A stretch of 51,397 nt of DNA from Bacilli bacterium (GTDB taxonomy: Bacteria; Bacillota_I; Bacilli_A; RFN20; CAG-826). The stretch is from the NCBI GenBank assembly GCA_024695105.1, contig JAILIV010000046.1, positions 1 to 51,397 of the forward strand. The letters run 5' to 3'. Shown piece after piece: positions 1 through 51,397 of the stretch. Below the pieces are notes generated by a model. It was not told the DNA's origin. It ran no database searches and was given only the letters and a program-made list of their open reading frames with translations. Both the position numbers and the translations under genes were made by a program. Position 1 is the first letter of the stretch; each line of letters opens with the position of its first letter.

Positions 1-1306
1 TGCCTTCGTCCTCAAAGCGTTCTTGGGCGACCAAGCCCCAACGGCGTTTCCGCATCGCGTCGCCGATGGCCTTGTGGATCTTCTCCTGCGCGTGGCGGCG
101 ATCCAAAAGCTCGCCTTTTTGCTCCACCAGCAAGGTTTCGGAGGCGATGGAGGCGCTAGGATCGGAAGCGGAGAACTTGTATTCGGGAACCCCTTGGCCA
201 AGTTCCGCCATAAGGGAGGCCAGGGCGAGATGGATCGTGTCGTACTCGGCCTTCTTCTCCAATAGTTCGCGGTTATCCGCAAGGCAATCCTTGTAACGGG
301 ATTCGATAAGGGGGAGAAGCTCATCCATATAACGGATTTTCTCCGACACGTGCACGTCTTCTTGCAGTTTTTCCCGAACCGCGCGGATATACTCATGCAT
401 CTCTTCGTAGGCTTCCGAAGAAGCGATTTCGATGGAACGGGCTTGGATGGAGAAGCCGATGACCTTGGTGCGGAGCCGCTCCAGCTCGAGCTCAGCCTCG
501 TCGGGCTTTTCCTGGCTTTGCATGATTTCCAGCAAATCGGATTCGAACACGCCAAGATAGGGATCCTCGATGTGGGTTTGCAACATGAGGACTTCCTTCT
601 TGCAGGGTTCTAACGCCTGGGCGTCTTTGGCTTCTTGCTCCAGCCGCTTGCCGATGTCGGAAATGATTTCCATGGCTTTGGGGTCGATGTCCCCAAGGCC
701 CTTCTTCTTTTTGAGGTTCTCGTGAAGCTCATCGCGGAGTTTCTCGACGCGTTGATGCTCTTTCTCCGTGTCCATGCCTTCCTGTTCCATTTGATAGAGC
801 AGGCTATCGATCTTGTCCAAATGGAAGCAGACCGAGGACAGGTCGGCCAAATCGCCAAGGCTCGCCTTCTGCAAGTCTTCCTTGGCCACCCCAAGGGTCT
901 GCGTGGAAATGGAGGCGAGCAGGCGCTTTTGCGCGTCTTGCTTACGCTGCTCGTCCATGTTCTCTAGCTGTTCGCGCAGCTGGTCGTAAGCTTTCTTCGC
1001 CTTGTTGGCTTGGGCCATCGATAGGTCGCGCAACTCATCGGCGCAATCCCCAATGGCGTCACGTACCGCGTCTTTTGCCATGATGGCGGCCCGCCCACAA
1101 TCTTTCATGGCTTGCAAAGCGCCCGTGGCGGCGCCCACCATGCTCGCGGCGGCACCGGCCACTCCAGCTGCTGCGGCCCCTACCCCTGCGGCGGCTACGC
1201 CAACGGCGGTTGCCGCGCCGAGTGCGGCTCCTGCCACGGCGATGGCGGCGGGTGCGGCGACAACCGCGCCTGCGATGCCGAGTGCTACTTCTCCTTCTCC
1301 GGACAT
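1..1306 (-). CDS. Hypothetical protein, partial (runs off window): Gly/Ala-rich hydrophobic N-terminus then long coiled-coil
   Basis: Absent from the ORF track because it has no stop in the window. ATG at 1306 with RBS AGGAGG. Reads MSGEGEVALGIAGAVVAAPAAIAVAGAALGAATAVGVAAAGVGAAAAGVAGAAASMVGAATG, then charged helical sequence. Starts 15 nt after the kinase stop. Confidence 0.8.
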   Translation of the reverse strand, partial: MSGEGEVALGIAGAVVAAPAAIAVAGAALGAATAVGVAAAGVGAAAAGVAGAAASMVGAATGALQAMKDCGRAAIMAKDAVRDAIGDCADELRDLSMAQANKAKKAYDQLREQLENMDEQRKQDAQKRLLASISTQTLGVAKEDLQKASLGDLADLSSVCFHLDKIDSLLYQMEQEGMDTEKEHQRVEKLRDELHENLKKKKGLGDIDPKAMEIISDIGKRLEQEAKDAQALEPCKKEVLMLQTHIEDPYLGVFESDLLEIMQSQEKPDEAELELERLRTKVIGFSIQARSIEIASSEAYEEMHEYIRAVREKLQEDVHVSEKIRYMDELLPLIESRYKDCLADNRELLEKKAEYDTIHLALASLMAELGQGVPEYKFSASDPSASIASETLLVEQKGELLDRRHAQEKIHKAIGDAMRKRRWGLVAQERFEDEG

Positions 1307-1321
1307 ATCTATTCCTCCTGA

Positions 1322-3427
1322 TTATGCGATGTTGGTAAAGCGCCCCGCCCACAGTTTGAAGACGGGGTCTTTCAAGGCCTTGGCAAATGCCTGCTCGGTA
1401 TTAGATTGGGCCAAAGCCTTCTTCGCAAATTCGTCGATGCTCGCGCAGCCTTGGTATAGCGGCACTTTCTCCGTCATGCAATAGACGACGGCGGGGCGAA
1501 GCGCGATGGAAGATTCCTTACGCACGGCTGCCTCCAATGCGGCGTTATTCCCGCCTTCAAGCGAAAGCAAGAAGAAGAACGTACCACCTTCTTCGTATAA
1601 GGCTTCTAGTCCCTTCTCCCCCTTCGCGTAGGCCTCGTTTTGGGCCAGTACGAACTCCGCGACGTTATGGACGGTTTTTGATCCGACACGCGCCTCGGCG
1701 TGGCCAAGCAAGACGAAGCTCAGACGCTGCAAGAAGCGCGCGTCGTTTTCCTTCATCGCCTCGCGGTACACCTTTTTGCATAGTTCCTCCGACAGTTTCC
1801 CTTGCTTCATGAAAATGGCTTGAAGATAAGGGGCGCGGGAAGAAAGGTAGCTCGGCGCGGGGACGAGGGCGGAAAGCCCATCCAAATAATCCTTTAGGCC
1901 CATGGGGCGAAGACGGAGGTAGAACACGTCCGCGTTGCGGAAATAATTGAGCACCACGTCGGCCCACTCCTCATCGTTGCATTTCGGGAAGCCCTTCTTT
2001 AGATGGTCGAGTTCCTTCACCAATCCGTCGTTTCCTTCGGATTTGGCATACATCGTCAAAATCTCATAACGGAACATCGCGGGCATCAATGGGAAATCGG
2101 GATGAGCATATATATGCTCAAAGAACGCTTTAACCGATGGGAAAAGCGTGCCAAACGCAGATAGACCCATCGAAGGGTCTAAGGCATGAAGCAACCGCGT
2201 CACGCGGTTATACAACGGCTCATGGGAGGAAAGGATCACCCGCACTTCCGCAGCGGTGGATTGTAGGCCCGAATCCAATAGGTGTTGCACCAGCAAACGT
2301 TCTTTGCTGGGCGCGGGGGCGCTTGCGGAAAGCACCACTTCCAAGCCATTCCAATCCGAATTCAGGAGCGAGGCCAAGTCCTTTAACGTGGTCACGTGCT
2401 TGCCCTTATACTCGAACGAGCGGATTTTGGGGTTGTTCTCGGCAAAGCGCGCGTCGGTGGCGTTGCCACGGAACGGGGCGGGGTCTTTTAGCCAGGAGGC
2501 AACCGCCGCGTAATCGGCGCGGTCTTTGGCTTTGGTGCGTGTGAGCACGGTGATGAGGTCGCGGATATCCGAATCGATGTCGGTAGGCAGAATAAGCTCC
2601 CCTTCCGCGCGAAGCTCGGCGATCGCGGCGGTGTCGAGCACGTCGAAGTACTCATCGCTGCCATGGGAAATGTAACGGAGGGTCATGCCAAAGGAGAACA
2701 TGTCCGACTCCTTCATGATGATGGAAGGGACGTTGGTGCATTCCGGAGCCGCGTATTTGGGGGTCATGCGGCGATCGTTTTTGATGTTTTTGCGCCCGTC
2801 GAGGAAGCGGGCGATGTCGTAATCGCCTAAGACGATATGGCGGCCATCATCGGTCATATAGACGTTTTGGGGCTTCACGTCGCCGTGGATGAGGTCGGCT
2901 TCGTGCAGGGCGTGCAATGCTTCGTTAAGCTCCTCGATAACCGTTTTAAGCATGGGCTCTGAAGGGCCGCGGTGCTTTTCCAAACTCCCATGCCGATAGA
3001 AGGGGGCGATTTCGTAATAACGTCCATCGGAAGTCGTGCCATCCGCAAGGATAGGCATCAAATACGGGCAATTGATTTTCTTTAAGGCCTCGCGCACTTT
3101 CCTCTCCGCGCCCATAAAGCCAGGGAAGAAGACTTTGGCGACATAACGCTTGTCTTGTTTCTTCACCCCATAAAGCTGGGCTTGGCCGCTGGGGGTGCGC
3201 GTCACCAAGGTCCGCACGATCTCATAGCCATCGCCCAAAACGGTCCCTGCGGGGTATTCTTCCGCGATCCCGAGGGCCTCAGGCTGCCCCAAAAGCGCCT
3301 CATCCCCCGTAGGCTCCACCACCGTCGCCCCCGTTTCTAGAAGCGTGGCGTCGGTTTCGACTCGGGTGGCGTCGGTTTCGACTTGGGTGGCTTGCCCAAG
3401 ATAAAGGTCTTTGTTTTCTTCGGGCAT
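1322..3427 (-). CDS. Hanks-type Ser/Thr protein kinase with long C-terminal helical-repeat region
   Basis: Motifs VAKV, IHGDVKPQNV, LGDYD (DFG position), TPKYAAPE, SDMFSFG. Start moved to ATG 3427 (GGAGG upstream, 1 nt after the upstream TGA). Confidence 0.9.
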   Translation of the reverse strand: MPEENKDLYLGQATQVETDATRVETDATLLETGATVVEPTGDEALLGQPEALGIAEEYPAGTVLGDGYEIVRTLVTRTPSGQAQLYGVKKQDKRYVAKVFFPGFMGAERKVREALKKINCPYLMPILADGTTSDGRYYEIAPFYRHGSLEKHRGPSEPMLKTVIEELNEALHALHEADLIHGDVKPQNVYMTDDGRHIVLGDYDIARFLDGRKNIKNDRRMTPKYAAPECTNVPSIIMKESDMFSFGMTLRYISHGSDEYFDVLDTAAIAELRAEGELILPTDIDSDIRDLITVLTRTKAKDRADYAAVASWLKDPAPFRGNATDARFAENNPKIRSFEYKGKHVTTLKDLASLLNSDWNGLEVVLSASAPAPSKERLLVQHLLDSGLQSTAAEVRVILSSHEPLYNRVTRLLHALDPSMGLSAFGTLFPSVKAFFEHIYAHPDFPLMPAMFRYEILTMYAKSEGNDGLVKELDHLKKGFPKCNDEEWADVVLNYFRNADVFYLRLRPMGLKDYLDGLSALVPAPSYLSSRAPYLQAIFMKQGKLSEELCKKVYREAMKENDARFLQRLSFVLLGHAEARVGSKTVHNVAEFVLAQNEAYAKGEKGLEALYEEGGTFFFLLSLEGGNNAALEAAVRKESSIALRPAVVYCMTEKVPLYQGCASIDEFAKKALAQSNTEQAFAKALKDPVFKLWAGRFTNIA
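3345..3391. repeat. 21-bp tandem repeat (about 2.2 copies) encoding VETDAT[R/L] in the kinase N-terminus
   Basis: GTGGCGTCGGTTTCGACT(C/T)GG at 3345-3365 and 3366-3386, partial copy at 3387-3391. Confidence 0.85.
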
Positions 3428-3428
3428 G

Positions 3429-5363
3429 TCAGAAGTCCTCCATGACGTAGCTAAGCCAATGCGCCCCATAGCAAATGGCGAACACGAACACCTCGCCATA
3501 GATGGCTAGCCCAATGAGGTGGCCACCATGGCAGTTGAGCATCATCATGGTCACCATCGGGAAGGCCAAAGCCATAAATAACGTGGTGTAAGGGAACATC
3601 ACCTCGCCACGGGCCCAACCAAACATCGGGATGGGCTTTTTGCCATTGTTCCGGCAGAACAGGAACGGGAAGAGGAAAAACGGCACCATGGCGATTAAGG
3701 AAAGGGCGATGGTTTGCCCATCCAAGATCCCCGCGTAATACCCAGGGAAGCCCGTCGACAGCACCAAGAACACCAAATAGGCGTCCACGGTCGTCCAGAA
3801 GAAACGCGTGGTCAGCGAGGGAGATCGGAAACGGTTCTCGGGGTCGACCAAATCCGAAATGCCACCGCGAAGGAAACCAAGTAGCACAGAAGAGCCGCCT
3901 AGGAATAGCAGCACGTAAATAATCTGAAGGGTGATATGCCCCCATAAGGCAAAGGAGAACGGCGCGGTGCCTTCGTATACCTCGGGCCACAGATAGAACC
4001 AGCTACGGGTCCACTTTTGCATAAGCAACGCCACGGCGAAGAGGACCATCGGGACGAGGATATGAGTCAAAGTCTCCCATAGGAAACGGGTAAAATAGGC
4101 GCCAAACGGCATTTTCTGTTTGAGGAAGCGGTCCGCGGAAGGCTTGGCCAAATACCCATAGCCAAACAGGCTAAGCCCCACGGCGGCGTAAAGAAGAAGC
4201 GCCCATGGGTTCCACGAACTTACCCCCGTGGCCTCGTCAACAAGCGAAAAGCTCTGGGGGACGTAGGACATAAGCAGGAGGCCCGCCAAAACCTCCAAGA
4301 GCAAAAAGGCGTAGTACGTGCGCTTCCTTTCCTGCAGGAAAAATTGGAACAAGAAACCGACGAGGCAGACGATGCCCCATTGGAGCACCCCCCACCAATA
4401 AGAACCCTCGAACCGGAAATAGCATAGCGGGGCGGCGAAGACCATAACGACACGGAGAACGCCAGAGGCGATCAAGGATAGGCCTTTGACGGCGTTATAG
4501 TCCGGATGGTCGCGGAATAGTTTGGTGGGCAAAACGTCGGTGACGATGCGGATCGTAAGGGCGGCCAAAACATAGGAGAGGAGCATGAAGAAGGGCACCC
4601 AGCCCGTCGCATAGGCCCCTTCCGTCCACCCAGGGATCAAAGGCAACAAAAACCCTAGCCCGAAAGAAAGCACGCACGCCACGCCCAAAAGGATGAGTCC
4701 CGGCAAAATGCCCAAGATGAAGAAGCGTCTCCATTTCTCCTTTTGGGTGGCGCGCAAGGCATCGGCTTGCTCCTTGGCCTCAATCGCGTCTTCCTTGGTT
4801 TGAAGCGCCTTTTGGGAATAGGCGTACCGCGGCGGGTATTTCCCCACTTCCTTCACGTCGTCCACGTCATAGGAAACCTTGGGATCCACGACTTCGAACG
4901 GACTGGCGTATTGGGGCAACGAAGCGACCGCGTTGGGGATGCTGGGGCAAGAAGAGAACGCGGCGAGGAAGGAACGGGCCTTGTCCTCGGTGCTTAAGTC
5001 GATTCTCCCTTTTACGAAGTATTTGCTTTCTTTAAGCAAGGCGGAGTAGTCCTTGGGATGGGCGGAGTCTTTCCGCGCCTTGTCCATGGCCTCATACACC
5101 TTTTCGTAGGCTTCGCTATAGGAAGCCATCTCTTCCGGGGTTTTCGACTTGAAGACGTTGGGGGGCATCACCTGCACCGAAGCGTCGCGTATGCCGGGCA
5201 TCTGACGGAAGGCGGCGACGAGGTTCTCGCCCCGCTGCTGGGCCACCGCCTTTTGCAAGGCGTCTTTGGTGGACGGGGAAACCACCTTGCCGAAAAGGGT
5301 AAGGAACTTCTCGGTCGCCTCGCTTCCTTGGGAGGCTATTTTCTCGTATTTGGGATCCATCAT
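3429..5363 (-). CDS. Polytopic membrane protein (about 210-aa soluble N-terminus, roughly 12 hydrophobic segments), function unknown
   Basis: 644-aa ORF; ATGA overlap with the PP2C stop; successive hydrophobic stretches from FFILGILPGLILLGVA to the C-terminus. Confidence 0.8.
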   Translation of the reverse strand: MMDPKYEKIASQGSEATEKFLTLFGKVVSPSTKDALQKAVAQQRGENLVAAFRQMPGIRDASVQVMPPNVFKSKTPEEMASYSEAYEKVYEAMDKARKDSAHPKDYSALLKESKYFVKGRIDLSTEDKARSFLAAFSSCPSIPNAVASLPQYASPFEVVDPKVSYDVDDVKEVGKYPPRYAYSQKALQTKEDAIEAKEQADALRATQKEKWRRFFILGILPGLILLGVACVLSFGLGFLLPLIPGWTEGAYATGWVPFFMLLSYVLAALTIRIVTDVLPTKLFRDHPDYNAVKGLSLIASGVLRVVMVFAAPLCYFRFEGSYWWGVLQWGIVCLVGFLFQFFLQERKRTYYAFLLLEVLAGLLLMSYVPQSFSLVDEATGVSSWNPWALLLYAAVGLSLFGYGYLAKPSADRFLKQKMPFGAYFTRFLWETLTHILVPMVLFAVALLMQKWTRSWFYLWPEVYEGTAPFSFALWGHITLQIIYVLLFLGGSSVLLGFLRGGISDLVDPENRFRSPSLTTRFFWTTVDAYLVFLVLSTGFPGYYAGILDGQTIALSLIAMVPFFLFPFLFCRNNGKKPIPMFGWARGEVMFPYTTLFMALAFPMVTMMMLNCHGGHLIGLAIYGEVFVFAICYGAHWLSYVMEDF

Positions 5364-6067
5364 AGTTCACACAAGGCCAAGGTATAGTTATCCAAAGATA
5401 CCCTCCGCCCCACTTCCTCGACGATATGGTCGAATTGCTCCTTCCCGTCCATGCTCTGCCTCAAGATATCCTCCAAATCAAGGAAGGGGATGGTGGAGGT
5501 GATGCCATCGCTGGTGATGAGAACCACGTCCCCGGGAACCAGATCCGCCTTTTGGATATGAAAATCTCCCCGAAGCAATCCAGGCTGTCCGAGGCAATAG
5601 GTGATAAACCCATGCACGTCCAACCCATATTCGTAAACGTTTGGGGTCGTGGAGTCGTCCATGGACACCTGTCTTAGATGGCCATGGGAATAAAGTAAGG
5701 ATATGGAATCGCCAAGGTTAAAAAAGTAATACCCGTCGTTCAAACGGGCGATGCCCACCAAGGTGGAGAAAGGGCCTTTTTCGGCAGGGCCTTGTTGTTG
5801 CCCCGCCACGTCCAAATGCGCCTGCATTAACGCGGAGCGGAGCGCCTCCTCGTCCATATCGGAACGGAACGCCTTGGCTAACGAATAGGCGCCGACGGAG
5901 GAGGCGACTTCCCCGCGTGGGGATCCCCCTACCCCGTCCAGCACCGCGACGAACTCCACGTCCTGCCGGGAAAGGTTGGCTTCGTTAAGGAAAACCTCCC
6001 CTCCCACGACGAGGGCGTCTTCGTTGTTGGGGCGTTGCCCTATGGCGGTCATCGCATGGACGGTCAT
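5360..6067 (-). CDS. PP2C/PPM-family Ser/Thr phosphatase
   Basis: Motifs GQRPNNED, VAVLDGVGG, NLGDS, ITSDG, DNYT; TAATG overlap with the ATPase stop. Confidence 0.9.
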   Translation of the reverse strand: MTVHAMTAIGQRPNNEDALVVGGEVFLNEANLSRQDVEFVAVLDGVGGSPRGEVASSVGAYSLAKAFRSDMDEEALRSALMQAHLDVAGQQQGPAEKGPFSTLVGIARLNDGYYFFNLGDSISLLYSHGHLRQVSMDDSTTPNVYEYGLDVHGFITYCLGQPGLLRGDFHIQKADLVPGDVVLITSDGITSTIPFLDLEDILRQSMDGKEQFDHIVEEVGRRVSLDNYTLALCEL

Positions 6068-8091
6068 TATTCTAGGATCAACGTTCCTCGGCTATCTTCG
6101 ATCTTGATGTCTTCAATCTGTAGCGAAGACACCTCGCGTCCCGCCAAAAGCTCGGCGGCCACGTGGGCGGAGATGGGGTTCAAAACGAATTTCTCGATGA
6201 CGTTGCCCACGCCGCGGCCACCATCGGCCAAATGCTTCGCGATTTCCACGCGCAGACTTTGCTTCGCCTTATCGCCAAAACTGATTTCGATGTGACGGTC
6301 TTGCCCAGCGGCGTTGGAGATAATGCCGTCAAGCTGCTTCTCCATAATCTCGTAGGCGGTTTTCTCGTCGATGTATTCGAAGACGATGAAGTTCTCGCCG
6401 ATGCGGTTTTTGATTTCCTTGCGCCCTAGTTCGTGGTCGAAATGGTAATCCACGCGGGCCAACACTTCGTCCCGGTAGGCGTCGTAGGTATGCTCGGGGT
6501 CGGGATGGACGACCCAATCTTCGTACTTCAAATCGTATTTCTTTTCGGAAACGATCGCGGATTTGCCGCTGAAACCGATGTTGGAGGTGAAGATGATCAA
6601 CGTGTCGGAGAAGAATACCGTGTCTCCATGGCTGTCGGTCAAACGGCCATCCTCCAAAATTTGGAGGAACTTATCCATGATGTTGGGATGGGCCTTCTCG
6701 ATTTCGTCGAAGAGAAGAATGGAAAAGGGATGTTGCTTCACCGCATTGGTGAGCTCGCCGCCTTCCTCATAACCGATATAGCCCGGGGCGGCCCCTAATA
6801 GCCTTTGGTCGGAGGCTGGGTCGCGGAACTCCGACATATCGAAGCGGATTAAGGCCTCCTCGGTGCCGAAGAGCCATTCCGCCAACGTCTTCGCCAGCTC
6901 GGTTTTGCCTACGCCCGTAGGACCTGCGAGGAACATGACGCCACGCGGCTTGTTGGAAGAGGAGGAATGCTGCAAGCCCGAGAAGCCCAAGACGGAACGC
7001 TTGATGATGTCTTCGGCCTGAAGGACGGCATGGTTTTGCCCTTTGACCCTCTTGCGTATATCTTTGTCCAATGAACCAAGGCGGTTCACGGGATCGACCT
7101 CGGACTCATTCGCGGTCCAGGGATTCTTCACCACGCCGAACTTAAACCGGTGGATGGCTTGTTCCATCGAGGAAAGGCCGTAGCCATCCTCTTTGTCCTC
7201 GATGATGTTGCAAATGCTTTCGATGTCGCAGTTCTTCAATCCTTCGGTGAGGCTGGAGAAGCGGTTCTTCATCTTCTTCCACTCCTCGGGGTCCATCTTG
7301 GCGACTTCCGGAGATTGCTCGAAACGCTGCTCGAAATAGGCCGCGCGGAAGGCTTTCTCCGGCTCAGCGATGACAAGCGACTTGATGCGTTGGTTGCCCA
7401 CGTAAAACCACGCGGGGATGTCGTTGGCCTTGTCCACGACGAGAATGACGACATTGGGCAAGAAGGTTTGGTTGCCCGATTCGTCCTTTTGGGCGCCAGG
7501 GCCCTTCTCCCCATCTTTCACCGCGAGGAAAAGCTCCGAATAGAAATACTCTTCTTGGTCGGAAAGGTGGTCGGGACGGGTCGTATAGCGGGAAGCCAAT
7601 TCCATGACGAAGGCCACCGCGCCTTGGGTGTTGCGCATCGAGCGGCGGATGATCTCGGTCGCCCCGCCGAACTTGGATTGGCCACGGTCATATCCGGCGT
7701 TGACGGTGAACAAGGAAGCGAAGGTCCCAGGGCCGATTTGGGTGGTTTGCTGGGGCTCGACTTGGCCCATGCCCGTCGTGCCGACCCCTTCGGCTTGGCC
7801 GATGCCTTGGTCGTTGTCCATCACGTCCTTGTTGAAACGCTTGAATTCTTTCTCGAAGTCCGGGTCGAAGCGGTTATAGAAGCCATCCACTTGGTTGAAG
7901 AAGACCACGGAATGATAACCATACCCGCGCAGCTTCTCGTAAAGGATTTGGTCGACGCCATAAAGGCGGGCGTCTTCTTCCCCCTCTAGCGGGTGGAGGT
8001 CGGAAATATCCCCCTCGAGGATGATGCCGGATTTGTGGCGGATGAAAAAATCCAAATCCTGCTGCCATTTCGGTGCTTCCAGTTTCGCCAT
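6067..8091 (-). CDS. ClpA/ClpB-like AAA+ ATPase with only the second (NBD2-type) module intact
   Basis: C-terminal half has VKGQNHAV, FLAGPTGVGKTELAK, IRFDMSEF, LLFDEIEKAHP, IIFTSN, GGRG. N-terminal half has no Walker A lysine and no Clp-N repeats. RBS AGGAGAG. Confidence 0.85.
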   Translation of the reverse strand: MAKLEAPKWQQDLDFFIRHKSGIILEGDISDLHPLEGEEDARLYGVDQILYEKLRGYGYHSVVFFNQVDGFYNRFDPDFEKEFKRFNKDVMDNDQGIGQAEGVGTTGMGQVEPQQTTQIGPGTFASLFTVNAGYDRGQSKFGGATEIIRRSMRNTQGAVAFVMELASRYTTRPDHLSDQEEYFYSELFLAVKDGEKGPGAQKDESGNQTFLPNVVILVVDKANDIPAWFYVGNQRIKSLVIAEPEKAFRAAYFEQRFEQSPEVAKMDPEEWKKMKNRFSSLTEGLKNCDIESICNIIEDKEDGYGLSSMEQAIHRFKFGVVKNPWTANESEVDPVNRLGSLDKDIRKRVKGQNHAVLQAEDIIKRSVLGFSGLQHSSSSNKPRGVMFLAGPTGVGKTELAKTLAEWLFGTEEALIRFDMSEFRDPASDQRLLGAAPGYIGYEEGGELTNAVKQHPFSILLFDEIEKAHPNIMDKFLQILEDGRLTDSHGDTVFFSDTLIIFTSNIGFSGKSAIVSEKKYDLKYEDWVVHPDPEHTYDAYRDEVLARVDYHFDHELGRKEIKNRIGENFIVFEYIDEKTAYEIMEKQLDGIISNAAGQDRHIEISFGDKAKQSLRVEIAKHLADGGRGVGNVIEKFVLNPISAHVAAELLAGREVSSLQIEDIKIEDSRGTLILE

Positions 8092-8254
8092 GCTAGCTCT
8101 CCTTGAAACGTTGCTTTCGCTATATCTTTTTAATCCTAAGTCCCCCGCTTTTATTAATCAATAAAAGATAGGGGCGCCCCCGTTTCCGTCGCAAAAAGAC
8201 ATTGGTGACCGGCCTAAGGAAAACCGCTACCCTATAAGACGCGAGGAAGTTGAT

Positions 8255-9151
8255 ATGAAGAAAATGCGTATTCCCCTACTCATCGTCTTAGGCATTGCCA
8301 TATTGGGCATCATCCTAGGGTCCTTTTTGGACTTGCAGATAAGCCAAGCCATCGCGAGCCCGACCAACGGCTTAGCCTTAACCATCAGTGCCGTCTGCCC
8401 CACCATCGGCTTTGGCGGACTAGCCTTGATCGCCGGGGCTTGGGCGGGATTAGGACTGAAAAAGGATTACCCCGTGTGGGCGAGAGTCCTTTTCTGGATC
8501 GCCGGGGCGGCTTGCCTTGGCGCCTCGATAAAATACGCGGGAGGCGAATACTTCGGCGTCAATGGTTTCGCCGGATCCGCACCGGAAATCGTCGGTTACC
8601 TTATCGCCGGGGTCGTGCTTTGCGGCGCGGCGGTAGGTGGCTATTTCCTATTCAAGGACACCACCAACGACAAGGCGTGGATCGTGTTGCTGATCGCCAT
8701 GGCGGTGATGGGACTCGCGCTTTTGCCAGGCGTTTCTGGCCTTAAGGCCATCTTCCACCGTCCGCGGTTCCGCGCCATCTCCGCCCATCCGGAGATCCCC
8801 TTCTTCAACTGGTATCAGCCCAATGGCGACTACCAAGCCCAAATGACGGCCGCCGGCTTAGACAGCGAGGAGTTCAAATCCTTCCCCTCGGGCCACACCT
8901 GCGAGACTTCCATCCTCTTGGTGACGGTCGTCTTCATGCCGCTGATCAATCCCAAACTCGCCAAGCGCCAGACGCTATTCTTCTGTCTCGCCGCAGGCGC
9001 AATCGTCTTGGTCGGCTTTGGGCGCATCCTTGCGGCCGCCCACTTCCTCAGCGACGTCTCCATGGGTGCCTTCCTCATGGTGCTACTCGCCTTCATCGCC
9101 AACGAAGTGGTCATCCGTTTGCCCATCCTCCATCCCGCAGAGGAAGAATAA
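8255..9151 (+). CDS. PAP2-family membrane phosphatase
   Basis: Motifs KAIFHRPR, SFPSGH, GRILAAAHFLSDV; several TM segments. Confidence 0.88.
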   Translation: MKKMRIPLLIVLGIAILGIILGSFLDLQISQAIASPTNGLALTISAVCPTIGFGGLALIAGAWAGLGLKKDYPVWARVLFWIAGAACLGASIKYAGGEYFGVNGFAGSAPEIVGYLIAGVVLCGAAVGGYFLFKDTTNDKAWIVLLIAMAVMGLALLPGVSGLKAIFHRPRFRAISAHPEIPFFNWYQPNGDYQAQMTAAGLDSEEFKSFPSGHTCETSILLVTVVFMPLINPKLAKRQTLFFCLAAGAIVLVGFGRILAAAHFLSDVSMGAFLMVLLAFIANEVVIRLPILHPAEEE

Positions 9152-9160
9152 AGAAAGCAG

Positions 9161-9198
9161 AAAGCGAATGCGGTTGCGCGCGTTCGCTTTTTTCTTTT
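9161..9198 (+). terminator. Intrinsic terminator after the PAP2 gene
   Basis: AAAGCGAATGCG / CGCGTTCGCTTT stem followed by TTTCTTTT. Confidence 0.7.
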
Positions 9199-9305
9199 CG
9201 CCATGGCCCAAACCCTTCAAAAGGTTTTCCGCCAATGGCACAATACTTTTAACATCCGTCCCACCTCCGCGACGCCAAAACAAACAAGGCTAGGCAAGGA
9301 AAACC

Positions 9306-11381
9306 ATGAGAATCAACGATCTACCAAAGCCCTCTCCTAAAGTCCCCTATATCCCTTTGCCATCCTTGGAAGGGCAAATCCAAGAAGCGCTGCAAGATCA
9401 GAAGCGCCCCATTCTTTTTTATTGCCCCAAGCCCATCGGGAAATCCACCGTGGCCCGGGAAATGGTGTCGCGCCTCAAGGAAGACAAGATCATCATCGAA
9501 TTCACCCCCTCTTCCGCTTCCGCCCCATTAGGTTTTCTCTACGACCAAATCCACGATGGCCTAGAGGCGCTTGGGTATGAACTTCCCCTGCCGGAAGGGT
9601 TATCCGCGCCCACTAGCTTCGAGACCAAGGCCCAGCGAAACCTTGGGATCCTGAACCAACAACTTGAAGCGCTGCAACTATCACGCCCTTTGACGATCCT
9701 GATCAACGACATCAACCTGCCCTTTGACCAGGATTATTCCCGCACGTTTTTATACAATTTCCTCTTCCATTTCCGCAAAATGCCCGCGAATCTGCGCGTT
9801 TTGATGACGACGAATAGCAAAATGCAGGCCGAACGTTACCCCTTCTTTGAAGTCATTAACCTCAAGGAACGGGATAACCCCAAAGCCTTCTTCGAATCCT
9901 ATTTGTCCCATTTCGGCCGTGACGTCGATCAAGAGGCTTTGCTCCAAGCCAACCCTGGGCTTGGCGTCATCGACTACAAATGGATCGCGGAGCATTTGAT
10001 CCACTTCGTCTCCCCGATGGCGTATTTGCCGACGTTCCGTCAGATGCTTGGGCTAAGGCAAACCTACGACATCCTCTACTACACGCTCAACCACATCATG
10101 CATTCCCTGCCGGGCAAGGCCCAAGCGCTCTTCGCGCAAGCATTGCTTGACCTTTTGGCCTTCCCCCTTGGGCTAAGCCCCGAGCAAATCGTTTACGCCG
10201 ATCGGGCGATGCTCAAGAAGGAGAGCGCGTATTTGGAAGACTATTGCCCACTAGACGAAGAAACGGAAACAAGGCTGCTTAACGCGTTGTTATTCTTCGC
10301 CTCGGTGGACAATGGGCGGCTTTGCCTTACCGACACCACGGTCCGCGCGTTCGTGGTTTCGGTGCAAAAGGCATTGCTTACCGTCTTAGAAGACGCCTAC
10401 CCCTCCCGCCTAGAAGACGCGGTCAACCACCTTTATCTCAAAGTGGAGACCGTTGAAACCCATGGCATGAAACTCGGGAAGGAGCGTTACCTAGAAGTAC
10501 GCAAGGAAGACGATAAAGATGCCAATCCCGAATTCTTCCTTTGGCGCGACCTGCTATGCCTACGTTTGTCCTGGGTCATTTCCTCTTTTTCCAAGGAAGT
10601 TGAGAATAACGCCTACTTTAGTTCCGAAGACATGCAGCCTGGGGATGCGCTGAAGATCGCGTTCATCGACCACGCGACCGCGTTTTTCGCCCAAAGCCAC
10701 AAGCACGGGTTCCTCGACGACATGCTCTGCGACAAGTGGCTCATGTACTTCGTGGGGTCGAAATCCCACCGCTTGGCCAACGCCATCCTCCAAGGGCTCA
10801 TCGATTCATGGAAATGGCTGCTCACCAAAACCTATGGCCAAGCCAGCCCCTCCAGCATCGCCACAAGCCTTAGCCTCCCCCTTAGCCACCTCACCCAAAA
10901 GGAAAGCCATGGTGGAATCGAAGACATCCGCATCGAGTTGCTCTTGTTCCTTAGCAGGACGATGCGTAAAGAACGCGTCATGGAAAACGGCGCCTACAAA
11001 GAGTTCATTGACGACATGCTCGGTGAAAAGGAAATCGGGCCGATGGACTCCTTCTTCCTCACCTGCTGCAATAGCAAGGTCGTGCAACAGCTTTCCTTGC
11101 TCGAGCGCGACCTGAACCATGGGCCTTTGGAAGAGGATTTACGCAAGAGATTGGTCTCTTTCGCCACGGCCTATTCGAAATTCGCCGACCCCTTCGACAA
11201 GATTGGCTGCGCTTATCTAGGCTTACGGACCTACGCCTACATGAACGAAAAGGGCTACATCACCGACAAAGAGAAAGCCTCGATGCCACCGTTCGTCGAT
11301 GAGCTTTTCATCGTGATGGCCCAGTGCTTCTTCCCCGAGGCGCATGAGCGCTTCGGCGAATTACTCCAAACGATTGGGTAA
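9306..11381 (+). CDS. Hypothetical protein with degenerate STAND/NACHT-like P-loop NTPase domain
   Basis: Walker A-like ILFYCPKPIGKST, Walker B-like LTILIND, sensor-like LRVLMTTN, then ANPGL and GLSPEQI, followed by a helical C-terminus. RBS AAGGA. Confidence 0.55.
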   Translation: MRINDLPKPSPKVPYIPLPSLEGQIQEALQDQKRPILFYCPKPIGKSTVAREMVSRLKEDKIIIEFTPSSASAPLGFLYDQIHDGLEALGYELPLPEGLSAPTSFETKAQRNLGILNQQLEALQLSRPLTILINDINLPFDQDYSRTFLYNFLFHFRKMPANLRVLMTTNSKMQAERYPFFEVINLKERDNPKAFFESYLSHFGRDVDQEALLQANPGLGVIDYKWIAEHLIHFVSPMAYLPTFRQMLGLRQTYDILYYTLNHIMHSLPGKAQALFAQALLDLLAFPLGLSPEQIVYADRAMLKKESAYLEDYCPLDEETETRLLNALLFFASVDNGRLCLTDTTVRAFVVSVQKALLTVLEDAYPSRLEDAVNHLYLKVETVETHGMKLGKERYLEVRKEDDKDANPEFFLWRDLLCLRLSWVISSFSKEVENNAYFSSEDMQPGDALKIAFIDHATAFFAQSHKHGFLDDMLCDKWLMYFVGSKSHRLANAILQGLIDSWKWLLTKTYGQASPSSIATSLSLPLSHLTQKESHGGIEDIRIELLLFLSRTMRKERVMENGAYKEFIDDMLGEKEIGPMDSFFLTCCNSKVVQQLSLLERDLNHGPLEEDLRKRLVSFATAYSKFADPFDKIGCAYLGLRTYAYMNEKGYITDKEKASMPPFVDELFIVMAQCFFPEAHERFGELLQTIG

Positions 11382-11384
11382 GGC

Positions 11385-12686
11385 TTATTGCATCTGGATT
11401 TCGCCTGCCTTGGATAAGGCGAATTTGCTTACGACCGGCCCCACGAGCTCATAGACCAGCGTAGAAGTCAAAACGATGGCGATGATCAGTGCACCCGCGC
11501 GCTGTACTTCTTCGTTGGGACTGGCCCCAAACAACGTGCTTGCGGTGGTCGCCAAACCAATGGCCACACCCGCCTGAGGGATTAGGGCGAAGCCAAGGTA
11601 CCTTTTGATTTTGGGTTCGCATCGGGAAATCGACGCGCCCGTAAAGGCCCCGCCCCACTTGCCGATGACGCGGAAGACGATGTAGGTGAGGCCAACCAAA
11701 AGCACCAACGGACCTGAGCCATTGAAGAACACCCTCAAATCCAAGGAAGCGCCCGAGATGACGAAGAACATCAAATAGATGGGGGACGTGAAGCGATCCA
11801 TGACGTCGAGCGTCTTCCCCGAGTCCTTGCGCATGTTCGCGTAAAACGCCCCGATCATCATGCACATTAGCAACGAGCTTAATTCAAACCCGCCCATCCA
11901 CGGGGCCTTGAAAAGATAATAGACGCCACACGCGGCGAACACGGCAAACACGCATAGGATGAGGCGGTTGTTCCGCGACTTAAACCACATGTTCAGCAAA
12001 CTGATCAACAAGCCAAACACCGCGCCGATCCCAAGGGACAACACGATTTCGATCAAGGGTTTGAACACCATTCGATAAACGTCGAATTGCCCATTCCCTG
12101 AGGCGATCGTTGAGGCGATTTGGAACAATATCGCGAACAGGATCAACGCGCTTGCGTCGTCTAACGCCACGACGGGCAAAAGCGTATCCACCAATGGGCC
12201 ACGGGCATTGTATTGCTTGATGACCATAAGCGTCGCCGCCGGGGCGGTCGCGGCCGCGATGGCGGAAAGGGTGAGAACGATTTCCCAGGTCACCTGGTCC
12301 GAGGAAATGAAGTGCGCCACGATCAAAGCGCCCAAGACGGCCAGCGAGGCAAACAGGGATTCAAACACCGTAATGGTGATGACCTTCTTTCCCACTGCCT
12401 TCAAGGTTGGAATACGAAAGGAGGTGCCGATGGAGAAAGCGATGAAGCCCAAGGCGATGGTGCTCACCCACTTGATCCGGTCCACGAACTGGAAAACCGG
12501 GCTCGCCTCGATTCCCTCAAACGAAAAACCATTGAAGAAAAGACCGAAGGCGAAAGGGCCCATCAAGATGCCAGTGATGATATACCCCGTGACGTTGGGG
12601 AGCTTCAAAACCCGCATCAACCGCGTCGATAGAAGCGCGACAAGCAAAAGCAAGGCGATATAGCCAAATATGTGCACGTATTCCAT
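11385..12686 (-). CDS. Cation:proton antiporter (CPA2 / Na_H_Exchanger family)
   Basis: LPNVTGYIITGILMGP, ATAPAAT, VALDD, FFVISGA, PQAGVAIGLA; about 12-13 TM segments. Start taken at ATG 12686, just after the upstream stop. Confidence 0.85.
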   Translation of the reverse strand: MEYVHIFGYIALLLLVALLSTRLMRVLKLPNVTGYIITGILMGPFAFGLFFNGFSFEGIEASPVFQFVDRIKWVSTIALGFIAFSIGTSFRIPTLKAVGKKVITITVFESLFASLAVLGALIVAHFISSDQVTWEIVLTLSAIAAATAPAATLMVIKQYNARGPLVDTLLPVVALDDASALILFAILFQIASTIASGNGQFDVYRMVFKPLIEIVLSLGIGAVFGLLISLLNMWFKSRNNRLILCVFAVFAACGVYYLFKAPWMGGFELSSLLMCMMIGAFYANMRKDSGKTLDVMDRFTSPIYLMFFVISGASLDLRVFFNGSGPLVLLVGLTYIVFRVIGKWGGAFTGASISRCEPKIKRYLGFALIPQAGVAIGLATTASTLFGASPNEEVQRAGALIIAIVLTSTLVYELVGPVVSKFALSKAGEIQMQ

Positions 12687-12690
12687 AAAA

Positions 12691-13020
12691 TCAAACGGAG
12701 CCTTCGAAGTCGTCAATCGGTCGAGAGTACATGAACCCTTTGATGTCTCTGAATCCGTTGGTGTACCTGCGGATCACGTCTTTCAAGGTATCCAGCCGTT
12801 CCTCATCAATAACGAAAAGGCACAACACGCTTTCCATGTTCGCGCGATTCTCAAATTGGCGTAGGTTGAAGAAATGATGGTCGCCCGGATAATAGTCCAC
12901 CGCATGGCGGAGCGATTCGGTGCTGATGACGGTGGCGTTAAAGCCCTCGGTCTTCAATTCTTCCAAAGTTTCCGAGGCTTTCGTGGAGCCTTCTAGTACA
13001 AGCGTTAGTTCTCTTTTCAT
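12691..13020 (-). CDS. P-II-like small regulatory protein
   Basis: 109 aa, RBS GGGGGAG; P-II-like pattern (LTLVL...LEELKTEGFNATVIST...GFMYSRPI); abuts the antiporter gene. Confidence 0.55.
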   Translation of the reverse strand: MKRELTLVLEGSTKASETLEELKTEGFNATVISTESLRHAVDYYPGDHHFFNLRQFENRANMESVLCLFVIDEERLDTLKDVIRRYTNGFRDIKGFMYSRPIDDFEGSV

Positions 13021-13083
13021 GGTCTCCCCCCTTCTGGCGGAGTCTATTGTAGACCCATATTTTCCTTCTGGCGCATGAAGCGC

Positions 13084-13872
13084 CTACGATTGGACCTCCA
13101 GGTCTTCGCTTCCCTGACCGTCTTGCTTCCGCCATAAGAAGAATAAGGTGACGCCATAGATCGCGGCCAATAAGGCGAAGACAAGATTGCTTACCCAAAT
13201 GGCGGTGCCACCACTACCCACATAGCAGGCGCGGAAGGTGTCCCCCTCCAGCCAGTTAAACAAGAAATGGAAGGCGATCGGAAGGATAAGCCCTCCCCCA
13301 TAGCCCCACATGAAGCCTGCGATGAGCCCTATGCCCGTGCTATAGGCCACCTGCAAGAACACGGAGGCGACGTCCGCCCCAGAGAATAGGTTCAGCAAAT
13401 GGAGCACGCCAAAGATGACGGAAGATAGCAACAATGCGATTTCCTTTTTCATCTTGTGGGACAAATAAGACATCAGCAGAAAACGGAACAACGTCTCTTC
13501 CAAGATGGCCACGAGCAAAGAAGAGAAACTCGATAAAACAAATAGCTCGGTTGGAACGCTTATCTCCATGATCGCCCCTTCGGCCCAACCACCAATCAAG
13601 TTGGAGAATGGAATCAGGAAAAACGGGGCGAACAAGAAGGCACGAGGCAAAACCTTCCACATCGAGGAAAAGGGCGCGCGGTACCACCACAATACGAAGA
13701 AGACGATAACGGCAAAGACCAAACGGACCCCTAAGGTAATCGCCGCCACCGGGACATCACCCGCGATGAACCGCGCCCACGGGATCTGCTCCAAAGCGAG
13801 GTAGACCAAAAGAAGGACCAACGTCAGGTAGCCTTCGTTATGCGCGTAATCTTTCTTACTCTTCGCTTCCAT
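13084..13872 (-). CDS. CPBP (CAAX/Abi) family intramembrane metalloprotease
   Basis: EETLFR, FGVLH and HFLFN motifs within TM helices. Confidence 0.88.
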   Translation of the reverse strand: MEAKSKKDYAHNEGYLTLVLLLVYLALEQIPWARFIAGDVPVAAITLGVRLVFAVIVFFVLWWYRAPFSSMWKVLPRAFLFAPFFLIPFSNLIGGWAEGAIMEISVPTELFVLSSFSSLLVAILEETLFRFLLMSYLSHKMKKEIALLLSSVIFGVLHLLNLFSGADVASVFLQVAYSTGIGLIAGFMWGYGGGLILPIAFHFLFNWLEGDTFRACYVGSGGTAIWVSNLVFALLAAIYGVTLFFLWRKQDGQGSEDLEVQS

Positions 13873-14617
13873 AGGTTAACGCCCGTTTCCTGCGTATGAG
13901 GAAAAAGATCAATAGGCCTACCCCACCCACGAAAAGCAAAATGGACCAGAATTGGCTTGGGGTTAGCCCAGGGATCCATGCGCCACGATGGTCGTCGCGG
14001 AAGAACTCGATGGCAAAGCGGAAGGCGCCATAGGCCATCATGTAGGTCGAAACGGAAAAGTCGCTGTCATAACGAAACGCTAAGAACAGGAAGAGGCCAA
14101 AAAGGACGAATAAGAACATCGCCTCGAAAAGGTTCGTGGGAATCACCTTGGTGGCAGTTGTCGCAAACTGCACCCCATACCACGCATCCGTGGGCTTGCC
14201 ATAACAGCAGCCCTCCAAGAAACAGCCGATGCGGCCAAGCGCATGGGCGCCGCAAATACAGGCGGGAAATATACGAAGCACCAGCCAGATAGACCCAGGG
14301 TATTTTTTGCGCGAATAAAGGAAATACGTCAGCAAGAAGCCCCCCGCCCCAAATAAAGCTCCGCCATAAAACGTCAGCGACCAACTCCACGTAAAAGAAG
14401 CGGGATTCTCCACGAAATTGTAGAGGTTTTGCATTAAATATGCCCCAGCAATTCCTAAAATCAAGGCGATGCCAACGCACAGCTCCAAATAGAAGATTCG
14501 GCGATTTTCGCGGAGGTGGATTCGGAAATATATCTCAAATACCGCGACCGCTAAAGCCACGCCTAAAAACAGCATTAAGGAATAGGAATCGATGAAGCCA
14601 AATAGACGTGGGGCCAT
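13856..14617 (-). CDS. lgt: Prolipoprotein diacylglyceryl transferase family protein
   Basis: LTFYGG, GRIGCFLEGCCYGK, PTNLFE, RFAIEFFRDD, SQ motifs; start at ATG 14617 behind GGAG. Confidence 0.85.
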   Translation of the reverse strand: MAPRLFGFIDSYSLMLFLGVALAVAVFEIYFRIHLRENRRIFYLELCVGIALILGIAGAYLMQNLYNFVENPASFTWSWSLTFYGGALFGAGGFLLTYFLYSRKKYPGSIWLVLRIFPACICGAHALGRIGCFLEGCCYGKPTDAWYGVQFATTATKVIPTNLFEAMFLFVLFGLFLFLAFRYDSDFSVSTYMMAYGAFRFAIEFFRDDHRGAWIPGLTPSQFWSILLFVGGVGLLIFFLIRRKRALTYGSEE

Positions 14618-15068
14618 GCTATTCTCCAAGCGACGTACGCGCCTTCCGCATGTAATTATTCAATGCCAAAAACATGGTTTTGTCATCTTTTGCACCCTGC
14701 TAAAACGCAAGATATGAAAAAGAATCTGCAAAAGCTTACAAGTTCGTTGCCCCGTATTTGACCAAAAATCTCTTGGGCTAAGGACTTCGGGTCTCCTCAA
14801 ATCAAGAGCATGAAAATCCGAATCCCCCCGTGAGAATAACGTCCGCTTTTTCTTTCTCGTCTGTCAAAAGAATCGGTTCGTCTTTGGGATCTCGCCTCCT
14901 GCCCATGCCACCGTCGGCCATTTCCACTGTTATGACCATTTCACAGGGGATGGAGTCAAGGAATCTTTGAGAGCGACACCAAACGAGGGAAGCTTCTTTT
15001 GCACGACCCTTTGCTTTCTCAATAACATAGGTTGATAGCACGGGTTGATGAGATTGACGCACGCAATG

Positions 15069-15099
15069 AAAACCCCGCCTCCCTCTTAAGGAAACGGGG
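15069..15099 (-). terminator. Intrinsic terminator after tRNA-Leu
   Basis: Minus strand CCCCGTTTCC / GGAGGCGGGG stem then TTTT. Confidence 0.65.
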
Positions 15100-15110
15100 C
15101 GTGCCATCAA

Positions 15111-15195
15111 TGGTGCGGACAACAGGACTCGAACCTGCACGCTGTGAGGCAATAGATCCTAAGTCTATCGCGTATACCAATTTCGCCATGTCCGC
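15111..15195 (-). tRNA. tRNA-Leu(UAG)
   Basis: GCGGACA acceptor stem, anticodon arm ATAGA-CTTAGGA-TCTAT, long variable arm, GGTTCGAGTCC T-arm, encoded CCA. Confidence 0.95.
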
Positions 15196-15254
15196 GAATC
15201 TTCGCTTTCACGAAGCGGCTTAAGGATACACCGAAGCAAGAAGAATCCCAACGA

Positions 15255-15791
15255 TTAAACGTCGGAATAGAGCTTTTTCATCATCTCGGGGCCGATAAGA
15301 CGTTCCATGGTAGACAGGAAAACGCGTTTATCCACTTCCTTCGTACCGCAAACTTGCATCTGGTACATCACTTCGAATTCCTTGATGTGGATACCGTTGT
15401 GGTGAAAGCCGTTCCGTTCATAGAAATACACGCGGCGTAAGCGCAGCGGGTTGTCTTCGTATTCTTCCCCTACTTCGTCCGCCAGAAGGAAGAGAGTCTT
15501 GTCCGCGTATTTCTTTTTCAAATCAGAAAGGATTTGGGCCCCAATGCCTTGATTCCGCTTTTCTTCCTTTACGGCAAGAAAGAACACGTAAAGATAATCC
15601 TGATATTCGACCAAATCCGCCAACGCGACGAATTCGCCGTCATGGTATATCCCGTTAAACGAAGAATTCTTCCACGAAATGGCCAGATCAAACGGTGGGC
15701 GTTCTTCCGGTGGGAAGGCGGTTTCGAAAAGAAAGCAAACCTCGTCTAAGCCAGGGCTATGCTCATCTAATACCCGATACTCTAGTTCCAT
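15255..15791 (-). CDS. GNAT-family N-acetyltransferase
   Basis: Acetyl-CoA motif FLAVKEEKRNQGIG and FYERNGF. Confidence 0.88.
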   Translation of the reverse strand: MELEYRVLDEHSPGLDEVCFLFETAFPPEERPPFDLAISWKNSSFNGIYHDGEFVALADLVEYQDYLYVFFLAVKEEKRNQGIGAQILSDLKKKYADKTLFLLADEVGEEYEDNPLRLRRVYFYERNGFHHNGIHIKEFEVMYQMQVCGTKEVDKRVFLSTMERLIGPEMMKKLYSDV

Positions 15792-15818
15792 TTCGCCTTA
15801 CCTTACTCCCCCTTAAAC

Positions 15819-15862
15819 AAAAAGAAAACGCCTCTACAGGCCAATGTCCGCAAGGCGTCTTC
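15819..15862 (-). terminator. Intrinsic terminator after the 45-aa ORF
   Basis: Minus strand GAAGACGCCT...AGGCGTTTTC followed by TTTTT. Confidence 0.6.
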
Positions 15863-16000
15863 TTAGCTATACAGGAAGTTGCCTGAATTGCCGTATTCCC
15901 ATGCGTTGAGTTCCGCGCATTCCACGAGTTCGTCGACGAATCGTTCCAGTCTGCTTTCTTTTTCGTGGAACTCTTCCGACGATGTTTCTTTTTCCTTCAT
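15863..16000 (-). CDS. Small acidic protein, 45 aa (MKEKETSSEEFHEKESRLERFVDELVECAELNAWEYGNSGNFLYS)
   Basis: Below the ORF-track cutoff; strong RBS AAGGAGGAG 4 nt upstream of ATG; terminator directly after the stop. Confidence 0.7.
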   Translation of the reverse strand: MKEKETSSEEFHEKESRLERFVDELVECAELNAWEYGNSGNFLYS

Positions 16001-16082
16001 TTGTCTCCTCCTTTCGCTGGAAAGCAGGAGACTATAGACCTAAAAGAAAACGTTTCAAGGGAATGGGCCTTGAAAGCGCTTA

Positions 16083-17354
16083 CTAAGCTTTCTTTTTCTT
16101 CTTTAGTTCCGCTAAGCGGGGGCTACGGCCCTGAGCCTTTAATTGCTCATAAATCTGATGGAGGGCCTTTTCATACGTGGAGGAATCGCTTGGCTGATAA
16201 AACTCCATGTCCGCGAATTCATCGGGAAGGTATTGAATCTTCTCCCAAAGATCGGGACGGTCATAAGGATACTTGTCCTCTTCCTTCAAACTAACGGGCG
16301 TGAGCTTAAGGTAATCCTGAACGTGGAAAGGTTGCTTTGAAGCAAAGTCCATCGCGGCGAAGATGGAATCGTGACCGGACCGAGAGTGAGGCGAAAGGCA
16401 AAGGTCCACCACCGCGTCTCCCAAGGGGATGACCGCCTCGGGAAAGCCTACCTGTTCCGCTGCCTGAATGGCCATTTGGGCGCGGAGCACGGCGTTTGGG
16501 TTGCCTAAGCCAATGTCTTCGTAAGCGGTGACCAGCAATCTCCGTTTGATAGAGTCCAAGTCCCCAGCGATGCATAGGCGGGCTAAGTAATAAAGCGCGG
16601 CGTTTACATCCCGACCTCGAATCGATTTCTGAAGGGCGGAGACGGAGTCGTAATGCTCTTCCTCGTCCTTGTCCATCGCGTAGTTAGGGACGCTGTTGAT
16701 GGATTGGACTTCCTTTAGTCCCACTTCCTCCATCTCCCCAAACTGGACGAAAGACTCTTCCAAGATGTTCAAGGCAAAACGAAGATCCCCGCCAGAGAGC
16801 TTTGCGATGAACTTTAACGCCTCATCGGAAAAGCGCGCTTTGCCATCCAAACCCTTAGGGGAAGCGATGGCCCGCTTGAGCCCTTCGACGACTTCTTCCT
16901 GGCTTAACGGAAGTACCTCAAGGATCTTGCAACGCGAACGAATCGCGCGGTTTAGGGATACATAAGGATTCGCCGTGGTCGCCCCGATAAGAGTGAACGT
17001 CCCGTTCTCCACATAAGGCAAAAGGTAGTCCTGTTTGGTCTTATCCAGACGGTGTACTTCATCCATGATCAGAATGCAGGGTTTCCATATCTTGGCCTCA
17101 TCCGCGGCAAGCTCCAAATCCTTCTTGGAGGCGGTAACGGCATTAAGCGAAATGAAGTGGACGCCAAGAGATTGGGCATAGGCTTCCGCGATAGTCGTTT
17201 TGCCCGTTCCGGGTGGCCCAAAGAAAATCATCGAAAAGGGAGCTTTCTTCTCCACGGACTTCAGCAAGAAGGACCCCGGAGAGAGAAGATGCTTCTGCCC
17301 AATAACCTCATCCAGAGACTTTGGACGGACCGCGAACGCAAGGGGAGATCTCAT
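16083..17354 (-). CDS. rarA: Replication-associated recombination protein A (RarA/MgsA)
   Basis: PLAFAVRPKSLDEVIGQKHL, GPPGTGKTT, DEVHR, GATTANP, GDLR, HYDSVSALQKSIRG, EDIGL; start set at MRSPLA (17354). Confidence 0.93.
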   Translation of the reverse strand: MRSPLAFAVRPKSLDEVIGQKHLLSPGSFLLKSVEKKAPFSMIFFGPPGTGKTTIAEAYAQSLGVHFISLNAVTASKKDLELAADEAKIWKPCILIMDEVHRLDKTKQDYLLPYVENGTFTLIGATTANPYVSLNRAIRSRCKILEVLPLSQEEVVEGLKRAIASPKGLDGKARFSDEALKFIAKLSGGDLRFALNILEESFVQFGEMEEVGLKEVQSINSVPNYAMDKDEEEHYDSVSALQKSIRGRDVNAALYYLARLCIAGDLDSIKRRLLVTAYEDIGLGNPNAVLRAQMAIQAAEQVGFPEAVIPLGDAVVDLCLSPHSRSGHDSIFAAMDFASKQPFHVQDYLKLTPVSLKEEDKYPYDRPDLWEKIQYLPDEFADMEFYQPSDSSTYEKALHQIYEQLKAQGRSPRLAELKKKKKA

Positions 17355-17777
17355 GCCAATAATGCTAAATGAAGGCGTGCGCGCGAGCAAGGAATAGGCA
17401 TTCGGAACCACTCCAAAAATGAATGGGAATTTTGTCAATGAAAAACAAACTAGAAATCTCCAGATGCGAAGGCGAACCATATGGACGAACATCGAAGGTC
17501 TAAAAGCTAAAACAGGAAACCCCCAAAGCGTCATCACCTTGCACGATAGAAAGCATTCAAAGGAAAAAAACCAAGATGTCCGAAACGATGGGAAAGGCAT
17601 TAATCCGGAAAGCTTTGGAAAAGATTCAATCGGGGTTGAATGATTTTTAATTGACGAAATTTAAGCAAATTATTCTCACCGCTTATCGCTAGGGGTTTGA
17701 ACGCACTCCTAACGGGCTAAACCAATTGATCCGTAAATCTCTCCCAAAGACATCAGAGCAAATTCGCGCTTCAAAAC

Positions 17778-17797
17778 ATAAGTACGTTTTTCGTACT
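17778..17797. promoter_or_regulatory. Palindromic operator-like site, copy 1
   Basis: ATAAGTACGTTTTTCGTACT, identical to 17922-17941; core AGTACG-N5-CGTACT. Confidence 0.7.
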
Positions 17798-17918
17798 TTA
17801 TATTGATGTACTACCCCCTCTATATATGCAAATATCGCCCACTTTAGATCATTTATGATATGCCGATATATTCGAAATAATACGATGATATCTAGCGTTA
17901 AAGCCTGTCTCGCCAATC

Positions 17919-17946
17919 TTGATAAGTACGTTTTTCGTACTATAAT
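17919..17946 (+). promoter_or_regulatory. Sigma70-type promoter with operator copy 2 in its spacer
   Basis: TTGATA (17919-17924), 16 nt, TATAAT (17941-17946); the palindrome occupies the spacer. Confidence 0.75.
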
Positions 17947-17955
17947 ATCTTAGGT

Positions 17956-18072
17956 CCATTTTTGGGCCTATCCCCCTTCTGACCCAATTCGCGAGGTGAG
18001 CGAAAGGCCACGTTACAAACAATGGAAAGAAGCCTTTGCGCGGAGTAGCGAACTTGAGGGGATGGCAAATGG
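17956..18072 (+). ncRNA. Candidate structured RNA (long irregular hairpin) in the HxlR leader
   Basis: Nested pairings CCATTT/AAATGG, GCC/GGC, ATCCCC/GGGGAT, TTCGC/GCGAA, GCG-AAAGGC/GCCTTT-g-CGC. Family not recognised. Confidence 0.35.
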
Positions 18073-18098
18073 TATCTTGGGTTTAGGAGTGACAAATT

Positions 18099-18482
18099 AT
18101 GGAAAAGAGAATGTCCTATGAAGAATTCCTGTGGAGGGTCCGCGATGGCATTGTGGACGACGCAGGGAAATCCCCCGTCATCCCCGTTTTAAAGCTGTTC
18201 CAAGTCCGTTGGAGGAGTGAAGTCGTTTATTACCTTTTCACCTCGGACTCCGCCCGGTTCAATGAGATTAAGTTCAATCTCCAGGGCATCACTTCCACTA
18301 TGCTTTCCGCTACGTTGAAGGATCTAATCGAACTAGGTATCGTTCGCCGTCTTAACGTCAAAGAACCTACGCCCCATGCGGAATATTCGCTTACTGAAAT
18401 GGGCAACGACCTCCTTCCCATCTATTACGAAATCAGCAACTGGGGCTTCCAGTACCCCTCAGTAGGAAGGGAAGAAAAATAA
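18099..18482 (+). CDS. HxlR (MarR/DUF24) family winged-helix regulator
   Basis: RFNEIK...GITSTMLSATLKDL...GIVRR...EYSLTEMG...WG; RBS AGGAG. Confidence 0.9.
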   Translation: MEKRMSYEEFLWRVRDGIVDDAGKSPVIPVLKLFQVRWRSEVVYYLFTSDSARFNEIKFNLQGITSTMLSATLKDLIELGIVRRLNVKEPTPHAEYSLTEMGNDLLPIYYEISNWGFQYPSVGREEK

Positions 18483-18506
18483 CCCCTTTGGGGTTATCCT
18501 CTTTTT
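18479..18506 (+). terminator. Terminator between the convergent HxlR and thioesterase genes
   Basis: Perfect ATAACCCC-TTT-GGGGTTAT stem with T-rich tail. Confidence 0.6.
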
Positions 18507-18552
18507 GGCCTTTTTTCAAGGCTTTCTTTTCATCGTTTTGGGCGAATACCTT

Positions 18553-19266
18553 CTAATTTTCTTCAATCAGTCCGTATTTAATTTGGGCTTCAAAGGCGAT
18601 TCTATCCCCGACGACGCCGCGGACATAGGTGCATTCCTCATCGCTATAAATGTCAACGGTCTCACCTTCTCGTATCTCGGATTCGTATTGGATCAACAGC
18701 TCTTTGAACTGCCACTTATCGAAGAATGAAGCGGGGTGAAGATTGGTAAGCATCTCAATGTAACGTACGTTGTTCAAATGGCCATTAAGATCCAAATCCG
18801 CATACTCGATCTTGCGCGAGTAGCGTAGCGCGCACGGCTTCTGAACCACCTTCCCAGGCAAAGGGATTTCGGTTCCGTTGGTCTGGTTCACGGAAGGCAA
18901 ATTAGGACGCATTTCGACCCTTCTCGTGTCCTCATGGATCAACGCCCAAATGGAGGATATCTCCGCCGCGACGTTGCCCTGCTCGTCCCATAACGTTGCG
19001 TAACGCGGAAAGAAAAACGCCTTCTTTTCCCCGGAGTGCGTCTCGATCTGCGCGGTCGACAAATACTTCGGCATCGCGCCAAAGCGCACGTACACGCGGC
19101 TAAAAACCCATAGGAGGCCCATCTGGTTCGTTTTTTCGTGACCATAGCCAATGTTCTCCGCATCGATAATCGCTGCGTCCTGGAAGGCGCGGAAAAGCCA
19201 AGGCACGGTTAGACGCAGGCTAGGCCCGACGAGCGTGGAGACGATGGGAAGGGACTGTTTGTACAT
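18553..19266 (-). CDS. Acyl-ACP thioesterase (FatA-like double hotdog)
   Basis: FQDAA, LWVFSR, ADLDLNGHLNNVRY, IQYESEI. Confidence 0.88.
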   Translation of the reverse strand: MYKQSLPIVSTLVGPSLRLTVPWLFRAFQDAAIIDAENIGYGHEKTNQMGLLWVFSRVYVRFGAMPKYLSTAQIETHSGEKKAFFFPRYATLWDEQGNVAAEISSIWALIHEDTRRVEMRPNLPSVNQTNGTEIPLPGKVVQKPCALRYSRKIEYADLDLNGHLNNVRYIEMLTNLHPASFFDKWQFKELLIQYESEIREGETVDIYSDEECTYVRGVVGDRIAFEAQIKYGLIEEN

Positions 19267-19302
19267 AAGCGCTAAGTAATTATACCCTCACGTAAAAAAG
19301 GA

Positions 19303-19331
19303 TTGAACGCAAAACGGGAGAGGGCAATAAT
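19303..19331 (+). promoter_or_regulatory. Promoter of the tRNA-Val/Thr pair
   Basis: TTGAAC-17 nt-AATAAT upstream of tRNA-Val. Confidence 0.5.
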
Positions 19332-19354
19332 TATGTGCCCTTGTGGCGAGGAAT

Positions 19355-19429
19355 GGGTGTTTAGCTCAGTGGGAGAGCGCTTCCTTCACACGGAAGAGGT
19401 CGAGGGTTCGAAACCCCCAACACCCACCA
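19355..19429 (+). tRNA. tRNA-Val(CAC)
   Basis: GGGTGTT/AACACCC acceptor stem, anticodon arm CTTCC-TTCACAC-GGAAG, encoded CCA. Confidence 0.95.
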
Positions 19430-19467
19430 TTGCAATACCCTCCCGCCGTAATGGCGGGATTTCATTT

Positions 19468-19543
19468 GCCGCTTTAGCTCAATTGGCAGAGCAATTGATT
19501 TGTAATCAATAGGTTGTAGGTTCGATTCCTATAGGCGGCACCA
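19468..19543 (+). tRNA. tRNA-Thr(UGU)
   Basis: GCCGCTT acceptor stem, anticodon arm ATTGA-TTTGTAA-TCAAT, encoded CCA. Confidence 0.95.
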
Positions 19544-19618
19544 ATAGGCATTTCTCCGTGGCGATGGCCGCGGTTTTCTTTAGTTACGCGCGCATAATGC
19601 GCGAACTTCATTTTCCTC

Positions 19619-19647
19619 TTGAAGTGCACTGGGTCGGGGTATATATT
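19619..19647 (+). promoter_or_regulatory. Promoter of tRNA-Ile
   Basis: TTGAAG-17 nt-TATATT upstream of tRNA-Ile. Confidence 0.6.
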
Positions 19648-19669
19648 ATTTGGGCACTTCGGTGCGTGT

Positions 19670-19746
19670 GGGCCTTTAGCTCAGTTGGTTAGAGCGTCCG
19701 CTTGATAAGCGGGAGGTCGATGGTTCGAGCCCATTAAGGCCCACCA
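19670..19746 (+). tRNA. tRNA-Ile(GAU)
   Basis: GGGCCTT/AAGGCCC acceptor stem, anticodon arm TCCGC-TTGATAA-GCGGG, encoded CCA. Confidence 0.95.
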
Positions 19747-19759
19747 AATCCATGAATAT

Positions 19760-19781
19760 CCGCCTTCGGGCGGTTTTCTTT
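19760..19781 (+). terminator. Intrinsic terminator after tRNA-Ile
   Basis: CCGCC-TTCG-GGCGG then TTTTCTTT. Confidence 0.8.
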
Positions 19782-19874
19782 CGCTCTCCCACCAGTTGAT
19801 TGCCTTCGCCTAACAAGCAATCGAATAACCAAGGATCTTCGTTTAAAGTTTTGGTGACCCAAGGAGGTACCAAC

Positions 19875-20912
19875 ATGGAACTAGGAACCAAAATCAAACA
19901 GCTTCGGGAGAAGGCCGGGCTGACGCAAAAACAATTAGCCGACACGCTCTTTCTAAGCCCGCAGTCGATATCCAAATGGGAGAACCTTTCCTCGATGCCG
20001 GAAATCTCCTTGCTCCCGAAGATCGCCGAAGCCTTCGGGGCCACCATCGACGAGTTGTTCGACTTATCCGTCGAGGACAAGCTCAACCGCATCGAACGGC
20101 GCCTCGACCTGGAGCCAAAACTGTCCGATCAATCCTTCGATGAATATGAAGGCTACCTAAAGGAACAGCTGGACAATAAAGAACAGCATGAGCGGGCGCT
20201 AAGCCTATTGGCCTATCTCCATGGGCACCGTCTCATGTCTTCCGCCGAGGAATGCGCCCGTTACGCGAAACAAGCCATTCGGGAAAACCCAGGCGAAAAA
20301 GACAGCCAGTGGCTTTTGGCTAAAGCCAAATACCATTACGTGTGGGATTGGAACATTCACAACCACACCGGCGTGATCGACTTCTATAAGGGCGTCGTTG
20401 AGGATAACCCCAACGTCCCATTGCCCTACCTTTACCTCATCGACCAGCTCATCGCGGACCACCGTTGCAAGGAAGCGGAGGCCTACATCCAACGTTATGA
20501 AAAGCTAGAAGGCGCTAAGCCCATTATGGCCAGCGCTTATAAAGCGCGGATCGCGTTGGCCCGTTTTGACGAAAAGGAGGCGGACGCCATCATCGAAAGG
20601 ATGGTGAAGGATCATCAAGATGACTCGGGCGCGCTATTTGAGGCGGCCCAATACTACGCGGACAAGGCTCAATACGAAAAAGCGATCCCCTATTATGAAC
20701 AATCGTTTGAGAAGTCGACGCGGAAACCCCGCTACATCGACGAACTCATGGCCATATCCGACATCTACCAAATCATGGGCGAATACAAGAAGGCGGCGGA
20801 AACCATCGACCGCATCTTGAAGTGCCAAAGGGAAGAATGGGGCATGAGCGAAGAGGTCGAACTCAAACAATACGAAATCGCAAAGGCCGAACTGCTAAAG
20901 AAAGCCAACTGA
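19875..20912 (+). CDS. XRE-family HTH regulator with C-terminal TPR repeats
   Basis: LGTKIKQLREKAGLTQKQLA...SISKWE...PEISLLPKIA; TPR-like helices such as ALFEAAQYY...YEKAIPYYEQS; RBS AAGGAGG fixes the start at 19875. Confidence 0.88.
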   Translation: MELGTKIKQLREKAGLTQKQLADTLFLSPQSISKWENLSSMPEISLLPKIAEAFGATIDELFDLSVEDKLNRIERRLDLEPKLSDQSFDEYEGYLKEQLDNKEQHERALSLLAYLHGHRLMSSAEECARYAKQAIRENPGEKDSQWLLAKAKYHYVWDWNIHNHTGVIDFYKGVVEDNPNVPLPYLYLIDQLIADHRCKEAEAYIQRYEKLEGAKPIMASAYKARIALARFDEKEADAIIERMVKDHQDDSGALFEAAQYYADKAQYEKAIPYYEQSFEKSTRKPRYIDELMAISDIYQIMGEYKKAAETIDRILKCQREEWGMSEEVELKQYEIAKAELLKKAN

Positions 20913-20917
20913 AAAAC

Positions 20918-20946
20918 GGGCCAAGGAAAACAAACCTTGGCCCTTT
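20918..20946 (+). terminator. Hairpin/terminator after the XRE-TPR gene
   Basis: GGGCCAAGG-N8-CCTTGGCCC then TTT. Confidence 0.6.
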
Positions 20947-20956
20947 CGTTATCCAT

Positions 20957-20981
20957 AAGAAAAGGCAGTCCGAAGACTGCC
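20957..20981 (-). terminator. Intrinsic terminator of rplM-rpsI
   Basis: Minus strand GGCAGTC-TTCG-GACTGCC then TTTTCTT. Confidence 0.8.
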
Positions 20982-21001
20982 AATTGCGTTCTGGTAGGCG
21001 A

Positions 21002-21394
21002 TTAACGCTTGGAGAACTGAGGAGCGCGACGAGCGGCTTTGAGACCGTATTTCTTACGCTCTTTGACGCGGGCGTTGCGGGTGAGCATGCCATGCTCTTT
21101 CAGCGTGGCGCGATCTTCGCCAGCCTCGAGCAACGCGCGGGCGATGCCAAGACGGATGGCCTCAGCCTGGCCGGTGAAGCCGCCGCCTTTGACGAAGGCA
21201 ACGACGTCATAACGGTCTTCGGCGCCCAGCATGGAGAGGGGCTGCTTGAGGTTGAGGAGAAGGGTCTCGAAGGGGAAGTATTCCTTCACGGCGTGGCCGT
21301 TGACGGTGATCTCGCCCTTACCCGAGGTGAGGTAGACGCGGGCGATGGAGGATTTTCTCCTGCCGGTTCCGTAGTATTGGGTTCCTTTAGCCAT
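21002..21394 (-). CDS. rpsI: 30S ribosomal protein S9
   Basis: [43 protein letters not shown]. Confidence 0.99.
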
Positions 21395-21405
21395 GGTTTA
21401 TCTCC

Positions 21406-21849
21406 TTATTTGCTGAGGTCCAGAGCGATGGGGTTCTGGGCCTGGTGTTTGTGCTCGGCGCCTTCGTAGACGTAGAGCTTCTTGACCATCTGACGGCCAA
21501 GGCGTCCCTTGGGGACCATGCCCCAGACGGCACGCTCGACCATTTCGATCGGGTATTCCTCGAGCATGACGCCGGAGGTGCGGGTGCGGAGGCCACCGTT
21601 GTAGCCGGAGACGTTGTAGTAGTTCTTCTTGGTCTTCGGGTGATTGCCGGTGAGCTTCACTTTCTTCGCGTTGATGATGATGACGTTGTCACCGCAGTCA
21701 ACGTTCGGGGTGTAGGTGGGTTTGTTCTTTCCCATGAGGATGACCGCGACTTTGGAGGCGAGGCGACCCAGAGGGATATCGGTGGCATCGACGACGTACC
21801 AGTTACGGACGATTCCTTCGTTCTTAGCCAACGTGGTTTGACGCTGCAT
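21406..21849 (-). CDS. rplM: 50S ribosomal protein L13
   Basis: WYVVDA...LGRLAS...GKNKPTYTPNVDCGD...GMVPKGRLGR. Confidence 0.99.
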   Translation of the reverse strand: MQRQTTLAKNEGIVRNWYVVDATDIPLGRLASKVAVILMGKNKPTYTPNVDCGDNVIIINAKKVKLTGNHPKTKKNYYNVSGYNGGLRTRTSGVMLEEYPIEMVERAVWGMVPKGRLGRQMVKKLYVYEGAEHKHQAQNPIALDLSK

Positions 21850-21905
21850 TGTTTTATTCCTTTCTTTTTCGTTTCGGGGACTTCCTGTTGGAAGCGCCGA
21901 GCAAG

Positions 21906-21934
21906 ATTATGCGTACGCGGAAAGGGGATGTCAA
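21906..21934 (-). promoter_or_regulatory. rplM-rpsI promoter
   Basis: Minus strand TTGACA-17 nt-CATAAT. Confidence 0.75.
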
Positions 21935-21961
21935 AGCGATTTTCAACAATTTGTTTCCGTT

Positions 21962-21980
21962 TATACATTCATTTTGTATA
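21962..21980. promoter_or_regulatory. Inverted repeat overlapping the -10 box of the AbiEi-like gene
   Basis: TATACA-N7-TGTATA overlapping TATATT at 21977-21982. Confidence 0.45.
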
Positions 21981-21988
21981 TTGATTGT

Positions 21989-22570
21989 ATGGAAGAGAAG
22001 AAAACCGCCGTTTTGTTAGAGTATGCAGACCTCAATGACGGGTATGTTTCCGTCGAGTCCGCGAAAGGGCAAGGCATCGCCCAAACCTATCTTTCCTTCG
22101 CGGAAAAGGAAGGGCTTTTCACGAAAGTGTCGAAAGGCCTCTACATCAAGCGCGGATACATGCGCGATCCTTTTTATGAGCTCGCGTTTCGTTATCGGAA
22201 GGCGGTGTTTTCCTTGAAAAGCTGCCTATTCCTCCATGGGGTCACCCAAGAAGAGACGCTGGAAGTCCATTTGCCGCGGAACTATTGCACCCACGGCATC
22301 GAAGGCGTCTCTTCCCGACACGTGGGGGAAAAGGAGTTCACTTTGGGACAAAGCATCGTCGTCACTCCCCGTGGGAACTTCGTCAACGGCTATGACTTGG
22401 AGCGGACGATGATCGATTTGCTACGCAACCGCGTGCGTTATGGGAAAGATGACTTTTTATTTCTTTGGCGCGCGTGCAAAGAAAAATCCCCCTACCGGGA
22501 GAAGCTTGAAGCTTATGCCCAAGCCTTCCATGTGGAGGGGGAGCTTTCGTTGCTCGATTATCTGTTTTAG
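21989..22570 (+). CDS. AbiEi-like type IV toxin-antitoxin antitoxin (no toxin adjacent)
   Basis: N-terminal wHTH-like segment ending KVSKGLY; VFSLKSCLFLHG; YDLERTMIDLLR; KLEAYAQAFHV. Confidence 0.75.
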   Translation: MEEKKTAVLLEYADLNDGYVSVESAKGQGIAQTYLSFAEKEGLFTKVSKGLYIKRGYMRDPFYELAFRYRKAVFSLKSCLFLHGVTQEETLEVHLPRNYCTHGIEGVSSRHVGEKEFTLGQSIVVTPRGNFVNGYDLERTMIDLLRNRVRYGKDDFLFLWRACKEKSPYREKLEAYAQAFHVEGELSLLDYLF

Positions 22571-23274
22571 ATGTTCTCGATGTTGGTGTAGACGGTCTGG
22601 ACGTCTTCAGCTTCGTCGAGTTCCTCAAGCATCGCTTTGATCTTGGGGAGGTCTTCGTCGGCGACGGTGACCCACTCATTCGGGATGAGGGTGATTTCGC
22701 ACCGGTCGAAGTCAGTGATGCCGAGCCCTTTCAAAGCCTCTTTGGCGGCTTCAAGGGCATCCGGGGCCACATGGACCTCGATGTTGCCATCGCCGATGTC
22801 TTCCACGGACTGGACGTCCACGTCGCCAAGGATCAAGGTCTCCTCGACTTCGTCGCGGTTGCCGTATTTGAAGTTCAAGGCCCCAAGGGTCTCGAAGTTA
22901 TAGGCGACGGAAGCCATCTTGCCGCCCTTGCGGGTGCAGATGGTGCGCACGGTGACGAGGGCACGGTTGACGTTGTCGGTCAGCGTGTCGACGATGATGT
23001 TGGATCCGCTCGGGCCAAGGAATTCGTAACGCCCTTGGATATAAGCGACGGCATCCCCGCCTTTGGCCTTTTCGATGGCGCGGTCGATAACGTCTCTGGG
23101 GCACTGCTTGCGGTATTTTTCAATCGCGGCGCGCAACGCGAGGTTGGAATTGGGATCAGGCTCCCCGCTTTTGGCGGCGGCGTAGATTTCCCTAGAGGCG
23201 CGCATGTAGATCGCCGATTTCGCCTTGGCGGTTGCGGCCATGGCGGCGGCGCGGACTTCGAAATGTCTTCCCAT
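22567..23274 (-). CDS. YebC/PmpR-family protein
   Basis: MGRHFE...GEPDPNSNLALRAAI...YEFLGPSG...LTDNVNR...LEELDEAEDVQTVYTN. Confidence 0.93.
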   Translation of the reverse strand: MGRHFEVRAAAMAATAKAKSAIYMRASREIYAAAKSGEPDPNSNLALRAAIEKYRKQCPRDVIDRAIEKAKGGDAVAYIQGRYEFLGPSGSNIIVDTLTDNVNRALVTVRTICTRKGGKMASVAYNFETLGALNFKYGNRDEVEETLILGDVDVQSVEDIGDGNIEVHVAPDALEAAKEALKGLGITDFDRCEITLIPNEWVTVADEDLPKIKAMLEELDEAEDVQTVYTNIENI

Positions 23275-23361
23275 AATAAAACTCCGTTTTGTTCGGCGAT
23301 TAATATAACACCGTCAAAAAGAGGCAAAAACCCCTAATTTGCGTGGCGTATATGCGCGAGG

Positions 23362-24171
23362 CTATTTCTTTGCCTTCAAAGGACACTGCTCGAGTAAGTG
23401 AAGCCCGTGCCGCTTGGCAAACTCCACGAACCAAGAAAGGCGGGTGATAAGGTAGTCGGAAGGATCGTGGGCGTCCACCCCGATGACGACGTCCACGCCA
23501 TGTTTGGCGGCGATATCCCAAAACTGGGGGACGGGATAAGCCAAGAGGTTCTCATCCAAGGGGCGTAACCAAAAGCCGCGACGCGAAGGGGCGCAGTTGA
23601 TTTCTAGCGGCATGCCGATCGCTTTGGCTTTGGCGCAAATCGCCTCGGCCGTCTCTTCCGCCAAGGCGTCAAAACACTCCCGCCAAGAGATATAGATGTC
23701 TGGATGGGCGAAATAGGTGAATAGGCCAGAGTCCATCGCCTCCAATACATCATGACGGTACTTGAGGGTGCATTCGTCCTTGGGCAGGTTGCCATACCAG
23801 TGCATGGCGTTGTTCTCATAGAAACAATGTTGCCCCAACAAGAAGTACTCGAAATCGTCCCGAAGCAGAAGGCGCTGGTAATAGCCTTTGAAAATGGTCC
23901 CGTACCATTCCGCCTCAAAGCCAGTATGGATATCAATGACCCCCGCATATTCTTTGCGCAAGGAAGCGACGGAAAAAAGGTAATCCTCCAGCATCGCGTA
24001 CTCACCACGAATACGTGGCTGGCTCACCCAAGGGAGCATGACGTGATCGGAAAAACCAAGGGTCGTGAACCCTGCGCGAATGGCGTTTTCGACGTATTCG
24101 CGATCCGTCCCAACGGCGTGTCCGCAACGGGCGGTGTGGCTATGGAGATTGTATTTAGGGCTGTCCGCCAT
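23362..24171 (-). CDS. PHP-family histidinol-phosphatase-like hydrolase
   Basis: NLHSHTARCGHA, GFSDH, GFEAE, FAHPD, LEIN, GVDAH. Confidence 0.88.
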   Translation of the reverse strand: MADSPKYNLHSHTARCGHAVGTDREYVENAIRAGFTTLGFSDHVMLPWVSQPRIRGEYAMLEDYLFSVASLRKEYAGVIDIHTGFEAEWYGTIFKGYYQRLLLRDDFEYFLLGQHCFYENNAMHWYGNLPKDECTLKYRHDVLEAMDSGLFTYFAHPDIYISWRECFDALAEETAEAICAKAKAIGMPLEINCAPSRRGFWLRPLDENLLAYPVPQFWDIAAKHGVDVVIGVDAHDPSDYLITRLSWFVEFAKRHGLHLLEQCPLKAKK

Positions 24172-24904
24172 AAAGAACCTCCATTAAGCATAAACCCTCG
24201 GGCGGGGCTTTATAGGGAAGGATGCTCCGTGGCCCATCCGTCAAGGCATCCTCAATTTCCTTGAGGCTAAGCTTCCCGGTGGCGGCCCGGATGCAAGCGC
24301 CCACCATGAACCGGATCTGGTAGCGCATGAAGCCATCCCCTTTCACGCGAAGCCGAACGAGATTCCCCTCCTCCTCTTGACGGAGGAATAAGATCTCTAC
24401 GCATCGGATAAAACCATCCTTGTCTTCGGGTTTGGTCGTGAAATTCTGGAAATTATGAGTTCCATTAAATAGAGAAAAGGCACGCAAAAACAAATCGAAA
24501 TCGAAATCATCGCGTCGAAGTTGCGCGATTTTCCGCGTCCTTAATGGGTCGCGCTGATTCACGGTGAAAACGTATTCGTAGATTTTGCCAATGCTGGAAT
24601 GACGCGCATCGAAGCCATCGTCCACTTGTTCCAAGGAACGGACGTAAATGTCCTCGGGAAGGAGGCGGTTCAAGGCGGTAAGAAAGGCTGGGATGTCCTC
24701 AATGAGATGGCAAGGGAAAGAGAAGGTTTGGCCTAAGGCATGAACCCCGGCGTCGGTTCGCCCAGCTCCTTTGATTTGAATGGACTCCCCCGCCAAAAAC
24801 GTTAGCTGTTTCTCTAATTCGCCCTGGATGGTTTTGCCTTTGGGCTGACGCTGAAAGCCGCAATACGCTTCGCCCGAATAGGAAACGACGGCTTTGTATT
24901 TCAT
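24155..24904 (-). CDS. truA: tRNA pseudouridine(38-40) synthase
   Basis: GFQRQP, AGRTDAGVHALGQ, FDARH, GTHNF, GFMRYQIRFMVG, APPEGL; ATG 24904 overlaps the ecfT stop. Confidence 0.95.
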   Translation of the reverse strand: MKYKAVVSYSGEAYCGFQRQPKGKTIQGELEKQLTFLAGESIQIKGAGRTDAGVHALGQTFSFPCHLIEDIPAFLTALNRLLPEDIYVRSLEQVDDGFDARHSSIGKIYEYVFTVNQRDPLRTRKIAQLRRDDFDFDLFLRAFSLFNGTHNFQNFTTKPEDKDGFIRCVEILFLRQEEEGNLVRLRVKGDGFMRYQIRFMVGACIRAATGKLSLKEIEDALTDGPRSILPYKAPPEGLCLMEVLYGGQP

Positions 24905-25761
24905 AGCGCCACGATCCCCATCAATGCGAATAGATCCACATGCAGTGCAGAAAGAACGATAACCCCCGCCATGACGGCGCCGGCGAACAAGAAGGCAACC
25001 AAATCGCCCCAATGGAAACGCAGCTTCCGGTAACGGGTCCGCTTGCCGCGGGGATCATAGCAACGACATTCCATCGCGTTGGCGAGTTCTTCGCTGCGTA
25101 TAAAGCTGGAAACGAACAAAGGAACGATTAACGAGGTAAGGCCTACGATGCGTTTCGACAACCGGCCGTGGGCGAAATCAACGCCACGGGAAGATTGCGC
25201 CCGCATAACGCGTAAAGCATCCTCAAGCAACGTCGGAATGAACCGCAGGGCAATGGAAATCGTCATCGCGAATTCCTCCGCGGGGAAACGAATGACCTTC
25301 AAAGGAGTGAAATACCATTGGAGGGCGTAGGTAAGGTCCAAAGGCTTTGTGGAAGAGGTAAGCGCCATCGCCAGCATGATCATCATGACCAAACGGACCA
25401 CGATTCGGGCGGCCTCCGCAAAGGAATCCCAATACACGGTCCATCCATTTACCGACCAAGCGATTCCCAGCGTATTCTCCGCTTTCGGAACGAGAATATA
25501 GATGAGCAGCAAGAACAAAACCATGACCCACAGCGAACGAAGCGACGTCAAAATCGAATGGAGTGGGGTCTTCGTGCACGCCAAAATGACGGAGATAAGA
25601 ACCAGCAGAGTCCCCTGCACCAACAATGTCATCGACCACGTGGAAAGCGGAAAGAACACCGCGACCATCAGCATGATCACCGCGATGATTTTGACGCGGG
25701 CGTCCAAGCGATGGACCCAGGTGTCATAAGGAACGTATTTTCCAAGGGCGAAGTTATTCAT
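24901..25761 (-). CDS. ecfT: ECF transporter transmembrane component T
   Basis: HRLDARVK, SIALRFIPTL, AQSSRG, PLF, LANAMECRCY. Confidence 0.93.
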   Translation of the reverse strand: MNNFALGKYVPYDTWVHRLDARVKIIAVIMLMVAVFFPLSTWSMTLLVQGTLLVLISVILACTKTPLHSILTSLRSLWVMVLFLLLIYILVPKAENTLGIAWSVNGWTVYWDSFAEAARIVVRLVMMIMLAMALTSSTKPLDLTYALQWYFTPLKVIRFPAEEFAMTISIALRFIPTLLEDALRVMRAQSSRGVDFAHGRLSKRIVGLTSLIVPLFVSSFIRSEELANAMECRCYDPRGKRTRYRKLRFHWGDLVAFLFAGAVMAGVIVLSALHVDLFALMGIVAL

Positions 25762-26612
25762 TTCTTCCTCCCTTGGGCAATTTGCTTCGCCAGCGAAGAT
25801 ACGTCACGTAGCGTGGCGGCATCAAAGGAATAGCCTTTTTCCCCAAGGCTCTTGGCGAAATCAAATAACATCGGTTGCTGGAGCGAATATTGCGTCACGT
25901 CATCGCCAAAAAGATCCACGGGCTTACAAGTCTTAACAACTTTGCCATGGTCCAAAACGATGACGTCGGAGCAATAGGCCAACACCAAGTCCATGTCATG
26001 AGTAACCAAAATGACGGTCGTTCCCGATTGATGGACGTTTCGGAACAGATCCATCATCTCTTTGGCGCCGGCAGGGTCTAGCCCCGCGGTAGGTTCGTCC
26101 ACGACCAAATACTTTGGGTTCATCGCAAGCACGCCCGCGATGGCCACGCGGCGTTTCTCGCCACCGGAAAGTTCAAATGGGGAACGTTCAAAGAAGGATT
26201 CGTCTAAGCCAACGCGAAGCAGCGCTTCACGCGCTTTGGCTAGGGCTGTCTCTTTGTCGTCCCCGAAATTCTTTGGCCCGAAGGCAACGTCTTTCACCAC
26301 CGTTTCCTCGAACAGCTGGTATTCGGGGAACTGAAACACCAAACCCACGTTTTTACGAAGAGGGTGCGTCTTTTTATCCCGTTTCTTCTTATCCGCGGAA
26401 TTAACGAAAGAATCGATATACACCGTCCCTTGCGTTGGATTAAGAAGCGCGTTCAAATGTTGCACCAACGTGGATTTGCCGCATCCCGTCCTGCCAACCA
26501 AAGCGAGGAACTCGCCCTCTAGGATTTCTAGGTCAACACATGAAAGCGCCTGTTTTTCCATCGGTGTCCCTTTGGAATAGACATAACTGACGTTTTCGAA
26601 CTTTATCGGCAT
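25758..26612 (-). CDS. ecfA2: ECF transporter ATPase A2
   Basis: GRTGCGKST, VFQFPEYQLFEETV, SPFELSGGEKRR, DEPTAGLDP. Confidence 0.93.
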   Translation of the reverse strand: MPIKFENVSYVYSKGTPMEKQALSCVDLEILEGEFLALVGRTGCGKSTLVQHLNALLNPTQGTVYIDSFVNSADKKKRDKKTHPLRKNVGLVFQFPEYQLFEETVVKDVAFGPKNFGDDKETALAKAREALLRVGLDESFFERSPFELSGGEKRRVAIAGVLAMNPKYLVVDEPTAGLDPAGAKEMMDLFRNVHQSGTTVILVTHDMDLVLAYCSDVIVLDHGKVVKTCKPVDLFGDDVTQYSLQQPMLFDFAKSLGEKGYSFDAATLRDVSSLAKQIAQGRKK

Positions 26613-27421
26613 AGGAATGCCTCCAAAGAAGAAAGGTCTTTGACGCTATCGGGGACATTGACGCCGTTTTTCTTCAATTCGGCGAGGAGAGAATAGAAAA
26701 ACGGGGTCTCCAATCGGATGCTTTCTAGTTCCGCCTGGTGAGAGAACACTTCTTCTGGTTTGCCTTGGAGGAAGAGCTGCCCTTCGTTTAGCACGATGAC
26801 CTCGTCCGCCCTGGCCGCCTCTTCCACGTCATGGGTAATGGAAAGGACCGTCAGCTTGGGATTTTGGGCCCGAAGTCGATGCACGAGGTCGATGATTTCC
26901 TTTTTCCCTTTGGGGTCAAGCATCGAGGTGGCCTCATCGAAAATGATCAAATCAGGTCCCATAGCCAAAACGCCCGCGATAGCGACGCGTTGCTTTTGGC
27001 CGCCGGAAAGCATCGATGGTTCTCGATCTAGATAGTCCAACATGCCCGTCTCTTGGGCAAAGCGCTCGATGATGGACTGCATCTCCTCGTGGGGCACACA
27101 TTTGTTTTCCAAACCAAAGGCAATGTCATCCGCCACGGTAGAACCCACGAATTGGTTATCGGGGTTTTGGAATACGATGCCTACCTTGGAACGGATGGCA
27201 TAAATGTTTTTCCTCAGCAAAGGCAGGCCGAACAAAGTAATCTCGCCATCGAAGTCCGGTTGTAGCCCCATCAAACATTTCGCCAAAGTGGATTTGCCCG
27301 AACCGTTATGGCCGATGAGACAGCAATAAGAGCCTTCTTCCAAAGAAAAGCTAACGTCTTTGAGGGCGAATTTGTCCTCGACGTAACAATAAGAAAGATG
27401 TTTGACCTCAACGATTTTCAT
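26603..27421 (-). CDS. ecfA1: ECF transporter ATPase A1
   Basis: GHNGSGKST, VFQNPDNQFVG, LSGGQKQR, DEATSMLDP. Confidence 0.93.
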   Translation of the reverse strand: MKIVEVKHLSYCYVEDKFALKDVSFSLEEGSYCCLIGHNGSGKSTLAKCLMGLQPDFDGEITLFGLPLLRKNIYAIRSKVGIVFQNPDNQFVGSTVADDIAFGLENKCVPHEEMQSIIERFAQETGMLDYLDREPSMLSGGQKQRVAIAGVLAMGPDLIIFDEATSMLDPKGKKEIIDLVHRLRAQNPKLTVLSITHDVEEAARADEVIVLNEGQLFLQGKPEEVFSHQAELESIRLETPFFYSLLAELKKNGVNVPDSVKDLSSLEAFLCR

Positions 27422-27656
27422 CGGATTTCTCTTTCTCCAAGAAGTCCCCGCCGTATTTCTTGCGGATGATGATCTCGTTTGCCACGATGGTGCCCGTTAA
27501 GGCAAGAAGCCAAATGGCGGCCAAAACGATAAGGAGCACGACGTTCGGTTCCTTTTGGATTCCAAGCGGAACGAAAAAGGCCGCGCCCAAAAGCACGTAG
27601 GCCAAAATAATGGCCACGATGCGATAAAGCGGTCGATGATGTCCTTTATTTGACAT
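27408..27656 (-). CDS. Small two-TM membrane protein
   Basis: Two hydrophobic helices; overlaps both neighbours; GGAG upstream of ATG 27656. Confidence 0.7.
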   Translation of the reverse strand: MSNKGHHRPLYRIVAIILAYVLLGAAFFVPLGIQKEPNVVLLIVLAAIWLLALTGTIVANEIIIRKKYGGDFLEKEKSDENR

Positions 27657-28131
27657 CAATCTCCACCTTTCGTCCGACGTAGCGCGTGTATTTCACGCCC
27701 GCCATGTCGAGCATATGGCGCGAGGCGGCCGAGCTGATTTGCTCGTGGTATTTATCATCGGCATAGACGATTTCCTTAATGCCGGTCTGGATGATGGCTT
27801 TCGCGCACTCGTTGCATGGGAAGAGGGTGACATAGATACGGCAGCCTTGAAGCGCCGACCCATCACGGGTGTTCAGAATCGCGTTGAACTCCGCGTGGCA
27901 AACGTAAAGGTATTTGGAATCCAGCCCTTCGCCATGCCCCCACGGGATTTTGTCGTCATCGACGCCACGGGGCATACCGTTATAGCCGATGCTGACGACT
28001 TTATTGTTCGGATCGACGATGCAAGCCCCCACTTGGGTGGACGGATCTTTGGAACGCTTCGCGGACAAAACGGCGATGCCCATGAAGTATTCGTCCCAGT
28101 TCAAATTGTCGGTGCGGTGTGTCTCTGCCAT
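27646..28131 (-). CDS. dCMP deaminase (ComEB-like)
   Basis: WDEYFM, RSKDPSTQVGA, GYNG, HAEFNA, PCNEC. Confidence 0.93.
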   Translation of the reverse strand: MAETHRTDNLNWDEYFMGIAVLSAKRSKDPSTQVGACIVDPNNKVVSIGYNGMPRGVDDDKIPWGHGEGLDSKYLYVCHAEFNAILNTRDGSALQGCRIYVTLFPCNECAKAIIQTGIKEIVYADDKYHEQISSAASRHMLDMAGVKYTRYVGRKVEIDVK

Positions 28132-28188
28132 AAGAAAGCCTCCAAGGCGTGATTATACACGCACGCGCTTATGTTGGAAGCGAAAGAC

Positions 28189-29814
28189 CTAGCCTACGTC
28201 GATGGCGCGCACGCCAAATGGGGGCAATCCCGCTGGAATATCTTCGCCTAGGGAAAGAAGCGTTTTCCCTTCGATATTACGCAAATAAACGGGAAGCTTA
28301 ATGGCTTTTGCAGAAAGGTTGATCAGTACCAAGATGCTGGCTTTGCCCAATACACGACGGAACGCAAAAAGCGGGCCTTTGCTGGGCAGCGGGTCAAAGT
28401 TTCCATGCGTTAATTCTTCGTGTTTTGCGCGCAAATCCAGCATCTTTCGGTAAAAGTTCAGCACGGATTCTGGATTCTTGTCTTCACATGCAACATTATG
28501 CGTCCCATCATCTTCCGCAAAGAGAAGCCATGCCTTATCCCCAGGGGTAAACCCTTGATTGATAGAGTTATCCCAACTCATCGGGGCGCGGCAGCTGTCG
28601 CGGTCGATGCCATTGCAAATCTTGTAACGAAGCCATTTGGGCAAATGGAAGCCTTTGGTGAGGCGTAGCACCGCTTGGGCGGCGCAATCGGTAGACGTTT
28701 CGGGGTCCTTCATCGGGGCATCCAGCATTCCTAGTTCCTGGCCTTGGTAGATGAAGGGTGTTCCCTTCAAAGTTAGAAGTAAGGTGCCTAAGGCCTTCGC
28801 GGAGGCGTCCCGATATTTCAAACTGCCGAAGCGGGCGATGCAGCGGTGCTGGTCGTGGTTCTCCCAATAGTTCGCGTTCCAAGGAATCGATTTTTGATAC
28901 TTGTATAGGACCTCGCGCAATTTGGCGGGGTTAACCTTCTTTGGAAGCGCTCCGAATAGCCCTTTGTCCAAAGCCACGTGCTCAAACGTGAAGAACATAT
29001 CCAACTCTTTATCGCGGAGGAAGCGGATACCATTTTCAATGTCGACGTTGAAAGTCTCCCCTACCACGATGTGATCCTCGTATTTGGAAAAGACGTCTTC
29101 GTACAAAGTGCGGAGGATTCGATGGTTCCCCTCCGTCATCAAATAATGCTCTTGGCCACGTCCGGAAGGATTACGGCCTGCGCCATCCTCAAAAGACTCT
29201 TTGTAAATTTGGTTAATGACGTCACAGCGGAAGCCATAGACCCCTTTGTCCAAATAAAAGCGGAGTATGTTCTCAACCTCTTCCAATACCTTAGGGTTAC
29301 GCCAGTTAAGGTCTGGTTGGGCCTTGTCATAAAGGTGAAGGTAATATTCGCCCAATTCTGGAACGTATTCCCAAGCCGTACCCGTGAACATCGATGTCCA
29401 GTTATTCGGTGGCACGCCCTCCTTCTTTCCTTTCTTGAAGATGTAATAATCGTGATAAGGCATCTCCCCTTTTAGGGCTGCACGGAACCAAGGGTGCTCG
29501 GAAGAAGTGTGGTTCACGACCAGATCCATGACGATGCGTAATCCCCGCTTTTTCGCCTCGGCGAGCAGCCTCTCAAAGTCTTCCATCGTCCCATATTCGG
29601 GATCGATTTCGTAATAATCCGCCACGTCGTAGCCCATGTCGAACTTCGGGCTTTTGTAAATGGGCGAAAGCCAGACGATCTTCACCCCAATCGAGGCGAT
29701 GTAATCCAGTTTGGAGATGATTCCAGGGATATCCCCTACCCCATCGCCGTTGGAGTCGCAAAAACTACGCGGATAAATTTGGTATACGGCACCGCTTTTC
29801 CATAACTGTTCCAT
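28189..29814 (-). CDS. GH13 alpha-glucosidase / oligo-1,6-glucosidase
   Basis: YQIYPRSF, DLVVNHTS, QPDLNW, GFRCDVI, VGE, ENHD, YQGQELGM. Confidence 0.92.
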   Translation of the reverse strand: MEQLWKSGAVYQIYPRSFCDSNGDGVGDIPGIISKLDYIASIGVKIVWLSPIYKSPKFDMGYDVADYYEIDPEYGTMEDFERLLAEAKKRGLRIVMDLVVNHTSSEHPWFRAALKGEMPYHDYYIFKKGKKEGVPPNNWTSMFTGTAWEYVPELGEYYLHLYDKAQPDLNWRNPKVLEEVENILRFYLDKGVYGFRCDVINQIYKESFEDGAGRNPSGRGQEHYLMTEGNHRILRTLYEDVFSKYEDHIVVGETFNVDIENGIRFLRDKELDMFFTFEHVALDKGLFGALPKKVNPAKLREVLYKYQKSIPWNANYWENHDQHRCIARFGSLKYRDASAKALGTLLLTLKGTPFIYQGQELGMLDAPMKDPETSTDCAAQAVLRLTKGFHLPKWLRYKICNGIDRDSCRAPMSWDNSINQGFTPGDKAWLLFAEDDGTHNVACEDKNPESVLNFYRKMLDLRAKHEELTHGNFDPLPSKGPLFAFRRVLGKASILVLINLSAKAIKLPVYLRNIEGKTLLSLGEDIPAGLPPFGVRAIDVG

Positions 29815-29837
29815 GCTTCCATTCTAAAGGCGCGCGC

Positions 29838-29864
29838 AAAAAGAAAAAGACCCGAACAGGGTCT
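29838..29864 (-). terminator. Intrinsic terminator after the small acidic ORF
   Basis: Minus strand AGACCC-TGTTC-GGGTCT then TTTTCTTTTT. Confidence 0.75.
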
Positions 29865-29880
29865 CTAACATGGGGTTTGG

Positions 29881-29997
29881 TTAATCGGCATCGAGAACCG
29901 ACTCTGTTTCTTCCGGTTCGCAGGAAAGCACCAAATCGACGAAGTCAGCGACTTCGGTCTCATCGGTCAATACTTGTTCGCGAGTGTTCTCGTCCAT
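29881..29997 (-). CDS. Small acidic protein, 38 aa (MDENTREQVLTDETEVADFVDLVLSCEPEETESVLDAD)
   Basis: Below the ORF-track cutoff; fills the gap before a terminator; no clear SD; alternative in-frame ATG at 30045. Confidence 0.5.
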   Translation of the reverse strand: MDENTREQVLTDETEVADFVDLVLSCEPEETESVLDAD

Positions 29998-30081
29998 GGG
30001 ATTCGTGGAAAGTGTATCGAAGATAAAGAATCCTACAAGAGGCATTTCCTATACACTGTCCGAGTTTTTCTTTCTTAAGCC

Positions 30082-30240
30082 CTAAAGCACCAAAATGAAG
30101 ATGAGGCAGACCCCCATCAAAGCAATGAGCACGCCCCAAAAAACCAGCCACTTCCAGCTGATGGGCTTCTTCTCTAATTCCTTCTTTTGTTCGGGAGTGA
30201 GCAAAGACTCATCGACCTGTGGTTCTTCCTCTTCTCTCAT
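30082..30240 (-). CDS. Small tail-anchored membrane protein, 52 aa
   Basis: MREEEEPQVDESLLTPEQKKELEKKPISWKWLVFWGVLIALMGVCLIFILVL; ATGA overlap with the folC-like stop. Confidence 0.75.
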   Translation of the reverse strand: MREEEEPQVDESLLTPEQKKELEKKPISWKWLVFWGVLIALMGVCLIFILVL

Positions 30241-31469
30241 GCGGGCAATCCTTCCGTTTCGATGCGCTGACGAACCATGCCTACGAACTCAAAAGAGCCC
30301 GTCACCAAGATCGCGTCTTCGGGATGCTCGGCAAGAAGTTTGCCCAAAGCCGCCCATGCGTCTTCTTCAAAAGGATGGTCATCGGCATAGATCATGAAGT
30401 CGATGCCATCGCGGGCTAGGGGATGGTCAAACGTCGTTAACGTGATGGTATAAACGGCATTAGCCAAGGTTGGAAGTTCCACCGCAATGTTCTTTTCCCG
30501 GAGCGAAGCAAAGAGGACGTGCACCGGTTTTCCTTGCCCAATCGTACGGGCGCAGCGGGCAAGGGCCTCCGCGGATTCGGGGTTATGCGCAGCGTCAAGC
30601 ATCACGCGGCCAAAGCGTTCAAAGCGAACGGGGAGATTTGGCTTACCTAATCCAGCGCGGACGGCTTCTTCCGTAACGGGGAAATCGTTTTGTAGCAGCC
30701 TCGTGGCCTCAATGGCTAAGGAAGCGTTGATGACTTGGTAGGAAGCATCCGTGCCAAGCACCACATCCTTGTATGGGCCATAGTCAAAATGGAACTTACC
30801 TTCGACCAAATGCTCGAAGTGGAACGCCTCCACGCGGTAAAGCGTCGATTTTTGTTTCAGCGCTTCCTCGCGGATCGTGTCTAAAGTCGTCGTGTCGATG
30901 TTGCCCACGAGAACCGGAGCCTGGGGTTTGATGATTCCCGCGGCGTGAAGGGCGATTTGGGAAAGGGTGGTCCCAAGTTCCGCCGTGTTATCCATCGAGA
31001 CGGAAGCGATGATGGAAAGGCGTGTGTCCAGCGTCTCAAGATTCGTGGGGTCAAGCGCACCGCCTAAACCTGTCTCCACAATGACGAGATCGGGTTTCTT
31101 TTCCTCGAAATACCGATAAGCCAAAGCAACCGATGCTTGGAAGTAAGTCAGGCCGAATCTATTCAAGTCTTTCTCGTTTTTGTGGAATAGTTCCAGCAAG
31201 TCCTTCGAAGGAATATTCTCTCCCCCAAAGCGGACCATTCCCTGTAATCCATCCAAGGAAGAAGAGAAGAACGCACCTACGCGATACCCCGCGGCAAGAT
31301 ATATGGATTCTAGGTAATGAACCAGGCAGCTTTTGCCGATGCTTCCCGCGACCTGGATCACAGGACAAGAAAGGATAAGTTTCCGTTTTGCGCAGTATTT
31401 CTCAAATTCGTCGCTGGTTAATGGGGCTTTGGAAAGCTTCGATAACGCCTTCTCGATTTCTTCGTGCAT
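30237..31469 (-). CDS. folC: FolC-like folylpolyglutamate/dihydrofolate synthase (Mur ligase fold), divergent
   Basis: VIQVAGSIGK, ETGLGGALDPTN, IALHAAGIIKP, YQVINASLA, RFE, LDAAHNP, LVTGS. Confidence 0.8.
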   Translation of the reverse strand: MHEEIEKALSKLSKAPLTSDEFEKYCAKRKLILSCPVIQVAGSIGKSCLVHYLESIYLAAGYRVGAFFSSSLDGLQGMVRFGGENIPSKDLLELFHKNEKDLNRFGLTYFQASVALAYRYFEEKKPDLVIVETGLGGALDPTNLETLDTRLSIIASVSMDNTAELGTTLSQIALHAAGIIKPQAPVLVGNIDTTTLDTIREEALKQKSTLYRVEAFHFEHLVEGKFHFDYGPYKDVVLGTDASYQVINASLAIEATRLLQNDFPVTEEAVRAGLGKPNLPVRFERFGRVMLDAAHNPESAEALARCARTIGQGKPVHVLFASLREKNIAVELPTLANAVYTITLTTFDHPLARDGIDFMIYADDHPFEEDAWAALGKLLAEHPEDAILVTGSFEFVGMVRQRIETEGLPA

Positions 31470-31948
31470 TAGTCTTTATCCCCTTTCCCTTGGTCGCGCA
31501 GGGCCTTTCCCATCTCGCGTTTTTGGTCACGTTCTTTGATGGTATCCCGCTTGTCATGCGCCTTCTTACCTTTGGCCAAGGCGATTTCCATCTTGGCATA
31601 CCCACGGGACAAAAACACTTTCGTCGGAACGACCGTCATGCCGGTCCCGGTAAGCTCACGTTCCAGTTTTCGGATCTCCTGCTTCCGGAGCAGAAGTTTC
31701 CGAACGCGTAGCGGATCCACGTTCCATACCGTCCCATCCTTATACTGGGAGATATGCATATTATTGACCCACGCCTCGCCGTTACGGATCGTGACATAGG
31801 AGTCCGAAAGGGAGGCATTGCCCGCGCGAAGCGATTTGATTTCCGTGCCCGTCAAAACCAAACCCGCCACCATGAAATCGGAGAGGAAATACAAAAAGTG
31901 CGCCTTACGGTTCTCAAGCAAAACGTTGTTTCCCGATTTCTTTGCCAT
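31469..31948 (-). CDS. smpB: SsrA-binding protein
   Basis: NRKAHF, AGLVLTGTEIKSLR, RVRKLLL, LAKGKKAHDKRDTIK. Confidence 0.97.
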   Translation of the reverse strand: MAKKSGNNVLLENRKAHFLYFLSDFMVAGLVLTGTEIKSLRAGNASLSDSYVTIRNGEAWVNNMHISQYKDGTVWNVDPLRVRKLLLRKQEIRKLERELTGTGMTVVPTKVFLSRGYAKMEIALAKGKKAHDKRDTIKERDQKREMGKALRDQGKGDKD

Positions 31949-32002
31949 AGGTACGTCACGAATTATACAAAGGCCCAAGCCTTTTTTCCTTGTTTTTCCA
32001 CC

Positions 32003-32035
32003 AAAAATAAAAGGGCGCGACTAGAATCGCGCCCC
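32003..32035 (-). terminator. Intrinsic terminator after gpmA
   Basis: Minus strand GGGCGCGA-TTCTAG-TCGCGCCC then TTTTATTTTT. Confidence 0.8.
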
Positions 32036-32052
32036 TTATAAGCGATTACGGA

Positions 32053-32763
32053 TTACAGGTAGTACTTCGCGAGCACTTCCAAGGTCTTCTCATCGAGTTC
32101 GTAGACGAGCGGTTTGCCCGTGGGGATCTCAACGGAGATGATCTGGTCGGGAGTGAGATGCTCCAGCATCATGACGATGGCGCGCAGCGAGTTGCCGTGG
32201 GCGGCGATCAACACCTTCTTGCCCGCGTGAATCTCGGGGGCGATCTTCCCGTCCCAATAAGGTTTGACGCGCTCGGCGGTGTCGATGAGGCATTCGGTGA
32301 GAGGGCAATCCTCGATCGTCATCTCGCCCTGTTTGATGAGGTTCTGGTATTTCTCCTGGTTGCCCGGCCAGCGCTCATCCTCTTTGGTGAGGGCTAGAGG
32401 CGGAACGTCGGCGCTACGGCGCCAAATGTGGACTTGCTCATCGCCCCACTTCTTCGCGGATTCGGCTTTGTTGAGGCCTTGGAGGGCGCCATAGTGACGC
32501 TCATTGAGACGCCAGGAATAGAATTTGGGAAGCTTGTCGAATTCCCCGAGTTCGGTGAGGGCGAATTCCATCGTCTTGTTCGCGCGCTCCAAAACGGAGG
32601 AGAACGCGACGTCGAAGGAGTATCCCTTCTCCTTGAGCAGTTTGCCTGCTTCGTGAGCTTCTTTTACGCCTTGCTCGGAAAGGTGCACGTCGGTCCAGCC
32701 GGTGAACAGATTGGAAAGATTCCATTCCGATTGGCCATGACGGATGAGAACAAGTTTGACCAT
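32053..32763 (-). CDS. gpmA: 2,3-bisphosphoglycerate-dependent phosphoglycerate mutase
   Basis: LVLIRHGQSEWN...FTGWTDV, RLNERHYGALQGLNK, AHGNSLR, IPTGKPLVYE; start 32763 behind GAAAGG. Confidence 0.96.
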   Translation of the reverse strand: MVKLVLIRHGQSEWNLSNLFTGWTDVHLSEQGVKEAHEAGKLLKEKGYSFDVAFSSVLERANKTMEFALTELGEFDKLPKFYSWRLNERHYGALQGLNKAESAKKWGDEQVHIWRRSADVPPLALTKEDERWPGNQEKYQNLIKQGEMTIEDCPLTECLIDTAERVKPYWDGKIAPEIHAGKKVLIAAHGNSLRAIVMMLEHLTPDQIISVEIPTGKPLVYELDEKTLEVLAKYYL

Positions 32764-32850
32764 TGTTTGTATTTTCCTTTCGGTGACAAAAAGATTATAC
32801 GGCATCCGTTCCTGCGTGGAAGAAAAAAGCAGGGTTTACCCTGCGTCCTT

Positions 32851-34242
32851 CTACTTGTTTTGTTTCTGCGCTTCTTCCGCCTCTAAGTCTTTCGGGTCCA
32901 CGACCGTGTGGTGGTCAATGTGTTTCCACGTGACCTTCATGAACGCGGCAACCGCCGAAATGGGAAGGTTGATCAATTGATAAATGGGGAAGAGGAAGAT
33001 GTAGATGATGGTCTTGGGCAAGGAAAGGTGGAACCTTTTCCATTCGCGGATGACGGTCAGCAAATCGTTGAGGAGATTGGTGACGTAAATACCGCCTAAC
33101 ATCGTGCCAATCCAAATAAAGAACGATTGCCAGCTGTACCCATGGTCTCCCAAGACGAAGAAGAGGACCAACGAAGCCACTTGGTAGGTCAACGTGAAAT
33201 AGAAGCTATACAGGGAGAAGGGGAAGATTTGCCAATACATGTCGTATTTGCCCCACGCCGGCTTCTTGAAGAAAGACTTCATTAGCGGCCAACCATAGCG
33301 GTTGAAGGACATGATGTTCCCTTTGGTCCAGCGCATTTGCTGACGGATGAAGATGCCCACCTTCGTCGGCTCTTCCTCATAGAAGACGGCCTCTTCACAA
33401 TAGCCGAGGTGATAGCCTCTCCCGGCAAGGTCGGTCTGAATGTCGAGGTCTTCGGTAAGGCCCGTCCAGTTCCAACCATCCTTCAGCAAATAGGAACGGA
33501 AGCAGCAGCTGGTGCCGTACACCTGCTGGTTGGTGTTAAGCATCGAACGGGCGCGCTGACCCGTGACGACGTTGACATAGACGTTCATGCCGCACATCGC
33601 AGAAATCCAGTTCTCGGGAAGGTTTTTGGCATTGCGGTAGGCGACGGCCTCGTCGAATCCGCTGTGGACCATGCAGTTGTTGTACTTGCGCAGGAAGCTG
33701 GTGGAGACGACGTTGTCGGCATCCATGACGATGTAGGCGAAATAATCCTTCTCCAAATCATGGGTCTTCGCGTATTCCTTTAGGGCGTATTGCAAGCCAA
33801 AGCCTTTCGTGCGGTGCTCAGGATCCTGACGTTCCACGACGAAAGCGCCCTTCTCACGCGCGATTTGGGCGGTCTTGTCGTCCTCGTCACAGTTGTCCGC
33901 GACAACGATGATGTCGATGAGTTCCTGGGGATAATCCATCGCGCGGATGGAATCGATGAGATTGGCGATGACCAATTCTTCGTTACGGGCAGGTAACAAG
34001 AAGCAATAACGGTTGGTCGCGGGCGCTTCCGGGTAGCGGCGCGACTTGCCAAACACGCCCAAAATCAAATAAAAGAACTTATAGGCGACGAACAAGCCGA
34101 AGATAAAGGTGATGGAAGAATAAAAGAGGTTCAGCCATGCCTGAACGGGAATCGGATTGCCTTCCTGAATGGCCCTTGCCATCAAGTCGGCCCCAAATAG
34201 GCCGAGGATCCAATTCTTTATGCCTTCCCAAAACTGATCCAT
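32851..34242 (-). CDS. Processive GT2-family glycosyltransferase (synthase-like)
   Basis: PARNE, ADNC, KG, DAD, TED and QQMRW motifs with flanking TM helices. Confidence 0.9.
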   Translation of the reverse strand: MDQFWEGIKNWILGLFGADLMARAIQEGNPIPVQAWLNLFYSSITFIFGLFVAYKFFYLILGVFGKSRRYPEAPATNRYCFLLPARNEELVIANLIDSIRAMDYPQELIDIIVVADNCDEDDKTAQIAREKGAFVVERQDPEHRTKGFGLQYALKEYAKTHDLEKDYFAYIVMDADNVVSTSFLRKYNNCMVHSGFDEAVAYRNAKNLPENWISAMCGMNVYVNVVTGQRARSMLNTNQQVYGTSCCFRSYLLKDGWNWTGLTEDLDIQTDLAGRGYHLGYCEEAVFYEEEPTKVGIFIRQQMRWTKGNIMSFNRYGWPLMKSFFKKPAWGKYDMYWQIFPFSLYSFYFTLTYQVASLVLFFVLGDHGYSWQSFFIWIGTMLGGIYVTNLLNDLLTVIREWKRFHLSLPKTIIYIFLFPIYQLINLPISAVAAFMKVTWKHIDHHTVVDPKDLEAEEAQKQNK

Positions 34243-34300
34243 AACAACGCGGACGCATTATACCCTTTTAACGCGCATATACGTAAAGAATAAAATGCAA

Positions 34301-34990
34301 TTAGCAACGGGAAAGGAAACGCAGCCCTAACAAGCAGGCGCGCTCCGAAGCGATGGGTTTGAACTGAGCGTATTCCTTTTCGTGGTCCACGGCATCCGAC
34401 ACCACGCGAAGGCAAGCAAAGGGGACGCCACGCACAAAACACGCCTCTGCGAAGGCGGCGGTTTCCATATCAATCAGAAGGCAGCCAAACCGTTCTTTGA
34501 TCCGTCTTTTCTCGTTTTCTTCGGAGATAAACCGGTCGCCGGTCGCGATGATGCCTTCGCAGAATAACGTATCGATATCCCTGCAACTATCCTGCAAAAG
34601 GCCAACCAAATTGTTATCGGCGTCAATCTTAACCCGGTTCAGCCCGTTCAAATATCCGGGCACATCCCCAAAGAAGGTCGTGTCCATGTCGTGCTGCACG
34701 AAAGAAGTCGCCACCACGGCGCAAAGAAGAGGGGCTTTGGAGGCGTCCAAAGATCCCCCGATGCCAAGGTTCACGAACGCGTCGATCTCCGGATGAAGCA
34801 AGGCGGCTCCCGTCACCGCGGCCGAAGCAAGCACCTTCCCAATCCCGGAAACGCACACATAAAACTCTTTTCCTTCGTACGAGCAAAAATGGCATTTGGA
34901 AAAACCGATTTGTTCCGTTCGAAGCAGTTGGGCCTTCTGAAGCATCGGCTCCGCTTCCGATTCCATCGCGAACAGGAAGCAAGGTCTCAT
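34301..34990 (-). CDS. mtnN: MTA/SAH nucleosidase
   Basis: AMESE, SGIGKV, QHDMD, TGDRFI, DMETAA, RVVSD. Confidence 0.88.
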   Translation of the reverse strand: MRPCFLFAMESEAEPMLQKAQLLRTEQIGFSKCHFCSYEGKEFYVCVSGIGKVLASAAVTGAALLHPEIDAFVNLGIGGSLDASKAPLLCAVVATSFVQHDMDTTFFGDVPGYLNGLNRVKIDADNNLVGLLQDSCRDIDTLFCEGIIATGDRFISEENEKRRIKERFGCLLIDMETAAFAEACFVRGVPFACLRVVSDAVDHEKEYAQFKPIASERACLLGLRFLSRC

Positions 34991-35634
34991 TTGCTTTCCC
35001 CAGGTTCTTTTTGGGTGCGCCCTCCGGCATTGAAGATGACGCCAAAGGACAGGAAGAATATTTTAAAGTCCTCCCAGAAGGAAAGATTTCGCGCATACTC
35101 GCTATCCAAATCCGCCTTGTGTTGGGGATTGTGGTCGCGATGAAGCTTCACTTGGGCCAAACCACTAAGTCCCGGTTTCACCACGAAAGCGTGGGGATTG
35201 GTAGAACGCCTTGCGAGCACCAAGGAACGTTCATGTTCCTCGTCTTGGCAAGGACGGGGGCCAATAAAAGACATTTTCCCAATGAAAATCGTGAAGAGCT
35301 GAGGCAATTCATCAATGGAGGTGGAACGCATGAACCTCCCCCATTTCGTCACGTATTTTTTCGCTTCCGACGGGGGCAACTCACACGTCGCCACCTGAGG
35401 GGCATCCGCCCGCATGGAGCGGAACTTCAGCATCGTAAAAGGTACTTCATCCTTTCCAAGGCGCTTTTGTTTGAACAAAGCCGGTCCTTTGGAAGTGCAG
35501 CGCGTAACGATGGCGACGACGGCCATCGGAACAGCGCCCAATAGGATCAATAAACCGGAAAGAAAAATATCGAGGATACGCTTGATGACAAGATAGACCT
35601 TCTGGTGGTTTTTAAACTGAAACGTCCCTTCCAT
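34987..35634 (-). CDS. Bacterial sugar transferase (polyprenyl-phosphate phosphoglycosyl transferase)
   Basis: KRILD, LFKQKRLG, KFRSM, RSTSIDELPQL, GKMSFIGPRP, KPGLSGLAQV. Confidence 0.92.
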   Translation of the reverse strand: MEGTFQFKNHQKVYLVIKRILDIFLSGLLILLGAVPMAVVAIVTRCTSKGPALFKQKRLGKDEVPFTMLKFRSMRADAPQVATCELPPSEAKKYVTKWGRFMRSTSIDELPQLFTIFIGKMSFIGPRPCQDEEHERSLVLARRSTNPHAFVVKPGLSGLAQVKLHRDHNPQHKADLDSEYARNLSFWEDFKIFFLSFGVIFNAGGRTQKEPGESK

Positions 35635-35694
35635 CGCCCGTCTATTCTATTCTTCGGGCGCGCATAAGCAAAGGAGGAAATCAACGAAGCGAAA

Positions 35695-36171
35695 TCAGGG
35701 ATCTTCGCGCTTTTTCGGGTCATCGAAGATCGTGGGCCGAGAGCCACCATCACGTAGGTTGGCCACGACGTCGATGCAATCCGTGACGGCGAATAGGAAA
35801 TAGTTCAACTGGGCACGTACTTCTTCGTAGTCTACATGGAGGCGATGCTGCAAAAGGGCGGTATGGACGAATTTGTTCCGTGCGCTGACGACTTGGTAGA
35901 TCAATTGCTGCTGGTAGCCTGTGATGTCGCCAATGTTCATGAGTTCTTCCGTCAATGAGCCTAGGGTCATGCAGCGAAGCGCGTCGGCGGTATCCACCCG
36001 TTCCGCCAAGTAACGGCGATATTCGTTCTCCCACTCTTGCACCGCCTCCATGGCCTCACCACAGGCCGCATAAGCGTCTTCCTTGCAGGTGAAGGGACGA
36101 GGAAAACGAGGCGAATACTCCTCCGGAATCGTCTCGGGGATGTCGATGATATGAAACGGAAGAAGCTCCAT
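35695..36171 (-). CDS. Hypothetical helical protein
   Basis: Only sizeable ORF filling the gap; start uncertain (36171, 36183 or 36213); contains TLGSL...ARNKFVH, an RNxxxH-like segment. Confidence 0.65.
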   Translation of the reverse strand: MELLPFHIIDIPETIPEEYSPRFPRPFTCKEDAYAACGEAMEAVQEWENEYRRYLAERVDTADALRCMTLGSLTEELMNIGDITGYQQQLIYQVVSARNKFVHTALLQHRLHVDYEEVRAQLNYFLFAVTDCIDVVANLRDGGSRPTIFDDPKKREDP

Positions 36172-36236
36172 CCTTGGTCTCATTATAACCTCATCGCCCC
36201 TACCCCAAGGCACTCAAAAAGGCGGATAATTCCCTT

Positions 36237-36917
36237 ATGGCGGAAATAACCCGAGGCAATTGCTATCGCACGGTCGCGCTTCTATCCACCCGAACGGAAA
36301 AAGGCGTGGACGTCGCCACCGGCGTGTTTTTGCTTGGAAAAGACGGGACGCCTTACCTATTCACCGCAGGGCATTTTGGAAAACACGTGAACGCGTCTAC
36401 CCTCGTGGAATTACCTAACGGACCCGGAATGAAGCCTTCGGTCTTCTCCCTGCTGGCGTTGACCCAAGGCAACCGCAAAGATTCCCCTTTGGCGGACCTA
36501 AGCGCCTTCCCCTTAACGGGTATCAAGCCACAGGAAAAGAAAATGTTCACCAGCCGTTTCATAACCTACGCGGCGCTTTTAGGCGACGGAGCCCATCCCT
36601 TAAACCGAGAAACCGAGCTTACCACAATGGGTTTCCCCGAAGGACTAGGCCATGACGTCAAAGGGTGCTTGGTCCCATTGTCTTTTCGCACTTACGCCTC
36701 CAGCGATTGCTTCTATCTTCGCGATGAGGCATACAAAGAACCCCTTCAAGTGTTCGCGTTGGAAAATGCCTCATTAGGTGGCTATTCCGGAGCGCCCGTC
36801 TTCGACCTTGGGAGCAAGAACAACGGGCTGGTGGGCTTTATCAAGGGGAACTTGGACGCCAAAGGCGGATCCATCGCCATCGTGACCCCAGCCATCTACG
36901 CCAAATACTTAATGTAA
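36237..36917 (+). CDS. Trypsin-like serine protease, no signal peptide
   Basis: Catalytic triad motifs LFTAGH, ADLSAF, GGYSGAPVF...GLVG. Confidence 0.8.
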   Translation: MAEITRGNCYRTVALLSTRTEKGVDVATGVFLLGKDGTPYLFTAGHFGKHVNASTLVELPNGPGMKPSVFSLLALTQGNRKDSPLADLSAFPLTGIKPQEKKMFTSRFITYAALLGDGAHPLNRETELTTMGFPEGLGHDVKGCLVPLSFRTYASSDCFYLRDEAYKEPLQVFALENASLGGYSGAPVFDLGSKNNGLVGFIKGNLDAKGGSIAIVTPAIYAKYLM

Positions 36918-37436
36918 TTAATGGAACGATAGGTATTGGTCGTCGCGTTCGGATAAGGAAATGCGCGCCTTCACCGTCTTCCCTTTTTTATTCGTCCCAA
37001 CCAAATAAACAGGGCCATCGAACTCCGAAAGATGAAACTCCACCACCGCTTCCGCGGTAGAAGAAGCGGGGACGTGCAACGAATAAATACCGTTTTCGGC
37101 ACGCACGAAGTCATTGGGTCCCTTGCGCATAATCGGCTCTGCGCCCAGTTCGCCAACGGTGATCCACCGCTTATTCTGTTTCTTGCACAAACGAAGGTCC
37201 GACAAAACGATTTCCTGAGGTTTGTCGTTTCCCATGGAAAGGCTAAACCGCACCACGGAATGGTCCAAATCGGCAATGCGCTTCGCCGTGATGTGAAGCT
37301 CGCCGCTGCGAACCAAGAAGAAAGCAAGACGCCCCAAAACGAAAATGGCGAATGTCGCGATCAACGAAATCGCGATGGGCAAGGCCGCGTTACCCGCCGT
37401 CGTGACGTAGTTTTGAAGAAGGACCGAAACCATCAT
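36918..37436 (-). CDS. Hypothetical protein with N-terminal TM anchor and beta-rich domain
   Basis: 172-aa ORF with hydrophobic ALPIAISLIATFAIFVLG; convergent with the protease. Confidence 0.7.
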   Translation of the reverse strand: MMVSVLLQNYVTTAGNAALPIAISLIATFAIFVLGRLAFFLVRSGELHITAKRIADLDHSVVRFSLSMGNDKPQEIVLSDLRLCKKQNKRWITVGELGAEPIMRKGPNDFVRAENGIYSLHVPASSTAEAVVEFHLSEFDGPVYLVGTNKKGKTVKARISLSERDDQYLSFH

Positions 37437-37535
37437 CGAACGAAGGATACCCCTAACGCATAGGAAATGGGAAAGAAACCCCTACCATGGGGGAAAGAAA
37501 AACGAAAAGTGTCGACACGTATCCCATAATTCTTT

Positions 37536-39353
37536 TTAACCCGGCTTATACGTCGTGCACTCCACCGTCTTTAAAAACGGCAGGTTCACCGACAAAACGA
37601 AGGAAGTATCGGCATTGGCTTGGAACTTATCGCCACGTCGTAACGCGGAAACGACGTTGGCGGCGTTGACGTTGGAAAGGCTCATTTTCCGAATCAGGGC
37701 GTTCACCGCCTGATCAAGGTTCAAGGCAGATTTGGTTTCCTTGACCTCCTGAACCATCTTGAGTTCCAAGGTTTTCAAAGGAATGGCGCATAGTTCTTTC
37801 GTCCCGGGCTTGAACAATGGGGCCGTCTCTCGGTAATAATTTGGGTCTTTCTTCGCAAGATCCGACTTCGGATCGCGCAACATGCGAAGATACGCCGACA
37901 TGATCACTTTCCATTCACCGGGGGAATACCTTTGGTCCGGACGGTAATGGGCGCCTTTGCTGTCGAACGTATCGATAAGGGCTTGGCGAACGAAAGATGG
38001 CAAATGGGTCCAGCGGACGTAAGCGGCGACGTGGACGTTTGCTTGGACTTGCGCGTCCGTTCCCTTAAATGGGAAGTTCCCTTTGAACGTTAGGTCGCGT
38101 TTTGCCTCATCATCGGCTGCGCCACCGCCGCCATAAGGGAACGCAATTCCCAACAGCAAAATGAAAATGCATACGGAAATTGCGTAATAATCACTGTATT
38201 TCTTACGGTAAAACTGATACGTTCCGCCCGCGTTCATCGCCGCCGCGTACACCTCGGGAGGGATGTAGCCCGCGGTGGCCATTCGGTTGATGTATTTGTC
38301 GATTTGCACCGCGTCGAAGTCCACGATGTATGGCTCGTTCTTTTTGCTGTCGTAACAAATATTGGTCAACTTGATGTCCCCGTTCACCACGTTCGCGTCC
38401 AGCATGTATTGGAAGGCGTCGCAGATCTTCACGATGGCGGAGACCAGTTTCTCTTTGGTTGGAAAACGATCCAAAAGCTTGTCGAGTTTGGTGATGCCAT
38501 CCAAGTCAGGGAAGGGGCAATTCCGCATCACGTAGCCAACGTCCTTGTACACCTTTCCGTTCCGCGCCTTCTTCGAAACCATCTCCAAAGGCCAAATGCA
38601 ATTGGGGTGGTTCATGGGACTGGCGCACATCATCCGGATCTTCTCTTGCTCCACGGCATAGAGTTGGCCTGGCTTGAAGTGTTTGATGACGAGGTTGGGG
38701 TCCTGCGAATGGTAAATGGCGCCAGAAGCACCTTTGTCGCTGATAAGGCCGGTGGCCTTGTACATGTTCCCTTCGCTTCCGGGGAAATCCGTGCCCGTCT
38801 CATCCGTTTCGTTTTGGGCCCATCCGGTATCGATTTGCTTTCCTTTGTCCGGAGGCGTCGCGGTAGAGGTTCCAAAGTATTTGAACTGCGCCGGGACGGA
38901 AGCGCTGGAAACGTGGGCCACGCTGATGCTGGTTTGGCTGGCGGTCGTCGGTTTGACTAGTTCCGTCTCAAACGGGTTGCGAATCAAAACCGTCTGGTGG
39001 CGTACCTTGGTGGAGATGCCCGCGTAGATGGCCGCTTTGTTCGGGTCGGTGGTCAACACGGCCAAGGCAAGCGTCGCGCCTTTTTCCGTCAGCGCGGCGG
39101 TAACGGGCTTTTGGTAACCCGCCATGACCAATGCGGGACTACCGCTTAAGATGGAGCGAAGTTGGCTTGCCCCGGGAGTGAGGTTGCCATTGGAATCCGC
39201 GCCGACGCTTTGGAGCAAAACGACGGAATGGGGCGGAAGGGACGCTTTGTGCTGCGACAGGAAAGACAGCAAGCCCGAATGGGCCAAAGATGTTTCATCC
39301 AGCAATAGGGAGAAACCTTTTTGGAGGGTGTCTTTCAGCAGGTCAATGCGCAT
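37536..39353 (-). CDS. TerY-triad (YegI-type) Ser/Thr kinase with degenerate PIN-like N-terminal domain
   Basis: GASGAIY, VIKHF, CIWP, VGYVM, VNGDIKLTNI, IVDFDAVQ, YIPPE, SDYYAISV..F.LL.G..FPY, LPSFVRQALIDTF, RYSPGEW, all typical of YegI-like kinases. Confidence 0.85.
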   Translation of the reverse strand: MRIDLLKDTLQKGFSLLLDETSLAHSGLLSFLSQHKASLPPHSVVLLQSVGADSNGNLTPGASQLRSILSGSPALVMAGYQKPVTAALTEKGATLALAVLTTDPNKAAIYAGISTKVRHQTVLIRNPFETELVKPTTASQTSISVAHVSSASVPAQFKYFGTSTATPPDKGKQIDTGWAQNETDETGTDFPGSEGNMYKATGLISDKGASGAIYHSQDPNLVIKHFKPGQLYAVEQEKIRMMCASPMNHPNCIWPLEMVSKKARNGKVYKDVGYVMRNCPFPDLDGITKLDKLLDRFPTKEKLVSAIVKICDAFQYMLDANVVNGDIKLTNICYDSKKNEPYIVDFDAVQIDKYINRMATAGYIPPEVYAAAMNAGGTYQFYRKKYSDYYAISVCIFILLLGIAFPYGGGGAADDEAKRDLTFKGNFPFKGTDAQVQANVHVAAYVRWTHLPSFVRQALIDTFDSKGAHYRPDQRYSPGEWKVIMSAYLRMLRDPKSDLAKKDPNYYRETAPLFKPGTKELCAIPLKTLELKMVQEVKETKSALNLDQAVNALIRKMSLSNVNAANVVSALRRGDKFQANADTSFVLSVNLPFLKTVECTTYKPG

Positions 39354-39355
39354 GT

Positions 39356-41692
39356 TTATTTTTTAACTAACCTTTTCGGGCGGCTATCCGGATGCACGAC
39401 AAGTCGGTTTGGCCCAGCCTCACTTAAGAAGCCATTTTCCATAAAAGCCCCAACAATTGCGAAGTAATCGTCATCAGTCAGGCCTTTTTTCTGTTTTCTC
39501 ATCCAAGACAGAAGCTCGGAAGGGAGCACGAACTGGGATTTGTTCTTCTTGTCGTGGGAAAGGCTGATCAGATAATCGGAAACCACATAGTAGAAATCTT
39601 TGTACGCAGGGTTTAACGCATACATGAGACGGTTTGCCCTTCGTTTTCCTTTTTCGTCGTATACATCCGTCTGCTCCCCGAGGAAATCAATTCTTCCCGT
39701 CAGGGCCAAATTTTGGAACCAGGAGCAAACCTCATCGTACTTAAGCGTGAGCTGGCTTCCGTGTTTATTGGAGTAGGCGGTGTTGTACGCGCTCCAAGCG
39801 AACGTGACGCAGTCATATTCCGCGGGCGCTTTATGGAATTTGCGAAAGAGACGCTGGAAAACGAACCGTTCCTCTTCCGGAAGCGACAACTTTAATTGCA
39901 ACAGCTTCTCATAAACGGCATCCCCGGTACCCTCGTCTTTCGTTTCGGCGAAGGCGGAAGCATCCGATAGCACTGCGTCAAGGGCTTTGTAATAGTCGTC
40001 ATCCAACGCCCATTTGTTGTTCTGCAACGTCCTCCAACCATGGAATAGCGCAAGCAAAACGCGACCCTGGACATGGCCCTTGTTTTCGATTTGTTCGCGG
40101 ATCCACGACTCAATGTCCTTGCGTTTTTCCGCCATGACCGCGAGATTCTCATAATAGGTGTCGCCGCCATTTGGGTTGACGCCATCGCCATACGCCTTCT
40201 TATCCGAAAGGATCGAACCCAAACAAAGGCGATAATCGCTCTCCTCCGCCCAAGAAAAGCTCTTTTCTTTTTCCAAACCGGCAAGAAGCGTCTTCTCGTG
40301 GATACGGCCATTGTAGTCGATGTGTTTCTGAATCCATTCTTCCAATTTGCCGTATTCCCGGGAAATCTTGATGCGCCCCGTGGCGCGCAAGACATGGTCC
40401 ACGGAGACGATGCGCCTTTCCTTTTTAAGTTCTTTGACGATTTCGGCGATTTCCATTTCGGTGAAAGGCTGACCCTCGCCTTGGAATAGATTGCCCAAGT
40501 CCCTTTCGTTGAGGATCTGCCCTCCGAAAAGGAGGCTAACGATGATGCGTTTGAACGTTTCCCTTTCCTGGGGTGTGTGCCCAACGGGCTGAATGGGAGT
40601 GGATTCCCCTTGAGGGATTTCCTTTTCCTCTTCCGCAGCTTCCGGCTCGGGTTCGGTGGTTTCCTCCGCCGCTTCTTCCTGGATATCGGGTTCGGGAGTG
40701 GCTTCCGGCTCAGGCTCTTTGGCGGGTTTTCCTTCGTCCAAATCCAAATCCGCGTAGGAAATAAGGTTGGCGTGTTCCGGATCCACCATCAAAACGGTCG
40801 AAATGTCATCTCCGCCATGCTTGACCGTGGACCGGCTGACGGGGCCATCGAAGAAGGACTGAAGGATCTTCTGAGCTTCTTCCGGCTGCTCGTTAATCGT
40901 GCAAAGGCAAAGCACGTTCCACACATAATTACGGACGCGAAGGTATTGACGGTCTTTCTCAATGAACGTGTTCTCGGGGCCATCGGAAATCAGGATCCAA
41001 GCGTCCATGGGTTCCTTGCCACGCTTTAAGCGAAGCTTCATGCCATAAGAGTTCTCATCCCCGGTGGCAATGTGACGAAGGTAGGCGCTGGCGGGGTATT
41101 CGGTGTAGTTGTGCTCCCCGTCCTTATCCTCCATCATGGCGATTTCCATCGCCCCTTCACGGGTGAGGCGCATGATATAACCGTCACCGATCTGCCCTAA
41201 GGCCCACTGATCGCCTCGACTCACGACGAACAAAAGCGTGCCGTTGAGCATGCGGAGGTAATAGATCATGTCGAGCTCGCCGGACTCGGCGATGGAAGGA
41301 TAGGCGGAGCAAGTCGCGACGAACTCGTCGTACTTCTCCTTCGTCTCCTCTTTGCCTTTCTCAAACATCTCCAGATGATCGTTGATGTAGGCCTTTTCGG
41401 CGTCGATGATCGCCTCGATGATGCCTTTGGCGACGGGGAAGGGGCTCTCGGAGTCCATGATGTCGTCGAAATGCTCGAGCAAATACTCCGACACGATGTC
41501 GACGGTCATCTGGGAGCCGATGTCGGAATACATGGAGCGGGAGCAGCCATCGCTTAAGACGATCGCGTTGGTGAAAACGCCATCGACCTCCTTGCTGCGG
41601 TAGGCGACGCTATCTTGACAAGGGAGGTTCTCCTCTTTATGGCTCAACCCTAAGGTCTTCGCCTTATTGAAACGAAAGGGGTTCTCGGCCAT
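39356..41692 (-). CDS. TerY-triad (YegK-type) PP2C phosphatase with acidic linker and repeated C-terminal domains
   Basis: GLSH....PCQD, IVLSDG, GS, TLLFV, QIGDG, ISDG, DDIS; RBS AAAGGAG. Confidence 0.85.
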   Translation of the reverse strand: MAENPFRFNKAKTLGLSHKEENLPCQDSVAYRSKEVDGVFTNAIVLSDGCSRSMYSDIGSQMTVDIVSEYLLEHFDDIMDSESPFPVAKGIIEAIIDAEKAYINDHLEMFEKGKEETKEKYDEFVATCSAYPSIAESGELDMIYYLRMLNGTLLFVVSRGDQWALGQIGDGYIMRLTREGAMEIAMMEDKDGEHNYTEYPASAYLRHIATGDENSYGMKLRLKRGKEPMDAWILISDGPENTFIEKDRQYLRVRNYVWNVLCLCTINEQPEEAQKILQSFFDGPVSRSTVKHGGDDISTVLMVDPEHANLISYADLDLDEGKPAKEPEPEATPEPDIQEEAAEETTEPEPEAAEEEKEIPQGESTPIQPVGHTPQERETFKRIIVSLLFGGQILNERDLGNLFQGEGQPFTEMEIAEIVKELKKERRIVSVDHVLRATGRIKISREYGKLEEWIQKHIDYNGRIHEKTLLAGLEKEKSFSWAEESDYRLCLGSILSDKKAYGDGVNPNGGDTYYENLAVMAEKRKDIESWIREQIENKGHVQGRVLLALFHGWRTLQNNKWALDDDYYKALDAVLSDASAFAETKDEGTGDAVYEKLLQLKLSLPEEERFVFQRLFRKFHKAPAEYDCVTFAWSAYNTAYSNKHGSQLTLKYDEVCSWFQNLALTGRIDFLGEQTDVYDEKGKRRANRLMYALNPAYKDFYYVVSDYLISLSHDKKNKSQFVLPSELLSWMRKQKKGLTDDDYFAIVGAFMENGFLSEAGPNRLVVHPDSRPKRLVKK

Positions 41693-41740
41693 GGCTGCTG
41701 CTCCTTTATTGAATAAATGAAAGTTAATGGATCGCGGGGA

Positions 41741-42409
41741 TTACCACTCGCCCCACTTCTTGATGCCCTCGGTATCCATCTTAACCTTATCCCCAGGGTT
41801 GGAAACGCCGATGGTGGCCAAGGATTTGGAATACCACTGGAAGAAGCCGACGATGTCGACCGCCTTGATGGGAGGCTTCTCGGAGAATTCCCTCAAGACG
41901 CCGGCGGCGCGCTGGGCGTCCTCGCCCAAGACGATGGGAAGGAAGGTGAGCTTTCTTGCGGAGACGAGGGACTGCACGCGGGAACGGGCGGACTCATAGG
42001 CGCTGGTGGGCTCACCATCGGAGAAGACGACCAAATGGGGTTGGTAGTAATCCAGATGGTTCTGCTTGTACATGTCCTTGCGCTGGTCAAGCAAATCCAG
42101 ACAGGTGTTGATGCCGGCGGCCAAATCGGTGCACCCACGGACGGGGCCGACTTTCGGGGCGCTGGTGCCCACGACGGTCTCGAAGTCGCGGACCACGCGG
42201 GCGTCGTCGGAGAAGTCCACGACGCAGACTTCGACCGAGTCCTTGGTCGCGTCTTCTTTGGCCAAGGCTTCATAGAGCTCGCGGATGCCTTCGTTCACCC
42301 TCGGAAGAAGGTCGTACATGGATCCGGAGACGTCCACGCAAAGGCAGACGGGGATACGGGCGGAAGTGTTGGTGATGAGATCGTCGTCACCGAAGTATTG
42401 ATTAGCCAT
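41741..42409 (-). CDS. TerY/YegL-type vWA protein (paralog 4)
   Basis: PVCLCVDVSGSM, VEVCVVDF, GCT, RK.MYK...DYYQP, SDGEP, FFQW; RBS AAAGGAG. Confidence 0.9.
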   Translation of the reverse strand: MANQYFGDDDLITNTSARIPVCLCVDVSGSMYDLLPRVNEGIRELYEALAKEDATKDSVEVCVVDFSDDARVVRDFETVVGTSAPKVGPVRGCTDLAAGINTCLDLLDQRKDMYKQNHLDYYQPHLVVFSDGEPTSAYESARSRVQSLVSARKLTFLPIVLGEDAQRAAGVLREFSEKPPIKAVDIVGFFQWYSKSLATIGVSNPGDKVKMDTEGIKKWGEW

Positions 42410-42442
42410 TTTTAACTCCTTTCAAATTGACTAAAGACTAAA

Positions 42443-43180
42443 TTACCAGGTGCCCCAGCCTCCCCCAGCGTCGGGGTCGGCGGTGGCGACGGGCTTACCG
42501 TCGTCGGGGTTGGAGATGACCAATTGCTCCATCGACTTGACGAGGAAGTCCATCAATTGGTCGAACTGCAGGCCCCGCAGGTGCATGGGGGCGTGCTTGG
42601 GGGAAAGCGGGGAGAGGATATTGGTGATCTCGCGCCACTTGGCCTCGTCGTTATCCGAGCCGATCACGACCGGGAAGATCGCGAGCTTGCCGTTATTGGC
42701 GGCCTCGGAAGTGCGCTGGGCGGTCGCGGGAAGGTCCTCTTGGTCGCCAGGCTTGCCGTCGGTCACCAAAACCAAAACGGGCTGGAAGTAATCCACGTGG
42801 TTGTTCTTAAAATCGAGTTTGCGCTGCTCCAAGATGTCCAAGGCGAGGTTCACGCCATGGGCAAGGGCGGTGCCGCCGCGGGCCTCAAGATTGACCTCGG
42901 GGTCTTCTTCCTTGCACAGGGCGAAGTCGCGGACGACCTGGAATTCGCTGTTGAACGTGACGATGGCGAATTCCACGCTGTCGACCAGACCATTCGACTC
43001 GCGGATGTACTTGTGCAGCTCGTTGATGAACGTGTTCAGCTCCTCAATGGGCTTCTTCCCCGTGGTCGGGTCGGTTTTGGCCATCGAACCGGAGATGTCG
43101 ACGCAAACGCAAAACGGTACGCGGTTCGAAGTGTTGGTGACGAGATCGTCGTCGCCGAAGTACGGATTGTTTTCAGACAT
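42443..43180 (-). CDS. TerY/YegL-type vWA protein (paralog 3)
   Basis: PFCVCVDISGSM, VEFAIVTF, GGT, RK.DFK...DYFQP, TDGKP; RBS AAGGAGG fixes the start at 43180. Confidence 0.9.
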   Translation of the reverse strand: MSENNPYFGDDDLVTNTSNRVPFCVCVDISGSMAKTDPTTGKKPIEELNTFINELHKYIRESNGLVDSVEFAIVTFNSEFQVVRDFALCKEEDPEVNLEARGGTALAHGVNLALDILEQRKLDFKNNHVDYFQPVLVLVTDGKPGDQEDLPATAQRTSEAANNGKLAIFPVVIGSDNDEAKWREITNILSPLSPKHAPMHLRGLQFDQLMDFLVKSMEQLVISNPDDGKPVATADPDAGGGWGTW

Positions 43181-43194
43181 ATCGTCCTCCTTCG

Positions 43195-43887
43195 CTACCA
43201 TTCTCCCCATTCCGCCGAACCGAGATCCCCCGGTACTTCAGGGGCCCTGGACACAGGGGTTTGCAGAAGAATGGAAGCCAGATCGTGGGGTTGGACCGGG
43301 GTTTGTCCCAGACGTCCTTGCAGGATGTGGAGCGACCGCTCGTCGAATCCGATGTCGAGTACGAGGAGATCGCGTTTTCGCTCTTCTTTAAGGGTGAGGA
43401 GCGCGTCGGATGGGGTTTCGTCGTTACGGAGGATGCCGTCGGTGACCAGCAGGAAGCATGGGTCGCCATGGGGGATGCCTTGGTCACAATAGGTCCCCTT
43501 TCGTATCCTCCAGGCATCCGCGGCGACGCTGATGCCGCCGATGAGGTTGCCTTCGTCTCCGATGGCGTTGTCCGGGAGGGGCAACGAATCGAGTTCGGAG
43601 AGGGGGACGAACCGCTGATGGAGGCTGGGGCTTTGCTTGGCTAGTGCCACGCAGATTTCCACTTCCATCGTCGGAAGGACGGACCGTTTTATTTCCTCCA
43701 GGGCTTCCATCAAGGCCTGATTGGCCCGGTCAAGGACCGTGGTGACCTCCCCTTCCATTTCTTGGAAGCGTTGGCCGTCCCGTTCCAGGATGCGTCCCGT
43801 CGGGGTCCCGCCGACGCAAGTGAGCATCGAGGCGCTGGCGTCGATGACCACGCATAGGGGGATCACGGGTTTGGTCGTCTCTTCCAT
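43195..43887 (-). CDS. TerY/YegL-type vWA protein (paralog 2, divergent)
   Basis: PLCVVIDASASM, VEICVA, RKGTY...GDP, LLVTDG; MIDAS Thr replaced (GNL); ends WGEW. Confidence 0.8.
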   Translation of the reverse strand: MEETTKPVIPLCVVIDASASMLTCVGGTPTGRILERDGQRFQEMEGEVTTVLDRANQALMEALEEIKRSVLPTMEVEICVALAKQSPSLHQRFVPLSELDSLPLPDNAIGDEGNLIGGISVAADAWRIRKGTYCDQGIPHGDPCFLLVTDGILRNDETPSDALLTLKEERKRDLLVLDIGFDERSLHILQGRLGQTPVQPHDLASILLQTPVSRAPEVPGDLGSAEWGEW

Positions 43888-43889
43888 GC

Positions 43890-44630
43890 CTACCAATCCG
43901 TCCAATCCACGACGGACTTCGGGATGTCGATCTTCGTCGGGGCCTTGCCGCTGCCCATCGATTCGGAGATGGAGGAGCTAAGCCAACGGAAGAGGTTTCG
44001 ATATCCCGCGCCCGAGAAGTTCTGGACCGGGTTGGAAGTGAATTTCTGGAGGCAGGCGAGGGCGTCTTTGTCCTTCACCTCCTCGATGGAGCGTACGTCT
44101 TTGTCGCCCCCGCAGAGCACCGCGAGCACGGTGATCTTTTCGGCTTTTTCGAGGTCGCGCACCTGCTTTTGGGCTTTCTTGACGTTCTCGACGGCCTTAT
44201 CGCCCCAAGGCTTGCCGTCGGTCATGATCATCAACCATGGACGGTAATAGTCCACGTGGTTGTCTTTGTACTTTTGCTTACGCTGGTCGCATAGGCCAAG
44301 GCCATAAAGCACGCCCGCGCCCAAATCCGAAGAGCCGTTGAGCTTGGGTTTGATTTTGGAAATGTCGAAGGAGTCCACGGTCGCGAAGTCGTGGAGGACG
44401 GTAGGTTTGTCGTTAAAGCCCACGACGCAGATCTCCACGCTGCTTTCGACCCGTTCGTCCGCCTTGATGCAGCGGAGCAATTCCTGAAGGCCGCCCAAAA
44501 GCTCGTCGAAGCGGTTGACTTCGTCCCCGTCCTTGTGGGTCATGGAGTGGGAAGTGTCCACGCAGATGCACAAAGGAACACGCGCGGACGCGTTGATGAT
44601 TAAATCGTCGTCTCCGAAATACTGGTTCAT
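43890..44630 (-). CDS. TerY/YegL-type vWA protein (paralog 1)
   Basis: PLCICVDTSHSM, VEICVVGF, GSS, RKQKYK...DYYRPW, MTDGKP, LFRWLSSS; RBS AGGAGG. Confidence 0.9.
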   Translation of the reverse strand: MNQYFGDDDLIINASARVPLCICVDTSHSMTHKDGDEVNRFDELLGGLQELLRCIKADERVESSVEICVVGFNDKPTVLHDFATVDSFDISKIKPKLNGSSDLGAGVLYGLGLCDQRKQKYKDNHVDYYRPWLMIMTDGKPWGDKAVENVKKAQKQVRDLEKAEKITVLAVLCGGDKDVRSIEEVKDKDALACLQKFTSNPVQNFSGAGYRNLFRWLSSSISESMGSGKAPTKIDIPKSVVDWTDW

Positions 44631-44639
44631 GGGTCCTCC

Positions 44640-47600
44640 TTATGTGGTTTCCACTTTGATCAAGTTGGCGCGGAAGAAGCGGGCGAAGGCGTTGGGCGCG
44701 GAACCAAACTTGCCGTGCCTCCGCCATTCCGGATGAGAGGCGTCGAGATGCTTCGCCGTCTCCTTGGTGCACTGCACCACCGCTTTCTTGCTGCCCTTGA
44801 ATATATATTTTCCCTCAATGTCGACGTCGTTCAATAGACGTACGTATATCTCATGGTCGATTTCGGCGAAACACGCTTCGCCCAAGACGACATTCCCCTC
44901 AAACGTCAACGCGGTCTCATACTTCGGGTTGCGTTTCAATTGGATGGAGGCAAAGCAATTCGGGCCTAAGACGCAATCGCCAAAGAAGGTGATGTCGCAG
45001 ATGCTCGCCCCCTCGAAACAAGTCCCTTCCGCCATGTCGATCCCACCCGCTTTGGCGCAGAAGACCACGTCCTTCTCAAAGCCGGTCTTCGCGAACGCCT
45101 TATTGCCGATACGCAAACGGTCGTTGGAACCAAAGGTGACCTCCGAAGAGAAGCTTGCCTCGGAGAAGGCCCTCTCGCCAATTTCCTTCACTTCCGCGAA
45201 CTCGGTGGCTTCCTCGCTGAAAGCGATGTTGCCGCCAAGGAACGCTTGGCTTCCGATGACGCGAAGTCCCTTTAGTTCTTTGGAGTCCAGTTTCACCCCT
45301 TTGGAAACGCCAGAGAAGGCATAGTCCCCAATCTCCCGTAACGGCGCGCCGAGGAAATGGACTTCCAAGGGGCACGCCCAATCCTTAAAGGCGGACGCGA
45401 CGAGCTTCTTGCAGTTCCCAAACGCCACGTAATTCAGACGCGGGAACTTCCCATAAGCGGAGAACGGCTTGGCGGTATTGGGCACGAGCAAGGTCTTTAA
45501 TTGGGACAAAGGGGAGAGGAAAGCCAGGTTCGGATCCAAATAGGGGCAATCGATCAACGTCAGCTCTTCCACGCCTGGGGCTTTGGCGAAGACGTTGGGG
45601 TCCATCCCCACGAGGTTCTCGCCAAGCAGCGTCACCCTGCGCAATTTGGGGGCGCGGAAACGGAAGTCGAAAACGCCGGGGTCCTCCTGTTCCAAAGTCA
45701 GGGTAAGGTCCGTGAGTTTCCTAAAGCCTTCCAAGAAAGATATGGCGTCCAACGGAAGCGTGGCGGTGAACGTCTCCACTTCCGGCATTGACCCTAAGGC
45801 CTCGGTAAGCTCATCCGCGGTAACGGCGACCAACCCGCCCAAATAAAGTTCCCGGACGCCGGTGCAGCCAGAGAACGCACCCCGTTCCAACGCGACCTCT
45901 TCGCCTAGGGACAACCGCTCCAAGGAAACGAGGTTCTCAAACGCGCCTCGGCGGACCGTGGTGCGGCCTTCGACCTCCACGGCGCGGATGGGTGTGACGC
46001 GTTCCCCGTTAAAGGCCCCGGCGCAGATTTCCTCCGCGCCCAATAGACGCAGGGAATCCGATGCGCCCTCGTAATCCAATACATGGACCAAACGGTTTTG
46101 GAAATAGACGCAAGACCCATCGATCGTCGCGGAAGGGGCGGCGATGCCGAATTGGCTGGGCTTTTCATAGGCGACGTTAGGCAAAGCGCGTGCCCCCAAA
46201 ACGTCCAACATTTTCCCGATGTGGAACGAAGTGACGTGGGCGGAGCGGAACGCTTCCTCACCCAAACGCTTCAGTTTCGGCAAATCCACGTCGCCGCATA
46301 CGGCGGAAACGAACGCGCGTGGGCCAATGGATTCCATGTCCTGGAAGAAGCCTTGGGGCAACGTGCCGCCAAAACGGAAAAGCGCCTCCTCGCCCACTTC
46401 GACCGGGGAAGGCATCGATAGTTCCATGGAACCCACGACGCCGGCGAAAGCCCGCGCGGGAATGGAACCGCCATAACGCCCGATCTCCAGGCGACGGACG
46501 CCAGAAAGCCCCTCGAACATAGACGGGACCAGCGAAGGGCAACCATCGATGAGAACCGTCGCGTCCTTGAACGCGTCTGGGGAACGGAACACTTCCCGAA
46601 TCGGTTGGGACAAAGCGGCGAGATGGACATCGGACAGCATGGAAGCTTCCGCCAACGCGAAATCCCCATACCCAAGTTTCGGACAGCCCGAAAGGTCTAG
46701 TTCCCGTAACGCGGTTTTTTCCAAAAGGGGCATCGTGTCACGGGGAAGGGAAACAAGGTTAGGCGCGGCCAAAACGAAGCGGCGCAAACGGGGCAAAGAA
46801 ATCGCCTTTGGAGGGAGTTTTGCGGACGAAGTGGCGAGTTCAAGGTCGGAAATCTCATCGAATCCGTCAAACATTTCCGCGCAAAGCTCTTCTTGGGAAA
46901 GACGGACTTCCCCTAGTTTTGCGCTATCGGGCAAAAGCGCGGACAAGGCTTTTCCCTTAAGGAACGAGGTCGCCCCTAGACGCAAGGAACGCAGGTTCTT
47001 CGCGCCTACAATGGGACCAACGAAAGTAACGCCGGCGGCAACCTCTAGGCTTTCTAAGCCAGTGAGCCCATCCAACGCGTTCTCCCCCACTTCGACGCCA
47101 GAAGGCAAAGATAGGGAACGAAGGGAAGGAAGGTTGGATAAGGCCCGTTCGCGAATACGCCGTATGGTTGGGCCGATGGCCACGCTTTCGGGATAGTTTT
47201 GGATCGGCAAGGCTTTGAGCAACTCGTCCTTATGGCAAAGGCACCCATCCGCGACGAAGAACGCGCCGGGATCGAGCTGGATCGCCTCGGGAGAGGAGAA
47301 CACATTGCCTTCGAAAGCATCGAGCTCATTTTGACGCAAGGAAGCGCCAAGGTGAACGTATGTGAGATGCGTATCCGCGAAGCAACGGGAATGCAATTCG
47401 ACGATTTCGGGAAGTTTGGCCTCCGTTAGCGCGGTTCCGGCGAAGGATTCTTTCCCCGCAATGGCGAGCCTACGCAAGTCGACCCGTAGGGATTTGCATC
47501 CCTTAAAGGCGCCTTCCCCGGCTTTCTCGATGGGGTCAAGGCACTCGATGGCGCAATCCTCGAAGCCATGGAACGCAAAAGCGGGAACGTCAAGTCCCGC

Positions 47601-50600
47601 AAGGCGAATCGAACGCAGCGTGGCGGGAACGTAGTAGCATTCCTCACCCAAGGACACCTCTTTCGTCCTTTCGCCCCCCATCATGGAGAACTTCGCGGCG
47701 AGCATAGAACCGCCAAGCCCTTCGACGCGGAGGGTCAATTCCTCTAACGAAAGCATTCCTTCGAAGGCGCTTCCCCCAATGGATTTCGCCTCGGGAAGGG
47801 AAAGGCGTTGCAACGAAGAGCAACCGGAGAAACAGAAATCCCCCACCGTTTCCACTAGGGACATGTCGGGGACTTCCCGTAAAGAAGCGCAGTTGGAGAA
47901 GGCGTTTTCGCCTAGTGCCTTCAACGGCTTTCGGGCGGTCACTTTCTTCAGGCGGTCCATATAATCCAGGAAATGGTCCGAAACGAAATCGCTTAGCAAC
48001 TCGACCTCCTCGATCGGCGAATCCGGGAAGGCACCGCTAAGCGAAGTGCCCAAATCCTCGCAGGACACATGACGCAGATGGGTCATGCCGCCATAGCTCG
48101 ACATCCCAAAGAAAGGCGCATCCTCGATGTGGACGCTTTCGATGCTTTCCTTTAGGCCCGCCAATAAAGATGGATGGTAATCGGCGATGCCGTGGCCAAA
48201 CAAAAGCGAACGCACGTCCTTGGAGAAAGCCACGAAGGCGATGCCGTCGTTTTTGTCCACCAAGAACGGAACCTGGGGATGGATGTAGACGCAGCTTTGC
48301 TCATGGGGATCGATGGAGGAATAGTCGCACTCGCGGAACGCCTCCTTCCCGATTTTGGAAAGGTTGGGTCCGAGTTGAATACGGGTGCAATGGACTTCAG
48401 TCAGCGCCCCGTCTTCGATTTCCGCCACGTCCAAGCGCAAGGTCTCCACGTCTAATAGACAGAGGGGGGTGGAAAGAAGCTTCGGGGTGCGCACCGTGAA
48501 CGTGGTGATCGTGGCCGTCGTTCCCGCGCCGTGGAAGGCATCCAAGGCAACGGGGGCGGAAGAGATGAATTCCGCCTGCTCGATGCGACAGGCCTCGAAG
48601 CTTAGGCCCTTGCTGTCTTTATGGACCAAGCGCAAGGAGCCGATCGCGCATCCGGTGATGGACACGCCTTGGAAAGAGCACCCCTCAAACTCAAGGGACT
48701 CCATGCGCTCGCCGTGGAGTTGGACTCCGTTTAACGCGCAACGGCGCAATGTCACGGACTTCGCGCCGAAGAAGGTTCCGCTATTTAAGGTGGAATCCAA
48801 GATGGTTAAGGATTGCACCTCGACCTTTTGGCCAAGCACGGTTTGCAGGAACGCGGGGTCGATGGTCTTGGTTTCCAGCGCCTCGATCTTGCCCTGCAAT
48901 CCCAGGGGTACGGCTTTGCTGGCGTCATGGATCGTGACTTTCTTCGCGGAGCAGCCTTGGAAGGCGTCGGGGGAAAGGCGGGAAACGTCCTCGATGACCA
49001 ATTCCTCGACTGCGCACCTTTGCCACGCCCCGGTGGCGAACAAAGGCCCATCCGAGCCAATGACCAGACGGGAAATCCGGAGATCGTGCAAAACCCCTTT
49101 GGAAACCGAGGCAAAGCCTTTCAAGGTCTCGGGGCGGAAAGAGGAAGGATCCAGGATGAGTTTGACTTCCTTGCCATCGGGGCTAAGAAGCAAACCGTCC
49201 TTATGACGGATAAATTTGTTTCCGGGGTCGATCTGAACGGTGGCCCCATGGGGATCAAAGGAGGGGTCGAAGGCTTCGACTTCGGGGCCGATGAGGAGTT
49301 GTTCCACGCCTTGGATGCGCACGCAAAGATCCGCGGGGATGCATTTCGCGGCTTTGACCCGAAGCGCGCGGGCAAAGGCGCCGGAGGGAAGCGGCTGGGA
49401 AGGTTTGATCTCGGCGATCCCCAACCGTTCCAACTTTGGGGAATAGTACTTATCCCCGTTGACCGAAAGCTCCACCGCCCCAGGGAAGGATTCCCGGCCG
49501 AAAAGCCCGAAATAGGAAAGCCCTTCGTTATTGGAAAAGGAGGGTAACAGAAGCATCTTGATATTGGAGCATCCCTTGAATACGCCTGGCTTAAAAAGTA
49601 CCGCCTCGGACGTGATGTTGACTTCACGTAGCTTCTCATTGGAAGCAAAACACCCCGATTTAAAAGCGCCTTGACTGAGGGTAAGCGTCTCCAAACCACA
49701 CCCCGCAAAGGCGTCATCCGCCACGAAGGGGGGTAGCGGACCGAAGTCGACGGTTTGCAAAGAAGAACAATCGCGGAAGGCGTTAGGCCCAATGGTCGCC
49801 TGGCCCGTGAAGGATAGCTTCCTTAGGGACTTGTCCATCGCGAAAGCGCTTGGCCCGATCTTCGCGGCATGGAAGGAAAGGGAGGGAATCGGGGCACGCA
49901 GGAAGGCTTCCTTGCCGATTTCGATGTCGCCGTTAAAGGAAACGGACGCCAATTTGGCGCACCCATTGAACGCCCAGTCCCCCACTTTGCCAGGCCCCAA
50001 AGCCAGTTTGGCTAGCCCGGAATTGGAGAAAGCGCCCGCGCCAAGGTTTGGGAAGGCGACGCCGGCTTTAAGAAGGTTCGGGTTATTCGCGAAAGCGCCA
50101 TCCCCGACCGAGGTTTTGCCTGGCAAGGTGACTTCCGATAGATTGGAGCATTCTTGGAACGCGTCTTTTCCTATGGAACGCACGTCCGCGGGAAAGGACA
50201 ACGCCCCCACTTTGGGGCAATGCTTGAATGCGCCCTCGTCATAAAATTTGGTTTGGGAAAACATCGCGCCGCAGGGGACGTTAGTGCCCGAGAAGGCGTA
50301 TTTGCCTACGGATTGGATCCCTTGGCGCGAAATCAGATGGAAACCCTGGGATCCCGCGACCATGTAATCCGGGATGTCAGTGATTCCGGAAGGGAGGTAA
50401 ACCTCCGCGAGGTTCGGGCAATCGTTGAACGCCCTGCTTCCGATGCGGCGGACCGAATTTGGGACCACGACGTATCGAACGCTTCCGTTGTTGCGGAACG
50501 CCCCATCGTCGATGGAAGCCGTCCCAAAGGGAATGATGGCCACGCTGGATTTGCCGTTATAGCCCTTAAGGGTTTTGCGGTCGGCGCTGAAGGCAAAGTC

Positions 50601-51023
50601 GGCATCGTTTTGAAGCACGGCGCCCAAACTACGGAACGCATCGATGTGCAACGGGCCCGCAAGGCTTTGGTAGTCCTCGTTTTCCACCGGATAGCCCATG
50701 AAGGCGAGAAGGCGGTCGAGGAAATGCCCGTAAACGACGAAAGGAACGTTGTCTTGGTTCAACTTGGCGACGGCCTTTTGGACCTCCGCCACCACGCGGT
50801 CCTCGCTTTTGCTCTTCCCCGCCGCGACGACGTTCCCGAAAAGGTCTTTGTAATGGACATCGAGGAAATCCAACGTGTGCAGAAGCGAATCGTCAGAAAA
50901 ATCGCCCTGCATGTAATGCTCCCTGGCCCGCATCAAAACGGCATGGACGAAAGAAGCGTCCCCGGGGAGATTGCCGAGCTCGCGGAACAGTGTTTGCAGA
51001 AGCACGTTCATGTCCAGCGCCAT
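44640..51023 (-). CDS. Giant (2127 aa) BspA/TpLRR-type leucine-rich-repeat protein without signal peptide or anchor
   Basis: Many IG..AF..C..L..V.LP units (e.g. IGSRAFNDCPNLAEVYLP, IGKDAFQECSNLSEVTLP, VGDFCFSGCSSLQRLSLP) along the whole length; helical, non-hydrophobic N-terminus; stop 9 nt before the first vWA gene. Confidence 0.9.
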   Translation of the reverse strand: MALDMNVLLQTLFRELGNLPGDASFVHAVLMRAREHYMQGDFSDDSLLHTLDFLDVHYKDLFGNVVAAGKSKSEDRVVAEVQKAVAKLNQDNVPFVVYGHFLDRLLAFMGYPVENEDYQSLAGPLHIDAFRSLGAVLQNDADFAFSADRKTLKGYNGKSSVAIIPFGTASIDDGAFRNNGSVRYVVVPNSVRRIGSRAFNDCPNLAEVYLPSGITDIPDYMVAGSQGFHLISRQGIQSVGKYAFSGTNVPCGAMFSQTKFYDEGAFKHCPKVGALSFPADVRSIGKDAFQECSNLSEVTLPGKTSVGDGAFANNPNLLKAGVAFPNLGAGAFSNSGLAKLALGPGKVGDWAFNGCAKLASVSFNGDIEIGKEAFLRAPIPSLSFHAAKIGPSAFAMDKSLRKLSFTGQATIGPNAFRDCSSLQTVDFGPLPPFVADDAFAGCGLETLTLSQGAFKSGCFASNEKLREVNITSEAVLFKPGVFKGCSNIKMLLLPSFSNNEGLSYFGLFGRESFPGAVELSVNGDKYYSPKLERLGIAEIKPSQPLPSGAFARALRVKAAKCIPADLCVRIQGVEQLLIGPEVEAFDPSFDPHGATVQIDPGNKFIRHKDGLLLSPDGKEVKLILDPSSFRPETLKGFASVSKGVLHDLRISRLVIGSDGPLFATGAWQRCAVEELVIEDVSRLSPDAFQGCSAKKVTIHDASKAVPLGLQGKIEALETKTIDPAFLQTVLGQKVEVQSLTILDSTLNSGTFFGAKSVTLRRCALNGVQLHGERMESLEFEGCSFQGVSITGCAIGSLRLVHKDSKGLSFEACRIEQAEFISSAPVALDAFHGAGTTATITTFTVRTPKLLSTPLCLLDVETLRLDVAEIEDGALTEVHCTRIQLGPNLSKIGKEAFRECDYSSIDPHEQSCVYIHPQVPFLVDKNDGIAFVAFSKDVRSLLFGHGIADYHPSLLAGLKESIESVHIEDAPFFGMSSYGGMTHLRHVSCEDLGTSLSGAFPDSPIEEVELLSDFVSDHFLDYMDRLKKVTARKPLKALGENAFSNCASLREVPDMSLVETVGDFCFSGCSSLQRLSLPEAKSIGGSAFEGMLSLEELTLRVEGLGGSMLAAKFSMMGGERTKEVSLGEECYYVPATLRSIRLAGLDVPAFAFHGFEDCAIECLDPIEKAGEGAFKGCKSLRVDLRRLAIAGKESFAGTALTEAKLPEIVELHSRCFADTHLTYVHLGASLRQNELDAFEGNVFSSPEAIQLDPGAFFVADGCLCHKDELLKALPIQNYPESVAIGPTIRRIRERALSNLPSLRSLSLPSGVEVGENALDGLTGLESLEVAAGVTFVGPIVGAKNLRSLRLGATSFLKGKALSALLPDSAKLGEVRLSQEELCAEMFDGFDEISDLELATSSAKLPPKAISLPRLRRFVLAAPNLVSLPRDTMPLLEKTALRELDLSGCPKLGYGDFALAEASMLSDVHLAALSQPIREVFRSPDAFKDATVLIDGCPSLVPSMFEGLSGVRRLEIGRYGGSIPARAFAGVVGSMELSMPSPVEVGEEALFRFGGTLPQGFFQDMESIGPRAFVSAVCGDVDLPKLKRLGEEAFRSAHVTSFHIGKMLDVLGARALPNVAYEKPSQFGIAAPSATIDGSCVYFQNRLVHVLDYEGASDSLRLLGAEEICAGAFNGERVTPIRAVEVEGRTTVRRGAFENLVSLERLSLGEEVALERGAFSGCTGVRELYLGGLVAVTADELTEALGSMPEVETFTATLPLDAISFLEGFRKLTDLTLTLEQEDPGVFDFRFRAPKLRRVTLLGENLVGMDPNVFAKAPGVEELTLIDCPYLDPNLAFLSPLSQLKTLLVPNTAKPFSAYGKFPRLNYVAFGNCKKLVASAFKDWACPLEVHFLGAPLREIGDYAFSGVSKGVKLDSKELKGLRVIGSQAFLGGNIAFSEEATEFAEVKEIGERAFSEASFSSEVTFGSNDRLRIGNKAFAKTGFEKDVVFCAKAGGIDMAEGTCFEGASICDITFFGDCVLGPNCFASIQLKRNPKYETALTFEGNVVLGEACFAEIDHEIYVRLLNDVDIEGKYIFKGSKKAVVQCTKETAKHLDASHPEWRRHGKFGSAPNAFARFFRANLIKVETT

Positions 51024-51032
51024 ATTGAAGTT

Positions 51033-51041
51033 ATTTTACCA
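51033..51041 (-). promoter_or_regulatory. Extended -10 promoter of the LRR-TerY operon
   Basis: Minus strand TG-G-TAAAAT, 9 nt upstream of the LRR ATG; no SD. Confidence 0.5.
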
Positions 51042-51178
51042 ACCGCTTTCATATAATGAAACAACGTGGAACCATCTTTTTGCGGAAAACGTAACCGAGG
51101 ACCTTAAAGAAATGCCAAAACCCAGTGGTATCGGGCAAAGAAACCCATTAAAATAAAGAAACCCCAGGAGGCATTTTA

Positions 51179-51397
51179 ATGACCGACATCACCAAGAATG
51201 AGAATTTCATTCAGGCCCAGGAAGCGTATGAACAAATCCAGGGCATCCTCAATTCAACCGTTGACTCCTATCTCGAGAAGAGCGGAGACACCGACTTCAA
51301 GAGGGACATCTTCCTCCGTCAGTATGACTACATGCTGCAGACCATGCTCCTCGCCGTCGCCCTCGCCGATGGCAAGGCTTCCGCAGAAGAAATCGAA
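51179..51397 (+). CDS. Partial protein with TerB-like motif
   Basis: RBS AGGAGG; MTDITKNENF...MLQTMLLAVALADGKASAEEIE, open to the window edge; A.ADG....E is the TerB-family signature. Confidence 0.6.
   Translation, partial: MTDITKNENFIQAQEAYEQIQGILNSTVDSYLEKSGDTDFKRDIFLRQYDYMLQTMLLAVALADGKASAEEIE

Follow-up and report, generated by a model that had tools for sequence, protein, structure and literature searches.

The window, the whole 51,397-nucleotide stretch of DNA analyzed here, encodes seven intact, co-oriented, ATG-started ORFs on the minus strand between positions 37536 and 51023, as read by a script run on the window. From the upstream end, these are a giant LRR protein, four vWA proteins (vWA1 to vWA4), a PP2C phosphatase and a kinase. 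The intergenic gaps, recalculated from the ORF coordinates, are 9, 2, 14, 33, 48 and 2 nt in operon order and reproduce exactly the spacing reported in a preliminary description of this DNA; the 9-nt gap separates the LRR gene from vWA1. Ribosome sites of the GGAGG or AAGGAG type precede vWA1, vWA3, vWA4 and the PP2C gene. A terminator scan of both strands of the window returned 33 terminator-like sites (23.8 +/- 5.0 in shuffles), none of which has coordinates inside an operon gap.

The first gene (44640-51023, minus strand) encodes a BspA-type LRR protein of 2127 aa with Pfam matches to LRR_5 (E 5.2e-96, in 7 stretches) and LRR_8 (E 1.5e-20). Its N-terminus forms a seven-helix domain of ~130 aa that is followed by the LRR_5 blocks. 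An AF2 model of residues 1-260 (pLDDT 77) places helices at residues 5-132 and LRR strands after them. Foldseek matched only the LRR part of this model, to BspA-type LRR_5 structures at E 3e-5 to 2e-2, including TpLRR (6mlx, E 3e-5), 4fs7 and 4gt6, and returned no match for the helical N-terminal domain.

Giants of this kind were compared across five genomes. A Kyte-Doolittle scan (19-aa window, threshold 1.6), which is a simple scan and not a dedicated signal-peptide predictor, detected no hydrophobic segment in the four giants scanned. The N-termini of all five, the fifth giant included, are hydrophilic and carry no export signal, and by the same simple scan the giants have no signal peptide, lipobox or cell-wall/membrane anchor of the sort expected of surface adhesins. 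The LRR giants are apparently cytoplasmic on these grounds, in agreement with the intracellular location first proposed for the window protein. Its nearest NCBIfam model is the adhesin HupY/LrrG, with a score of 83 bits against a cut-off of 1250.

The giants of different genomes are collinear across almost their full length. Identity per 100-aa bin is uniformly low (21-42%), with no hypervariable patches on a conserved frame. A repeat scan of the LRR gene returned short families only (18-39 nt, 72-89% identity) and nothing long and near-identical at the DNA level, which gives no support to recent shuffling of cassettes. The faster divergence of the LRR protein may simply reflect its nature as a repeat protein and does not require diversifying selection.

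Of the four TerY/YegL-like vWA genes, all on the minus strand, the LRR-proximal vWA1 (43890-44630, 246 aa) matches Pfam VWA_2 (E 1.7e-6) and has the metal-site (MIDAS) motif DTSHS and the C-terminal tail DWTDW. vWA3 (42443-43180, 245 aa from its ATG) matches Pfam VWA (E 1.8e-8) and has the MIDAS DISGS and the tail GWGTW. vWA4 (41741-42409, 222 aa) matches VWA_2 (E 1.1e-8), with the MIDAS DVSGS and the tail KWGEW. By blastp, these three match E. coli YegL at E 4.9e-18, 4.7e-22 and 5.7e-20, respectively, with 25-29% identity over nearly the full length, and they are 56%, 61% and 60% identical to their positional counterparts in a second genome, G041. vWA2 (43195-43887, 230 aa from its ATG) has no Pfam match and is the most diverged paralogue, with a long branch in the tree. 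Its MIDAS DASAS, its C-terminal W-x-x-W (tail EWGEW) and its match to the vWA2 of G041 (E 2.6e-22) identify it, at the level of sequence, as a diverged vWA protein.

Among the 21 vWA proteins examined, 18 have a DxSxS MIDAS, including all four from the window, and in 20 an aromatic/acidic tail forms the extreme C-terminus. Phylogenetic analysis placed the LRR-proximal vWA proteins of all five genomes in one clade (support 92/91) and recovered a second paralogue lineage that extends across both subgroups (support 89/93). Complex prediction for the vWA proteins of the window, in which vWA4 served as the partner, gave scores of 0.00 and 0.04 (mark, 0.34) in a run whose controls were not folded, and these scores speak neither for nor against contacts.

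The PP2C phosphatase (39356-41692, minus strand, 778 aa; Pfam PP2C_2, E 1.8e-18) has its catalytic domain at approximately residues 1-305, followed by an acidic linker and then by a C-terminal extension that is variable and is lacking from the 462-aa protein of G041. D27, D48-G49, D170-G171, D237-G238 and D295-D296 do not vary among 7 relatives, and the metal-binding Asp residues are thereby kept. The last gene (37536-39353, minus strand) encodes a Hanks-type Ser/Thr kinase of 605 aa (Pfam Pkinase, E 5.3e-9) whose kinase domain matches E. coli YegI (E 8.5e-7). K224, G325-D326-I327-K328, N331, D345, D347 and E367 are invariant in 7 relatives, a set that covers the Lys, the catalytic loop, the DFG-type Asp and the APE Glu. 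Both enzymes are predicted to be active, given the conservation of their catalytic residues. Gly325, likewise invariant in the 7 relatives, precedes the catalytic Asp326, making the kinase one of the non-RD kind. The non-RD loop was also found in ordinary TerY-P kinases of the same class (6/6 where the motif could be located, of 9 kinases), so this trait adds nothing specific to the system described here.

The kinase domain is flanked by a system-specific alpha/beta N-terminal domain (residues 1-133), present in 20/91 best representatives, and a family-wide C-terminal domain. In the AF2 model (pLDDT 77), the C-terminal part comprises helices at 415-508 and an alpha+beta unit at 510-604. Foldseek with the whole model returned PknB and other kinases, with matches to the kinase domain only. 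A zinc ribbon or OB fold was not recognized at the C-terminus, which has no PADLOC STK_OB match and, by eye, no CxxC pairs.

Two further genes border the operon. A small protein of 172 aa (36918-37436, minus strand) with an N-terminal hydrophobic helix (segment 13-44) is encoded 99 nt downstream of the kinase gene. It is 43% identical to the gene at the same position in G041; it has no family match in Pfam or PADLOC and no counterpart match in the loci of G276, G206 and G809. This gene is possibly an eighth member, restricted to the subgroup formed by the window genome (G000) and G041. Upstream, a 156-nt divergent intergenic region (51024-51179) separates the LRR gene from the 5' part of a TerB-like gene on the plus strand (51180-51397). 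The remainder of that gene lies on contig C63, which overlaps the window end by 141 identical bases. The intergenic region contains a perfect palindrome, TTTCAT-ATA-ATGAAA, at 51047-51061, and a comparison with the corresponding region of G041 yielded no common motif, operator motifs included.

The TerB-like gene is present and divergent, as previously noted, and is 46% identical to the divergent gene of G041. Its Pfam TerB match (E 4.8e-5) scores 24.1 bits, just short of the 24.4-bit cut-off, so that 'TerB-like' is a weak call, and among the five genomes the gene is confined to G000 and G041.

The full vWA array occurs in five genomes: G000, G041, G276, G809 and G206. In all but G206, an LRR_5 giant of 1737-2127 aa is encoded immediately upstream of the array on the same strand, with one extra gene (434 aa) between giant and array in G809. 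In G206, the two parts lie on separate contigs: the array begins 167 nt inside one contig end, and the gene for a 2443-aa LRR_5 giant stops 154 nt short of an end of the other. A test of the G206 contig ends found no overlap. The LRR linkage is thus not peculiar to the window genome, a finding that would have refuted the preliminary description had it been otherwise, and recurs in 4/5 full-array genomes at LRR identities of 23-33%. The four linked loci span two families of one class. Over the 10 genome pairs, identities are 23-33% for the LRR protein, 33-44% for PP2C and 30-45% for the kinase, and this divergence marks the loci as old. Each of the five genomes has different flanks.

The distribution of the cluster is sporadic: it is rare, accessory and patchy. 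None of 24 other genomes of the window genus has the kinase, and four-vWA arrays were found in 3/401 genomes of a class sample, 3/301 of a family sample and 1/49 of a second-family sample. A phylum-level sample and a sample of the G041 family, largely made up of genomes already covered, added nothing. Word-index searches returned two hits besides itself for the kinase and three for PP2C; the N-terminal 170 aa of the LRR protein retrieved only itself. JGI metagenome scans with the vWA1 pair and with the PP2C alignment found no relative, and a scan of viral contigs with the kinase alignment gave no match. The carriers are uncultured, small-genome Bacilli of the gut and rumen. Ordinary TerY-P loci of the same class (10 examined) have one or two vWA genes each, and no gene in them matches the window LRR giant by blastp.

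Most flanking genes are housekeeping genes. Among 42 flanking proteins scanned, five match any PADLOC model, and one of these is a generic ABC ATPase. In G276, a gene combining TIR_2 and methyltransferase domains lies 109 nt upstream on the same strand (Pfam E 1.4e-12; PADLOC ThsB-like, 5e-7). In G206, the genes close to the array and to the giant include a PDC-M03A candidate (3.7e-25) and one for a pVip-like radical-SAM protein (1.9e-16).

In G000 and G041, the LRR operon is adjoined by genes for a TraG/VirD4-like ATPase, a P-loop-less AAA+-like protein and a 1534-aa membrane protein. The 601-aa TraG-like protein matches T4SS-DNA_transf (E 8e-35); the flanks examined contain no further T4SS family, and a VirB4-type ATPase, a relaxase and channel parts are absent from them. 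This block was considered as a part of the system because it is conserved with G041, and was rejected: p287 was not found in G206, G809 or G276. The p287 query matches four genomes in all, and the contexts read in G366 and G071 show the p287-TraG pair without the LRR system. The TraG-like/AAA-like pair is therefore a separate module that falls outside the core.

The system escapes current defence-finder models. None of the core proteins scores well enough for a PADLOC defence model, and the sole TerY match is that of vWA3 (E 0.002). PADLOC returned nothing for the LRR giant, PP2C and the three other vWA proteins, and the kinase matches other kinase models weakly. The three-gene TerY-P cassette of PADLOC (TerY, PP2C, STK_OB) is not recognized here, where the cassette has seven genes.

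We propose that the cluster is an expanded TerY-P variant with an LRR sensor or scaffold that most likely acts in biological conflict, in defence against phages or mobile elements, and give this reading a probability of about one half. The cluster is probably a sensing and signalling device directed against phages; we infer the sensor role, the protein contacts, the direction of signalling and the anti-phage function. The giant cytoplasmic BspA-type LRR solenoid would provide the input or a scaffold, the four position-specific vWA paralogues would serve as adaptors, and the non-RD Hanks kinase and PP2C would form an on/off switch. Binding of a foreign protein to the LRR surface could alter the vWA assembly and release kinase activity. 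Targets of the kinase may then include proteins of the host or of the invader, or an effector encoded at the same locus, for which the TIR-methyltransferase protein of one genome is a candidate; their phosphorylation would stop the infection, while PP2C would keep the system off or reset it.

A more specific version describes a cytoplasmic pattern-recognition machine in which the LRR protein directly binds phage or other foreign proteins, a vWA hetero-oligomer held together by tail-to-MIDAS contacts relays the signal to a PP2C-checked non-RD kinase, and the kinase acts on exchangeable effectors. We regard this version as speculative and somewhat unlikely. If true, prokaryotes would have arrived by convergence at a counterpart of XA21-XB15 or TLR-IRAK signalling, and a BspA-type LRR protein inside the cell would have a function for the first time.

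A role in stress or physiology, with a Ter-type switch responding to metal, metabolite or envelope stress and the LRR giant scaffolding endogenous clients, is unlikely. According to the summary in PMC11090510, the original proposal for TerY-P triads was a role in metal sensing, as phosphorylation switches within the Ter stress network. Two genomes have a divergent TerB-like gene, the flanks are mainly housekeeping, and the E. coli YegL-PphC-YegI set is chromosomal and is the subject of two preprints that, by their abstracts, provide biochemical characterization only. The system is very patchy even within the genus (0/24), however, and its genomic contexts differ between loci, with TIR and candidate defence genes adjoining in two genomes. 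A fast-diverging giant repeat protein would also be unusual in housekeeping signalling. Still less probable is that the giant is itself the cargo, as a BspA-like adhesin exported by a non-classical route, with the vWA proteins as chaperones or assembly factors and the kinase and PP2C as a post-translational checkpoint. A threonine-phosphorylation pathway is such a checkpoint for some type VI secretion systems. In the PDB, LRR_5 structures carry cell-surface annotations, the nearest NCBIfam model is an adhesin (albeit far below its cut-off, 83 against 1250 bits), a TraG/VirD4-like ATPase and a 1534-aa membrane protein are encoded next door in G000 and G041, and the conserved vWA C-terminal tails could serve as recognition signals. 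This reading is at odds with giants that have no signal peptide, anchor or hydrophobic segment and with flanks that show no other secretion components; moreover, the p287 query did not retrieve the TraG-like/AAA-like pair from G206, G809 or G276, and in G366 and G071 the pair occurs where the LRR system is absent.

The LRR gene could also merely adjoin an ordinary TerY-P operon, by chance or through a single ancestor, and have an unrelated function of its own. All instances come from one bacterial class and 4/5 from one family, so shared ancestry inflates the recurrence count. We nevertheless consider this highly improbable, as the linkage has outlasted sequence change that leaves 23-33% identity between giants and 30-45% between the enzymes, as well as relocation to different contexts in two families. 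The 9-nt gap between the LRR and vWA1 genes in the window, the existence of a dedicated LRR-proximal vWA lineage and the 10 ordinary TerY-P loci, with 1-2 vWA genes and none matching the LRR giant, likewise speak against mere adjacency.

LRR domains are classic recognition modules of plant and animal immunity and, to our knowledge, have seldom been linked to immune sensing in bacteria. Gut microbes have BspA-type LRR proteins in plenty, and the usual assumption is that these are surface adhesins; a giant of this type that is conserved, intracellular and wired to a kinase and a phosphatase would, if true, change the reading of this family. TerY-P itself counts among the validated anti-phage systems. 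Under the reading we prefer, a sensing and signalling device, the TerY-P switch is permanently coupled to a candidate input module and a fixed set of four adaptor paralogues, so that TerY-P sensing and vWA function become directly testable questions.

The TerY-P triad of a vWA protein, a PP2C and a Ser/Thr kinase reportedly goes back to Anantharaman et al. (2012). The window system shares with it the same three protein kinds in a tight operon, namely MIDAS-bearing vWA, PP2C_2-type PP2C and Hanks-type kinase, and ordinary triads of the same class also have the vWA aromatic/acidic tail and the non-RD kinase loop. It differs in having 4-6 vWA paralogues where the triad has one, in the LRR_5 giant of 1737-2443 aa that heads the operon, and in the kinase, which has an extra N-terminal alpha/beta domain and no recognized zinc ribbon or OB fold. 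The kinase of the triad is described in PMC11090510 as C-terminally fused to one of these two. Protection against T7-like phages by one form of TerY-P is reported both in a commentary on Gao et al. 2020 (PMC7699616) and in PMC11090510.

The E. coli YegL-PphC (YegK)-YegI set contains direct sequence relatives of vWA1, vWA3, vWA4 and the kinase domain. The initial assignment of the vWA, PP2C and kinase genes to the TerY-P or YegL-PphC-YegI kind is thereby supported, with E values of 5e-18 to 5e-22 for vWA proteins against YegL and 8.5e-7 for the kinase against YegI. PphC, a 253-aa phosphatase, matches the window PP2C weakly (E 0.002). Unlike the window operon, the E. coli set has a single vWA gene and no LRR gene, and it is adjoined by the Hsp70-like YegD. 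Literature searches found no description of an LRR-headed vWA-PP2C-kinase operon, consistent with the view that this architecture had not been described.

Extended Type III-A CoCoNuT systems, as presented in section 10 of PMC11090510, have duplicated TerY-like vWA genes tightly integrated with extra machinery, including ATPases of the FtsK/HerA superfamily (EssC-like, VirB4-like) and a SpoVK-type AAA+ protein that carries a fused LRR element. Multiple TerY-like vWA proteins and, in G000 and G041, TraG/VirD4-like and AAA+-like neighbours resemble this arrangement. The window system differs in its free-standing BspA-type LRR giant and in its four tandem vWA genes, where CoCoNuT has two that flank the ATPase. 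Pfam detected no McrB/McrC, helicase (CnuH), HEPN or CARF in the window or in 14 kb of adjoining contig.

Plant and animal LRR receptors (XA21-XB15, FLS2-KAPP, TLR-IRAK) resemble the system in combining an LRR recognition module, a non-RD kinase, in which PMC2553837 places Cys or Gly ahead of the catalytic Asp, and a PP2C that is presumed to regulate negatively; the G276 locus adds a TIR domain. The system differs in its BspA-like LRR type, in having its parts as separate cytoplasmic proteins and in the vWA adaptors that take the place of death or TIR adaptors. The receptor architecture as such is not shared, with LRR and kinase on separate proteins and TIR encoded in 1/5 loci only, as a separate gene. 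The likeness is an analogy only and does not imply common descent.

The BspA-type LRR_5 proteins of known structure (TpLRR, 6mlx; the Bacteroides and Faecalibacterium proteins, 4fs7 and 4gt6; PcpA, 4cp6) share the repeat fold of the giant. Their PDB entries are titled as cell-surface proteins, and the listed chains have ~140-400 residues. The window giant, in contrast, has 2127 residues without export signal or anchor, begins with a helical domain that has no structural match, and has a kinase/phosphatase operon behind it.

The window, the whole of contig C66, belongs to a Bacilli MAG (G000) of 1.48 Mb in 88 contigs that is 85% complete. From 51023 down to 37536 its minus strand carries seven intact ORFs separated by gaps of 9, 2, 14, 33, 48 and 2 nt, four of them preceded by Shine-Dalgarno-like sites. 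The 13.5-kb operon encodes a giant of 2127 aa with BspA-type LRR_5 repeats (Pfam E 5.2e-96, 7 stretches), four small proteins, three of which are vWA proteins by Pfam, a PP2C (PP2C_2 by Pfam, 778 aa) and a kinase (Pkinase by Pfam, 605 aa). The other small protein, vWA2, has no Pfam match; it can be aligned with other vWA proteins, keeps the metal-binding MIDAS motif, and its positional counterpart elsewhere is matched at E 2.6e-22. On ORF and Pfam reading, the co-orientation, content and gap lengths of the seven genes are all as the preliminary description had them, and a consensus scan agrees with it in finding the gaps between these genes free of terminator-like sites (33 such sites on both strands, against 23.8 +/- 5.0 in shuffles). 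A divergent gene starts at 51180 on the opposite strand, exits the window and carries on in contig C63, the two contig ends sharing an identical overlap of 141 bases. Its divergence stands as first noted; its identity as TerB is a weak call because the match lies slightly below the Pfam threshold. The divergent intergenic region holds a perfect palindrome, TTTCAT-ATA-ATGAAA (51047-51061), 24-38 nt upstream of the LRR start codon, that is not conserved in the related genome G041. At the DNA level, vWA4, vWA3 and vWA1 begin with 87 nt that are 74-79% identical (42317-42403, 43082-43168 and 44541-44627), a repeat that corresponds to the conserved N-terminal Y-F-G-D-D-D-L...MIDAS stretch.

The architecture is conserved in other genomes. 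A pattern scan for PP2C relatives, with one genome per species, returned one close locus, L006 of a goat-rumen Bacilli MAG (G041) from the window's family. It has the window's gene order (divergent TerB-like gene, LRR_5 giant of 1737 aa, four vWA, PP2C, kinase), and each operon gene is the best blastp match of the window gene in the same position, with identities of 32% for the giant, 56, 26, 61 and 60% for vWA1 to vWA4, 39% for PP2C and 43% for the kinase. Genome samples were searched with a profile of eight vWA proteins. Four-vWA arrays are present in 3 of 401 genomes of the class (G000, G206, G276), in 3 of 301 from the window's family (G000, G206, G809), where array fragments also occur on two contigs of ~1.5 and ~2 kb, and in 1 of 49 from the family of G276; kinase query and vWA profile detect none in the 24 other genomes of the window's genus. 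In G276 a TIR_2-methyltransferase gene is followed on the same strand by those for an LRR_5 giant of 2030 aa (LRR_5 at E 3.5e-181), four vWA, PP2C and kinase. In G809, an LRR_5 giant (2120 aa) is followed by a 434-aa unknown gene, a vWA array of four clear and two degenerate genes, PP2C and kinase. The G206 array starts 167 nt from a contig end, and a 2443-aa LRR_5 giant stops 154 nt short of the end of a different contig, without overlap between the two ends. All known instances are from uncultured bacteria of one class.

The vWA proteins resemble YegL/TerY, with vWA1, vWA3 and vWA4 of the window matching E. coli YegL at E 5e-18 to 5e-22, and DxSxS is kept in 18 of the 21 examined. An aromatic/acidic tail, for example W-G-E-W, W-x-E-I or W-L-D-I-D-V, forms the extreme C-terminus of 20 of these 21 proteins; a similar tail in the class's ordinary triads with a single vWA makes it a family trait. 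In a maximum-likelihood tree the LRR-proximal vWA of all five genomes forms one clade (92/91), and a second paralogue lineage joins members of both subgroups (89/93). This tree, which has long branches in several rows and 12 of 31 inner branches unresolved, shows that the array predates the split of the two subgroups.

The active sites of both enzymes are competent. Every catalytic residue of the kinase is kept across seven relatives, as are the metal-binding aspartates of the PP2C, whose C-terminal extension is variable. Because Gly precedes its catalytic Asp, the kinase is of the non-RD type. In its AlphaFold2 model (pLDDT 77) the kinase domain is preceded by an alpha/beta N-terminal domain (1-133) and followed by a helical region and then an alpha+beta unit at the C-terminus; Foldseek returns solely PknB-type kinases. 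An exhaustive search of 1.84 billion representatives with the kinase profile yields 735 proteins at E <= 1e-30; the N-terminal domain is found in 20 of the best 91 examined, several of these 20 being encoded on contigs of 14-118 kb, and all ten relatives whose source was looked up come from metagenomes or MAGs.

The system core is the LRR giant, vWA array, PP2C and kinase. Beyond the TerB-like gene, G000 and G041 also share a three-gene block (in G000, minus strand of locus L003 on C63, 641-7936). Its products are a soluble TraG/VirD4-like ATPase of 601 aa, a 287-aa protein that Atlas groups among AAA+ folds and that lacks a P-loop, and a 1534-aa protein that starts with four hydrophobic helices and matches RyR faintly. 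We rejected this block as a part of the system and regard it as a separate module, because searches did not find the 287-aa marker in G206, G809 or G276 and located it in four other genomes, none with a vWA match at E <= 1e-10. In G366 and G071, where the marker's context was read, a TraG-like gene adjoins it with other partners, and the block may be an undescribed module in its own right. The 1534-aa membrane protein gene adjoins a ClpP-family protease gene (L003 on C63, 7999-8565, Pfam E 1.2e-57). Five near-complete congeneric genomes gave no match to this protease at E <= 1e-20, and it may belong to an accessory region. Downstream of the operon, a small membrane protein (36918-37436) is common to G000 and G041 only. 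Two orphan genes (35695-36917) lie between the operon and a sugar-transferase gene: one on the plus strand encodes 226 aa with a GYSGAP motif that by eye recalls trypsin-like proteases, and the other encodes 172 aa that faintly match PADLOC's Cas13-ApeA model (E 0.0058). Neither has a Pfam match or a counterpart in G041.

Inheritance of the operon is patchy. In the window genome it forms an island surrounded by housekeeping genes, with a GC content a little above its surroundings (0.55-0.59 vs 0.51-0.54). The flanks differ in every genome, and in two congeners the flank in common with the window genome (sugar transferase, gpmA) lies beside other genes. The patterns used to search JGI metagenome contigs and viral contigs brought up no relatives. 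We conclude that the system is real, recurrent and rare.

Several other genes were recorded in the same genomes and class. A 586-aa MORN-repeat protein (Pfam E 3.2e-31) directly follows the kinase in G206 (L047 on C24, 6604-8364), where it may be an additional part of the system. G276 encodes a 2063-aa protein without Pfam or PADLOC match ~9.5 kb upstream of its LRR operon (L046 on C12, 7479-13670). The window's minus strand carries a second kinase/phosphatase cluster (1-8091) with an AAA_2 (Clp/Cdc48-type) ATPase (6067-8091), a PP2C (5360-6067), an unknown 644-aa protein (3429-5363), a Pkinase (1322-3499) and an Ala/Gly-rich 435-aa ORF that runs off the window start. A separate conserved cluster type of the same class (L051, L053, L054, L055 and L056, in G091, G152, G107, G076 and G045) encodes a giant (1026-1860 aa), a ~590-aa protein, vWA, PP2C, kinase, a second vWA and about eight more genes, including two ~190-aa proteins and a third vWA; these look like Ter- or CoCoNuT-style loci.

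We interpret the operon as an expanded phospho-switch of the TerY-P type in which an LRR protein provides the input or a scaffold and which most likely acts as a conflict system, and give this reading a probability of roughly 0.5. A linkage peculiar to this genome would have told against the preliminary description, and the linkage is not peculiar to it: an LRR_5 giant heads four of the five full arrays, and the fifth, in G206, is compatible. The ten ordinary TerY-P-like loci of the class that were read carry one or two vWA genes each and no gene matching the window's giant; that the LRR gene and the TerY-P operon are merely adjacent is highly improbable. The giants are collinear almost end to end (21-42% identity per 100-residue bin) and have in common an N-terminal domain of ~130 aa that is weakly conserved; AlphaFold2 (pLDDT 77) models it with seven helices, after which the LRR strands begin. 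Foldseek matches concern the LRR part only and point to BspA-type proteins such as TpLRR. A simple hydropathy scan, as opposed to a trained predictor, detects no hydrophobic segment in the four giants scanned, and the N-termini of all five are hydrophilic, consistent with the intracellular location first proposed. We consider it improbable that the giant is an exported cargo with a phospho-checkpoint.

Stress signalling outside defence is a somewhat stronger alternative, and still an unlikely one. None of the core proteins comes up to a PADLOC model. Conflict-type neighbours include a ThsB-like TIR gene (E 5e-7) in G276, a PDC-M03A candidate and a pVip-like gene in G206, and the weakly called TerB-like gene in G000 and G041; the remaining flanking proteins have no PADLOC match. 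In the conflict-system reading, the proteins of the switch would contact one another, the LRR giant could act as the sensor, and the operon may serve defence. That TerY-P is associated with a giant LRR protein inside the cell would come as a surprise to specialists, and it gives a way into a defence system that lacks an explanation.

Within largely open-access literature, our search found no published description of an LRR giant combined with TerY-P, in agreement with the initial view that the architecture is undescribed. E. coli YegL-PphC-YegI are direct relatives. In the portions of the sources covered, TerY-P is a vWA/PP2C/kinase triad linked to Ter stress genes and restriction-type systems (PMC11090510), one form of which has anti-phage activity (PMC11090510; PMC7699616), and kinase-PP2C-vWA trios occur with GAP1-N2 GTPases, there without an LRR link (Kaur et al. 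2020, PMC7159879). XA21-XB15 in plants and TLR-IRAK in animals, as summarized in part of PMC2553837, have in common an LRR, a non-RD kinase and a PP2C brake. The proposed parallel with LRR-receptor/kinase immunity lies in this shared logic of parts and is an analogy only; the non-RD loop is also present in ordinary TerY-P kinases of the class (all six with a locatable motif, of nine compared). In the sections of PMC11090510 that treat them, some CoCoNuT operons have duplicated TerY-like vWA genes flanking EssC-like, SpoVK-type and VirB4-like ATPases, and the SpoVK-type ATPase bears an LRR element. CoCoNuT operons are, on that account, built on McrBC-type cores, unlike the LRR operon, and their vWA duplication and LRR element are the nearest published theme to it.
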